From positions 96,288,001 to 96,352,000 of the forward strand of contig NC_086107.1 of the NCBI RefSeq assembly GCF_963921235.1: a stretch of 64,000 nucleotides of DNA, in the 5' to 3' direction. Below the pieces are notes generated by a model. It had not been told where the DNA came from, searched no databases, and saw nothing but the letters and a program-made list of their open reading frames with translations. The position numbers and the translations under genes are program-made. The DNA is from Mobula hypostoma (lineage: Eukaryota). Positions 1 through 64,000 of this stretch are shown here, in pieces; position 1 is the first letter of the stretch, and the number at the start of each line of letters is the position of its first letter.

Positions 1-114
1 ACATATCAGAATGGGACTGGGATGTGGAATTAAAATTTGTGGCCACTGGGAGATCCTGCTTTCTCTGGCAGACAGAGCGTAGGTGTCAGCAAAGCGGTCT
101 CCCAGCCTGCGTCG
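1..114 (-). mobile_element. Penelope-like element GIY-YIG endonuclease fragment (runs off window start)
   Basis: Closely matches 7679-7793, which encodes the GIY-YIG C-terminus on the minus strand. Confidence 0.8.
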
Positions 115-1097
115 ATATCCATCAGGTCCTTTCTTCAGAGGCTTTTGGAGAACAAACTATTCGTTAAGGCAGAGAAGTGCAAGTTCCATGCCCATTCTGT
201 AAGTTTCCAGGGGTACTTCATTGAGAGCGGGCAAGTGAGGGTGGATCCCGAAAAGATCCCGGCGGTGGCACAGTGGCCAAAACCCACTACGCTCAAGCAA
301 CGTCAGCGATTTCTGGGGTTTGCAAACTTCTACTGTCGCTTCAGCAGGGATTACAGCCGGGTGGCAGCGCTCCTTACTCAACTCACCTCTCCTGCGACCC
401 TTTATCACTGGACGCCGGAACGGACTCAGCCTTCTCGGAGCTGAAGAGGCGTTTCACCCCCGCTCCCACCCTGGTCCAACCTGACCCCTCTTGCCAATTC
501 AATGTGGAACTTGACGCCTCCAACTTTGGGGTGGGAGAGGTCCTCTCCCAACGCTCCGGCACAGACCAAAAACTCCATCCCTGCGCCGCCTTCTCTCGCC
601 GTCTATCCCCCGCCAAATGGAACGATGTTAGGAACCGGGAGTTGCTGGCCATCAAACTCGCCTTGGAGGAGTGGAGGCACTGGCTGGAGGGAGTTGAACA
701 TCCCTTCATTGTCTGGACAGACCTTAAGAGCCTGGCATACATCCAAACCGCTGGACACCTTAATTCCCGCCAAGCCCGATGGGCATTATTTTTTGGCTGT
801 TTCAAATTCACCCTCACCTATCCTCCTGGTTCCAAGAATGGGAAGCCAGATGTTATCTCTCGTCAATATGTTTCCGAGGAGAGCCTTCCCAACCCTGATA
901 CCATCCTGTGTTGTGGCTGCCCTCACTTGCGAGATCGAATCCATAGTCAAAAAGGCCCAACGGACCCAATCTGACCCAGGCAATGGACCCCCCAATCACT
1001 TCTTCGTGCTTGTCTCTGTTTGGTCTCAGGTTCTCCAGTGGGGGCATAGTTCTCGTTTCGCCTGCCATCCCGGAATCGATCGAACTCTGTCCCTTCT

Positions 1098-4000
1098 TTT
1101 GGATCGGGATAACAGAGTGGTGTGGGAGCTGAAATTCTGAAGTAAGGCAGTTTTTTAAAAAACTTCTTCGAGTGCAAGAAGAAGGAGACTGCACAGGCGC
1201 GTGATGTAACAGGACAGAGTGGAGCGTTTAAAAAGGGGACCACCCTATACAGCGGGCAGCTGTCGGAGCGGGCAGCGCAGTGAGTGGTAGCAGAGTGTAG
1301 GGCTTTGGCTTCAACGGGCTTCGGCGGTGACGGGAAGAGGAAAGAGCGAGGAACCAACTCTTTGTTCCCCCACTCCCCTTGGCGAATCAGCCCGGACAGA
1401 CAGGATCAGCAGGGCTCACACAGCTAACGGTACGAACTAACAGTTTAAAAAGTTCATCTGTTTGGCAAGGTAAGTGGGTGAGTAGACTTATTATTTTTCC
1501 TGTTTCATTCCTGTAGAATTAGCTAGCATGCCTGCAGGGTTAGTGCTATGTTCAGGGTGTCAGATGTGGGAATCCTGCAAGACCTCCAGCCTCCCTGATG
1601 GCCACATCTGCGCCAGGTGCACCGAGATGCAGCTCCTCAGAGACCGTGTTAGGGATCTGGAGCTGCAGCTTGAGGACCTACTGCTTATCAGGGAAAGTGA
1701 AGAGGTGATAAACAGGAACTACAGGGAGGTAATCATCCCTAGGCTACAGGGGTCAGAAAATTGGGTGACTGTCAGGAGAGGGAAGGAAAATGCCCGGAGA
1801 GTGGAGAGCACACCTGTGGCTGTCCCCCTCCGCATCTTGTTCTGGATGCTGTTGAGGGGGATGACCTGACAGGGGACGCCCATAGTGACCGGGTCTCTGT
1901 CACTGAGCCTGGCGCTGTTGTGCAGGAGGGAAGGAGGGAGAAGAGGAATGCAGTAGTCATAGGGGATTCCATAGTCAGGGGAATGGACAGGAGATTCTGC
2001 GAGCCTGATAAGAGATACCCGCATGGTGTGTTGCCTCCCAGGTGCCAGGATACAGGATGTCTCGGATCGGGTCCAGACTATTCTGAAGGGAGGAGGGCGA
2101 GCAGCCAGTTGTCTTGGTACATGTTGATACCAATGACATAGATAGGATAAGGGAGGAGGTCTTGAAGAGAGATTTCTGGGAGTTAGGAAGGAAGCTGAGA
2201 AGCAGGACCTCCAGGGTAGTAATCTTGAGATTGCTACCTGTGCCATGTGCTAGCGAGGGCAAGAACAGTAGGATCAGGCAGATGAATGCGTGGCTGAGAC
2301 TGGAGCAGGGGGCAGGGCTTCAGATTCTTGGATCATTGGGATCTCTTCTGGGGGAAGTATGACCTGTTCAAAATAGACAGGTTACACCTGAACCTGAAGG
2401 GGACCAATGTCCTGGCGGGAAGGTTTAATAGAGCTATTAGGGAGGATTTAAACTAATTTGGCAGGGGGATGGGAACCGGAATGATAGAGCGGAGGAAGGT
2501 GAAAACAGAAATAAATCTAAGATATTGAGCAGTAAAGATGTCAGGAAAGATGGGCAGGTGATGGGGCAAATTTGCAGCCATTGGGACGAGTTGCAGTGCA
2601 ATAAAGTTGCAGTGAAATCAAAGCGAAAAGTACCAAATACTGGTCTTAAGGTGTTATACTTAAATGCACGCTGGCTAAAGGATGCATGTCTCTGGGAGCT
2701 GAACATCCAAGGATACACGGTGTATTGGAAGGATAGGAAGCTAAGCAGAGGGGGAGGTGTGACTTATTGGTAAGAAATGATATTAAATCATTAGAAAGAG
2801 GTGATATAGGATCGGAAGGTGCAGAATCTTTATGGGTTGAGCTAAGAAATCGAAGGGGTAAAAGGACCCTGATGGCAGTTATATATAGGCCTCCAAACAG
2901 CTGCAGTGATGTGGACTACAAATTACAACAGGAAATAGAAAAGGCTTGTCAGAAGGGCAGTGTTATGATAATTGTGGGGAACTTTAACATGTGAGTGGAT
3001 TGGGCAAATCAGGTCGGCACTGGATCTCAGAGAGAGAATTTGTAGAATGTCTGCGAGATGGCTTTTCAGAATAGCTTGTTGTTGAGCCCATTAGGGGATC
3101 GGCTGTACTGGATTGGGAGTAAAGGAAATTGTAGTGGCATGAGAGAGGAACTGGCCAAAGTTGACTGGAAAGGGACACTGGCGGGAAGGACGACAGAGCA
3201 GCAATGGCTGGAGTTTATGCGAGAAGTGAGGAAGGTGCAAGACAGGTATATTCCAAAAAAGAAGAAATTTTTGAATGGAAAAAGGATGCAACCGTGGCTG
3301 ACAAGAGAAGTCAAAGCCAAAGTTAAAGCAAAGGAGAGGGCATACAAGGAAGCAAAAATTAGTGGGAAGACAGAGCATTGGGAAGTTTTTAAAAGCTTAC
3401 AAAAGGAAACTAAGAAGGTCATTAAGAGGGAAAAGATTAACTATGAAAGGAAGCTAGCAAATAATATCAAAGAGGTTACTAAAAGCTTTTTCAAGTATCT
3501 AATGAGTAAAAGACAGGTGAGAGTAGATATAGGACCGATAGAAAATGATGCTGGAGAAATTGTAATGGGAGATAAGGAGATGGCGGAGGAACTGAACGAG
3601 TATTTTGCATCAGTCTTCACTGAGGAAGACATCAGCTGTATACCGGACACTCAAGAGTGGCAGGGAAGAGAAGTGTGCGCAGTCACAATTATGGCAGAGA
3701 AAGTACTCAGGAAGCTGAATAGTCTAAAGGTAGATTAATCTCCCAGACCAGATGGAATGCACCCTCGTGTTCTGAAGGAAATAGCTGTGGAGATTGTGGA
3801 AGCATTAGCGATGATCTTTCAAAAGTCGATAGATCCTGGCATGGTTCCAGAGGACTGGAAGATCGCAAATGTCACTCCACTATTTAAGAAGGAGGCAAGG
3901 AAGCAAAAAGGAAATTATAGACCTGTTAGCTTGACAGTCGATTGTCAAGGATGAGGTTACAGAGTACCTAGTGGTATATGACAAGATAGGCAGAACTCAG

Positions 4001-5870
4001 CGTGGTTTCCTTAAAGGAAAATCCTGCCTGACAAACCTATTACAATTTTTTGAGGAAATTACAAGTAGGCTAGACAAGGGAGATGCAGTGGATGTTGTAT
4101 ATTTGGATTTTCAGAAGGCCTTTGACAAGGTGCCACACGAGGCTACTTAACAAGAGCCCATGGAATTACGGGAAAGTTACAAACGTGTATGGAGCGTTGG
4201 CTGATTGGCAGGAAACCAGCGGGAATAAAGGGATCCTATTCTGGTTGGCTGACGGTTACCAGTGGTGTTCCACAGGGGTCCGTGTTGGGGCCGCTTCTTT
4301 TTACGTTGTACATCAACGATTTGGATTATGGAATAGATACTTTATACTTCATACTTTATTGTCACCAAACAATTGATACTAGAATGCACAATCATCACAG
4401 CGATATTTGATTCTGTGCTTCCCACTCCCTGGATTACAAATATTAAATATTTAAAAAAGTAAAAATTAGTAAATATTTAAAAACTAAATTATAAATCATA
4501 AATAGAAAATAGAAAAATGGAAAGTAAGGTAGTGCAAAAAAACTGAGAGGCAGGTCCGGATATTTGGAGGGTACGGCCCAGATCTGGGTCAGCAGTCTTA
4601 TCACAGTTGGAAAGAAGCTGTTCCCAAATCTGGCTGTATGAGTCTTCAAGCTCCTGAGCCTTCTCCCCAAGGGAAGAGGGACGAAAAGTGTGTTGGCTGG
4701 GTGGGTTGTGTCCTTGATTATCCTGGCAGCACTGCTCCGACAGTGAAAGTGAATCCACGGACAGAAGATTGGTTTGTGTGATGTGCTGCGCCGTGTTCAA
4801 GATCTGCAGCTTCTTTCGGTCTTGGACAGGACAACTTCCATAACAGGTTGTGATGCACCCTAGAAGAATGCTTTCTACTGTGCATCTATAAAAATTAGTG
4901 AAGGTTTTAGGGGACAGGCCAAATAGATGGCTTTGTAGCTAAGTTTGCTGATGATACGAAGATAGGTGGAGGGGCTGGTAATGCTGAGGAAATGGAGAGT
5001 CTGCAGAAAGACTTGGATAGATTGGAAGAATGGGCAAAGAAGTGGCAAATGAAATACAATGTTGGAAAGTGTATGGTTATGCACTTTGGCAGAAGAAATA
5101 AACGGGCAGACTATTATTTAAATGGGGAGAGAATTCAAAGTTCTGAGATGCAATGGGACTTGGGCGTCCTCGTACAGGATACCCTTAAGATTAACCTCCA
5201 GGTTGAGTCGGTAGTGAAAAAGGCGAATGCAATGTTGGCATTCATTTCTAGAGGAATAGAGTATAGGAGCAGGGATGTGATGTTGAGGCTCTATAAGGTG
5301 CTGGTGAGACCTCACTTGGAGTACTGTGGGCAGTTTTGGTCTCCTTATTTAAGAAAGGATGTGCTGACGTTGGAGAGGGTATAGAGAAGATTCACTAGAA
5401 TGATTCCAGGAATGAGAGGGTTAACATATGAGGAACGTTTGTCCGCTCTTGGACTGTATTCCTTGGCGTTTAGAAGAATGAGGGGAAACCTCATAGAAAC
5501 ATTTCAAATGTTGAAAGGCATGGACAGAGTGGATGTGGCAAAGTTGTTTCCCATGATGGGGGAGTCTAGAACAAGATGGCATGACTTAAGGATTGAAGGG
5601 TGCCCATTCAGAACAGAGATGTGAAGAAATTTTTTTAGCCAGAGGGTGGTGAATTTATGGAATTTGTTGCCACGGGCTGCAGTGGAGGCCAAGTCATTGG
5701 GTATATTTAAGGCAGAGATTGATAGGTATCTGAGTAGCCAGGGCATCAAAGGTTACGGTGAGAAGGTGGGGGAGTGGGACTAAATAGGAGAATGGATCAG
5801 CTCATGATAAAATGGTGGAGCAGACTCGATGGGCCGAATGGCCAACTTCTGCTCCTTTGTCTTATGGTCT
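1098..5870 (+). mobile_element. Near full-length CR1 LINE, degenerate
   Basis: ORF1 from 1528 with CxxC...CxxC, coiled coil and VVIGDSIVR (SGNH esterase). ORF2 has YLNAR, IYRPP, GVPQGSVLGPLLF, KFADDTK, RPHLEYC. TCTTATGGTCTT tail. CTTCT at both junctions (1093-1097, 5869-5873). Confidence 0.93.
4339..4921 (-). mobile_element. 5'-truncated Rex1/Babar-type LINE 3' end inserted in the CR1 RT
   Basis: Minus-strand GRRLRSLKTHTARFGNSFFPTVIRLL; AATAAA followed by a short tandem tail; TSD AATAGAT at 4332-4338 and 4922-4928; CR1 reads INDLDYGID|GFVAKFADD across the insertion. Confidence 0.85.
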
Positions 5871-7080
5871 TCTGAAAAGACATTTCTGGTGGCCCACCAT
5901 GGATGCTGACACTCGCTCCCTCGTCTCTGCCTGTTCCGTGTGTGCCCGCGGAAAAGCCTTCCATCGACCACCTGCTAGGTTACTTCATCCCCTACCTGTC
6001 CCTAGTCGCCCTTGGTCCCACATTGCTCTGGATTTTGTTACTGGACTACTCCCTTCACATGGTAACACTGCTGTACTCACCGTGGTGGACTGTTTCTCCA
6101 AAGCCGTGCACTTCATAGCCCTTCCCAAACTCCCTGCAGCCCATGAAACAGCCAACCTCCTTGTCCAACACGTCTTCTGCCTTCATAGAATTCCCTCTGA
6201 CATTGTTTCTGACCAGGGCCTCCAATTCATCTCTCAAGTCTGGAGATCCTTCTGTCAAGCCCTTGGAGCCTCAGTAAGTCTGTCTTCTGGTTTCCATCCA
6301 CAGACTAACGGTCAAATGGAACGAACAAACCAGGATTTGGAAGCAGCACTGCGCTGCATGTCCGCCAACAACCCGTCATCTTGGGGCACCCATCTCACTT
6401 GGGTGGAGTACGCCCACAATCCCTGCTCAGCACCGCCACCAGAATGTCTCCCTTTGAATGCTCCCTCAACTATCAACCCCCTCTGTTTCCTGCCCATGAA
6501 GATGACATTGCTGTGCCTTCAGTTCAGGCCCATCTACGCTGGTGCCACAATATCTGGAAGGGTGCACGCACGGTCCTGCTCCACTCAGCTGACCGCAACT
6601 GGAGGGCTGCCGATCTCTATCGAATTCCTGGGCCCAACTATCGGCCTGGTCAGAAGGTTTGGCTCCCTTCAAAAGACATCCCCCTCAAGAATGAACCCAA
6701 GAAACTCGCCCCTCATTACCTCGGACCATTCGAAATTGAGAGCATCATTAACCCCTCGGTGGTCAAACTCAAACTGCCCAGATCCATGCACATTCATTCC
6801 ACGTCTCCCAACTGAAACCTGTGTCTGTCAGCCCTTCGTGCCCTCCTGCTGAACCTCCTCCACCCGCCCAGATCATTGACACTACCCAACTTACACTGTC
6901 CGGCGAATACTGGATGTGTGCCGACGAGGCAGGGGTCTCCAGTACCTGGTTGATTGGGAGGGATATAGTCCTGAGGAGCGCACTTGGATTCCCCATTCCT
7001 TCATCTTGGACCCTTCCCTCATCCGAGATTTCCATCGAGACAATCCGGACAAGCCTGGTGGTTCACCTGGAGACTTCCAT
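5871..7080 (+). pseudogene. Gypsy integrase plus chromodomain, frameshifted
   Basis: ORFs 5812..6852, 6381..6815 and 6916..7119 carry rve DDE, GPF and chromo motifs. Confidence 0.88.
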
Positions 7081-7223
7081 TGGTGGGGGGAGGGGTACTG
7101 TCACGGTCCCGACCTTTAATTACGCAAACAACAGGAATTCTGCAGATGCTGGAAATTCAAGCAACACACATTAAAGTTGCTGGTGAACGCAGCAGGCCAG
7201 GCGGCATCTCTAGGAAGAGGTAC

Positions 7224-7259
7224 AGTCGACGTTTCAGGCCGATACCCTTCGTCAGGACT
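7224..7259 (-). ncRNA. Minimal type I hammerhead ribozyme
   Basis: Minus strand reads AGTC-CTGACGA-AGG-GTATCGG-CCT-GAAA-CGTC-GACT. Confidence 0.82.
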
Positions 7260-8039
7260 AACTGAAGGAAGAGTTAGTAAGAGATTTGAAAGTGGGAGGG
7301 GGAGGGGGAGATCGAAAATGATAGGAGAAGACAGGAGGAGGAGGAATGGAGCCAAGAGCTGGACAGGTGATTGGCAAAAGGGATATGAGAGGATCATGAG
7401 ACAGGAGGTTCGGGGAGAAAGACGGGGGGGTGGGAAACCAGAAGATGGGCAAGGCGTATAGTCAGAGGGACAGAGGGAGAAAAAAGGAGAGAGAGAGAAA
7501 GAATGTGTGTATAAAAATAAATAATGGATGGGGTATGAGGGGGAGGTGGGGCATTAGCGGAAGTTAGAGAAGTCGATGTTCATGCCATCAGGTTGGAGGC
7601 TACCCAGATGGAATATAAGGTGTTGTTCCTCCAACCTGAGTGTGGCCTCATCTTTACAGTAGAGGAGGCTGTGGATAGACATGTCAGAATGGGAATGGGA
7701 TGTGGAATTAAAATGTGTGGCCACTGGGAGATCCTGCTTTTTCTGGCGGACAGAGCGTAGGTGTTCAGCTAAGCGGTCTCCCGGTCTGCGTCGGGTCTCG
7801 CCAATATATAGAAGGCCACATCGGGAGAACTGGACGCAGTATATCACCCCAGCCGACTCACAGGTGAAGTGTCGTCTCACCTGGAAGGAACCTCCTGTCC
7901 CATGATCCTCTCATATCCCCTTTGCCAATCACCTGTCCAGCTCTTGGCTCCATCCCTCCCCCTCCTGTCTTCTCCTATCATTTTTGATCTTCCCCTCCCC
8001 CTCCCACTTTCAAATCTCTTACTAACTCTTCCTTCAGTT

Positions 8040-8075
8040 AGTCCTGACGAAGGGTCTCGGCCTGAAACGTCGACT
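8040..8075 (+). ncRNA. Minimal type I hammerhead ribozyme
   Basis: AGTC-CTGACGA-AGG-GTCTCGG-CCT-GAAA-CGTC-GACT: CUGAnGA and GAAA core, stem I AGTC/GACT, predicted cleavage after GUC at 8071. Confidence 0.85.
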
Positions 8076-8859
8076 GTACCTCTTCCTAGAGATGCTGCCT
8101 GGCCTGCTGTGTTCACCAGCAACTTTGATGTGTGTTGCCCGACCTTTAATTCCCCATTTTCTTTCTCCTAATTTCCTTTGATGACAGCACACCTGGTTTT
8201 CATCAAGACCTGAAGTATAAGAACCCCGGCTTTGCACCCACTAGTTGCCAGATCGTTGGTTTTGCCAGTGTGGTATTTAATGTTTCCCAGCTGCTTAGGA
8301 ATGTGTGTTCTAAGTTCTACTCCAGTTCCGAGGTTTACCTGTGAAACTCAGTCTCTCTGTGTCAAGATAAGTATTCTGTATTCCTTCAGCACCGAGGTTT
8401 ACCTGTGTAGCTCCGTCTCTCTGTGCTAAGAAAAGTTTTGTCTGCCGCTTTCCTTTCTGCGCTCCATGTCAAGATAAGTTCTGCCTGCGTCCTGCTTTCC
8501 TGATCTCCCTCCTGTTTGCCGTTTGCTCACGCCGGCGTCTGCATCCTAACTCAATCTCTGTGCCTGTGTCCTGCATTTGGGTTCACCTCGTTTGTTGCAA
8601 CATCTTTGGCACAGGAATGATGGTTGCTGCCTTGAAAACCCAGAAGATTTGAGAAGTTCGAGCCAAGTGTCGCTCCCTGGAAGAAGGATCATCAGCTGGG
8701 CTGAGTTGGAGAGAATGATGGAGCTCAGAGGCAGGAAGATTGATTCAATGTCTCAAACCCCTGTCCATCCCCACTAACTTCATATAGGGGTGGAGCCTGG
8801 GTCACCAAGCTGTCAGAATTATGAATCCTCCCCACCAGGGGGACCCGAGACCTTAGTTA

Positions 8860-11200
8860 TGTAACTATCACTTGGTGGTTAGGGAGGTGGGAACATGCAA
8901 AAAGTTAATACTCTGTTGGACACAGATGCTGAAACGTCAGTTATAAGTGGATCAGTATCAGCTGTCCGTTGCAAATAGAGGGGTTTAGGAGGGAAGGTAG
9001 GAGAAGCACGGGGAACGATGGGCTGAATGGTTCCTGGGTACCGACCACCATTGGAAGCTGGAGTACTGATAGCTCCATTACCTGAACATATAATTGGAAC
9101 GGATGTACTGCGGGGACAGAGAGTGTAGACCAGTTTGGGAAAGTTCACACGTGGCATTTTAAAAGCAAGTGTTTTCATGGGATTAATGAAGTGGGAGTCC
9201 CTTACAACACAGCTACCTGATGCCATGGTTGGTCTGAAGCAGTATTGAATATGAGGACATTCGGAGGTCTCAGATACCATCACACAGTTGTTAAAAGAAG
9301 GTGTGATCAGGCAAGCAACCTCGGGGTAGACCAGTTCTGTTGGCCAGTCAAGAAATCAGACAGCAGCGGGAGGATGACCATTGATTTATCACCAGCTAAG
9401 TATTCACACTTCTCCATTATCTGCTGCTGTCCTGCCTGCACATCTGAAAACTGGTTTACGGACAGCCAGCTCGGCTCCAGTCGCTGGAAAGCCAGTGTCC
9501 AGGGGTGGACAGCTGTTGCTGCTGCTGCTGAACCTCGTCACAGAACGTTTTGCAGCAGCAGGGAGAAGGCATTTCCAGCCAGGGGATTGAACTGGTAGTA
9601 GTCACCTCGCAGCATAAAACGGATCAGCTGCACATATACACAGACTCTTGGGCAGAGGCAATTGGGATGTCTGTGTGGTTGGCAGAGTGGCAGATAGAGG
9701 GAAAGCCGTTGTGGGGGTCAGCCACTCTGGGGACAAGATCTGGTTTTCTTGCAGATGCCCAGCATGGAGATCCCCCCCTCTGTCTACTACCTATAACCAT
9801 ATAACAATATAACACCTTTAATAGTGAAGTGGAACAGTTAGCATGAGTAAACTAGATTAACGCCCCAGAATACTGTGAGATGGGGCAATGGGCACATCAA
9901 ATGCTAGTCATCTGCAGAAGGGTGTGCATGGTACAATTGAGGGGGCTAAGTGACGAGGTGCCACGGGGATCAGTGCTGGGTCCATTGATATTTGTCATCC
10001 GTATCAATGATCTGGGGGTGTAATGTGGTTAACTGGATGGGCACCAAGATTGGGGATGTAGTGAAGTGGACAGCAAGGAAGACTATCATGGCTTGCAGTG
10101 GCATGTAGACCAGCTGGAAAAATGGGCTGAAAATGGCAGATGGCATTTAATGCAGACAACTGTGAGGTGTCGCACTCTGGTAGGACCAATCTGGGTAGGT
10201 CATACACAATCAACTGTAGGTTTTATACAAAAATATAGGTCTGTAATTTTCTGAAAGTGACATCACAGGTTGATAGGGTTGTAAAGAAAGCTTTTGGCTC
10301 ACTGGCCTTCATAAATCAAAGTATCGAGTACAGGATATGGGAGATTATGTTGAAGTTGTATAAGACATTTGTGAACCCTAATTAGGAGAGTTGTGCGCGG
10401 TTTTGATTACCTACCTACAGGAAAGATGTAAATAAGGTTGAAAGAGTGCAGTAAAAATTTACAAGGATGTGCCAGGACTGGAGGACCTGAGTTATAAGGA
10501 AAGATTGAATATGTTAGGACTATACTCCTTGGAGCTTAGAAGATTGAGGGGAGATTTGATAGGGGTACACAACATTATGAAGGGTATAGATAGGGTAAAT
10601 GTAAACAAACAGACTTTTCCACTGAGGCTGTGTGGGACTGCAACTAGAGGTCATGGGTTAAGGGTGAAAGGTGAAATGTTTAAGGGATGCATGAAGGGAA
10701 ACTTCTTCAGTCAGAGGGTGGTGGTGAGAGTGTGGAACAAGCTGCCAGCACAAGTGGTGCATGCGAGCTCGATTTCAATGCTGAAGAGAAGTTTGGAGTG
10801 GATAGGTACATGGGTGGTAGAGGTATGGAGGGCTGTGGTCCTGTGGAGGGCAGGTTGATGGGAGTAGACAGTTTAAATGATGGACCAGAGGGCCTGTTCC
10901 TGTGCTGTACTTTTCATATGCCAGGTATGGCAGATTGATTATACCAGACCCCTGCCAGAGTAGCAATGATTTAAATACTTGTAGACACCTATTCAGGTTC
11001 CAACAGCAATTTCTAAAGCATTCACTGGCTGTATCGTGTACCCTATCCCCTGCCCCCCAAGCATCAGGACTGATCGAAAGGATGAATGGACTTTTAAAAC
11101 AACAGATTCATTTATGGACACCACACCACACCTTGACTGTACTATCCCAAGTTTTGTACAACCTGAACAACAGACCTTTATTCCAAGGATCACTGAAGAC
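8860..11200 (+). mobile_element. Degenerate class III (ERV-L-like) endogenous retrovirus pro-pol remnant, split by a CR1 fragment
   Basis: GGGNMQKVNTLLDTDAETSVISG (protease, ~8883-8951); WPVKKSDSSGRMTID (RT N-terminus); NWFTDS and HIYTDSWA...GKPLWG (RNase H); WQIDYTRPLP (~10928) and PQASGLIERMNGLLK (integrase). Confidence 0.72.
9950..10918 (+). mobile_element. 5'-truncated CR1 3' fragment
   Basis: VPRGSVLGPL and MPGLEDLSYKERLNMLGLYSLELRRLRGDLI; CR1-type 3' UTR GGGCCTGTT...GTGCTGTA. Confidence 0.88.
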
Positions 11201-11599
11201 CAGGTTGATCAAGTGTACCTCAGGATTCGAGGAGGAAACACACTGAAAAAAAAGCTCCCACGTCAGCAGAGAACATTCCAAATTCTCCAGTTTGCAAGGG
11301 GGAGATTGTAGCAAACGAAGACGGTAACACTTCACTGGGTTTCAGTACAAAGGAAAGGTCATCTGTTTAAACAGGAGAAATTAACCAAATGAGAATCATT
11401 TAAATCTTTGTAAAACTGATTATAATAACAGACTTCATTTTTCTCAGGTGAAAATAGCCATCCTGGAATTAATCTTGTCAAAGGCATGGACCTTCCCTGA
11501 GTAAAGGTCACCGTCTGGTTGTGCAGTGAAAAAACATACAAAGACCTGCTATGCAAGAAGAAGCGGTCCTCTTGTGTGACACATTGAAATGTATCAGTG

Positions 11600-14540
11600 A
11601 TTGTGATCGGTTTGCATTATTCCTAATAAAAGCCTGGGACTGGGGAACAAAAAGTGGATATTAGTTTATCTTATAGTGCAGTTTATTGCCAATATAGAAT
11701 TCATATTATAATCCCAGTGCTTAAATAGATAAGATACTTCTCATGAACTTCTACTTACTGTAATTTTTGTATAAAGTACCAACCAATGAGGATTCAATGG
11801 GTGGGGTGTAAGGAAAGAGTTAAATGTGATTCCTCGGTATACGTGAAAATAAAATGGAAGTCTGTGAAGACAAAATGCTGTTTGTTTGGAGTGGGATTGT
11901 TCTGAGAAAGCACAAGAGGCCCAGTCCACAGCAATGTCTTGAGAAAGTTCAGGAGTGTAAGTCTACAGCCATAACAGTAGATAATGGTGAAAAACATGAT
12001 TGCCTGGGTGAGTCTTTTTATTTAATCTGATTGCAGTGTTTCCACTGGCTGCCTCGTAGGGTCTGCACACAGACAGGTGACACTGGTCAGCAACATGACC
12101 TGTGGTCCAATAAACCTGAACCCTGACTTTACCGACAGCTCCCTGACCACGACATCTACCCGATAGTGGGAGGATTATCTTCTCTCCCTCTGATCAGCAA
12201 TGTGTTGCTGCTGTTTTGCCCTGCCCTGCCCCGCCCCTCAACATTTCCTGGTTTCAGCATTTCTTTACCTACTGGGTCATTTTATCTCTAAGTTCTGTAA
12301 TCAGCCCATAAGGGAGTCAGGTTACTCACCCCATCAGTACCTGGTTGCTTGCAGTCTCATCAGGATTCTGGCAGTATGTTAACCCTTGTTTTTTCCTGTC
12401 TCTCTGCTTTAGCTCAGGCAGCTTTGACTGTTTGGTTCACCCTTTGTACCATTCCTGAGTTGAAGGTGATAGGGTACCAGGAAATGTCAAATTTCTGGCA
12501 GTTTGCAAATTTCCTTCATCACTTTCCCTGTGAAATGTGTCCCATTCCAAATCCACCTGGGCTGAAGTTCCCCACCTGGGGAGAATTTCCTGAATGGGAA
12601 TCCGTGCCCGTGCTGGTGGAACAAACTCTTGTCAGGAAAGCGTCAAACCACCGGCTGAAATGACCCATCACCACCGGGATTGCCCCCCTGCTCTTATTGC
12701 TCCGAGATCTGCCCACTCAATTCCTTTCTGCTCCTTACTTTCATCTTCCTATTGCACCTCTGATTTAATTGCTGCTATCTCTGCTGGCAGCTTGACTGCT
12801 TCTAACACTTGTCTTGTGTCTGACCCCTATCACTGAGACCTCCAGGCACGATTCACATACATTGTCCCGAGACCCATCCCTGCCTGGGCCATGTTGTCTG
12901 CTCCGTGGATCATACATTCGCCGTCTCTGTCTTGTCTGTGTTGTTTCTCCCCTTCCTGAGTCTATGATAGCCTCTGGCTTACTTAGTGTGTCTATCTCCA
13001 GGAGAGTACCTCACTGTTTACACATACCCAAATATCCACTGGAAGTTGCACTCCCTCTATGTCAAGTACCTGAGTCTCACTTCACTATGTCCTCTCCCTT
13101 GTACTGGTAATGAAAGTGGCCTCTCCAGTCATGGAGAAGGGTAGATCAGTTATCCATACTGATGACCTTGTGTCCACGAACAGATCACATTGCTGGCCCC
13201 TAAATTAACCTTCCGTGTCTATCGGTAGGTGACTAGTACTGGCAATGGGGGCCGGCACCAGGAGTGTGTCTGACCTGGGGACCGTCCTCACTGGCTCTCT
13301 GATCTGGTCAGCAGCGAGAGGGTACTGCTGTGGTTTCTGTCTCTCACACTCCCTCTCTTAATAGGACACCAATTCCTAGACTGTCCAGAGAGGCCACAGC
13401 TAAAATGATCTTCTTTACCCTCTCTATCTATTCGGGCAGTCACTTGCTAGAATTCCAGCTGCTGGCACACATAGCAAATCCTCTGTATCCTCACAGCAGC
13501 TACATTCACTACACCCACCATCCAAATTCTCTTCCCTCTCCTCTGGTCTGACTCCCCAGCCCAAGTTCGATATGTATGGTGCATGGTGGATTCATAAGCA
13601 TTCTGAACCACTGATGTTATCATTCCCCAGTTACTCTCACCTCCCCCTTAAAGCAGCGATATCTCTCCTTGTTAATGGAGTCATTACCTGGGGACCATCT
13701 GCACTCACTGGGCCACTCTGTCCCACATATTCCTCCAGCATTTAGCTTCAACCAACACCAAAAATCTTTGGCACATATTTGGTGAATTTCTTTTAAGTTT
13801 GCAATGTAAATCTACTTTCCCATGAGCAAATTTAAGTGACGGCAGTTCAGAAAAAATGTTCTGCCTTTGCCTGGGGTGAAGGATCTGTGAATTGTAGTTA
13901 CCGTGTTGGGAGCCGGCCGGAGTCAGCCAGATTCTTTACCTGCTGTTGTTTGACCTCAAGTGTACTATTGGCACTAATATCTCTGGCTAGAAAATCTTCT
14001 ACAAATATCTCCACACCAATTCCCATATCAAACAAGGGACAAGGGAAGAGTTAATCTAAAACAGCCCATACTTAATACCCAAGAGTCTGTAGTCTCCAAT
14101 CTCCCACTTCTTTACCACTGAACTCATGACAGCCTTTGTATTCCCTTCTATATAAAACTTGTTGCCACACAGTCTCAAATTTATTTGTCACATACAAATG
14201 CTGAATAGAGCTGCAACCAGACCACCGAATGCTCGCCATACTCCTTCCCTTCCAGGCCCTACGCTGCACGCACTGTCCCTTGCAGCTGCTGCCGTTCCCA
14301 CCCGCTAGCGAGTGTCGGGCCCAGCAGTCACACAGGCCCATCTCCTGGACTCATGCCAATTTTACAAAGCGATGGACCAACGAGTTATGCAAGCCAGTGC
14401 CAACTGTCAGCAGCCACCGTGTGCAGATGCCTATGAGAGTTCAGTGGGCCTCTCATGGGTTGGCGTCAGCACACTTTGATCTTTCTCTATTCTAAAGTGT
14501 TCCCTGCCAAGTGGCAGTGGTAACCACAGACTTTGGTGGG
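11600..14540 (-). mobile_element. Highly decayed LTR-retrotransposon internal region (tentative)
   Basis: No open ORF; 12030-12520 shares colinear blocks with 24300-24690, which lies in sequence attached to an LTR-like repeat; boundaries approximate. Confidence 0.35.
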
Positions 14541-14544
14541 TTTG

Positions 14545-15380
14545 GTCACATCCTCAATTGTTGCTTTGGTCACCTACCAACAGGAAAGATATCAGTAAGC
14601 TTGAAAGAGTGCAGAGAATATTTACAAGGATGTTGTTGTGTGAATGAAGTCACCGGAGAAAATTACTGGTCGATACCAAGCAGCTTCTTTATTCGACAAA
14701 ACCAGGTACACCAGGCATCATACAGAGATGCTTTCAGTGGAAAGGTCTGCTGGCCCAGCTCCATATTTTATGTACCAAACATCAAATGACAACTCCATAT
14801 TTACAATGTATGGCCAATGCTTTCTTTGAAACTACATACAACCTTCACACCTCCTGAATCACATCCACACCACAGACATCCAAATGAATTTCAATTCAAT
14901 TCAGCATTGTTGGGACTGGGATTCACAGATTTTATGGTCCCATTATTCAGAGCTGCACTCCCAATTAAATGTACAATACATTTTCAGATGTGAAGACTGG
15001 TAGCCAAAGTCAATTGTTAAATGTATATGTCCTAACCCAAAAAATGACTCCAGCACAAGGATGTTGCCGGGACTTGAGGACCTGAGTTATAGGGAAAGAT
15101 TGAATAGGTTGGACTTATTTGCTACAGAATTTTGTAGGAGAATGAGGGGAGATTTGACCGAGGTATACAAAATTATGAAGTGTATAGACAAGAGTAAGTG
15201 CAAGCAGGCTTTTCCCACTGAGGCTGGGTGAGACTAGAACTAGAGGTCACGGGTTAGGGGTGAAACTCTTCAGGGGAAAATAAAAAGAATTTCTTCACTC
15301 AGGGTGGTGAGAGTAGGAAGTGAGCTGCCAGTGGAAGTAGTGGATGCGGGCTGAATTGCAACGTCAGAGAAACTTGGATT
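14545..15380 (+). mobile_element. CR1 3' fragment interrupted by a solo LTR
   Basis: Reads LERVQRIFTR|MLPGLEDLSYRERLNRL across the 14631-15057 insertion. Confidence 0.8.
14631..15057 (-). repeat. Solo LTR
   Basis: TGT...ACA termini with 4 bp TSD AGGA (14627-14630, 15058-15061); minus-strand AATAAA; similar to 23070-23479. Confidence 0.7.
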
Positions 15381-16282
15381 AAGTGTTTTTAATTACTTAG
15401 AATCTTTTAGAGTGGGTTTCAATAGTTTTAATATTTAATAATGACTTTGATAGTGCTCAGTGAGTTGTAATATTAATTTTAGGTGTGTTGACATTGTTAA
15501 CTGTCACATAACGAGGGTAGTAATGATGATATTATTAATAATGTTAATGAAGTTAGTAAAATAGAGATAGCAATCTGGGAAGATGGTAGTCTGGTGGGCA
15601 CTGGAGGTAGGTGTAATAGTGACAAAGACCAAACACATATTGTCAGTAGTGAGGTTGCAATTGTATACCCTAGAAGGAGTTTTAATCATACTTTTGTAAG
15701 GAAGATTTTCACTGCTCTTAATGCTTTGAAGAAGCACGTTGATCGGGCTCACAGTACTGTTTTAAAAGTGCAATGGTAGCTGCTGTAAATGGGATGATTA
15801 TCACCAATTGCCTGTCCGGCCTGCACTTGCAGGCAGCCTCCAGCCAGCTAATAACAGTCACCTGCCAGTTATTTTTAACTCATCTCCTGCAGCCTATTTA
15901 ACTGAGCTCTCATCCACAATCCTTGTTCACTCATTGAATCAGCTGCTCTTAGCCTTCAGTTATGTTGTTGACTGTGGTGATTAGTATCTGTTCTCTCTCA
16001 TTTTGTAGCATCCACCCTGTGGCCTGTTATTTTGCAATTTCTTATTCCAGTTATTGCTTGCTGCTAAATCATCTCTGATGCTTTGCTTTTGGGTCAAGTT
16101 GTTGAGTATTTATAATTCCAGTAAAATGTGTAATATTCAAAATACGTTTGATTAAGCATTCTTTGTTTACACAATGCACTGCAGGTTATATGTAAAAGTA
16201 TGTGAATGGCATACATCACCATGCCACCACATCATATGTATGTGCCTTGCTTGAAGTAAACAAAACTAAGACATGCATCTCT

Positions 16283-17194
16283 ACACGACTCCCTTGTCCA
16301 TTCGTCCCCCCCCCCGCCCCATCCCTTCCCACCGATTTCCCTCCCGGCACTTATCATTGTAAGTGGAACAAGTGCTACACATGCCCTTACACTTCCTCCC
16401 TCACCACCATTCAGGGCCCCAGACAGTCCTTCCAGGTGAGGCGACACTTCACCTGTGAGTTAGCTGGGATGATATACTGCGTCCGCTGCTCCCGATGCGG
16501 CCTATATATTGGCGAGACCCGACACAGGCTGGGAGACTGTTTCGCTGAAGACCTACGCCCTGTCCGCCAGAAAAAGCAGGATCTCATAGTGGCCAAATAT
16601 TTTAATTTCACGTCCCATTCCCATTTTGATATGTCTATCCATGGCCTCCTCTACTGTAAAGATGAAGACACACTCAGGTTGGAGGAACAACACCTTATAT
16701 TCCGTCTGTGTAGCCTCCAACCTGATGGCATGAACATTAACTTCTCTAACTTCCGTTAATGCCCCACCTCCCCCTCGTACCCCATCCATTATTTATTATT
16801 ATTATTATTATATACATATATATATTTTTCTCTTTTTCTCCCTCTGTCCCTCTCACTATACTCCCTGCCCATCCTCTGGGATTCCCCTCTCTTTCTTTCT
16901 TTCTCCCTGGGCCTCCTGTCCCATGATCCTCTCATATCCCTTTTGCCAATCACCTGTCCAGCTCTTGGCTCCATCCCTCCCGCTCCTGTCTTCTCCTGTC
17001 ATTTTGGATCTCCCCCTCCCCCTCCCACTTTCAAATCTCTTACTAGCTCTTCTTTCAGTTAGTCCTGACGAAGGGTCTCGGCCTGAAACGTCGACTGTAC
17101 CTCTTCCTAGAGATGCTGTCTGGCCTGCTGCGTTCACCAGCAACTTTTAAGTGTGTTGCTTGAAATTCCAGCATCTACAGATTTCCTCATGCAT
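16283..17194 (+). mobile_element. Penelope-like element 3' part (GIY-YIG plus pseudo-LTR)
   Basis: ORF 16202..16759 with CKWNKCYTC and IYCVRCSRCGLYIGET; pLTR closely similar to 7889-8137; possible TSD ACATGC(A/T)TCTCT at 16271 and 17195. Confidence 0.9.
17061..17096 (+). ncRNA. Minimal type I hammerhead ribozyme
   Basis: Same sequence as 8040-8075. Confidence 0.85.
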
Positions 17195-18255
17195 ACATGC
17201 TTCTCTCTTGTTTTCCTTTTAATCTTAGGTTTTGGAGTTACAAAACACACAGTCGTGAGCAGTTCTAAAATGAACCCAAGATGGCTATCTATCTGTTGAA
17301 GGACAGCAAGATGTTCCAAGTTTAAAACAAAACATTGTACATCTGTCTTTTGAATTGGGAGAGAAAAATGACATTTGCAATTTTCCAGTCCTCTGGAACC
17401 ATGGTAAAATCTAGTGATTAAAAGATGCCTTCCACAATCTCTTCAGCTATCTGGTACAGGTGACTCAACTCCCTTCAGACTTTACAGTTTCCCAAGCACC
17501 TTCTCTCTAGCAATAGTAACTGCACTCACTTCTACCCCGTCACTCTTGAACATCTGGCATGCTGTAGTGTCTTCCACAGTGAAGATTGATGCAAAATACT
17601 TATTCAGTTTTTCCACCATATCCTTGTCCCCATTACTAGCTCTGCGGTGTCATTTTCCTTTTTTTTTTAATTTTATTTTTATTTGGATAAGGAATTCACA
17701 ATTATCGTGTACTTTTTTCACACATATAACCTTTTCCATTTTTTTATATGTACAAAACCACAATTATTTATACATTCTTAAGTAGACATTGAGATGATAT
17801 AAAAGGAAAATAAACATTTAAATAGATAATTATGTACTGTGATAAATCTAACCTATTAGGCTAAGTAATGAAATTAGTTGTTAAGAAAAATGGTAATAAT
17901 AGTTTCCATACAACCCTTCTGGACCATTTCCACTGGTCCAAAATGTTGCATACAAGCCTATATACCAACCATTGTCGGTGTTTATATCCCAATTTGTTCG
18001 TGCTTGTTCCTGCCCGCAGACATAATTATCCAATCCCTATGTACTTATTTACTTAATTTTTTCATTTTTTTTAATCCCTTTCCCAAATCTTTCCCTTTAC
18101 TTGTGTTAATTCTCTATTTTCCAAAAAAGAACAACAAACATTTAGACTAGGGGTGCTTATGTTAGCAATATTACTGTGTTGATGAGAAGAGCAATATAAA
18201 TCATTAGGAGAGTCATCTAAAGTCTGCTCGCATTGGGGTTATATATTCAATCCAT

Positions 18256-19035
18256 TTATTCCAGATTTGATAAAATATGTGAGTTTAGCCTCCATAGTGT
18301 TTTCCTCATTTTCCTTTCCAGGATTAGAGACATAGAGACTGGGCTATGATCCGACAGATCAATTGTTGCAATATTACAGTTTTTTATCCTGAGTCTATCT
18401 GTATTTAAGATAAAGAAATAGTCTATCCTTGAATAGGCTGAATGAGGGAAAGAGTAATATGTATAATCTTTACTAGTAGGGTGTAATTCCCTCCAGACAT
18501 CTATAATTCCCAACTCCTCCATCAATGAATTCACTTTCCGAGTCAGAGGTTTATTCTGAGTAACTATTCTTGAAGAATCTAATATAGGATTTAATCTAAT
18601 ATTAAAATCCCCTCCACAAATTACTACCCCTCGAGAACTGACCATTAGGTCAAAAATGTGTCTATAAAATGACCATTCACTATCTGGAGGAGCATAAACA
18701 TTCAGCAATGTTATTTCTGTACCTTCTATTCTTCCTGTGATTTTTACAAACCGTCCTTCTTTGTCTCTAGTCTCTGAAATATGTTCATAATTAAGAGTAC
18801 TTGATATTAAAGTAGCTACCCCTCTTTTGTGACTCAATTTATATGATGAATAAAATACATGCTTAAAGCCCATTCTTTTTAATTTTCCATGTTCAGATTG
18901 GCTCATATGTGTTTCCTGGAGGAAAGCTATTTGTGCCCTCTCTTTTTTCAATTTAGACATAATCTTATTTCTTTTAATTGGATTCAAAACCCCATTAACA
19001 TTATAGGAAATTATTTTTACCAATTCAGTTTGCAT
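18256..19035 (-). CDS. L1 ORF2 APE endonuclease domain only, 259 aa uninterrupted
   Basis: SYNVNG, LQETH, NVYAP, GGDFN, YSRIDY, LSDHSPV, WRLN, then a stop just after the deletion junction. Confidence 0.88.
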   Translation of the reverse strand: MQTELVKIISYNVNGVLNPIKRNKIMSKLKKERAQIAFLQETHMSQSEHGKLKRMGFKHVFYSSYKLSHKRGVATLISSTLNYEHISETRDKEGRFVKITGRIEGTEITLLNVYAPPDSEWSFYRHIFDLMVSSRGVVICGGDFNIRLNPILDSSRIVTQNKPLTRKVNSLMEELGIIDVWRELHPTSKDYTYYSFPHSAYSRIDYFFILNTDRLRIKNCNIATIDLSDHSPVSMSLILERKMRKTLWRLNSHILSNLE

Positions 19036-19397
19036 TTTTCTCTAGTAGAAAAAAAGCACTCTCCTTTTCTAACCAAACAGTAAGCAATCCCTTCTCAACA
19101 GTAAATCAAGACATATAACCACACCCTAGACATTTCTGAACGTATAACATTTGAAAATTTTCCCCGACTTCCCACAGTGAGGCCTGAGCACCGACCCGCC
19201 TCAGTTCAGAGGGATAACCTCTATCTTCACCCTGTGTTAGAGGGCCCTCAGCAGTTTGAATAATCATAGAGAATTTTCTCCTATTTATGTCTCCACCATA
19301 TTGCTATCATTCAAGTTATTCTGCCTAGTTTATTTTCAGTTACCAGTTTTCATTTTACTTTTAAGTCCGATTTACTCTTTTCAGTCATTTCTCTTAA

Positions 19398-20384
19398 TTA
19401 ATCTGTATTCTCTGTACATTCGCCTCTGAATATTTGCAGCTTTTCCTTGTAGTTTGACACTCTGGTTCGAGTGGACCGTCCTCGTCCCACTAACTGCCAC
19501 GACTTCAGCCGAATCCTCTCCAGTAGCGACTCCGGTTGGGTGATAACTTTAATAGGTAGTCCCCGGTCCGCCAGGTCCGACGTTGCCTCCTCCACCGTAG
19601 CGTAAGTTTTTGTCCCTTCGTCGTAAAAGACTCTCAGCCGAGCTGGATACAGGGTCTGGAATCTGATGTTGTTTTCCTTCAGGACTCTCCGTGTTTCCGT
19701 ATATTCCTTGCATCTGGCAAGAATCCCCGGTGCGTAGTCGTGGTCTAAACTGATTTTGCAGTTGTTCCACATGAAACCTTTCTTTTGCCATGCTCTTTTA
19801 AGCACCTCTTCCTTCGTTCTGTAACTGAGAAATCTGATCAGAATCGATCTGGGCTGGGCGCCTGCCGGAGGCTGTGGTGCCAACGCACGGTGAGCCCTTT
19901 CTATCTGTAGGTCTTTTGCGGCCAGTATATCAAGGTTCTCTCTAAGCAGCTTCTCCACGAAGGGAATCATCAATCCGGGTTTACCTTCGGTTCCTTCGGG
20001 AACTCCGTAGATCCTCACATTTTCCCTTCTCGAGCGGCCTTCTTGATCTATTAGTTTCCACTGGAGTTGGTCCTGTAGCTCCAGCATTTCTGCTATCACT
20101 TCCTCTGCGTTTTGTAGCTTCTCTTCAATTCCAACAATCCTCGCTTCGGCTTCATCTATCCGCGAGTTAGTTTTTACTATTTCTCCTTTAATATCTTCCA
20201 GCTGTTTGCTGTTATCTTGTCGGAACTCGCGAATCTCTCCGAGAATCAAAGACAGAGTCACCGATTCCCCCTCATTATCTCCGTCCTGGCTTGCCGTGGG
20301 AGAGCTAGGCCCTTCGCCTTGCTGCGTCTCTTTATGTTTATCAGCCTTCGAAGCGGACTTTTTATTCTTGTTCTTAGACATCAT
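19398..20384 (-). CDS. L1 ORF1p (coiled coil, RRM, CTD), intact 328 aa
   Basis: RSRRENVRIYGVPE, IERAHRAL, PRSILIRF, LYPARLRV. Confidence 0.92.
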   Translation of the reverse strand: MMSKNKNKKSASKADKHKETQQGEGPSSPTASQDGDNEGESVTLSLILGEIREFRQDNSKQLEDIKGEIVKTNSRIDEAEARIVGIEEKLQNAEEVIAEMLELQDQLQWKLIDQEGRSRRENVRIYGVPEGTEGKPGLMIPFVEKLLRENLDILAAKDLQIERAHRALAPQPPAGAQPRSILIRFLSYRTKEEVLKRAWQKKGFMWNNCKISLDHDYAPGILARCKEYTETRRVLKENNIRFQTLYPARLRVFYDEGTKTYATVEEATSDLADRGLPIKVITQPESLLERIRLKSWQLVGRGRSTRTRVSNYKEKLQIFRGECTENTD

Positions 20385-21084
20385 CCTTGCCCCTTTTATT
20401 AATATAGTTATGCAATATTAAGTATTTGTCTAAATTCGATTTTGGGGCAGTTTACCTTCTTTTTTGTCGAGAGACCTTTTCCTTACGCCGCCATTCCCTT
20501 TTCCCCATTTTCCTTTTTTTAATTGCCTTGGTTTTTGTAAGTTTCCCAATCCTCCAACTTCCCACTAATTTTTGCTCTATTATATGCCGTCACTTCTGCT
20601 TTTAAGTTTGCTTTGATTTCCCTTGTCTGTCACAGTTGTGTCATCCTGCCTTTCAAATACTTCTTCATCTTTGGGATCTATTTGCTCTGTGCCTTCTGAA
20701 TTGCTCCCAGATGCTCCAGCTATTGCTGCCCTGGCTTCATTCCTGCTACTGCACCCTCGCAATCAACTTTGGCCAGCTCCCCTCCCATGCATCCAATTCC
20801 CTTTACTCCATTGTAGTACTGATACATTTGACTTTAGCTTTTCCCTCTCAAATTGCAGGATGAATTTTATCATATTATCATCATTGCCTCATAAAGGATT
20901 CCTTTACCTTAAGCTCACTAATCAATTCCGGTTCATTGCACAACACCCAGTCCAGAATAGCTGATCTGCTCGCGGGCTCAACCATGAGCTGCTCTTAAAA
21001 AGTCATTTTGTATGTATCCTATAAATCCCCTCTTTTGGGATACAGCACCAAACTGCATGTTCAAATCCCCAGGACAGCTGCAAT

Positions 21085-22235
21085 GATGAGAAAGTAAGGA
21101 GGCATAGGATCCAAGGGGACCTTGCTTTGTGGATCCAGAACTGGCTTGCCCACAGAAGGCAAAAAGTGGTTGCAGACGGGTCATATTCTGCATGGAGGTC
21201 AGTGACCAGTGGTATGCCTCAGGAATCTGTTCTGGGAAGCCTTCTCTTTGTGATTTATTTATTTATTTATTCTCTCTCTTTTTTTTACAAATGACCTCGA
21301 TGAGGAAGTGGAGGGATGGATTAGTAAATTTGCTGATGACATGAAGGTTGGGGTTGTTGTGGATACTGTGGAGGGTAGTCAGAGGTTACAGCGGTACATT
21401 GATAGGATGCAAAACTGGGCAGAGAAGTGGCAGATGGAGTTCAACCCAGGTAAGTGTGAGGTAGTTCATTTTGGTAGGTCAAATATGATGGTAGAATATA
21501 GTATTAATGGTAAGACTCTTGGCAGTGTGGAGGATCAGATCTTGGGGTTCGAGTCCATAGGACACTCAAAGCTGGTACGCAGATTGACTCTGTGGTTAAG
21601 AAGGCATACGGTGCATTGGCATTCATCAACTGTGGGATTGAGTTGAAGAGCCGAGAGGTAATGTTGCAGCTATACAGGACCCTGGTCAGACCCCACTTGA
21701 AGTACTGTGCTCAGTTCTGGTCACCTCACTACAGAAGGATGTGGAAACTATAGAAGGGGTGTAGAGGAGATTTACAAGAATGTTGCCTGAATTGGGGAAC
21801 ATGGCTTTTGAGAATAGGTTGAGTGAACTTGGCTTTTTCTCCTTGGAGTGGCAGAGGATGAGGTGACCTGATAGAGGTGTATAAGATGAGAGGCATTGAT
21901 CCTGCGGATAGTCAGAGGCTTTTCCCAAGGCAGAAATGGGTAAAATGAGAGGGCACAGTTTTCAGGTGCTTGGAAGTAAGTACAGAGGAGATGTCAGGGT
22001 TAAGTTTTTTTTTAACGCAGAAAATGGTGAGTGCATGGAATGGGCTGCGAGCAACAATTGTGGAGGAGGATACAATAGGGTCTTTTAAGAGACTGTTGGA
22101 TAGGTAAATAGAGCTTAGAAAAATAGAGGGCTACAAGTAACCCTAGGTAATTTTTTAAGTAAGTACATGTTCGGCAGAGCATTGTGGACCGTAGGGCCTG
22201 TATTGTGCTGTATGTGTTCCGTGTTCTATGTTCTA
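21085..22235 (+). mobile_element. 5'-truncated CR1 3' fragment
   Basis: SKFADDMKVG, WAEKWQMEFN; (GTTCTAT)n-like tail at about 22222-22235. Confidence 0.88.
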
Positions 22236-22396
22236 AACACTGCCCTTTTTACATGCCTTTTCTATCTCCTGTTGTAAATTGTATCCCACCTCTTGGCTAT
22301 AGTTCAAAGGCCTGTATATAACTCTCTTTTTCCGCTTGTAATTTCTTAACTCTACCCACAAAGATTTTATATCTTCTGATCCTATGTCACCTCTAA

Positions 22397-22486
22397 GGAA
22401 CACACATAAAAGTTGCTGGTGAACGCAGCAGGCCAGGCAGCATCTCTAGGAAGAGGTGCAGTCAACGTTTCAGGCCGAGACCCTTC
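22397..22486 (-). mobile_element. ~90 bp PLE pseudo-LTR tail with a truncated hammerhead
   Basis: Matches 7163-7254; flanked by GTCACCTCTAA at 22386-22396 and 22487-22497. Confidence 0.8.
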
Positions 22487-23069
22487 GTCACCTCTAAAGA
22501 TTTGATTTCATTTTTTACCAACAGAGCCCTGCGCCCCCCTCTGCCTACCAGTCTATTCTTTCAATACAGTGTATGCTTGTATGTTAAGCTCCCAACTATA
22601 ATCATCTTTCAGCCACAACTCAGTGATGTCCACAACATCATACATTCCAATCTCTAAATGCACTACAAAATTATTTACCTTATTCCGTTTACTGCATGCA
22701 TTGAAATAGGTAACACGTTCAGCCCAGTATCGGTCTTCCTTTTTGATTTTGTCCCCTTTTTACACTGCAAATCATTCCACTGTTTATAAATTTACCCTAT
22801 CATCTGCCCATCCTTCCTGAATGTCTCACTATCCATGGTCAATGATGGTAAACCAATTGCCCTACCATTTTGGTTCCTACTGCCCTGCCAAATTAGTTTA
22901 AACCAACCCCAACAGCACAAGCAAACCTGCCTGCAAGGATGTTGATTGCCCCCCTTGTGTTCATCTGTAACCTGTCCCTTTTGTACAAGTCACACCTTCC
23001 CCAGAAGAGATTGTAATGATCCAGAAATCTGAAACCCTGCCCCCTGCATCAGATTCTTAGCCACACATT

Positions 23070-25150
23070 TGTATTCGTGTGAACAAAGTCACCATAGAGA
23101 CTTGGTGGAGATCAAATAGTGTCTTTATTTGACAAAATGAGATACAGAAAACATCATATTGAGACCATTTCAGAGGAAGAGACCTGCTTGAAACAACACT
23201 ACATGACATTTTATCTGCTAAAGATTAGAGGCCAATTTCATATTTACAATGCTTCCTTTGAATTACACACAGCCTTCATACCAGACATCTAAATGTTGAA
23301 TTTTAATCAGCATTGTGTGGTCAGTAAACTAAACGTGATTCATGGGTCTTAGGAACCCATTGTTCAGAGTTGCATTTGAAATTTGCTCTACATTCCACAT
23401 TTCAGATTTGAAGATTGGTGGCTGAAGTTAGTTGCTGGAACTATTTGCTATATGTGCTAACCCAAAAAATACCCTACCAGAACCTTCTCTTGGCCCTTCT
23501 GTACATCATAAATTTGAACCAGGAAAGGCCAACCATGAGGAGGATCTACTCAAATAGGGTAGTGGAAATTCCCTACTTCGGAATCCCTCCCAATTACTGT
23601 GTGCATCCACATCTACCCTACCACCCTTAACAGCTACCTACAAGACACTAAGCAGAGAGATTGTTCCAGAAATTCGAACTACAGTCTTTAAAAATGTAGG
23701 GTCTCTTTCCACGGTCACCAGCAAAGTAAAATGTATCAGGCTTACAGGCCCTCTCATCGATGCACAGGAAGGGGGTGAGGTGGCCTCTATTTGAATGTCT
23801 GCAAGGACCTCTCCTAGTGGCACCCCCTTCCAAACTGTCCAGTCAATTGCTGACACAAGCGCTGAAATGGCCCAGCTCATTTGTGTTCACTCCCCATTCA
23901 GGCTGGGGATGACTGCCATGTGCAATTTCTTCTCTTTCTCAGTCTGCTATACCAGTGAAGTTGTGGAACCTGATGTCTCTGCTGTCACTTGGATCCCTCC
24001 CCATCTATTTTCCCTAGTATCTTTTCTATTCTATACTGTACAAATAATCATCTCCTTTCAGCAACCAGCCTTCATTACAGAGTACCGTTACCATGACACT
24101 TTAACATGCTATTTATGGCTTTCTGTCATGCTCTCGGTATCTTCTGCCTTCTATTTGTTGTGGGTCTGCTATAATCCGGTCTGGTGCAGCCGGCTGGTGT
24201 TCACCACTTAGGTTCTCTGCAATGACACTGTTACTGGGTATACTTGATCTTCTGTTCTGTCTGTGGGTGTGACAAGAAGGTAAGTTGTACAGTTTAACTA
24301 GTGTCCAGTGTTTCCACTGACTGCCTCGTCGAGTCTGCACACTTTTGTCATTTGTCAAAAGTACTATCTGTGGTCCTATCCATCTAGGAGCAAACCCTGC
24401 ATTTTCAAACCCTCACCATGACTTGGTCACCTGGCTGTGGGAGACCTTTCCTTCTGACTCTCTGATCAGCAATGTGCTGCTGTTGTTTGGCTTGGTCCTT
24501 CAACATTGGTTACAAATGTCTTTCACATACTGTGTCATTGAACCTCTGTAAGGCCCAGATTATTACCCCATTAGGGAGTCGCATTGCTAGCACCATCACT
24601 AATTTGTAGGGGCAGAGACCCAACGTATGGTTTTGGCTTGCTCACAATCTCAGGATTCCTGGTTATACACCCAGCCATTTCCTTCATCAAGTCCCACCCT
24701 CTCCATGGTCTCCAGTCTCTGTACATCTGAGACCAATCTGCTTCCCTTCCAGAGGTGATTCCTTCACTCCAATATCATCTTCCTGTTCTATTTCCATTTG
24801 GCACTCGTGTGCCTGCCCCTCCGTCAGGATGGTGCTTGCGGGATTCATTCCAGTGTCCCTAACCCTCATTAGTGACGTCCGTGGGGATGAGAGCTGCCTC
24901 CCAAGTTGCCCTTCTGCTGTTGGTAACTGCTCTCAGTCTCCCCGTATTCAGGAGTCCTACAATGCGATGGGGTGTGTTGTACGAGTTGTTCCATCATTAC
25001 CTCAGTTTCCCTTGCTCACACTGCCCATGCTGCGCAGTCTAAAGCTGCCATGCAGCGGGGAAGTCTTGTTATAACAGGTGTCTGTTTCATTCAATAATAT
25101 GCCACTAACTTTGTCCTCCTATGGTCCTGTACCACCACTCTGTTGTAATA
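23070..25150 (-). mobile_element. LTR (about 23070-23479) plus decayed internal region of an LTR retrotransposon
   Basis: LTR resembles 14631-15057 (GTGTGAA..AAGTCACC, CTTTATT, CTAACCCAAAAAAT); minus-strand purine tract next to 23480; internal blocks shared with 12030-12520. Confidence 0.5.
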
Positions 25151-25199
25151 CCCTCCCTCAATGAAAGGGGCGAGCCACATCTGGAAATCCGAACACAGA

Positions 25200-26250
25200 T
25201 GTAGATACTAGGGAATTGGTGATAAACATAAAAGCCTTTTCCTGATCTGCCTCCTCCAGAGGGGGCTTCCCTCCTTTGAGGCCTTTATCGGAGCCGGTAC
25301 TGCTAAGAATCCTTGTATGAAACCACAGCAGTTGCTGCTGAAAGCACAGCCTCTCTTCACCATCCCCACCCAAAAGCAGTGGATTATAATGGTGCACGTG
25401 TTTAATCTGTACGTGCCTGTGGTGGACGTCCTAACCCACTTTGCCCATTACGTAGAGGGCGTAGGAAACTGTGTGGACATGAAGGACAGGCTGGGGATCT
25501 GGACAAGCAAGTACCAGGTCAAAGCAAAGCTGAGAGTGGACTCCAATGACTCCGTCATCCACCCTCCCTCAGGCTTCGTCATCGGAAGGAACTGTGGCTA
25601 CGTGGTGTACACTGGGCAACCCAACTGCAACAAGGCCGAGGGCCACCAGACAAAGGACTGCACACAGGCCAAGTCCTGCAAACTGTGCAGTCAGGCAGGC
25701 CACCTGACCAGGGCCTGTCCGAGACGTGCTGGCACCTACACGCAGGTGATCAGGGGAGGTGCTGGTAACCCAGCAGAGTTAGATGCACCCGCCACCTGTG
25801 CCTGGCACCACGGTAAACACCACCATTGAGGAAGGTGCAACCATCTCAAGACCCCACACCCCCTTGCAGAAACTCTGGCCCCGCCACAAGACAAGGAGTC
25901 GTCCATGGAGGAAGGGAGAGCCGAGGGAAAAGAAGGCTGGAACCTAGTGACGGGCAAACAAAAGAAGCATCAAAAGGCCCCGCCTATACGACAGATGTCA
26001 GAGCAACAGAAGGAGAACCCCAAAAAACAGGCAGGGGAGCACACAGCTTACGGCAACGTGTGCGTCAGAGAGGAAGGTGGAGCAGGAGGCCAGCAGCACC
26101 TGCAAAGAATGCGTCAGGCAAAGAGACAGGACAGAACCAGAGAACAAAAGAAAATGCCACACCTTTGACAGTGCACTGGCAATGGAGAAATTTGTGCAGG
26201 AGCTGAAGGACTAGAACTTGGAAGCTGCGGGCAAGTGAGACAGTACAGCA
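25200..26250 (+). pseudogene. Tx1-clade ORF1 (gag-like CCHC knuckles) remnant
   Basis: CKLCSQAGHLTRACP; paralogous to 33737-35079. Confidence 0.8.
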
Positions 26251-27416
26251 GTTCTTTGACTTTTGCTTGAATAGGTATGTTCATACTGCCTAAGGGACAT
26301 AAGTGAACGCTAACGAACGTTAGCCGGGTGTTATCCACTGCATTGTTTATGTTACCAAATTTGCATTGGTTCTCATTATCTTCAGTGGCACTGTAACTAT
26401 GACCAAGTTAAATTTGATAAAGACTCTTAGTATAATTTGGTTGTAATTTCTCTGCTACTGATAACGTTGGGGCTCTGTTCTTGCTGTTGGCAATGCTGTT
26501 CCTCACCATGACGACGGCACGGGAGGACCAGTTAAGCTCCATAATTAGGCCCTCTTTTGGGGCTGTCAGGAGGTGTTCATTGTGGGGTGGCTGGGTGTAT
26601 TTCAGTTCAGGAAGTATACTTAGTTATGTTTACAATGTTCTAGTTACTATTTACTGGTTTTTACTCATCTTTTTTTTGTTACGTTGTAATCTCAGTTAGC
26701 AGTCTTGCTCAACATGATTGAAATTATAACTAATAGCCTATGCCCTGCAAACTTCAGTTTTCCTCTTGGAATGTAAGAGGATTAAATAAACTTGTCAAGT
26801 TAAAGCAAGTCATGAGTAGGATAAGACAGTCAAAAGCCGAAACAGTTTTTCTGCAGGAGACCCATTTAACCCCTGAGGATATAGTTAGAGTAAGGAGGAG
26901 ATGGCCGGGACAGGTTTTTCCCCCTTTCAGTTCACACTCACGGGGGGGGGTAATTACCCTTATACATAAGTTGGTGCCTTTCCACCTTGTTAATGTTACT
27001 GAAGACCAATCTGGCAGATACCTTAATATTCAATGTGAAATTTTCTCAATCAGGTTTAATTTGGTCAATGTGTATGGGACAAATGATGGCAATCCAGCTT
27101 TTTTCAGACATCTGTTTTTATCATCAGCTGCTCTGCCGGGCCATCTTATTGTAGGTGGTGATTTTAATTGTGCATTTCAACCTGAACTAGACAGATCTAA
27201 TGGGGTAGAGATACCTCTCACCATCAGACAAGAAAAGAGTTATCGCAATGTGCTAAAGACTTTAATTTAGTTGATGTGTGGAGAAGGAAGAACCCAGATA
27301 AACTAATCTTTTCCTGCTATTCTAGCACTTGCCAGACCTTTTCCAGAATTGATTATTACTTAGTTTCAGCTGCTTTATTATCCACAATTATAAGCTGCTG
27401 GTACAATAGCATAATA

Positions 27417-29004
27417 CAGGTTTCCTCCGCCATCTGAAGGTACAGCGTTCCTAGGAAACGATTCGTAAGCCGGAATGTCGGAAAGTGAAGAAGCAGTTAC
27501 CATTTATTTTTATGGGAAAAATTTGTGAGCGTTTGCAGACCCAAAAAATAACCTACCAAATCATGCCAAATAACACATAAAACCTAAAATAACAGTAACA
27601 TATAGTAAAAGCAGGAATGATATGATAAATACACAATCTATATAAAGTAGAAATACTTTTCTACAATCATTGCCGCACTGTTCTCCGTAGCGAAAATCTC
27701 ACGCAAGCGCTCTCAGCAGAAACACGGTGCAAGTGCTCTTGGCAGAAACACTCTCTCCAGTAACCTTTAAGCTATGAAGCTGCCAAATCATACCAAATAA
27801 CACATAAAAATACACAGCCTATATAAAGTAGAAATAATGTATGTACAGTGTAGAATCACTTACCGGAATTGGGAAGTCAGCGCCGAGCACACTGATGATG
27901 ATGTGTTAGGCTGAGTCATTGGAAGCTGGGGTGGTGTAGTGGTGTAGTGGTCCCTGACCTCCGGGCAGCAAACTGATACTGATCCACGTAGAATACAGTG
28001 GTAGCCAGGATGCACCCAGCGCATCTTTAAGAAAAAAGCTGAAATAAACAAGCTAATTAATTAGGTGCTGCCCGGCACATAATTGTCGGCCCAGATCAGA
28101 GGTGGCGCAATCGGCAATCGCCTCTGATCTGGGCAGACATTTACGTGCCAGGCTGCACCTAATTAATTAGGATGTTTATTTCGTTTTTTTCCTTAAAGAT
28201 ATGTTGGGTGTGTCCCGGCTACTGCTGCATTCTCCGCGGCCCGGGGGTTGGGGTGGTGGGACACTGGGGTGTCATCTCGTCGTCTGTCCTTGATGTCGAA
28301 GGTCGAGGCTGGTTGTCTGCTGTGGCTGATGTGGGAGGCTTGAAAAATGACAGTATGCTTGACTGCTTAGCCTTGTGTATTTTTCTATCATACATTTCTT
28401 TGTAAGCACTCAAACCATCCTGCAAATATGCCCTAAACCTACGTAAGTCGTACTTTTCTGCAATCATTGCAGCAAAAGTCTCATGCAGTTGCTTCATGTT
28501 CAGTTCCTGGAGGACTTCACTTTCGGTCCGTTCGCTACTGCATTCGGTTTCGATTGTTATCCTTTCCTCTTCCAAATGCATCAGCTCTTCATCTATCAGT
28601 TCTTGGCCATGAGATGCCAAAACCTCTTCGACATCATCTTCGCCAACTTCCACAACCCAAACTCACTTTGTCCTTACTTCATTCACCACAATCGAAATGC
28701 TTGATTATGTCTAGTTTTACACCTTTACGAGCTCTTTTAGGCTTTTCCGATACCTTAGAACTCATCTTGTTAACAGCTGTACACAGGCACGTGTTTAAGC
28801 AATGCCAGCTAGAATGCAGTTCCTGGGAGGAGCTTGGCTGCTCGGGGGACGCGCTGCCTTTTTTCACACGCCGCCTTTTATCGCACACTGCCTTTTTTCA
28901 TAACAGTGAAAACACCTTCTGTTAGCGAAAACAGGTAACTAATGTAGGTCTTTCGTAACAGAGAGGTTTCTTAAAGCAAACATTCGAAAAGTGGGGGACA
29001 CCTG
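27417..29004 (-). mobile_element. Non-autonomous Tigger/pogo-like DNA transposon
   Basis: TA TSD (27415-16, 29005-06); imperfect TIRs CAGGTTTCCTCCGC / GTGGGGGACACCTG; HTH start MSSKVSEKPKRARKGVKLDIIKHFD joined to C-terminal DVEEVLASHGQELIDEEL...KQSSILSFFK; no DDE core seen. Confidence 0.88.
27991..28232. repeat. Long imperfect inverted repeat (~110 bp arms) inside the Tigger-like element
   Basis: 27991-28102 pairs with 28120-28232 (e.g. CTAATTAATTAGGTGC...CCCAGATCAGAGG / CCTCTGATCTGGG...GCACCTAATTAATTAG). Confidence 0.88.
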
Positions 29005-32000
29005 TAATTTCAGATCACGCCCCGATTTCATTGAACCTGCCTAACGCTTTACATTACTCCCCAAGATGGCAGCTTCAAGTGATTTGGCTTAAGGATCCAG
29101 AATTTATAGAGTTTATTGGAGAACAGATAGACTACTATTTTGCAAATAATACGGACCAGACATCTGCTGCTATAAGGTTGGAAGCCTTTAAAGCCTTTCT
29201 AAGAGGTCAGATGATTAGCTTTACCAGCTTTAAACATAAATCTTTTAGATTGGAAATAGAACAGCTTGAAAAAAGAATATAAGAGACTGAATCTGTAATA
29301 TTTCAAAATCCCTCTCAGCAGCTATTTGCAGAACTTAACAAACTGAGAGCCAAATATAATGTATTGTCCATTAATAAGGCAACAAAAAGTTTGATGAGAC
29401 TGACGCAATCCTATTTTGAGCAGGGTGAAAAGGCTAGTAAACTCTTGGCCTGGCGCATCAAACAGATACAAACAGAAAGGGCAATGAACTCCATACAATC
29501 AGATGAGGGGGTGACAACTGCTGACCCAAAAGAAATAAACAATATCTTTTTGAGACTTTACCAAAATCTGTATAACACAGAATATTTAGATTCAGCTCCA
29601 CAAATACAAAAGGAATTTCTCAACTTGTTAGAATTTACACCCCTGGATGAAACGTCCTTGACCTCGCTGGAGTTTAACTTAGAGGCTTAAGAATTGTCTG
29701 AAGCTATAACTAACATGAAGGGAGGGAAAACTCCTGGGCCCCATGGAATTCCGATTGAAATATATAAAATCTTTAAGACTAAATTAATACCATCTCTGCT
29801 TGATGTGTATCAGGAGTCACTTGACATTAGATCCCTTCCCCTCTCTCTTAATATGGCAGTAATTACACTGCTGTTAAACCCTGGAAAACCACCTTCCCTC
29901 TGTGGATCTTACAGGCCAATCTCACTTCTGAACAATGATCTCAAAATTCTCTGTAAGGTATTAGCTAGGAGGCTGGAGCCACTCTTGCCAAAAATGGTCC
30001 ACCAAAATGGATTTGTTAAGGGAAGGCAGGGCTTCCACAACATTTGAAGAGTGCTTAATAGACTTTATGAAAAATCTGGAAGCTCTGATAGCGCTATTCT
30101 GTCATTGGAAGCCAAGAAAGCCTTTGACAGAGTGGAATGGCAATATCTGTTTAAAGTTTTAGGAAGATTTGGTACAGGGGGAAAATTTCTAAGGTGGATA
30201 CAGCTTCTTTATTCTAACTCACAGGCTGAAATTTTAACTAATGGGCTTTTGTCGGCATCTTTTAAACTCTAACGGGGAACAAGACGGCTGTGCCCTATCT
30301 CCCCACCTGTTTATCCTGGCCATTGAGCCACTTGCAATGGCAATTCGAAAACAGGCTAACATAGCAGGAATAACTATAGGAGATATAGAACACGGCACAG
30401 CCCTGTATGCGGATGACATAATTTTGTTTTGCTCCAACTTGAAACAAACAATACCTGCCTTAATTGACCTGATAAATACTTTTGGTACTTTTGCAGGCTA
30501 TAAAATAAACAACAACAAATCTGCAAAATTATTCATGAATAAAGATGAGAGACTCAATCCCCCACTTCAAACTCCGTTTATGGTGTCAGAACAGGGTTTT
30601 ACTTATTTAGGTGTTAAAATTACTCCTACTATTGATAAAATTATCCCAACTAATTATAACCCTCTCACAGACTCAGTTATTCAACTTATAAACAGATGGA
30701 CGAAATTGCCCATATCTTTGATTGGATACATAAACATTCTAAAAATGTCAATTTTACCAAAGTTCCTGTGCCTTTTCCAATCTATACCACCTTCTCCTCC
30801 ATCATCTTTCTTTTATTTATTAAAGAATTTTTTTTCTAATTTTATCTTGAATAATAGACGTCCAAGACTCAGGCTTTCTCTGTTATATCTGCCGTATGAT
30901 AGAGGCGGTTTACAGCTACTAAATCTTATATGGTGTTTCTGGGCGGCCCAAATTAGAACAGGAATGTTTTACTTTGTTAAGGATCACTCTCCTACTTGGG
31001 TCTCAATGGAATCCCAGTCGATCAATATCCCTCTAGAACTATATATGTATTCAGCAGGTAAGAAAAAACTGGTCAAACAAACTAAAAACCCTTTCGTAAA
31101 AAATACAATAATGTTTTGGCATGATGCTCTTGCGTATTTGGGAGAGACATCACAGTTACCCCAGTTAACTCCTATCTTTGGTAATGATAGCTTCTGGCCC
31201 GGCACAGCAGACGCTGGTTTTAAAACTTGGTCGACCCAAGGCACAGCTAAGGTGTCTGATCTTTATAATGGCAATACATTTATGTCATCTGAAGAACTTA
31301 AGGCCACATATGGAATTCCAGCAAAACACTTTCTTAAATACCTTCAGTTGTGAAGTTTTATTATGTCCAGGCAAGGTTACAGTTTGAAGCTCCCTCCTTT
31401 AGCTACCCTAGAAGACATCATTCTGAAATTATCTGAAGCTAGGGGACATGTGTCTGTAGTATACAATTTGTTTGCAAGTAAATGCAAAGAGTCATCAAAC
31501 AACATACTACAAGCATGGAGAACTGATTTGCATGAGAATCTGTCAGAAAAAGAGCAGTCAGAAGTTTGTTCATTAGTTCAAACCCAATCAGTGAACACTC
31601 ATCCTAAATTACTACAATACAAATGGATAACCAGACAGTACATTACTCCAGTCAGGTTGCATCACTTTAACCCCAACGTTCCAGACACATGCATTAAATG
31701 TAATCACCAAAAGGGGTCTCTATTCCATTGAATGTGCGAGTGCCCACAGATAATCTGCTTCTGGAAGAAGGTGCTGGATTTGATTAGACAGATTATTGGA
31801 AAAAAGGTGCCCCTTGATCCTAAATTATGTATTCTGAATATTTATCCAAAGGATTTTGTAACCTCCAAAAATGTAAGGTCTCTGCTTAATATTTGTTTTT
31901 TGGAAGCCAAACGCTGCATAGCCTATTCATGGAAGAAACCAACAACCAGTGGACTCTCACAATGGCTGAAAGGAATGACTTCTTATCTTGCTCGAGAAAA

Positions 32001-32094
32001 GATAAGCTACTTCACAAAAAACAAAGCTGGCAAATTTCAGGAAATTTGGGACATTTTCTACAAGTTTCTGGAGAACAATATTAGCGAACAGCTG

Positions 32095-32592
32095 AACGCA
32101 CACGCTGATGCGATTAGCGAACTGCAGAATGCACACCCTGATAAGACTGTTTATTGTCGCCGGAGATTTCAACCATGCGAATCTCAAGTCAGTGCTCCCC
32201 AAATTCCATCAACATCTGGACTTTGCAATGAGATGGGCAAACGCGTTGGACTTTGTTTATACAAACATCCCTGCCGTGTACTAGGCGGAGCCCCGCCCCC
32301 ACCTCGGTTACTCAGACCACATCTTTGTTATGCTAATTCCAGCAAACAGACGGTTCGTCAGACGCTCCGGACCAGTTCTGAAGCAGGTGAAAATCTGGCC
32401 AGCAGGAGCCATCTCTGCTCAAGACCGCTTTGAGTGCACTGACTAGCACATGTCCAGGGAGGCTGCAACCGATGGTGACTCCACCAACTTAAGAGGAGTA
32501 CATGGCATCAGTGACTAGCTACATCACTTGTTGGGCAAAGGAGAACATTCAGCCAGAGACTCATTCCACCGAGATGCAACACTGAGCGTCAT
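32095..32592 (+). mobile_element. Rex1/Babar-type fragments (endonuclease piece plus 3' ORF piece)
   Basis: DAISELQNAHPD...VAGDFNHANLKSVLPKF; 32528-32592 matches 55701-55766. Confidence 0.72.
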
Positions 32593-32617
32593 CAAGTGTA
32601 GTTTCTGTTCTTAGCAG
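32591..32617 (+). other. U2 snRNA-like fragment; second, more diverged copy at 33542-33568
   Basis: ATCAAGTGTAGTTTCTGTTCTTAGCAG vs U2 ATCAAGTGTAGTATCTGTTCTTATCAG (U2 recalled from memory; 25/27 match). Confidence 0.75.
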
Positions 32618-32636
32618 ATCGGAAGGCGGAGGAGAA

Positions 32637-33530
32637 GAGTCAGCTGGTCGTTGCCGGCATACTTGTCCTATGTATCAAGGTTCTTCCAGGAGAACGCCTT
32701 TGACCACAGGGCCATCAGGCAGTGGTCGGCACGTAGTGTCCTACAGGCACTGCAGGAGAAGGACGTGATGGACACAGTGGCTTGGTTCCCTGAGCAGACC
32801 GTCCAGTTCATCTGGAAAAATGCCTCATCGCCAGATCTCACCAACAGGCACCAAGACCTCGCCTGGCTGGCGGTGAGAGGGGCCCTCCCAGTCAGAGCCC
32901 TCCTGTACGCCTGGAACGTCTTCTCCGCACCCCACTGCCCACGGGAGGACTGCAGTGAGGAGCAGTCTGTGACCCACCTCTTCGCACACTGTCATTTCGC
33001 AAAGAGGGTGTGGAGGAGGATGGACGAGATAGTGTCACGTTTCATCCCCAGCAGCTGCGTAACAGAGGACTCTCTGATCTACGGGCTGTTCACGGGGACG
33101 CACACGGAGACCAACATCCAGTGCTGCTGGCAGATCATCAACTCGGTGAAAGACGCTCTTTGGTTGGCCTGAAACTTGATGATCTACCAGCACATGGAGA
33201 TGTCCGTGGGAGAATGCTGCCGACTGGCACATTCTCAGCTGCAGGAGTACGTGCTGAGGGACGCACTGAAACTCGGTCAGCCACCGCAAGGGCCCGTTGG
33301 GAAAGGACCACGGTATAGGTTTCTTCACCCACGGGAGTGAGAAGGGTCGGGTGGCGGGGAGTATACGCCTCAACAATGATGTGGTACAATGATCTGGAAT
33401 GCCACGTGGGTGGCCATAAATATGGATATGTACTGACTTTAATGGAAACGTATGTAAAGAATGGAAAGTTATTGAATACTTTATTGTATATATTTATTTT
33501 TGAATAAAGTATATTTTGAAATTAAAAAAA
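32637..33530 (+). mobile_element. 5'-truncated Tx1-clade LINE 3' end
   Basis: DLAWLAVRGALPVR...CPREDC...HLFAHC (zf-RVT-like); AATAAA at ~33503 and A-tail. Confidence 0.88.
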
Positions 33531-36500
33531 CATTGAGCGTCATCAAGTATAATTTCTGTTCATACCAGATCGGAAGGCGGAGGAGAACAGTTCGCGCTGA
33601 CGCAGTGGTGGACCCTAATGCTGATTGGCCTCCAATCTAACACCCCATACCAGTGACGACAGCAGTGTGGAAGATGGCATCAGAGAGCAGTGCATTGGCT
33701 TGAAGCCCGGGGATCAATAACACTGTCAGGCTGACAGTGCGAGACCAGAACGGGGGCACCGGCTTCACCCGAGAGACCTTCATCCGGAAGGTCTTGATGG
33801 AGTGCTGCAGATTTACGCCCGACGACATCTGTTGCTTCCAGGATTTCGCGGGCTTCTTAGATGTCACCTTCCGGCAGGCTGCAGGGTGGCAGAAGCTGTA
33901 CCAGCAGCTTCAGCTGAAGGGGACAGAGGCACCGCTGTCGCTGCTGAAAGCACAGGCCCTCTTTGCGACAGCTACCCAGCAGGAACGGACAATCATGCTC
34001 CAGATGTTCAACCCGTACGTGCAAGTGGTGGACGTCCTTACAATCCTCGCTCGGTATGTGGAGAACGTAGGAACTCCAGCGGACGTGAAGGACAGACTGG
34101 GAATCTGGAAAGCAAGCGGCAGGTCAAGGTGAAGCTGAGGTTGGACTCCAGCGGCGGCGTCATCCACCCCCCCTCCGTCTTCGCCATCGGAGGGAACCGA
34201 GGGTACACGGTCTACGCGAGGCAACCCAGGGTGTGCCGAAACTGCGGCAAGGCGGGGCACATCGCAGCCCAGTGCAGGATGGTGATGTGCAAGAACTGTA
34301 AAACCGAGGGCCACCTGACCAAAGACTGCACGCAGGCCAAGTCCTGCAACCTTTGCGAACAGGCTGGCCACCTGTACAGAGCCTGCCCAGAGCGTGGAGG
34401 CACCTACGCACAGGCGACCAGGGGAGGTGCTGGCACCGAAACGGCCCAGGCAGGTTTGGACGTACCCGCCAGCGCTGCAGACGAGGCACCCGACAGGGCG
34501 GACGATGAGACCAGGGAGGAAGGTGCAAGCACCCCAAAGCTCGCCACCCCCGTGCAGACCTTCCAGGACCAGCCAAACGACGAGCAGGAGTCCATGGAGG
34601 AGGGGAGAGCCGAGGCGGAAACCGAATGGAAGGTCATGAAACGGAAAAAGACCCAAAAGGCGGCGGCCAAGCGACAGAAGGCGGAGCAACACAAGAAAAG
34701 GGCAGGGAACCACACAGCCTCTGGTACCCTGTCCTTTTCAGAGGAGGAAGGAGTTGGGGGAGGCCAGCAGCCCCAGCGGAAGAAGCGGCTGGCAGAACAG
34801 GTGGAGAGGAGGAGAGAGGAGGGGGAAAGTCTGCTGGCCACCCCCCAAGTACAGGAGGCGGAGAGCAGCAGACACACCGAGCTCCGGGAATCCGGGAGCA
34901 GAGCCACGGCTGGCACCCAGCAGCCGGAAGGCGAAGCAGCCCGGGAAGTCAACAACTCCCCTGGGCCCAGAACCAGAACTGCCACACCCGGGGGAGTACT
35001 ATCTGCAGTACCTGAGCCCACAGGAGGTGGAAAACTTCACAAAGGCGGTGGGCATGAAGGCTCAGGACTGCAAGGGTGAAGACGGACAGCAGCCGAAATA
35101 AAGGACTTACAAAGACGGCAGACCTTAAATTGGTGTGCTTGAACGTGCGCAGTTTGAAGAGTACTGGGCGATGCGTCAGCACGCTCCAGTACCTGGACAC
35201 TGTAAAGGCCGACGTGACCTTCCTCCAGGAGTGCGAACTACCATACCTCCGTAAATACCAGAGGTGGTCACGGTGGTGGAAAAAACGGTTTCTCTGTGTG
35301 GTCGGGAAGCAACGATTGTCGCGCTTCCGGCCTGGGGATTCTGCTGCGGGGAGGCAACTTCTCAATCACCCAAGTTAAAGAGGTGGTTGCGGGGCGCCTC
35401 CTGGTAGCAGACGTCAAATACCGGGGCACTCCGCTCCGGCTGATCAACGTGTGTGCCTCCCCCGTACGGAGCGAGCGGCTGGCCATCTTCGAGCAGCTCC
35501 CACAGCTGCTGGTGACGTCCCAGCCGGTCGTTCTGGCCGGAGACTTCAACTGCACCATTGATGCAGCTGGAGGATCCGGCAGCGCCGACGGCAGGCTGGA
35601 CAGTACCTCCAGACTCCTGAGGGAAATGGTGAAGACAGCCAAGCTGCGCGACGCCTTTGGCACCCCACAGGTGGAGCACAGCCACAAGCCACCTGGACAC
35701 GATCGGACGGCTCAGCCCGCTCCCGGATTGACTTCCTCTTCCTGTCAGAGCCCCTCACGGTCAGGTCCACCGACATCACGCCGGTGTTCTTCTCTGACCA
35801 CTGCCTTCTGAGAGCCACCTGTCTCTTACGGGAGGACCAGAAGGCAGGCAGGGGGACGTGGAAGCTGAATGTTAAGTTGCTGACCCTGGACGAGCTGACA
35901 GGCTCCATCCGTTCCTTTGGGTCGGGTAAGACTCAGGGAAGCGACAGCTTACCGGCTGAGTTGTACTCGGCTCTGTGGAACTGGATGGGCCCAGACCTGC
36001 TGGAAGTGTACAATGCTATGCTTCTGGCTGGCAGCATGTCAGAGTCCATGAGGAAGAACATCACCCTCATCTACAAGCAGAAGGGGGAAAGGGAGGACAT
36101 TAGAAATTGGAGACCCATCTCTCTCCTGAATGTGGACTACAAGATCCTGTCTAAGGCTATCGCCAACAGGGTCAAGTCTGCTCTGGGACAGGTGATCCAC
36201 CCGGACCAACCCTGTGCTGTACCGGGCAGGAAGATCTCAGACAGGTTCGCGCTGCTAAGGGACACCATCGCCTACGTGCAGGACAGGGGGGTGGACGCCT
36301 GCCTGGTCAGCTTGGACCAGGAGAAAGCCTTCGACAGGATATCGCACACGTACATGGCGGACTTGCTCTCCAAAGTGGGATTTGGGGAGGGAATCCGGAA
36401 TTGGATCAGACTGCTCTACACAGACATCCGTAGTGCAGTCCAGGTCAACGGTTGGGAAACAGACAGCTTCCCCATCAGGCCTGGAGTCAGGCAGGGCTGT

Positions 36501-37083
36501 CCACTTTCCCTTGTCTTGTTTGTCTGCTGCATAGAACCCTTTGCGGAAGCCATCAGGAGGGATGAGGGCATAAGAGGGGTGACGCTGCCAGGAAGTGGTG
36601 GAACCCAAGCAAAAACCTCCCTGTACATGGACGACGTCACCGTCTTCCGCTCTGATCCGAGGTCAGTTCGCAGGTTGATTAGCATCTGCAAACAGTTCAA
36701 GCTAGCATCGGGGGCCAGGGTCAACCGCACGAAGAGCGAAGCCATGCTCTTCGGCAAATGGCCCAACCGATCCCGTGTCCCCTTCGCCATCAGGTCTGAC
36801 CATGTGAATGTGTTGGGGATCTGGTTTGGAGGGGCTGCCGAGTGCAACAGGAACTGGCAGGAGCGGACTGCCAAGGTGAAACAGAAACTGGGACTGTGGG
36901 GAGGGCGCTCCCTGTCGATAACGGGCAAGAACCTGGTCATCAGGTGTGAGGTGCTCTCAGGGCTGCTGTACTTGGTGCAAGTGTGGCCCGTCCCCTGCTC
37001 CTACAGCTCGGAAATCACCCAAGCTGTTTTCAGATTCGTCTGGGGATCCAAGATGGAGCGGGTGAGATGGACCATCATGCACA

Positions 37084-37730
37084 GGAATTGGATCAAACTG
37101 CTCTACACAGACATCTGCAGCGCAGACAAGATCAACAGATGGGAAACAGATTGCTTCCCCATCAAGTCTGGAGTCAGGCAGGGCTGCCATCTCTCCTGTC
37201 TTGTTTGTATGCTGCATAGAACCCTTTGCTGAAGCCATCAGGAGGGATGAGGGCATAAGAGGGGTGACGCTGCCAGGCAGTGGAGGGGCCCAAGTGAAAA
37301 CCTCCCTGTACCTGGACAACGTCACCGTCTTCTGTTATGATCCAAGGTCAGTTCGTAGGCTGATTAGCATCCGTGAACAGTTTGAGCTGGCGTTAGGGGC
37401 CAGGGTCACCCGCACGAAGAGCAAAGCCTTGCTCTTCGGCAACTGGCCTGACCAATCCAGCATCCCCTTCACTATCAGGTCTGATCACATGAAGGTATTG
37501 TGGATCTAGTTAGTGGAGGCTGAGGCGTGCAATAACAATTGGCTGGAGCAGCCTGCCAAGGTAAAATAGAAATTGGGACTGTGGGGAGAGTGCTCCCTAT
37601 CGATAACGGGGAAGAACCTAGTCATCAGGTGTGAGGTGCTCTCAGGGCTGCTGTACTTGGCGCAAGTGTGGCCCGTCCCCCACTCCTGCAGCTTGGAAAT
37701 TACCCGAACCTTCCTCATATTCATCTGGGT
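37084..37730 (+). repeat. Diverged direct duplicate of the Tx1 RT segment 36397-37045
   Basis: Both start GGAATTGGATCA.ACTGCTCTACACAGACATC and run colinearly to TTC.TCTGGG. Confidence 0.88.
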
Positions 37731-37848
37731 AATCAAAGATGTTTAGCTTTGTTAATCAATTATTTGGTAATTTAATTCCTTATTGTACATATTGACATGT
37801 TGACTTGATTACTTTAATGTATTTTTTTTGTTGATCTTAATAATAATC

Positions 37849-40800
37849 GGACTTCCGGTAGAGCTCATGGAGTGAAGTCGTGTTCTTGACTCGCTTCATT
37901 ACCTCTGAGTTTTTTCCTATGATCTGCTACATTTAAGCTAACCATTAAGGCACCAGTTTTTATAATACCTTGCAACAAATTGTGTTTTTTGATATTTGGA
38001 TGTTTTTAAGGTCTGCTATGTCTAAGAACGGGAAAGATAGTAAACCTCCGGTTAGACCGAAAGTTACCGCTCCTTCTCCGACTGAACCACCGTTAACTTT
38101 GAAAGCTATATCGGATCTGATTCAAACGGAAATTTCAACTACTATAACGGATCTGATTCGTGTGGAAATTTCAACTAAACTGCAGAAAATTATTGATGTA
38201 ATCGATAAAATGGAAACATCTGTCACGGAACATCAGACTGCTATATCTAATCTTCAAAAATCCACACAACAAAATGAACTCAAGATGGGGAAAATTGAAG
38301 AAACAATTACTGTAATGAAGAAAAAACTTGACTTTCTGACTTTTAAAAACTCTTGACTTAGAATGCAGAATGCGACGACAGAATATTCGAATTATTGGTA
38401 TTTGTGAAGCTGCTGAATCTGATGACCCTATAAAGTTTTTTTCTCAACTTTTAAAAGATGCATTTCCAACCTTATTTCCTGACCAACCACCACTACTGGA
38501 TCGGGCTCACAGAGTCCCATTATATTCGTCTAAGTCAGATAAACCTCGGCATGTTATTTTACGATTTCATTATTTTCAAGACAAGGAGAAATTACTTCGA
38601 TTCGCTCGACCTAAAGGTTACATTGATTTCTCGGATTTTCGTCGGGATCAACGTGTCCGTTACAGATCTGTGATGTCGGAACTCTACAAGATGGATTTAA
38701 AACCAGTGTTGCTTTATCCCGCACGTTCAAAGATTCGTTCGCCTGATGGGTCTTCCCGTTTTTTCGACTCTCCATCGGATGCCCAGAGTTACCTGGATCA
38801 ATTTTCACCTTCAACATCTTAATCGCAATTATTAAATCATCTCTGTTTGATCGGAGGCAGTTAATCTGTTGGGTTTAATTTTTTTCGCTTTATGAGGGCA
38901 GAAAAGTTTTTTTCGGTTTAATTAACATGGTTGCCAAACTTTTTTTTGACTGCGTCATTCCTTTCTTTTTCCCTGGGGATTCTGGGTGTCTATTCCCTCT
39001 GCATCATTTTACGTATTTCCTTTGAGGCCTTAAACTTTGTGGCTTTCAAACGTACTTTTTGTAGTTTATCTCATTTTCTTGTTTAATGATAGGGTCTGTT
39101 GTTCGTTAACGGTTTTCTTTATATTTACTTGTTTTTTCTTTGTATTATATCGTGTTCGTCTTAATCGGTGTACTTTTTTTTATTCCTCTACTGTTTTATA
39201 ACTTTAGCTGATCCTTTTATATATACACTTTTTTTTAGTGAGCGTCTATCGGAAGTCATGGGGGTAGTTCTAGTGCTCGCTTCTTTCTGGCTGGTCTATT
39301 TTAGATTTAGCTTTGGGGTCACGGGGGGCAGTGGGAGGGGCTTCACTTTTTAGTTTTTTTCTTCTTGGGCTACTTACATTACCGAAGTATTGGTCGCGTG
39401 CTCCTTCCCGTTATCTCTTGTTTGTTTTGTTCCCTTTCCGGGTTCGTGGGTCGAACCTATTGTCAATCCTTTTTTTTGCGGGTTGACTTTAGGGTTTATG
39501 GAGTCTACTATTAATTTTGTCTCTTGGAATACTAACGGCCTTAATCATCCAATTAAAAGGAAAGAAGTTTTTAAAGTATTCCAGAGACTTAAAGCACATG
39601 TCTTATTCTTACAAGAGACCCATGTGCAGAGGGGGGACAGACTATGTTTTTTTTAATTTTGGAAGGGTCAACACTTCCATTTGAATTCTAACGCTAAGAT
39701 TCGAGGATTCTCTATTTTTATAGATCCCTCAATCACTTTTGTACAACACGATATTATTTCTGATCCAAATGGTAGATTTCTATTGGTTAGTGGTCTACTT
39801 ATTAATAAAAAGGTAGTTTTGGTTAACATCTATGGTCCTAACATGGACTGTCCGGAATTTTATAAATCATTATTTAATCTGTTCCCGAATTTGAATGAGT
39901 TTTCACTAATCTGTGGCGGGGATCTTAATACTTGTTTATCCCCAGCTTTGGACCATTCGGCTCCTTTACGGACCTTACCCAATAAATCTGCAACCTTGAT
40001 TAATTCATTCCTTTCAGATTCCAGGTCGACGGACATTTGACGTTTTTTGCATCCTCAGGAAAAAGATTTTTCTTTTTTTTCACATGTTCACCATTCCTAT
40101 TCAAGAATTGGTTATTTTTTTTTATTGACTCTCATTTTATTTCTTCAGTGGTTAAATGTGAATATGACTCTATAACCATTTCGGATCATGCTCCACTTAA
40201 GCTTTCTATTAAAATTCAGGCCAATACACAAAATAATAGACAATGGCGTTTTAATTCGCTGTTGCTTCAGGACTCAGATTTTGTTAACTTTATGAATGAA
40301 CAGATTGATCTCTTTTTTACAATCAACTATACAGAAGATATTTCTATGAACATCCTTTGGGATACTTTTAAAGCTTATATTCATGGTCAGATCATCTCGT
40401 ACTCTGCTGCTTTGAGGAAGAGGTTGAAGCAGGAGGAGCTGGTTATTGTGGACAAGATTAAGGAAATTGATAAGAAATATGCTACAGCTCCCTCTGAGAA
40501 GTTGTATAAACAAAGAACTAAACTTCAAATGGAACACAGTTTATTACTTTCGTCCTCGATTACAAATCAATTAATGAAAACAAGAAGCGAATTTTATGTA
40601 CATAGTGACAAAGTTGGTAAACTGTTGGCTAATCAGTTGAAGACTAATTATACTAAATTTCAAATTAATCAGATTTATAATCAAAAAGATCAACTGATAT
40701 TTGATCAAGCTGAGATTAATCAACTCTTTTTTGATTTTTATTCCTCCTTATATCAATCAGAGTCTCCACAAGACTCTAAATATATGTATGACTTTTTAGA

Positions 40801-43644
40801 TAACCTAGATTTCCCTAAGATTTCACAGGATATATCTTCTATGCTAGACACTTCCTTTACCACTGATGAGATTAAGAATGTTATTTTCTCTATGAACCCG
40901 GGGAAAGCTCCTGGCCCTGATGGGTTTACCGTGGAATTTTATAAATTTTTTGCATCCTCATTAATCCCTTAGTTATTTAGGGTTCTGGAGGCCTCATTAA
41001 AAGTTGGTAAACTTCCCGAATCCTTCTATAGAGCATTGATCTCTTTAATATTAAAGAAGGATAAAGATCCTGCTCAATGTGCATCTTATAGACCAATATC
41101 CTAATTAAATGTTGACTCTAAAATTTTTTCTAAATTATTAGCAAACAGATTAGAAAAAGCACTTCCTTATATTATTTCGGAAGACCAAACGGGTTTTATT
41201 AAAGGTCGTTACTCTTTTTATAACATTCACACACTGTTAAACATTGTTTATACTCCCTCACAAAACGATCCTGCGTGCATCATTTCCTTAAATGCTGAAA
41301 AAGCTTTTGACAGAGTCCAATGGCCTTATTTATTTAAGGTGCTTGAAATGTTTAATTTCAGCTCGAAATTTATATCCTGGATCAAATTGTTATATCATTC
41401 TCCTATGACCTCAGTTCGTACTAACTCTTTAAGCTCACCTTTTTTCCTTCTTTCTCGAGGTACTAGACAAGGTTGTCCTCTTAGTCCTTTATTATTTGAT
41501 ATTGCATTAGAACCTCTTGCAATTGCTATTCGAGAATCTCCAAATATTATTGGGATAACTCGGGGCCTAAAATCCCATAAAGTAACACTCTATGCTGATG
41601 ACTTACTTTTATATATTTCTAATCCTCAAAAATCTATCCCTGCTGCTTTAGATTTATTAGCATAATTTAGTCTTTTTTCCGGTTACAAGTTAAATCTCAG
41701 TAAGAGTGAACTTTTCCCGATTAATAAGCAACTTCCCTTGTATCAGAACCTTCAGTTTAAATTGATTAATAATCATTTTTCATATCTTGGGATTAAAATT
41801 ACCTGTAAACATAAAGATTTATTTAAGACTAATTTCCTACCCTTAATTGATCATATTACTCAACTTTCATTTAAATGGTCTCCATTATATTTAACTTTGG
41901 TCGTATTAATGCGGTTAAGATGTTTATTCTGCCAAAATTTTTATATGTATTTCAGGCACTACCGACTTTTGTTCCAAAATCCTTTTTTGACAAAGTTGAT
42001 TCTAAAATTTCTTCATTTATTTGGCAACATAAATACCCGAGACCGAGTAAAATACATCTACAGAAAGCTAAGAGAGATGGAGGTTTGCCATTACCTAACT
42101 TTAGATTCTATTATTGGGCAATTAATATTCCACACATGAAATTTTGGGTACTTGATCAAGATACACTATCCATTCCTAAATGGGTAGTATTGGAATTACA
42201 ATCTGCTCAAGGTTATGCACTTGGCTCCATTTTAGGTTCTTCTCTTCCTTTTGATTTGAAACGCCACAAACAGGTTTGTAACCCGATAGTTAAATATACC
42301 TTACATATTTGGTTTCAAAAATTTTTCGATCTTAATCAATTTGGGCTTGTGATTCCTATTTTAGGCAACATATTCTTTCTCCTCTCTTCCACGGACCGTG
42401 CTTTTCAAATTTGGAAGACTAATGGTATTTCACGGTTTTTGGATTTATTTTTAGATGGTTCCCTTATGTCTTTTGAACAATTATCTAACAAATATAACTT
42501 ACCAAGAATACACTTTTTTCAGATATCTCCAAGTTAGAAATTTCCTAAGTACTATACTGTCTTCCTTTCCAACGATACCTCCTACATATATTTTAGATAC
42601 TATAATTAACCTTAATCCATGTCAGAAAGGTGTAACGGCTATTATTTATAATACTATTATGAAACTTAGGAAATCTCCATTCGATAAGATTCAGTCAGAT
42701 TGGGAAAAGGAATTGGGTTTTATTATTTTGGCAGATGACTGGGCGCATATTTCACAACTAGTCAATACTTCCTCTATCTGTTCTAAACACTCCCTAATTC
42801 AATTTAAAGTTGTCCATAGAGTATGTATGTCCAAAGATAAATTAGCTCGTTTTTATTCTCATATTAATCCTCTTTGTGACAGATGTCATGGGGAGATAGC
42901 CTCCTTAACTCATACGTTTTGGTCCTGTCCTACTCTGGAAACTTTTTGGAGAGACATTTTTAATATTATTTCAAAGGTATTGAATATAGATATCTTTCCC
43001 CATCCTATTACTACTATCTTTGGATTACCTAAAATTTCCAGTAATCTTTCTCCTTCAGCCCGTAGAATGATTGCATTTCTTACTTTAATGGCGAAAAGAT
43101 GTATTTTACAACATTGGAAGGAGATTAATGTTCCAACTACGTTCTTTTGGTTTTCCCAGACGATACTATGTTTAAATTCAGAGAAAATTAGAAGTAATCT
43201 TTATGATTCTTCAGCTAAATTTGAACAGACCTGGAGATCTTTTATTCAACATTTTCATTTAATGTAATTTTTTTTCTCTCTCGGTCCATATTTACATTCC
43301 CTTCTTGCTTTTTAACTGTTTTTAATGGAGGTCGGGTTTGAGGACATGATTGTTTTAAGTTGTTTAACTCTACTTGATTCCTAGTTAGCCCATTGCATTG
43401 CTTTGCTTTTTAGATTAGTTGCACAGTGGGGTTTCTTTGGGGTTTTTTTTTCCTTTCCTTATTGATATGTATGAAAATTAGTATACTATTATATTACCTT
43501 GTTATTTTATATTTAAACTGCACTGTTTCTACTAATTTTTTTTTGTGTATTAATATTTCTTGTAAAGTTATAGTGCAACAGTGTATTAGTGCCTATAGGG
43601 TTTACCTTTTGCATACTAATTCAATAAAAAGATTTAAAAAGGAA
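37849..43644 (+). mobile_element. Full-length L1 with several stops and frameshifts
   Basis: GGACTTCCGG 5' end; ORF1 38018-38822; ORF2 39498-43267 (SWNTNG, SDHAPL, GTRQGCPLSP, LYADD, CDRC...H...C); AATAAA plus A-rich tail; 16 bp TSD GATCTTAATAATAATC at 37833-37848 and 43645-43660. Confidence 0.95.
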
Positions 43645-46081
43645 GATCTTAATAATAATCAATAAAAAAGATTTAAAATCAAAATCAAATATGGAGCGGG
43701 TCAGACGGGCCACCACGCACAAGTCCCTGGACAACGAGGGCAAGAATGTCCCGAGTCGCCCTCATCCTGATGAACAGCTTCGTGTGTGGCTACATCAGGT
43801 TGTGTGTGGAACCCAGGTATGTGGGCACCAAATACCACTATGTGCCCAGGTTCTACCTGTTGCCCAGGTTACGAAGGATGGGTCTGGCCCCACTCCCGCG
43901 CAACACCCCAGCCAGCTGGTCGTTGCCAGCATACCTGTCCTTCATAGAAAAGTTCTTCCAGGACAAGGTCTTTGACCACAGGGCCATCAGGCAGTGGTCG
44001 GCACGGAACGAGCTGCAGACACTACAGGAGAAGGACATGTTGGACACAGTGGGGTGGTTCCCCGAGCAGATTGTCCAGCTCATCTGGCAAAATGCCTCAT
44101 TGCCAGACCTCACCAACAGGCACCAAGACCTCGCCTGGCTGGTAGCAAGAGGGGCCCTCCCAGACAGATCCCTCCTGTAGGCCCGGAACATCGTCTCCGC
44201 ATCCCACTTCCCACGGGAGGACTGCAAGTGAGGAGAAGTCTGTGACCCACCTCTTTGTACACTGTGGGTTCGCGGAGAAGTTGCGGAGGAGGATGAAAGG
44301 GCTAGTGTCACGCTTCATCCCCAGCAGCTGCGTAACAGAGGACTCTCTGATCTACAGGCTCTTTCTGGGGACACAAAGACAGAGACAAATATCGGTTGTT
44401 GCTGGCAGATCATCAATTTGGTAAAAGGCGCTCATTGGTCAGCCCGAAACTTGATGGTTTGCCAGCACACAGAGATGTCCGTGGCAGGATGCTGCTGACT
44501 GGCACATTCTCGGCTGCAGGATTACGTGCTAAGGGACGCACTGAAACTTGGTGCAGCCACCGCAAGGGCCCGATGGGGAAGTAACACGGTTTAGGGTACT
44601 TCTCCCGTGGGAGTGGGAGGGATTGTGTGGTGGGGAGCATACCCCTTAACTATGCTTGTATTGTACAATATGAACCATCAGGCTGCCAACGTAAGTGGCT
44701 GAAATATTCAAACTGTCTGGAAAGTACTGGCCATGTCTACAAAGAATGTAGAATTGTTGAAGGATTTATTCTCGTCAATAATTTTGCGGCAAAGGAAGTT
44801 TATCTTTTGCACACAAGAAAATCTCATTGTGATCAGAAGACTGAGGGGAGGATAATTTGCTGATACAGGGGCGGAACCTCATGCTGACTGGTTCCCAATC
44901 AAAAACCCCTTTCCAGCGACTACAGAGGTGAAGAAGATGGCTGTAGATACTAGAGTGTTGTGGAAAAATCTCAGGAGTAGCAGACAGAATAGATCAAACC
45001 CATTCAGAGAATTGTTTCAGACTAAAGGTCTTTACTTATACATGATATCATGGAGAGCCTCCTTTCACCTAAGAGCGGTGCTTAGAAGCTCTGCTTTATC
45101 TTGCAGACCTGCTTCATTATATAGGCACAGCAAACGTGACTAAAAGCACTTAATAATAGCATTGCTTGACTGTAAACCTAGCACTAAATTTCGACAAAGA
45201 GTATGACCTTGAACTTAATACTAGATTTTCGACAAACAGGAGCATGACATAAGTATGGCGCCACTATGTTTTTATTTAGACTTTAGGAAGGATGTTTAAG
45301 ATTAAGATTTGCAAAGACCTTTAGCTAAATTCTAAGAGCATTCACAAGTGATTAGATTAACCCCTACATATCCAAAGAGTCTTAAATTCTTCCACAATTC
45401 CCTCCTTGTTGATCCTTTCAGGTCAACACTCCTCATGAGGTATTTGCTCCTCTTCCTCATGGGGGGGTTCATATCCCTCCAGAAAGGGTCTTTCTTTGCC
45501 AAGATGTACCTCCTCCCCCCACCAGTTTCACTTACTGCGCATTTCTTGCGCTCCTGATCTGGGAATTCGGCACCCTGTCGGACTGACAGTTAAGCAGCAG
45601 AGTGACAGCTCGAGCTTCAACAAGGAGACCTTCATCCGCAAGGTGTTGATCGACCGCTGCGGATTCGAGGTCGAGGATATCTACTGCATCCAGGAGTTCA
45701 GCGGGTTCTTCGACGTCACCCTCCGGCACACTTTGGGATGGCAGGAGCTCCTGCAGAACTTTCGGGAGAAGGGGAGTGAGGCACCACTCTGGTGGCTGAA
45801 GGCACAGCCCCTGTTCACTGCCCCCATCCAGAAGGAACGGATTGCAACAGTGCACATGTTCAATCCGTACATGCCTATGGTGGACGTCCTCACCCATTAC
45901 GTAGAGGACAGGAAACTGTGTGGATGTGAAGGGGACGTTGGGGATCTGGACAAGCAGCAGTAGGTCAAAGTAGAGTCCAACAACTCCATTATCTCCCTCA
46001 GTCTTCGCCATCAGAGGGAACCGTGGCTACATGATTTCGCTGGGCAACCCAGGGTATGCCACAAATGCAACAAGGCAGGAC

Positions 46082-48787
46082 CCTGCAAGCATAAGTGCTA
46101 CACCTGTCCCTACACCTCTTCTCTCACCACCATTCAGGGCCCCAATCAATCCTTCCAGGTGAGGCAACACTCCACTTGTGAGTCTGTTGGGGTCAGCTAT
46201 TGCATCCAGTGTGGCCTCCTCTACATCGGTGAGACCCAACACAGATGAGGGGACCGCTTCATCGAGCACCTCCGCTCCGTCCGCCACAACAGACAGGATC
46301 TCCCAGTTGCCACCCGCTTCAATTCTGCTTCCCCTCTCTGAGGCAGAACATTTTGTCCTTAGCAAGGGCCTCACTTTTGCCCCCCTCCGTCCACACCGCA
46401 GTGATTTCCGTGCCCGCCATGACGATGAACTCTTCTTCCGTCGACTACGTCACTGAGCCTACTTCTTTGGCAAGGATTCCCCTCCCCCTACTGATGACCC
46501 CTTCTCCCATCTTCAACCCTCTTCATCCTCCTCCTCCTGGACACCCCGCCCAGGCCTTCTACCTGCACTCGATCTTTTCATCTCCAACTGTCGCCAATAC
46601 ATCAACCGTCTCAACTTCACCACTCCTCTCTCCTGTTCCAAACTCACTCCCTCTGAACACACTGCCCTTCACTCTCTCCGCACTAATCCCAACCTCACCA
46701 TCGAACCCGCAGACAAAGGTGGTGTCGTAGTAGCCTTCCGGACGGACCTCTACCTCACTGAGGCCAAATGGCAGCCCTCTGACACCTCCTCTTACTTACC
46801 CCTGGAACAGGACCCCACCAAAAAACATCAAACCATTCTCTCCCGTACCATCACCGTCCTTATCAACTCCGAAGACCATCCATCCTCAGCCACTAAACTC
46901 ATAATTCCCACACCCCGCACTGCTTAGTTTTACCTCCTCCCCAAGATCCACAAGCCTGACTGTCCCAGTAGACCCATAGTTCCTGCCTGTTCCTGCCCAA
47001 CCGAACTTGTATCTGCCTACCATTTTGTCACCCATAGTTCAGTCCCTCCCCACCTACATCCGGGATACATGCCCTCCACCTCTCCAATAACTTCCAGTTC
47101 CCCGGTCCCGACCGCTTCATTTTCACTATGCATGTCCAGTCCTTATACACTTCCATTTCCCATCAAGAAGGCCTCAAAGCCCTCTGCTACTTTCTGGACA
47201 ATAGACCTCACCAGTTCCCCACCACCACCACGCTCCTCCGGTTGGCAGAACTGGTACTCACACTTAGTAATTTCTCTTTTGGCTCTTCCCAATTTCTTTA
47301 GACCAAGGATGTAGCTATGGGCACTCGCATGGGCCCCAGCTATGCCTGCCTCTTCGTTGGTTATCTGGAACAGTCTGTGCTCCAAACCTATTCTGGTACT
47401 GCTCGCCAACTTTTCCTTCGCTACACTGACGACTACATTGGTGCTGTTTCCTGCACCCATGCTGAGCTTGTCAATTTCATCGACTTTGCTTCTAAGTTCC
47501 ACCCAGCCCTCAAGTTCACTTGGTCCATCTCAGACCCTTCTCTCCCCTTTCTTGACCTCTCAGTCTCCATCTGTGGAGTCAGACTGTCCACTGACATCTT
47601 CTACAAGCCCACTGACTCTCATAATTACCTCAACTATACCTATTCCCACCCTGCCACATGCAAAAATGCTATTCCCTATTCCCAGTTCCTCTGTCTCTGC
47701 AGCATCTGCTCCCAGGATGAGGCTTTCCATTCCAGGACATCTCAAATGTCCTCTTTTTTTAAGGATCGTGGTTTCCCTTCTGCCTCACCTGCATCTCCTC
47801 CACTTCCCGCACTTCGGCCCTCACCCCATCCTCCCGTCACCACAACAGGGACAGAGTTCCCCTTGTCCTCATCTACCACCCTACCAGCCTCCGGATCCAG
47901 CACATTATCCTCCGCAACTTCCACCACCTTCAACAGGACCCCACCACTAAGCACATCTTTCCCTCTCTACCCCTATCTGCTTTCCGTAGGGATCATTCCC
48001 TCCGCGACTCCCTGGTCCACACGTCCCTCCCCACGGATCTCCAACCCGGCACTTATCCCTGTAAGCACCTGTCCCTACACCTCCTCTCTCACCACCATTC
48101 AGGGCCCCAAACAGTCCTTACAGATGAGGCAACACTTCACTTGTGAGTCTGTTGGGGTCATCTATTGCATCCGGTGCTCCTGGTGTGGCCTCCTCTACAT
48201 CGGTGAGACTTGACGCAGATTGGGGGACCACTTCGTTGAGCACCTCCACTCCGTCTGTCACAACAGATAGGACCTCCCCATTGCCACCCACTTCAACTCT
48301 GCTTCACATTCCCATTCGGATATGTCCATACAGGGCCTCCTCTACTGCCATGATGAGGTCAAACTCAGATTGGAGAAGCAACACCTCATATACCGTCTGG
48401 GTAGTCTCTAGCCCCTTGGTATGAACACAGAGTTCTCCAACTTCCGGTAATTCCCTCCCCCTCCCTTCCCCCATCCCAGATTCACTCTTTCCCCTCCTCT
48501 AGCTGCCTATCACCTCCCTCATGGTTCTGCCTCCTTCTATTACCCATTATGCTTTCCTCTATTCCTTCTTCACCTTTCCTGCCTATCCCCTCCCTGCATC
48601 CCCTCCCCCACCCCTTGATCTTTCCCCTTACTGGTTTTTCACCTGGAACCTACCAGCCATCTCCTTCCCACCTTATAGGGCTCCTGTCCCCTCCCTGTTC
48701 AGTCCTGACGAAGGGTCTCGGCCCAAAATGTTGACTGTTCATTTCCACCGATGCTGCCCGACCTGCTGAGTTCCTCCAGCATGTTGT
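46082..48787 (+). mobile_element. Near full-length Penelope-like element (partial upstream GIY-YIG repeat, RT, GIY-YIG, pLTR)
   Basis: LSKGLTFAP, PADKG, YLLPKIHK, MGTRMGPSYACLFVG, RYTDD, PFLDL, FYKPTD, VIYCIRCSWCGLLYIGET; 46095-46330 repeats 48061-48305; AGGAC at both junctions. Confidence 0.92.
48700..48737 (+). ncRNA. Degenerate hammerhead ribozyme, probably inactive
   Basis: CAGTC-CTGACGA-AGGGTCTCGGCCC-AAAATGTT-GACTG; the core GAAAC is mutated. Confidence 0.6.
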
Positions 48788-48914
48788 AGGACACATCGCA
48801 GCACAGTGGAAGGCAGAGGGCCACTAGACAAAGAACTGCATGGAATGTCAAGTGTCGCAACCTGTGCGGACAGGCAGGCCACCTGTACAGAGCCTGTTCA
48901 AGCCGTGCTGGCAA

Positions 48915-49901
48915 AAGACCTTCAGGAAGATTGAGCAGACTCTGGAGTGGTGGTACACTGTTCTACTGAGCAGCGACACCTGCACAAATATGACCTTCAT
49001 AGAAGAGTCATTAGAAGAAAACCTTTCCTGCGTCCTCACCACAAAATTTAGCATCAGAAGTTTGCAAAGGAACATCTAAACAAGCCTGATGCATTTTGGA
49101 AACAAGTCCTGTGGACTGATGAAGTTAAAATAGAACTTTTTGGCTGCAATGAGCAAAGGTATGTTTGGAGAACAAAACAGAGGGTGCAGAATTTCATGAA
49201 AAGAACTCCTCTCTAACTGTTAAGCAAAGGGGTGGATCGATCATGCTTCGGGCTTGTGTTGCAGCCAGTGGCACAGGGAACATTTCACTGGTAGAGGGAA
49301 GAATAAATTCAATTAAATACCAGCAAATTCTGGAAGCAAACATCATACCATCTGTAAAAAAGCTGAAGATGAAAAGAAGATGGCTTCCACAATAGGATAA
49401 TGATCCTAAACACACCTCAAAAGCCACAATGAACTACCTCAAGAGGCGCAAGCTGAAGGTTTTGCCATGGCCCTCACAGTCCCCTGACCTAAACATAATC
49501 GAAAATCTGTGAATAGACCTCAAAGGAGCAGTGCATGCAAGATGGCCCAAGAATTTCACAGAGCTAGAAGCCTTTTGCAAGGAAGAATGGGCAAAAATCC
49601 CCCAAACAAGAATTGAAAGACTCTTAGCTGGATACAAAAAGCATTTACAAGTTGTGATACTTGCCAATGGGGGTGTTACTAAGTACTGACCATGCAGGGT
49701 GCCCAAACTTTTGCTTCGGGCCCTTTTCCTTTTCTGTTATTTTGAAACTGTAAAATATGGAAATAAAAAAGTAATCTTGCTTAAAATATTAAAGAAATGT
49801 GTCATCTTTAACTTTATGCCTTTTGGAAATCTTTTACTCACTTTGCTATTCACAGTAACAGAAATTTTGACGCGGGATGCCCAAACTTTTGCAAGCCACT
49901 G
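48915..49901 (+). mobile_element. Tc1-family DNA transposon, 5'-truncated, with right IR/DR
   Basis: [57 protein letters not shown] repeated at ~49700 and ~49878; ends CACTG|TA. Confidence 0.9.
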
Positions 49902-50358
49902 TACATGGAGGGGGGGGGAGGGGGGCAGGTAACACTCTCAGAACCAGGCTCACAGGGCACCTCAGTAATATTACAAGTCAAAACCAGAACAGATTGGCTT
50001 AGCAGACACGTCCTGCACCATGAAATACGTTGCTTGGGAATCCTGGGTCTGGAAACCAACATAATTGGTCAAACCTTCAAAGGAAAAGAGCAAAGAGAAG
50101 ATAGATTGAAACACTGCAGAAGTATGCCCCAAATGGCCTAAACAAAGCCTATAATTCCAGGCTGGAAAATAAAAACATATTCCCCCAAATAATCAACACT
50201 AGACCTAATAAATAAGACAAAAAAAAAAAGAGGATTAGATCCAGAAAATCAGAGCAGGGAAGAGGATGATCTCCTTTCATTTAATCAGGGAAACCTACAT
50301 TTGCATCGCCCAAACCTACCCCAAACCTTTACATCCCTCCAACACAGTCCCACACACC

Positions 50359-51001
50359 TGTAGGGTTCTCAGTAATATTAGATGGACTGTTACCTGTTAA
50401 TTGCTTATTACAAAATGGCTTCTCTGAACTGTTAAAATAAAATGACTTCTCGTACTGTTAACTGCTGAGTAAGGGGTTCTCTGTGGCGGCATGTTTGGGC
50501 TATAATTAGTGATAATGGAAATTGTATTCATTTGCTAGCCAATGGAAGTCATGTTATGCCATCTTGTGTGTGTCTGCTGAGCTGAGGATCGGAGGCTTTT
50601 TTTGAGAGGTGAGCGGAGAGGACGGACATGTGGGAACGGACCACGGTCCCAGGGCTGCAGATACCGGACCTCGGCGGTTCGGATGGTGACCGAAATCCTG
50701 AAAGGATGTTGTAGATGGAATTGGAGGTGTGAGCTCCAACGTATTAAAGTATTACGTGCACAAGACTGATAAATTTACTTATTTGGCGCCTTTTCTTTTA
50801 GTTGTTTCTACTAACCCATCATTACGAATTGCTATAAAGTATATTTCGTTACTCGCACTTTGTCTATTGTTTGATATTGGTGTCGCTGCTAATATTTGGG
50901 GGTCTCATACCGTATCCGCACCAAGCGTTTACATTGTTTGGCAGGGGTCGACGGCTATTCACCCTAGACAACGGGAGTCAGGTGGGGTTAAAGAGGTTAC
51001 A
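50359..51001. repeat. Solo LTR
   Basis: TGTA...TACA termini with 4 bp TSD CACC (50355-58, 51002-05). Confidence 0.72.
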
Positions 51002-52000
51002 CACCCAAGCTCTCTCTCCACCAGAGGGCCAAGTCCATTCTGGTAATTTTTTTAAAATCTGTAGAATGGAATTACTAAGGAGCAAGATGCCAATGTAGGC
51101 AAGTAGGGGACTTGGATAGTGAAGATGTGGGCTAAAAAACAAAGTGGCAGGGTGAAGTGATACGGCATCTCCAGTACAAGATCTACAAACATTAGAGGGA
51201 CATTTTTCCCACTTCTGGTGCAACCATAACCTAACCCTGCTGGCCTACAAGCAGAACCCCTGCACATGTAATGTCTGCAGAGCTGCTAGAAACAAGAAAC
51301 TGCACTACGTTATGCAAACAACTACTGGATGAATTTGCGCAGCAAAATCCAATCCAACTCCAACCCTCAAAATTACATGCCTCGCATTATCTTGGTCCTT
51401 GGGATAAACACAAGCCAGGCCTGAACAACCCTGGCTGGGTCCCCTGGGCAAGGATACGTAGTGATTAAAGACTCGAAACACCTGGTTGCATTACTGTTAA
51501 TGTGTTCCAGTGCACACCCGAATAATTGAGCCAAGTGGTGTCAGACCAGGTTAATTAAAGGCATAAGCCAGATAAAGTGGCTCCACAACCCTATTTGCCA
51601 TAGCCCCACATAGTTCACCATACTGAACTCCACAAACCTATCACTCCCAGCCCTACATATACATCCCCCAACCCTACCCTTAAACCTAATGCCCAAGGAG
51701 CACACACCCCCACTAACCCCAAGTGCACCCCGATTAACCCTGGCCACACCCCCACAAACCAGATGACTTGTGAACGTAGGAGGAAGATCCCAATAAAGGC
51801 AAGTGCTGGACCTGGTTAATGAAGGTGTGGGGCAGATCAAAGTGGCCTGACATTGGATCTCGCGTGACAAGATCAAGAAGCACATGAGGGATGATTTTCC
51901 CATTGCCTGCATAATCTCAATTTAAATCTACATCTCATGCGCTAACTGCAACAAGCATTGTATTGGACAGACTGCTAGGAAGCTATCAACAAGAGTACAT

Positions 52001-55000
52001 GAGGGGACGTCACATGATGACGTAGGATAGAGACGTGGAAATCCAGCTCTCCCTTAAAAAAATCAGTAAAGTATCGTTTAAATAAAGAAAAGTTAATAAA
52101 TATTTTTTGAAAACTACTTTTAAACTACTCAAGATTATTTTAAGATATGCCTTTTAAATAGAAACAGAAGACGACTACTGTTTTGACAACACTGCAAGAT
52201 GGGAAGAAAAAAGGGCCTACTACGATGAAACCTCATGCTCAGGTTGGATCTCCTTTTGAGGAGACACACTTTGACTCCGGCGTTGAAGAACAGGAGGCAG
52301 CGGCAACGGCAGCAGTCTCTAGGAAGAAGAAACGGGAATCGCACATGCGTAAAGAAGCAGGCATGCGCAAATCGGTACAAGCCTAACTACAAGATCCGAT
52401 TGTCACTGAAAGTGAGAGTGATCTGGAGTTAGAATCAGATACCCTGGTGAATACAAATGAAGAAAAGGAGGAAGAAGAACAAGAAGAGATTAAAAGTAAA
52501 AAACATCGTGGAGACATAAGAGAGGCCTTAGTGCAAATAATGGCTGAATTAAAAGTAATAAAAACAGATGTTAAAAACATGAAGACTATGTTTGATAATG
52601 TTATGGAAAAAAAAGGAGAAAAGGAGAAAGTTAAAAAGTTGGAAGAAATAATGGAGGACACCAAAGATAGAGTGGACAAGATAGAAAATAATATCCTTGC
52701 CCGGACAACAAAAAGAAAATAGCTGTTGGAAAAAGTGGATGTGCTGGAAAATTTTAGTAGGCAAAGTAATATTAAGATTGTTGGTCTTAAAGAAGGTATA
52801 GAGGGGGAGGATCCAATAAAATTTTTCAAAGATGGATCCCGGAAATTTTGCAAATGGAAGAGGGAAATCGGTCAATTGAAATTGAACGAGCACATAGAGC
52901 TTTAAGACCAAAACCACAACACAACCAAACTCCGCGATCTATTTTAATAAAATGTTTAAGATACCAAGACAAAGAAAGGATTCTGCTGAAATCTGGAGGA
53001 AGACACACAGAGGATACAGAGGGGAATCAAAAAGGCAAGAGAAGAGGACCGGGTCAAGACAACAGAGACTTATGGAGAAGAGGAGTTATAAGCCGTGTCT
53101 CCCCTCTCTCATTATGGGCAATGTGAGATCGTTGGGTAATAAAATGGACGAGTTGACGGCGCTAGCCAGGAGTCAGAGAACATTTCTGGAGAGCAGTGTT
53201 ATGTGTTTTACTGAAACGTGGCTGCACGAGGACATACCCGACCAAAACGTTTCCATACTGTTCAGGCTGACCGGAATTGCACTGAGAGCGGTAAGCGTAA
53301 AGGAGGGGGGCTTGCTGTTCTGGTTAACAACAGATGGTGCAATCCTGGTCATATTATGATCAAGGAATGTGTTTGTAGCCCAGATATTGAACTTCTTGCT
53401 GTTGGACTCCGGCCATATTATTTGCCAAGGGAAATCTCACATGCAGTTGTGGTTGTTGTGTACATCCCTCCTTCTGCCAACCCGACGTCGGTGTGTAACA
53501 TCATTTACACTGTCATAGCCAGATTACAAACCCAGCACCCGAATGCCCTCATTACCATCTCGGGTGACTTCAACCATGTTACCATGGCTAGAGCACTGCC
53601 CAACTTCATGCAATATGTGAGTTGTACAACCAGAGGGGCGAGGACTCCGGACTTGATGTATGCTAATGTTAAGGATGCGTACAATTCCTCTCCCCTCCCC
53701 CCATTAAGAAGATCAGATCACAACCTGGTGCATCTCAAACCCTGCTACGTGCCTCTGGCGAAGAGTAAACCTGCAACCTCGAGGACAGTGAGGAAATGGT
53801 CGGAGGAGGCTTATGAGGTACTCCAGGGTTGTTTTGAGGTGACAGACTGGCAGGCACTCTGTGAGCCACATGGAGAGGATATTGATGGGCTCACAGAGTG
53901 CATCACTGGTTACATCAACTTCTGTGTGAACTACAATGTTCCAGCAAGAACTGTCCTTTGTTATTCAAATAACAAGCCATGGGTGACAAAGGACATTAAG
54001 GACATCCTGAATGCTAAAAAGAGGGCGTTTAGAGATGGAAATAGGGAGGAGCTGAGGGCAATACAGAGGGACCTGAAAGCCAGGATCAGGGAGGCTAAAG
54101 ACAGGTAGCTTGAGTGGAAGGCTAAAGACAGGAAGCTTGAGTGGAAACTCCAGCAGAACAGCATGAGAGAGGTCTGGAGTGGGCTGAGGACCATCACTGG
54201 GTTCCGGCAAACTAGCAACAGAGGAGCTGAAGGCAGTGTGGACAGGGCCAACGAACTTAACCTGCTCTGTAACAGATTTGACATTGTGGCCCCTGCCCAT
54301 CCCCCACATGATTCATCTGTTGTCGGCCCCCAATCAACACATACTGACTCTCCCCTCCTCACAGCCCCCACCCTGCTCTCATGACTACACTCCTTCCCCA
54401 CATGAAACTACCACGGTGGGCTTCACAGCTAAACAGGTGAGAAGACAGTTGAAACGTCTCCACCCAAGCAAGGCTGCAGGCCCGGATGGTGTCAGCACCA
54501 GGGTGCTCAAAGCCTGTGCCCCCCCCAGCTATGTGGAGTACTTCACCATGTCTTCAACCTGAGCCTGAGTCTCCAGAGGGTTCCTGTGCCATGGAGGACG
54601 TCCTGCCTTGTCCCTGTGCCAAAGACGCTGTGCCCTAGTGGCTTCAATGACTACAGGCTGGTGGCATTGACCTCCCACATCATGAAGACCCTGGAGAGAC
54701 TTGTTCTGGAGCAGCTCCGGCTTATAGTTAGGCCACACTTAGACCCCCTCCAGTTCGCCTAACAGCCCCGACTAGGAGTTGAGGATGTCATCGTCTACCT
54801 GCTGAACCACGTCTACGCCCACCCGGACAAGCCAGCGAGCACTTTGAGGGTCATATTTTTTGACTTCTCCAGTGCATTCAACACCATCCACCCTGCTCTG
54901 CTGGGGGACAAGCTGACAGCAATGCAGATGGATGCTTTCCTGGTGTCATGGATTATTGATTACCCGACTAGCAGACCACAGTACGTGTGCTGGCAACACT

Positions 55001-58000
55001 GTGTGTCAGACAGAGTGGTCAGCAGCACTGGGGCTCCACAGGGGACTGTCTTGTCTCCCATTCTCGTCACCATCTACACCTCGGACTTCAACTACTGCAC
55101 AGAGCCTTGCCATCTTCAGAAGTTTTCCGATGACTCTGCCATAGTTGGATGCATCAGCAAGGGAGATGAGGCTGAGTACAGGGCTACGGTGGAAAACCTT
55201 GTCACATGGAATGAGCAGAATTATCTGTAGCTTAATGTGAAAAAGACTAAGGAGCTGCTGGTGGTGGACCTGAGGAGGGCTAAGGCACCGGTGATCCCTG
55301 TTTCCATCCAAGGGGTCAGTGTGGACATGGTGGAGGATTACAAATACCTGGAGATACGAATTGACAATAAACTGGACTGGTCAAAGAACACTGAAGCTGT
55401 CTACAAGAAGGGTCAGAGCCATTTCTATTTCCTGAGGAGACTGAGGTTCTTATTAACATCTGTCGGACGATGCTGAGGATGTTCTACGAGTCTGTGGTGG
55501 CCAGTGTTATTATGTTTGCTGTTGTGTGCTGTGGCAGCAGGCTGAGGGTAGCAGACACCAATAGAATCAACAAACTCATTTGTAAGGCCAGTGATGTTGT
55601 GGGTTTGGAACTGGACTCTCTGACGGTGGTGTCTGAAAAGAGGATGCTGTCCAAGTTGCATGCCATCTTGGACAATGTCTCCCATCCACTACATAATGTA
55701 CTGGTTGGGCATAGGAGCACATTCAGCCAGAGACTCATTCCACTGAGATGCAACACTGAGCGTCATAGGAAGTCATTCCTGCCTGTGACTATCAAACTTT
55801 ACAACTCTTCCCTTGGAGGGTCAGACACCCTGAGCCAATAAGCTGGTCCTGGACTATTTCCATCTGGCATAATTTACATATTATTATTTAATTATTTATA
55901 GTTTTGTATTGCTGTATTATACTCTATTCTTGGTTGGTGCAACTGTAACGAAACCCAATTTCCCTCGGGATCAATAAAGTATGTCTATCTATCTAACTTA
56001 TTGAATCTTTTGAATTTTAATGTTAATGGGCTTAATGGACCGGTGAAAAGAAAAAGAATTTTAACACATATTAAGAAAATGAAGGTAGATATTGCCTCCT
56101 TGCAGGAAACACACTTAACAGAGATAGAACATCAGAAATTAAAGAGAGATTGGATGGGAAGTGTAATTGCAGCTTCATTTAATTCAAAAGCGAGGGGAAT
56201 TGCAGTTTTGGTCAATAAAACATTACCAATTAGAATACAAAATGTAATAACTGATTCTATATTGCCAACTTTTTCGGAATTATGGACTCTCATGAATATT
56301 TATGCACCAAATGAAAATGATGCAAAATTTATACAAGAAGCCTTTTTGAATTTGGCTGATGCACATGATAAATATTAATAGATGGAGACTTTAACTTTTG
56401 TCTAGACCCAGTTTTAGATAGATCAACCAAGGCTGTTACAAAATCGAAAGTAATAAAATTAACTTCATCACTGATGAAAGATTTAAATTTGATTGATATA
56501 TGGAGAAGAATTAACCTAAGAGAAAGAGAATATTCGTTCTATTCAAACAGACATAAAACTTACTCAAGGACACATTTTTTTTTACTATCAACGAATATTC
56601 AGGATAGAGTGAAAAATATGGAATATAAAACGAGAATATTGTCAGATCATTCTCCTTTAATAATGACAATAATAATGACGGATAAGGAGGAATCGACTTA
56701 TAAATGGAGATTTAATTCAATATTATTAAAACGTCAAGATTTTTGTGATTTTATGAAAAAACAATTTTTTTTGGATACAAACTCTTATTCAGTTGATGAT
56801 AAATTTATATTATGGGACGCAATGAAAGCATATTTGAGGTGTCAGATAGTAAGTTATACATCTAAAACTAAGAAGGAATATATGGTAGAACTAGACCAAC
56901 TGGAAAAAGAGATTACAAAATTAGAAAAAGAATCTCAAAGACATATGACAGAAGAAAAATGAAGACAACTTGTCAATAAGAAGCTACAATATAATACACT
57001 TCAGACATATCGAACAGAAAAAGCAATTATGAGAACTAAGTGGAGGTATTATGAGTTAGGTGAGAGATCACACAAGATTCTTGCCTGGCAGTTGAAAACA
57101 GAACAGGCTTCCAAAACGATAAATGCAATTAGAACAAGTGCAAATAAAATTACTTATAAACCTTTAGAAATTAACGAAACCTTTAAAAGTTTTTACTCTG
57201 AATTATACCAATCGGAATCACAAATAATGTTAATGCGATAGAAAGATTTTTATCACAAACAACTCTCCCAAAATTGAATTCGGAAGAACAGAAGGGATTA
57301 GATATGCCTTTTACATCAAAACAGGTTGAAAAAGCTTTAGGTTCACTTCAGAGTAATAAATCTCCAGGAGAGGATGGTTTTCCACCTGAATTTTACAAAA
57401 TTTATTAACTTCTCCTTTTATGGAGTTAATCCGTCAAGCGGAAAGAACACATAAACTTCCAGAATCTTTTTCAACAGCGATTTTAATAGTATTGCCAAAA
57501 AAAGATAGAGATGCTTTAAAACCAATATCATATAGGCCTATTTCTTTGTTGAATACGGATTATAAAATAATAGCAAAAATTTTATCTAGTAGATTATCTA
57601 AATATTTACCAAAATTAATACATATGGATCAAACAGGATTTATTAAAAATAGACGATTGTTAGATAATGTAACTCGGTTACTTAGTATAATTCATTTGGC
57701 ACAAAAGAGGGAGGAAGTGAGTGTGGCAGTAGCTTTGGATGCAGAAAAAGCATTTGATAGATTGGAATGGGATTTTTTACTTAAAATATTGGAAAAATAT
57801 GGGTTAGGAGTACTTTTTATAAACTGGATTAAAACCTTAAATACTAATCCCAACGCTAAAGTAGTGACAAATGGCCAAATTTCAACACCATTCCAGTTAA
57901 AAAGGTCAACTAGACAAGGTTGTCCATTATCATCTGCTTTATCTGTATTGGCGATAGAACCATTAGCTGAATTAATTAGAATTGATTCAGATATTAAGGG

Positions 58001-58655
58001 TTTTAGAGTTAATCAGGAGGAATATAAGATTAATTTATTTGCTGATGATGTCTTGATCTATTTAACAAACCCATTGCATTCGTTGCGTAAATTATCTTCT
58101 AGATTGAAACAATATGGGAAAGTATCAGGGTATAAAATAAACTGGGATAAAAGTTAAATTTTACCCCTTACTAAAGGAGACTATAGTCAATATCGATTAG
58201 CAACTCAATTTAGATGGCCGAAAAATGGTATAAATTATTTAAGTGTAAGAGTTGATAATGATATAAAGAATTTATATAAATTATTTATCACTACTGGAAA
58301 AAAATTAAATAAGATCTTGATAAATGGATGATGTTACCAATAACATTAGTGGGTAGAGTTAATGCTGTAAAAATGAATATATTTCCTAGATTACAGTATC
58401 TATTTCAAACACTACCAATACAATTACCGCAGAAGTTTTTTCAAGAGTTAAATAATGTGTGAGGAAATTTCTTTGAAAAGGTAAGATGTCAAGAATATCG
58501 TTGGAAAAATTGACATGGAAATTTGACTTAGGAGGGTTACAACTTCCAAATTTTAAGAATTATTGTAAAGCAAATCAATTTAGATTTATTGCATCTTTTT
58601 TTGAGGAAGAAAGACCGGCATGGATTAGAATAGAATTAGATAAGATAGGAGAAAA
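52001..58655 (+). mobile_element. L1 (5' UTR and ORF1 52001-52985; ORF2 ~55995-58655), split by a Rex1 element and truncated by another
   Basis: IERAHRALRPKP, PRSILIK; NFNVNGLN, LQETH, LSDHSP, YRPISLLN, TRQGCPLS, LFADD. Confidence 0.9.
52986..55994 (+). mobile_element. Rex1/Babar-type LINE, near full ORF (EN plus RT), degenerate
   Basis: MGNVRSLGNKMDEL, FTETWL, RPYYLPRE, GDFN, SDHNLV, FDFSSAFNTI, GAPQGTVLSP, KFSDDS; AATAAA plus (TCTA)n tail. Confidence 0.9.
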
Positions 58656-60062
58656 TTGGCGGTGCGCATGGACGCAGCTGCCCCTCGGGGAGTGATAAGT
58701 GTATCTAGTGTTTGTTCTGTTTGTTCTAGACGCATAACATACAGTCGGAATATGCTCGTTAACATCAGGGCATACTACGTCGGAAAAACTGACGAGTTCT
58801 GGTGTGACATGGACAGTTTATGCCGCTATGGACTACTATCCGCTACCAAGCCGGCTGCTTCCCGAGGGAGGAGGAAGAGAAAGCGCTTTGAGAAAAGACA
58901 GAGGAGGGGTAAGAGGGCCGGCGTCCATGCGAGGCTAAAAGCTAACCCCACCAGGCCAGCGGTACCATCCCTCCTGTTCTCAAATGTCCGCTCCATCGAC
59001 AACAAGCTGGATGAGCTGCGTCTGCTGAGAGAAACACACAAGGAATTTAAAGACTGCTGTGTGTATGTCTTAACAGAATCCTGGCTCCATGACAACATAC
59101 CGGACGTGGCGATACAGCTAGAGGGAATGACATTGTTTCGTGCGGACAGAGAGGCAGTTAGCTCTGGTAAGAGCCAAGGAGGAGGTCTGTGTATTTATAT
59201 AAACATAGACTGGTGTGTGAACGCTACAGTAGCTGCTAAACACTGCTCACTGCTGGCTGAATTTCTCATTGTGAAATGCCGGCCGTTCTATCTGCCGAGG
59301 GAATTCACCATTATGCTTGTGGCAGCTGTCTACATAGCTCGCAGTGCCAATGCTAAGGCTAATGGTAACGAAGCACTGGGAGGCCTACATGAAGCCATTA
59401 GTGAGCTACTGACTACACATCCTGACAGCTTTGTGGTGATTGCTGGGGACTTTAATCACACCAGCTTAAAGACTGTGTTTGCCAAATTCCTGCAATATGT
59501 GGATTTCAAAACCGGGGAGACAACACACTGGACTTGGTTTATATCAACACACCACAGGCATACAAAGCAGCCCCCCACCCCCATCTTGGCCACTCTGACC
59601 ACATATCTGTCATATTAACACCAGCATATAAACCACTGCTTAAACGTGTGAGAGCAAAGAAAAGAGAGATAAGGGTCTGGCCAAAAGGAGCAGCCTCAGC
59701 ACTACAAGACTGTTTTTTGCACACAGACTGGGACATATTCAAAATAGCAGCCTCCTATGATGATCATACAGACATTGAGGAGTATGCAGAGGCAGTAATC
59801 AGCTACATAGCCAAATGCACGGAGGATGTCACTGTGATGAAAACCTTCACCGCACGTGGTTATAAAAAGCCATGGATGACAACAGAGGTGCGTTCACTGC
59901 TAAAGACCCGTGACACAGCCTACAGATCAGGGGACAGGAGTGTGCTTCGCTCAGCCAGGTCTGCGCTTTCACTAGGGATCAGGAAAGCCAAAAGGGCCTA
60001 CGCGGGCAAAATACATGGACACTTCTGTGACACAGGTGACACCAGACGGATGTGGCAGGGTC
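58656..60062 (+). mobile_element. Second Rex1/Babar-type LINE, 5' half (endonuclease)
   Basis: ORFs 58656..59618 and 59534..60163: SNVRSIDNKLDEL, RPFYLPREF, AGDFN, GHSDH, KPWMT. Confidence 0.88.
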
Positions 60063-60064
60063 TC

Positions 60065-60205
60065 ATGATGGAGCTGTCAAGGCCAGCTATATTATTGCCA
60101 ACGAAACAGCTGCTGCGTCGAAGCCATACTCAGAGGGGGAATTCATCAAAGCATGCATGCTGACGGCGGCTGAGCTGGTGTGCCCTGAGAAGAGACAGGC
60201 GATTC
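60065..60205 (+). mobile_element. hAT (SPIN/Charlie-like) transposase N-terminal fragment
   Basis: IIANETAAASKPYSEGEFIKACMLTAAELVCPEKRQ. Confidence 0.75.
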
Positions 60206-60469
60206 TCAAGGACACGTTCACCGAGTGAAGTTACTTCTTAGCTTCGCTCCATTACCGTTTCATTTTACATTCATGAGCACCTTTATTTAATCTACTTTTA
60301 TCTACACTAAAAGACTCACACAATAAAATTTTTTTTCTTTCTCTTGTGTAAGTTTGGATTCTGAATCTTGAAGATATGAGTAAAGAACCAAGTACAAAAG
60401 TTGAAGCAAGCAGCTGAGAAGAAGGGAGTGAAGAAATCGGGTACAAAAAGTCTTTTTTATAAATACTGC

Positions 60470-63129
60470 TTGGGGAGAAGGATCTGCACTGCGCAGGCGC
60501 GTGACGTAGTGTGCCAAGGTTTAAAAACAGACTACCATATACAGCGGGCAGCGGAGTGAGAGGAAGCAGAGTGGGACGGCTTTGGCTCAACAGGCTTTGG
60601 CGAGAACAGGAAGAGGCCAGGGTAGGTTCCGGTAAGTTTTTTGTCCAGTTTGTTTAGAGTAGAGAGAATGCCAGTCAGGATGTTGGAATGCTCCTTTTGC
60701 AGGATATGGGAAGTCAGGGAGCCCTCCGGTGTCCCTGACAACACCACCTGCAAGAAGTGCATCCAGCTGCAGCTCCTAACAAACCGTGTTAGAGAACTGA
60801 AGCAGGAGCTGGATGACCTCCGGATCATTCGGGAGAATGAAGAGATTATAGATAGTAGCTACAGGGACACAGTTACGCCAAAGGAGCAGAGGACAGGAAA
60901 TTGGGTCACTGTCAGGCAAGGGAAGGGGAAAGGGCAGGCAGAGCAGGGTTTCCCTGTGGCCATTCCCCTCAACAACAAGTATACCGCATTGGATACTGTT
61001 GGGGGGAATGACTTACCTGGGACAAGCTGCAGCAGCCAGATCTCTGGCACTGAGTCTGGTTCTGCAGTGCAGAAGGGAGGGTGGAAAAAGAGGAGAGTGG
61101 TAGTGATAGGGGACTCGATAGAGGTACAGATAGGAGGTTCTGTGGTCGTGACAGAGAATCCAGGATGGTTTGTTGCCTCCCGGGTGCCAGGGTCAAGGAT
61201 GTCTCTGATCGCTTGCATGACATTCCGAAGTGGGAGGGTGATCAGCCAGATGTCGTGGTGCACATCGGTACCAATGACATAGCAAGGAAGAGTGAGGAGG
61301 TCCTGGAGAGTGAGTATAGAGAGCTTGGCAGGAAGTTGAAAAGCAGGACCTCAAGGGTGGTAATCTCAGGATTGCTATCTGTGCCACGTGCCCGTGAGGG
61401 TGAGAATAGGATGCTCTGGAGGATGAACAAGTGGCTGAGGAACTGGTGTAGGGGGCAGGGTTTCAGATTTCAGGATCATTGGGACCTCTTCTGGGACAGA
61501 TGGGACCTGTACAAGAGAGACAGGTTACACTTGAACTACAAAGGGACCAATATCCTTTCAGGTAGGTTTGTTAGTGCTATCAGGGAGGCTTTAAACTAGA
61601 TTTGCAGGGGGATAGGAACCAGAGTGCCAGAGCTGACAGTGGGGCTGGGGTGAAAATAAATGATGTCGAAAGTTCAAGCAAACTCGCAAATAGAAAGGTT
61701 GTGAGTGGTGGTAAAAATCTTCTGAGGTGTATATATTTCAATGCTATGAGTATTGCGGGGAAGGCAGACGAGTTGAGGGCATAGATTGACACGTGGAATT
61801 ATGATGTTATAGCAATTAGTGAAACTTGGCTACAGGAGGGGCAGGACTGGTAGCTTAATATTTCAGGGTTCCGATGTTTCAGATGTGATAGAGGCAGATG
61901 AATGAAAGGTCGGGGGCGGGTAGCATTGCTTGTCAGGGAAAATGTTACAGCAGTGCTCAGGCGGGACAGATTAGAGGGCTTGTCTACTGAGTCCTTATGG
62001 GTGGAGCTGAGAAACAGGAAAGGTATGGCCACATTAGTTGTATTATAGACCACCCAATAGTCAGCGAGAATTGGAGGAGCAAATCTGTAGAGAGATAGCG
62101 GGCAACTGCAGAAAACATAAAGTTGTGGTGGTAGGGGATTTTAATTTTCCACATATTGATTGAGACTCCCGTACTGTAAGGAGTCTAGATGGGTTAGAGT
62201 TTGTAAAATGTGTTCAGGAAAGTTTTCTAAATCAATATATAGAGGTACCAACTAGAGAGGATGCAATATTAGATCTCCTATTAGGGAACGAGTTAGGACA
62301 AGTGACGGAAGTGTGTGTAGGGGAACACTTTGGTTCCGGTGATCATAATGCCATTCGTTTCAACTTGAACATGGATAAAGATAGATCTAGTCCTAGGGTT
62401 GAGGTTCTAAACTGGAAGAAGGCCAAATTTGAAGAAATGAGAAAGGATCTAAAAAGCGTAGATTGGGACAGGTTGTTCTCTGGCAAAGATGTGATCGGTA
62501 AGTGGGAAGCCTTCAAAGGCGAAATTTTGAGAGTGCAGAGCTTGTATGTTCTTGTCAGGATTAAAGGCAAAGTGAATAGGAATAAGGAACCTTGGTTCTC
62601 AAGGGATATTGCAACTCTGATAAAGAAGAAGAGAGAGTTGTATGACATGTATAGGAAACAGGGAGTAAATAAGGTGCTTGAGGAGTATAAAAAGTGCAAG
62701 AAAATACTTAAGAAGGAAATCAGGAGGGCTAAAAGAAGACATGAGGTTGCCTTGGCAGTCGAAGTGAAGGATAATCCAAAGAGCTTTTACAGGTAAATTT
62801 TGAGTAAAAGGATTGTAAGGGATAAAATTGGTCCTCTTGAAGATCAGAGTAGTCGGCTATGTGCGGAACCAAAAGAAATGGGGGAGATCTTAAATTTTTT
62901 TTTTTTGCGTCTGTATTTACTCAGGAAACTGGCATGAAGTCTATGGAATTAAGGGAAACAAGTAGTGAGATCATGGAAACTGTACAGATTGAAAAGGAGG
63001 AGGTGCTTGCTATCTTTAGGCAAATTAAAGTGGATAAATCCCCAGGACCCGACAGGGTATTCCCTTGGACCTTGAAGGAGACTAGTGTTGAAATTGCAGG
63101 GGCCCTGGCAGATATATTTAAAATGTCAG
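60470..63129 (+). mobile_element. CR1 LINE 5' two-thirds (5' UTR, Zn-finger/esterase ORF1, EN, start of RT)
   Basis: 5' UTR resembles 1185-1330; CSFC...CKKC, VVIGDS, HIGTND, GSGDHNAI, DKSPGPD. Confidence 0.9.
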
Positions 63130-64000
63130 TCCGGAAAAGGGCAGGTGCTGTTGCGAAACTCAGAGAGAAAGTTCAGACAGAGAATCCGGAGCAGGAATTC
63201 TGGAATTTTCATTGTATTATACAGCAAGAGGCGTTATGTAGCAGGAGCCTGAAAATGGACAATGTCATGCATGTAGTGATCAAAACGGTTAATTTTATTA
63301 GAGCCAAAGGACTCAACCATCGGTAATTTGACACTCTTTTGTCCGAAAGTAATACTGGACACGGCCTACCCTACCACACTGAAGTCCACTGGTTGAGCAG
63401 AGGGGTTGTGCTCAAACGTTTTTTTCAATTACGTGCGGAAATTGGACTATTCATGAATGAGAAAGGGAAGCCAGTGGCAGAATTGGATGACCCAGACTGG
63501 CTTCATGATCTTGCATTTTTGGTGGCTATAACAGAGCACTTAAATGTGCTTAATGATAACGTGCAAGGCCGCAACAAACTTGTTACAGAATACTATGACA
63601 GCATTCGTGCCTTTCAAGTTAAATTAGGCCTGTGGGAGATGCAACTATCCCGGAGCAACCCAACTGATTTCCCCTCTTTGCAGTCTGTGCGTGTCGCTCA
63701 TGGGAATAATGACAACATGGACAGGTACAAGGACAAAATATCACAGCTGAAAAGTGAGTTTCAGAATAGTTTCCAAGTCTTCACTCAGCTCGAGAAGGAA
63801 TTCTCACTACTTTATTCGCCGTTTGCCGTCATCGCAGCATCAGATGTGCCAGAGGAACTCCAAATGGAACTATTTGAAAATCAGTATAACTTGGCTTTGA
63901 AATATAAATTTGAGACTGTGGGTCTGGACTCATTCTATCAATACCTGGGACCGACGTACCCCAAGATGACAGACTTTGCCTCAAAGATCCTTTGCATGTT
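63130..64000 (+). mobile_element. hAT (SPIN/Charlie-like) transposase C-terminal part, degenerate, runs off window
   Basis: FHCIIQQEALC, VNFIRAKGLNHR, LPYHTEVHWLSRG, DLAFLV, PEELQMEL. Confidence 0.88.

Follow-up and report, generated by a model that had tools for sequence, protein, structure and literature searches.

A fold-back Penelope-like insertion at the start of a decaying Gypsy LTR in Mobula hypostoma, very probably dead on arrival

In the 64,000-nt stretch of contig NC_086107.1 of Mobula hypostoma analyzed here (the window), a fold-back insert resides at the start of the 3' LTR of a decaying Gypsy element. It very probably represents one insertion, dead on arrival, of a Penelope-like element (PLE) of the Neptune/Nematis type, with an inversion that arose from the insertion process. 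The locus most likely does nothing, since its hammerheads would be locked in the duplex of the fold-back RNA; at most, it would deliver double-stranded RNA if it were read through. The features of the insert, its host and two related copies are as follows.

6880-7074, plus strand: chromodomain ending the integrase of the host Gypsy element (PF00385, E 1.7e-12)
7082-7098, plus strand: putative polypurine tract before the 3' LTR
7099-7121, plus strand: opening 23 bp of the host 3' LTR, with the target site inside; putative boundary, set at the TG behind the purine tract
7108-7121, plus strand: left copy of the target site duplication (TSD), ending in ATT
7122-7160, minus strand: PLE "tail" of 39 nt, outside the inverted repeat and at the left end only
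7161-7411, minus strand: left arm, the 3' terminal (pLTR-type) region of the main copy
7224-7259, minus strand: minimal type I hammerhead motif; cleavage predicted after 7228
7412-7556, minus strand: stop codon, then the low-complexity first part of the 3' untranslated region
7557-7889, minus strand: 5'-truncated remnant of a GIY-YIG endonuclease; start, linker and reverse transcriptase (RT) all missing
7888-7889, no strand: inversion junction, a 2-nt microhomology common to endonuclease and arm
7888-8137, plus strand: right arm, a second copy of the 3' terminal region in inverse orientation and without the tail
8040-8075, plus strand: minimal type I hammerhead motif; cleavage predicted after 8071
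8138-8151, plus strand: right copy of the TSD
8152-8602, plus strand: rest of the host LTR, end approximate; multi-copy in four of four sequencing runs
16322-17187, plus strand: sister copy without inverted arm, 88% identical over 767 nt, with CX4CxxC linker and most of the tail
22386-22497, minus strand: tail-less 3' fragment of about 90 nt with its own 11-bp TSD

The 14-mer that is identical at 7108-7121 and 8138-8151 has no third occurrence in the 64,000-nt window, and the chance of such a flanking match is about 2e-6. The perfect 14-bp TSD claimed in a preliminary description of the locus is thus confirmed, with a length of 13-14 bp because the first base of the 14-mer also prolongs the right arm. 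The inverted arms of about 250 bp noted in the same description also hold up. At 7161-7411 and 7888-8138 they measure 251 nt, are 96% complementary with ten mismatches and no gaps, and lie 476 nt apart. On the minus strand, the order is 250 nt of antisense 3' region, the end of the endonuclease, the sense 3' region and the 39-nt tail. Both ends of the insert are element 3' ends that face outward, and the tail is present on the left one alone. The insert can be described as a 768-nt minus-strand copy joined via a 2-nt microhomology to a 250-nt plus-strand copy, and no perfect palindrome was found at the inversion junction. Two of these features, the one-sided tail at 7122-7160 and the microhomology at 7888-7889, go beyond the preliminary description. 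The tail is largely shared with the sister copy, which ends near 17187. Overall, the insert has the layout of endonuclease-positive PLEs, i.e., direct or inverted pLTRs, an optional tail of 30-40 bp and a TSD.

In Gypsy elements, a polypurine tract lies ahead of the 3' LTR. The host follows the order known for chromodomain Gypsy elements, namely RNase H (225-971), integrase (rve and Integrase_H2C2, both upstream of the chromodomain), chromodomain, purine tract and LTR, the LTR ends being putative. That the insert lies 23 bp inside a Gypsy LTR stands, given an LTR start at 7099 as indicated by the purine tract and TG. No second LTR was found in the window, and the 5' LTR lies beyond it. The host is marked by stops and frame breaks, and two sequences interrupt it: a PLE fragment at 1-114, in the pol region, and a LINE block of about 4.7 kb at approximately 1130-5870. 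An influence of the LTR on transcription of the insert, which had been suggested, is unlikely, because the TATA-like box at 8216-8220, the sole such word found in 8152-8700, is located downstream of the insert and faces away from it, and because the host is broken. The host LTR also contains imperfect tandem repeats of about 64 nt (8320-8479), and a matching 66-nt joint that goes back was present in three of four runs of public contigs. The block at approximately 1130-5870 is LINE-like (endonuclease/RT) and nested in the integrase region of the Gypsy element; related pieces recur at 10400-10780, 14560-15360, 20500-23500 and 60500-61640. Further repeats of the window comprise an imperfect 256-nt palindrome unrelated to the PLE (27984-28239, 78% self-complementary), possibly a miniature inverted-repeat element, a tandem duplication of about 690 nt (36397-37741, 85%) and a dispersed repeat of about 745 nt (32638-33378 and 43910-44654, 84%).

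The preliminary description placed a GIY-YIG fragment between the arms. This is confirmed by an open frame of 110 amino acids (7886 to 7557, minus strand) that matches PF01541 just at the cut-off (E 1.2e-4; 22.7 bits versus 22.6). Among 24 longer homologues, the best five all stem from rays and share 78-91% identity with the insert. The nearest is P0001 from Mobula hypostoma itself (91%), and P0002 and P0004 originate from Hypanus sabinus (85% and 80%). A PLE-type RT is missing from the truncated insert but present in relatives with 80-91% identity (YIDD in P0001 and P0004). In all five relatives checked of the 24 found, RT sequence and a CX4CxxC linker precede the endonuclease, and GIY-YIG is C-terminal. 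The linker is also encoded in the sister copy, while the insert breaks off ahead of it. In the CCHH motif of the insert, phenylalanine replaces the first cysteine, whereas relatives and sister copy keep both cysteines; we read this exchange as decay. A CX2-5CxxC linker in front of GIY-YIG is the mark of Neptune and Nematis and is missing in Penelope and Poseidon, according to the excerpted text of PMC8557442. Because relatives and sister copy carry this linker, the insert classifies by sequence as an endonuclease-positive PLE of the Neptune/Nematis type. Membership in Penelope/Poseidon was ruled out by the zinc finger in the linker of the relatives. Neptune is favoured over Nematis on the single ground that Neptune has been reported across vertebrates. 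In sum, the identification as a PLE with inverted pLTR-type arms and minimal hammerheads is upheld; the family may already have a name in Repbase or Dfam. Three ray or skate gene models, P0003, P0005 and P0020, are labelled kinase-domain protein, mucin-2 and neuromedin-U receptor and contain the endonuclease of this family, probably due to annotation read-through into PLE copies.

One core-intact minimal hammerhead had been reported per arm (7224-7259, minus; 8040-8075, plus). As motifs, i.e., by match to the published description of minimal hammerhead ribozymes (min-HHRs), both are confirmed, with CUGANGA, GAAA and GUC boxes as well as stems I and II in place, while Rfam yielded no matches at E<=5 across 6500-9000. 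The conserved G10.1-C11.1 pair is replaced: T occupies position 8063 and the equivalent site of the left arm, and stem II closes with a G-U (or A-U) pair. Position 8063 is C in 26-66% of contig depth. When six short pieces were folded, two 43-nt pieces formed stems I and II, and none was clearly more stable than shuffled sequences except a 141-nt piece (z -2.2). For RNA of the full insert, about 255 long-range pairs are predicted on either strand (MFE -654.5 and -629.2 kcal/mol), so the expected long double-stranded stem would form if the insert were transcribed. In the predicted fold, the hammerhead lies wholly inside the duplex and stem I has a probability of 0. Forcing the ribozyme fold would cost 69.6 kcal/mol on either strand, compared with 13.9 when this copy is folded with the arm removed and 12.9 in the case of the sister copy. 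Each transcript would carry one hammerhead motif in sense only. In the available excerpts of PMC4209133, single min-HHRs do not cleave in vitro, dimers cleave little, and min-HHRs without helix III need a partner. The hammerhead of an Anolis PLE cleaved only with protein and was dispensable for insertion (PMC11167929, in excerpts). With the motif predicted to be buried in the duplex, lone min-HHRs reported not to cleave and one sense motif per transcript, the case for self-cleavage by the hammerheads of the insert is weak. The proposal of a self-processing mini-element is not supported, given the fully paired motif, the lack of in vitro cleavage by single min-HHRs (PMC4209133) and the occurrence of the same motif at 17061-17096 in the non-inverted sister copy. 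As part of the 3' region of the family, the hammerheads came along as passengers. As a general caution, a hammerhead motif within an inverted arm is unlikely to cleave.

Besides the sister copy, the window contains further members of the family. The end of the tail-less fragment at 22386-22497 falls within 3 nt of the end point of the right arm; this fragment breaks off within the hammerhead, where 4 nt match the target. A long broken copy at 46847-48781 (plus strand) extends from RT to endonuclease, belongs to a more distant subfamily of the same PLE type (59% to P0001) and carries, near 48701, a hammerhead-like motif that has decayed. Fragments of the family's endonuclease also lie at 46046-46333 (plus) and 1-114 (minus).

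Public contigs from four of the 24 runs found, under three species labels, were placed on 7420-8700. The listing covered 15 joints out of 562, 24 loose ends out of 2871 and 32 pieces out of 355,378. No RNA run was listed with the sequence, and the 'RNA?' labels of runs are guesses. Summed contig depth, which is not a copy number, was three to six orders of magnitude higher for the PLE part than for the flanking bin at the end and shows that the PLE family is very abundant. Endonuclease-to-arm joints, which have the geometry of our locus, numbered six among the 15 listed of 562. Their breakpoints were six other positions, and every one was seen in a single contig from a single run; the joints were flagged weak with short sides of 22-28 letters, and lend weak support to inversions in the family being variable and one-off. 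A further observation is the joint 7697 to 7891 (run X6, one contig), in which the arm starts nearly as at our locus and the endonuclease is joined elsewhere; an arm start near 7891 is a possible breakpoint hot spot. Contigs reaching the junction often run on into ordinary family sequence (132, 120 and 76 at 7889; 75 and 48 at 7891). None of the 32 pieces listed of 355,378 bridges the junction at 7888/7889, which is colinear with the query and cannot appear as a joint, and there is no second copy of the junction within the window. At two sites, 7890 and 7985, the left and the right arm alike deviate from the letter most common in the family. At the latter, in a CpG context, the family mostly has G (four of four runs), the left arm C and the right arm T. 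Identity amounts to 237/247 between the arms and to 234/247 and 236/247 between the arms and the sister copy. Eight of the ten arm mismatches are C/T in the sense strand, and an A-to-G excess is absent; a history of RNA editing was ruled out for this mostly C/T decay. Three collection matches (one from genome_contigs, two from metagenome_contigs), each over <=22 nt, were dismissed as chance, and another collection scan gave no match.

For the origin of the inversion, we propose double-strand priming, a mechanism to which we give an even chance and whose biochemistry comes from a Poseidon element, i.e., another clade than that of the insert. The RT-endonuclease would cut both target strands 13-14 nt apart, and each 3' overhang would prime cDNA synthesis on element RNA. 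One cDNA would begin at an outer RT start site and keep the tail, and the other would begin at an inner site and lack it. Both would stop early, and the 768-nt and 250-nt products would be joined at the microhomology. Neutral decay followed the insertion. Two templates, or a tandem or re-used RNA, would be required, since both cDNAs span the same 250 nt. According to excerpts of PMC11167929, the Anolis PLE protein cuts and extends both strands, starts reverse transcription at two sites bracketing the tail, prefers ATT and was modelled as a dimer. At our target, ATT is found for the top-strand cut only. The independent tail-less copy at 22386-22497 ends at nearly the same base as the right arm, which counts in favour of this account. 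The departures from the family letter common to both arms fit one template lineage, and arms about as distant from each other as from the sister copy would also be compatible with separate templates of similar age. A literature search without most subscription papers found no relevant paper on twin priming applied to PLEs or on PLEs in shark or ray genomes.

Alternatively, the inversion of the same dead insertion could stem from an antisense or tandem template on which the cDNA primed itself or switched templates. Self-priming on an antisense template is favoured in the excerpts of PMC3846280 for head-to-head PLE inversions with junction palindromes. Our junction, however, lacks a perfect palindrome, the arms are 476 nt apart, and a tail on one end alone fits two RT start sites. 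We regard this route as unlikely, though it is the main rival of double-strand priming.

A different reading, compatible with a dead insertion, concerns what the locus does. Read through from an upstream Gypsy LTR or within a host intron, it could feed siRNAs directed against the abundant family. The roughly 255 predicted long-range pairs include perfect runs of up to 64 bp, and as 80 of 230 possible 21-mers are perfectly paired, the double-stranded RNA would be a fair Dicer substrate. Furthermore, transgenic flies are reported to have siRNAs that match inverted Penelope regions (PMC3681739, in excerpts). Yet no promoter facing the insert was found in the window, the host is interrupted at 1-114 and approximately 1130-5870, and nothing sets this copy apart among very many, which leaves a role as siRNA source improbable.

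Two readings are less plausible still. In one, the locus is a non-autonomous mini-element of fold-back form. It would be copied whole, either by the PLE machinery or as a passenger in the LTRs of some Gypsy sub-lineage, and self-cleavage would set the ends of its RNA. The start of a 3' LTR is the part copied into both daughter LTRs, which counts in favour of such a unit, as do the family's 3' cis region at both ends and the joint 7697 to 7891, where another arm begins at about the same place. Published excerpts add that pLTR-flanked cargo can be moved in trans (PMC3846280) and that hammerhead retrozymes have been proposed as PLE derivatives (bioRxiv 2026.07.22.740005). Against it, the junction is without a second copy in the window, and many contigs at 7889 and 7891 continue into ordinary family sequence; no listed piece of 32 bridges the junction, although this is not a proper test. 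Moreover, the hammerheads are buried, an editing signature is absent, the Gypsy host is broken, and reverse transcription through a 250-bp stem would be unfavourable. In the other reading, which we rate equally low, the fold-back goes back to two insertions independent of each other, or to an inversion or conversion at a later time. An arm-to-arm distance resembling that to another copy and the density of the family in the window fit this idea, but the unit as a whole lies within one TSD, nothing of it remains past the right arm, and the arms depart from the family letter at common sites.

An assembly or library fold-back artefact is scarcely conceivable: PLE inversions are hard to assemble (PMC8557442, in excerpts) and no listed contig bridges the junction, but 10 of the 251 arm sites show differences whose spectrum resembles decay, the unit is flanked by the TSD, and the LTR, which goes on to either side, is matched exactly by two pieces of 239 and 242 nt in run X1.

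A single locus of this kind carries little weight, its form being textbook for PLEs and its family abundant; it would matter more if the junction were multi-copy or a dominant source of siRNAs. Its value is that of a clean example of the unexplained PLE inversion step, and the excerpted text of PMC8557442 calls features of the PLE cycle still undefined. We tentatively suggest, at somewhat less than even chance, that copies like this one record how PLEs invert, i.e., by priming from both strands of a staggered cut on two templates, use of the two RT start sites around the tail and joining at microhomology. A very abundant ray family could allow this question to be tested by a junction census.

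L1 elements undergo twin-priming inversions with an inverted 5' part, a TSD and junction microhomology, and their two halves stem from one RNA and do not overlap. The insert shares the inverted 5' part, the TSD and the microhomology, but its halves repeat the same 250 nt. Among other known systems, non-LTR retrozymes (bioRxiv 2026.07.22.740005, in excerpts) are likewise short, non-autonomous, hammerhead-bearing and PLE-related. They form head-to-tail tandems permitting dimeric cleavage, whereas the insert is a head-to-head single unit with a coding remnant; membership was rejected on the inverted arms and a unit without direct repeat nearby. With the min-HHRs of metazoan PLEs (Cervera and de la Pena 2014, PMC4209133, in excerpts), the insert has in common the conserved boxes, a stem I of 4-5 bp, the missing helix III loop, the palindromic CG at 15.2-16.2 and the arrangement as an opposite-strand pair. 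It differs in closing stem II with G-U or A-U instead of the conserved G10.1-C11.1, and the spacing of the pair, 780 bp, is slightly above the 100-700 bp reported there for opposite-strand pairs. The Poseidon element PAc of Anolis (Frangieh 2024, PMC11167929, in excerpts) resembles the insert in a tail between two end positions, ATT at one cut and a hammerhead near the 3' end; it belongs to another clade, in which the linker finger is missing, and no reading frame was identified at the hammerhead of the insert. Like Neptune/Nematis-clade PLEs, the relatives and the sister copy at 16322 present RT (relatives), CX4CxxC and GIY-YIG in order; the insert differs in that it ends before the linker and that its target is no microsatellite. 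Canonical PLE insertions come closest. They consist of an inverted 5'-truncated copy with a 30-40 bp tail at one end (Craig 2021, PMC8557442), and rotifer examples show inverted pLTRs, 8-10 bp TSDs and microhomology 5' joins (Arkhipova 2013, PMC3846280), both as far as excerpted. The insert agrees with them in 5' truncation, inverted terminal repeat, one-end tail, TSD, microhomology join and C-terminal GIY-YIG. It departs from them in being very short, in lacking RT, a direct upstream pLTR and a junction palindrome, and in a TSD of 13-14 bp rather than 8-10 bp. Its form is already known, that of a textbook PLE insertion.

Follow-up and report, generated by a model that had tools for sequence, protein, structure and literature searches.

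The window analysed here (the whole stretch of 64 kb) holds a decayed plus-strand pile of several Tx1 subfamilies, and directly upstream of the Tx1 leader in this pile lies a scrap of U2 snRNA. We give an even chance to the following account as a whole: the locus is a dead stack of Keno-lineage Tx1 LINEs, in which the U2 sequence was carried as a 5′ extension and a truncated copy, termed element A, was inserted beside the U2 head of another copy, element B. In this account the U2 scrap is a passenger and yields no U2 RNA.

The U2 Segment and Its Repeat

Positions 32591..32617 of the plus strand match nt 26-52 of U2 snRNA, the branch-point-recognition region, at 25 of 27 positions, and a second copy at 33542..33568 (plus strand) does so at 22 of 27, the letter A26 in both counts being taken from the U2 rows in S1 Fig of PMC4640811. 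Nt 52 is the last matching position and is followed at the next base by the Tx1 leader; at the first copy LINE sequence stands in the place of U2 nt 1-25. The original prediction had written the start of the leader as (G)ATCGG; the leader does adjoin U2, but the G is U2 nt 52 and so belongs to the U2 part. When a 71-bp stretch was scanned against 4227 Rfam families with cmscan, U2 was the sole match, its model columns 27-52 falling on 32592-32617 with two mismatches, and the match is weak (E-value 1.9; 10.5 bits vs. a gathering score of 46). A scan of 32300-33800 returned two chance hits and no U2 among its matches, and at the gathering score the whole window gave 0 matches. About 1e-7 matches of at least 24/26 to a fixed 26-mer are expected by chance per window, a figure calculated post hoc for one named target. 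The U2 39-52 motif with at most two mismatches occurs four times in the window, at the two heads and at two unrelated places, against 0.72 expected, and neither this motif search nor the Rfam scan revealed a U2 gene or a U2 3′ half in the window. Both the U2 identity of the 27-bp segment before the leader and the statement that no U2 gene lies here are therefore borne out.

The direct repeat that contains the U2 segment was predicted as a duplication of 59 bp enclosing a truncated Tx1. A truncated Tx1 does lie between the two copies; the length, however, is 63 bp, and the first 13-15 bp belong to another LINE. Copy 1 (32578..32640) and copy 2 (33529..33591), both on the plus strand, are identical at 57 of 63 positions, leaving six differences, and the original 59-mer at 54 of 59. 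Because the match to the host LINE ends at 32592, each repeat can be resolved into three parts: the end of the host LINE (13-15 bp), U2 (27 bp, of which 2 bp are common to both) and the start of the Tx1 leader (23 bp). A 20-mer of this leader occurs exactly twice in the window, where 0.01 occurrences would be expected. The two copies share an identical U2 start and the same change at U2 nt 38. At the five polarisable sites copy 1 always carries the ancestral letter, and all five changes are found on copy 2 (p = 0.06), which lies directly 3′ of the tail of element A.

The host sequence to the left consists of 67 bp (32526..32592, plus strand) from a different LINE, one that is very abundant; this fragment is 94% identical to 55700-55766, the 3′ part of a longer copy at 54400..55990 (plus strand). 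This longer copy encodes a reverse transcriptase (RT) with an FSDD motif and serves as the reference for the uninterrupted site; we take the host LINE to be Rex1/Babar-like. The fragment breaks off at 32590-32592, and U2 and host LINE share an AT microhomology at 32591-32592. No continuation of the host LINE past 32592 was found in the window, and contigs of three related organisms run past this point into the host LINE (113, 256, and 10 loose ends).

A Stack of Decayed Tx1 Elements

Element A (32641..33530, plus strand, as are all elements of the stack) retains the last ~205 codons of Tx1 ORF2 with its zf-RVT domain, a 3′ UTR, an AATAAA and an A-rich tail, and its 5′ joint shows a microhomology of 2-3 nt at 32638-32640. 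Element B consists of a 5′ UTR and broken ORF1 (33569..35100) with a ZCCHC3-type RNA-binding domain and zinc knuckles, likely starting at the ATG at 33674, and of a broken ORF2 (35124..37083) in which an AP endonuclease with frameshifts, a deletion of ~90 codons and an RT can be recognized. A TSD of element B was sought in the window and none was found. The next element, B′, begins with a second RT piece (37084..37741, 85% identical to 36397-37055), is interrupted by an L1-type LINE (37742..43682) with an 11-bp TSD (37731-37741 and 43683-43693, 10/11 identical), and resumes at 43683..44821 with the end of ORF2 (84-87% identical to A), a 3′ UTR (67% to A) and an A-rich tail. It is followed by the head of element C (44822..44955), where ~10 nt loosely like U2 39-47 precede a leader and 5′ UTR 69% identical to those of B, and downstream of this head lie ORF1 pieces of C at 45572-46079 and 48810-48913. 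Piece D, an isolated ORF1 fragment of another Tx1 subfamily ~70% identical to B, is located at 25324..26120.

Pfam recognized zf-CCHC, RBD_ZCCHC3_2nd, RVT_1 and zf-RVT on the Tx1 pieces, and Exo_endo_phos below its cutoff (E 7e-5). The stack thus displays the features that define the Tx1 clade, namely an ORF1 with RNA-binding and CCHC domains, an ORF2 with AP endonuclease, RT and zinc domain, and an A-rich tail. The elements belong to different subfamilies, since A and B′ diverge more in the 3′ UTR (67%) than in ORF2 (84-87%) and B and C are only ~70% alike. Differences between B and C show a codon-position bias (p = 0.025, at the third position with the frame from 33674), and that between B and B′ is not significant (p = 0.10). 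Origin of the whole stack in one multi-jump event is disfavoured by the excess divergence of the A and B′ 3′ UTRs and by the codon bias between B and C. Deletions are frequent throughout the stack.

Affiliation of the Reverse Transcriptase

Tx1-type ORF2s, a “transposon TX1 149 kDa protein” among them, are 43-56% identical to the RT of element B; the values are 53-56% for amphibian and unnamed Tx1 proteins and 43% for BAD04856. This RT is separate from the L1 of the window in both of our trees, hence closer to Tx1 than to L1, and groups with amphibian Tx1 and the clade of BAD04856 and BAC82621, with an SH-aLRT support of 100 obtained in a fast search (IQ-TREE) and a FastTree support of 0.939. 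The FastTree phylogeny contained 162 sequences, four of them added to the 158 (out of 188) proteins that aligned over at least 340 aa; for the IQ-TREE phylogeny of 60, thinning at 65% left 56 of 281 such proteins, to which four were again added. The sample was gathered by similarity, and none of its members is named as Kibi, Koshi, Mutsu, Dewa, Tx1L or Tx1-Mar. No protein carrying the name Keno, Kibi, Koshi, Mutsu, Dewa or Tx1L came up in the protein searches and cluster look-ups. BAD04856 and BAC82621 are probable Keno proteins, judged by accession order, since AB111948 is given as Keno_Tn (PMC4746887) and BAD04856 and BAD04858 appear as adjacent pufferfish entries (PMC4889948). As regards the suggested link to Keno, the RT falls in a clade with probable Keno proteins, the Keno names following from accession order and the tree containing no named non-Keno Tx1.

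Insertion Geometry and Related Organisms

The 3′ junctions of Keno and Utopia are reported to start at U2 nt 39, i.e., the cut lies between nt 38 and 39 (PMC4640811, PMC6136364); in copy 2 of the repeat, nt 39 corresponds to 33555. The U2 head ends at nt 52, 14 nt past this cut, which would fit the 5′ side of a Keno-type insertion accompanied by a 14-nt duplication, where we infer both the length of the duplication and the 5′ joint of Keno. Because U2 ends at this distance from the Keno cut, a 5′ extension, one of the two origins that the original prediction had considered, is the best account of the scrap.

In organism A, the depth of the bin 33536-33579 is explained by multi-copy contigs starting at 33554/33555, that is, at U2 nt 38/39, with a summed depth of ~300-312 and single pieces listed at 8-19; these starts were derived by arithmetic from the depth table and not read directly. 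The same arithmetic gives the contigs of organisms B and C starts from 33565/6 onwards, past nt 38/39, though their heads may sit on copy 1, hidden under the depth of the host LINE. Only for organism A do the depths suggest that many copies have U2 39-52 in common; nt 26-38 lie beyond the resolution of these depths, which serve for boundaries and not as a copy number. Motif scans for related copies gave 0 loci in viral contigs and 0 in metagenomes, and a scan for related loci yielded 3 distant relatives (31-36%) among 66 candidates, none with U2 nearby.

Origin of the U2 Head and of the Repeat

The preferred account would run as follows. A parent copy would have entered a U2 gene through a cut at nt 38/39 and, with a duplication of 14 nt, have come to lie behind nt 52; it would have been transcribed with the 5′ part of U2 ahead of it. 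Reverse transcription of such an RNA would then have reached as far as U2 nt 26-28, and the product would have been joined to the host-LINE fragment by the 2-nt AT microhomology, giving rise to element B, whose U2 head thus stands far away from U2 genes; the junction is seen in the DNA, and the process is our reconstruction. The 5′-truncated element A would have been primed 13-15 bp upstream of the U2 head of B, its 5′ end joining 63 bp downstream in the leader of B via the 2-3 nt microhomology and leaving one long TSD made up of the end of the host LINE, the U2 scrap and the beginning of the leader, where again the anatomy is observed and the course of events presumed. Subfamilies B′, C and D and an L1 have piled up at the locus, and all are decayed.

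Other sources of the U2 scrap are less convincing. Chance likeness, or an assembly or adapter artefact, is very improbable: the Rfam E-value is only 1.9 and the first 10 nt at the leader presumably resemble the start of an Illumina adapter, yet the match of 25/27 coincides with the Keno position, six sites distinguish the two copies, and contigs of three other organisms extend over leader and 5′ UTR, which also have a 69% homolog at element C. Addition of the scrap while B was inserting, by a template switch to free U2 snRNA or by RNA joining with it, or the presence of an older U2 retrocopy fragment beside which B inserted, is somewhat better placed and still improbable. Repeated 5′ addition of U1 or U2 has been proposed for crocodilian SINEU (PMC4494074), but the switch points of SINEU-2 are described as varying by up to 22 nt (PMC4494074), whereas the Keno geometry is matched both by where U2 ends here (nt 52) and by where the contigs of organism A start (nt 38/39); nor was a U2 3′ remainder found beyond the stack.

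How the repeat itself arose is more evenly contested. For this step alone, one long TSD (63 bp), the kind of duplication to which the original prediction had pointed, takes about half of the probability, and a TSD of 13-15 bp plus a second, internally deleted head comes close behind at a little less than half. The long TSD fits the microhomology at the 5′ joint of A. On the other hand, long TSDs are rare (1/25 insertions of ZfL2-2 in DT40 cells as given in PMC2666801), truncated L1s are reported to tend towards short TSDs in vivo (PMC2912911), all five polarisable differences lie on copy 2 whereas TSD copies should decay evenly, and the spacer of 13-15 bp between tail and breakpoint has the size that we infer for a normal Keno TSD. 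A complete account built on the short TSD is possible, though we rate it clearly under one half: the U2 head would have the origin given above, the true TSD would be the 13-15 bp of host LINE, and A would be a second headed element minus ~4 kb, which either inserted independently at a regenerated site or arose by tandem duplication through the short TSD. The agreement of the spacer with the presumed Keno stagger, the ancestral letters of copy 1 and the commonness of deletions in the stack speak for it, and tandem SINEU-3 copies sandwiching a TSD have been described (PMC4494074). However, the U2 truncation point and the nt-38 change would both have to occur twice, unless recombination ran through 15 bp; A-type tails in the relatives' contigs lack a host-LINE preference; and the joint from leader to ORF2 end is absent among the 15 joints listed per table (309 more joints and 1694 loose ends lie beyond these). 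Two separate hits are unlikely, because the copies share the U2 start and the nt-38 change and A-type tails have no common target.

The original prediction also saw in the duplication a hint that the U2-like leader is itself a target of the family, which is possible but of low probability. The tail of element A abuts the host LINE at a point 26 bp upstream of the Keno site, without U2 nt 39 onwards after the tail, and the 3′ flanks of its subfamily in two related organisms, taken from 38 and 42 contigs, have no common sequence (agreement 0.36). These facts weigh against the strong form of this reading, which we consider unlikely and in which the endonuclease recognizes the U2-like head, so that each ectopic headed copy would be a landing pad seeding a tandem array. 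In its favour, both of the two Tx1 tails found in the window adjoin another Tx1 head, at 38 and ~10 bp from the leader that follows, the subfamilies stacked on the one strand differ, and the joint of B′ and C can be aligned with U2 39-52 at 11 of 15 positions, a score equalled by 0.4% of window positions. That likeness, however, falls to the level of ~7% of positions without the ATCAG common to the leader, and the start of the alignment was picked by eye, a start off by one giving nothing; taken for a Keno TSD, the joint is no more than suggestive. A still bolder conjecture, which we consider speculative and improbable though not extravagantly so, is that source copies of a Keno-lineage family continue to depend on transcription of U2, most of their offspring land without sequence preference, and the transduced head acts as a portable landing pad for multi-subfamily tandem arrays outside U2 genes, with A, in the boldest form, the first member found outside crocodilians of a short SINEU-like family that is U2-headed and internally deleted.

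Under the preferred account of a U2-headed element B with A inserted beside it, the locus agrees with the notion that LINEs directed at U2 acquire a 5′ leader from their host gene and are able to carry it elsewhere. This is a plausible route to the crocodilian U2-headed Tx1 and SINEU, the transcription of which is left open in PMC4494074. If ectopic heads were to attract insertions, the genome would allow a test of how site-specificity relaxes; as it stands, we have a single decayed locus of a described kind.

Comparison with Known Systems

Keno has as its members KenoDr1, Keno_Tn (AB111948) and Keno-1_SSa (Kojima and Fujiwara, 2004, via PMC4494074, PMC4640811, PMC6136364, PMC4746887). Like Keno, the present element is of the Tx1 clade with AP endonuclease, RT and two ORFs, its U2 head ends 14 nt past nt 38/39, its RT clade holds the probable Keno proteins, and the U2 5′ part (26-52) adjoins the leader, as it would in Keno if the nt 52 joint there is correctly deduced. 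Unlike Keno, it lies outside any U2 gene, none of its tails is clearly followed by U2 39 onwards, A-type tails in relatives have mixed flanks, and the RT is only 43% identical to BAD04856. Utopia shares the U2 site and is described as including, in reptiles, families whose specificity is weakened and which have U2-like sequence at their flanks although they lie outside U2 genes (PMC4640811), but it has a restriction-like endonuclease and a single ORF, in contrast to the AP endonuclease and two ORFs found here. With SINEU-1, -2 and -3, as described in PMC4494074, the locus shares a U2 scrap, an unrelated 3′ part and an A tail, which is how A would look if it were a second headed element with a short TSD; unlike SINEU, the body of A is coding Tx1, and its joint does not recur among the joints listed.

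The closest parallel is the crocodilian, Keno-related Tx1-Mar, for which snRNA heads outside snRNA genes are described, derived from U2 in Tx1-11_Crp and from U1 in Tx1-2_Crp, Tx1-2B_Crp and Tx1-4_AMi (PMC4494074). As in that source, a U2-derived 5′ head is found outside U2 genes and nested in another transposon, often in tandem, although the host here is a fragment of an RT-encoding LINE instead of Mariner-N4_AMi, and no preference for that host is apparent; the comparison with Tx1-11_Crp concerns the presence of the U2 head and its setting. For cartilaginous fish, a literature search by title and start of abstract, with Repbase and subscription journals outside its scope, brought up no U2-headed Tx1. 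With Tx1-11_Crp, a U2-headed Tx1 has already been published (PMC4494074), and the present locus is one more of the kind described there.

Composition of the Tx1 stack

In the decayed plus-strand stack of Tx1 LINE pieces, element B gives way to element B' at 37084, where ORF2 steps back by 686 bp with an overlap identity of 85%, and element B comes to this joint without a 3′ end of its own. The joint reflects either a nested insertion accompanied by loss of sequence, or switching of templates from one RNA of the family to another. B' in turn holds a decayed L1-type LINE of ~5.9 kb (37742-43682) with an 11-bp TSD.

In the next element, C, the 5′ UTR and ORF1 are set apart by ~600 bp at 44960-45570. 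ORF1 is further broken by a C/T-rich RT-like element at 46080-48790, which may be Penelope-like; related pieces lie elsewhere in the window (7500-7900 and 16300-16800). After the last C piece, the sequence at 48980-49500 looks by eye like a fragment of Tc1/mariner transposase. An inverted repeat (119 bp, 82%, 18-bp spacer) is also present at 27984-28239.

Leader start and distribution among relatives

Across the U2 end and the leader start, where the Tx1 5′ end directly follows the U2 scrap, ~10 nt (33568-33577, and the region 32616-32625) resemble the beginning of an Illumina adapter. This likeness is a coincidence, because leader and 5′ UTR are likewise continuous in three other organisms, but adapter trimming could bias the reads at this position. 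The 3′ UTR of element A (33404-33491) is deep in related organisms A and B and nearly absent from organism C (depth 14-44), which suggests a lineage-limited subfamily.

The closest named relatives are Pleurodeles waltl proteins P0004, P0125, P0128, P0130, and P0131, whose locus tags form runs of adjacent numbers on a single chromosome, as those of a tandem array would.
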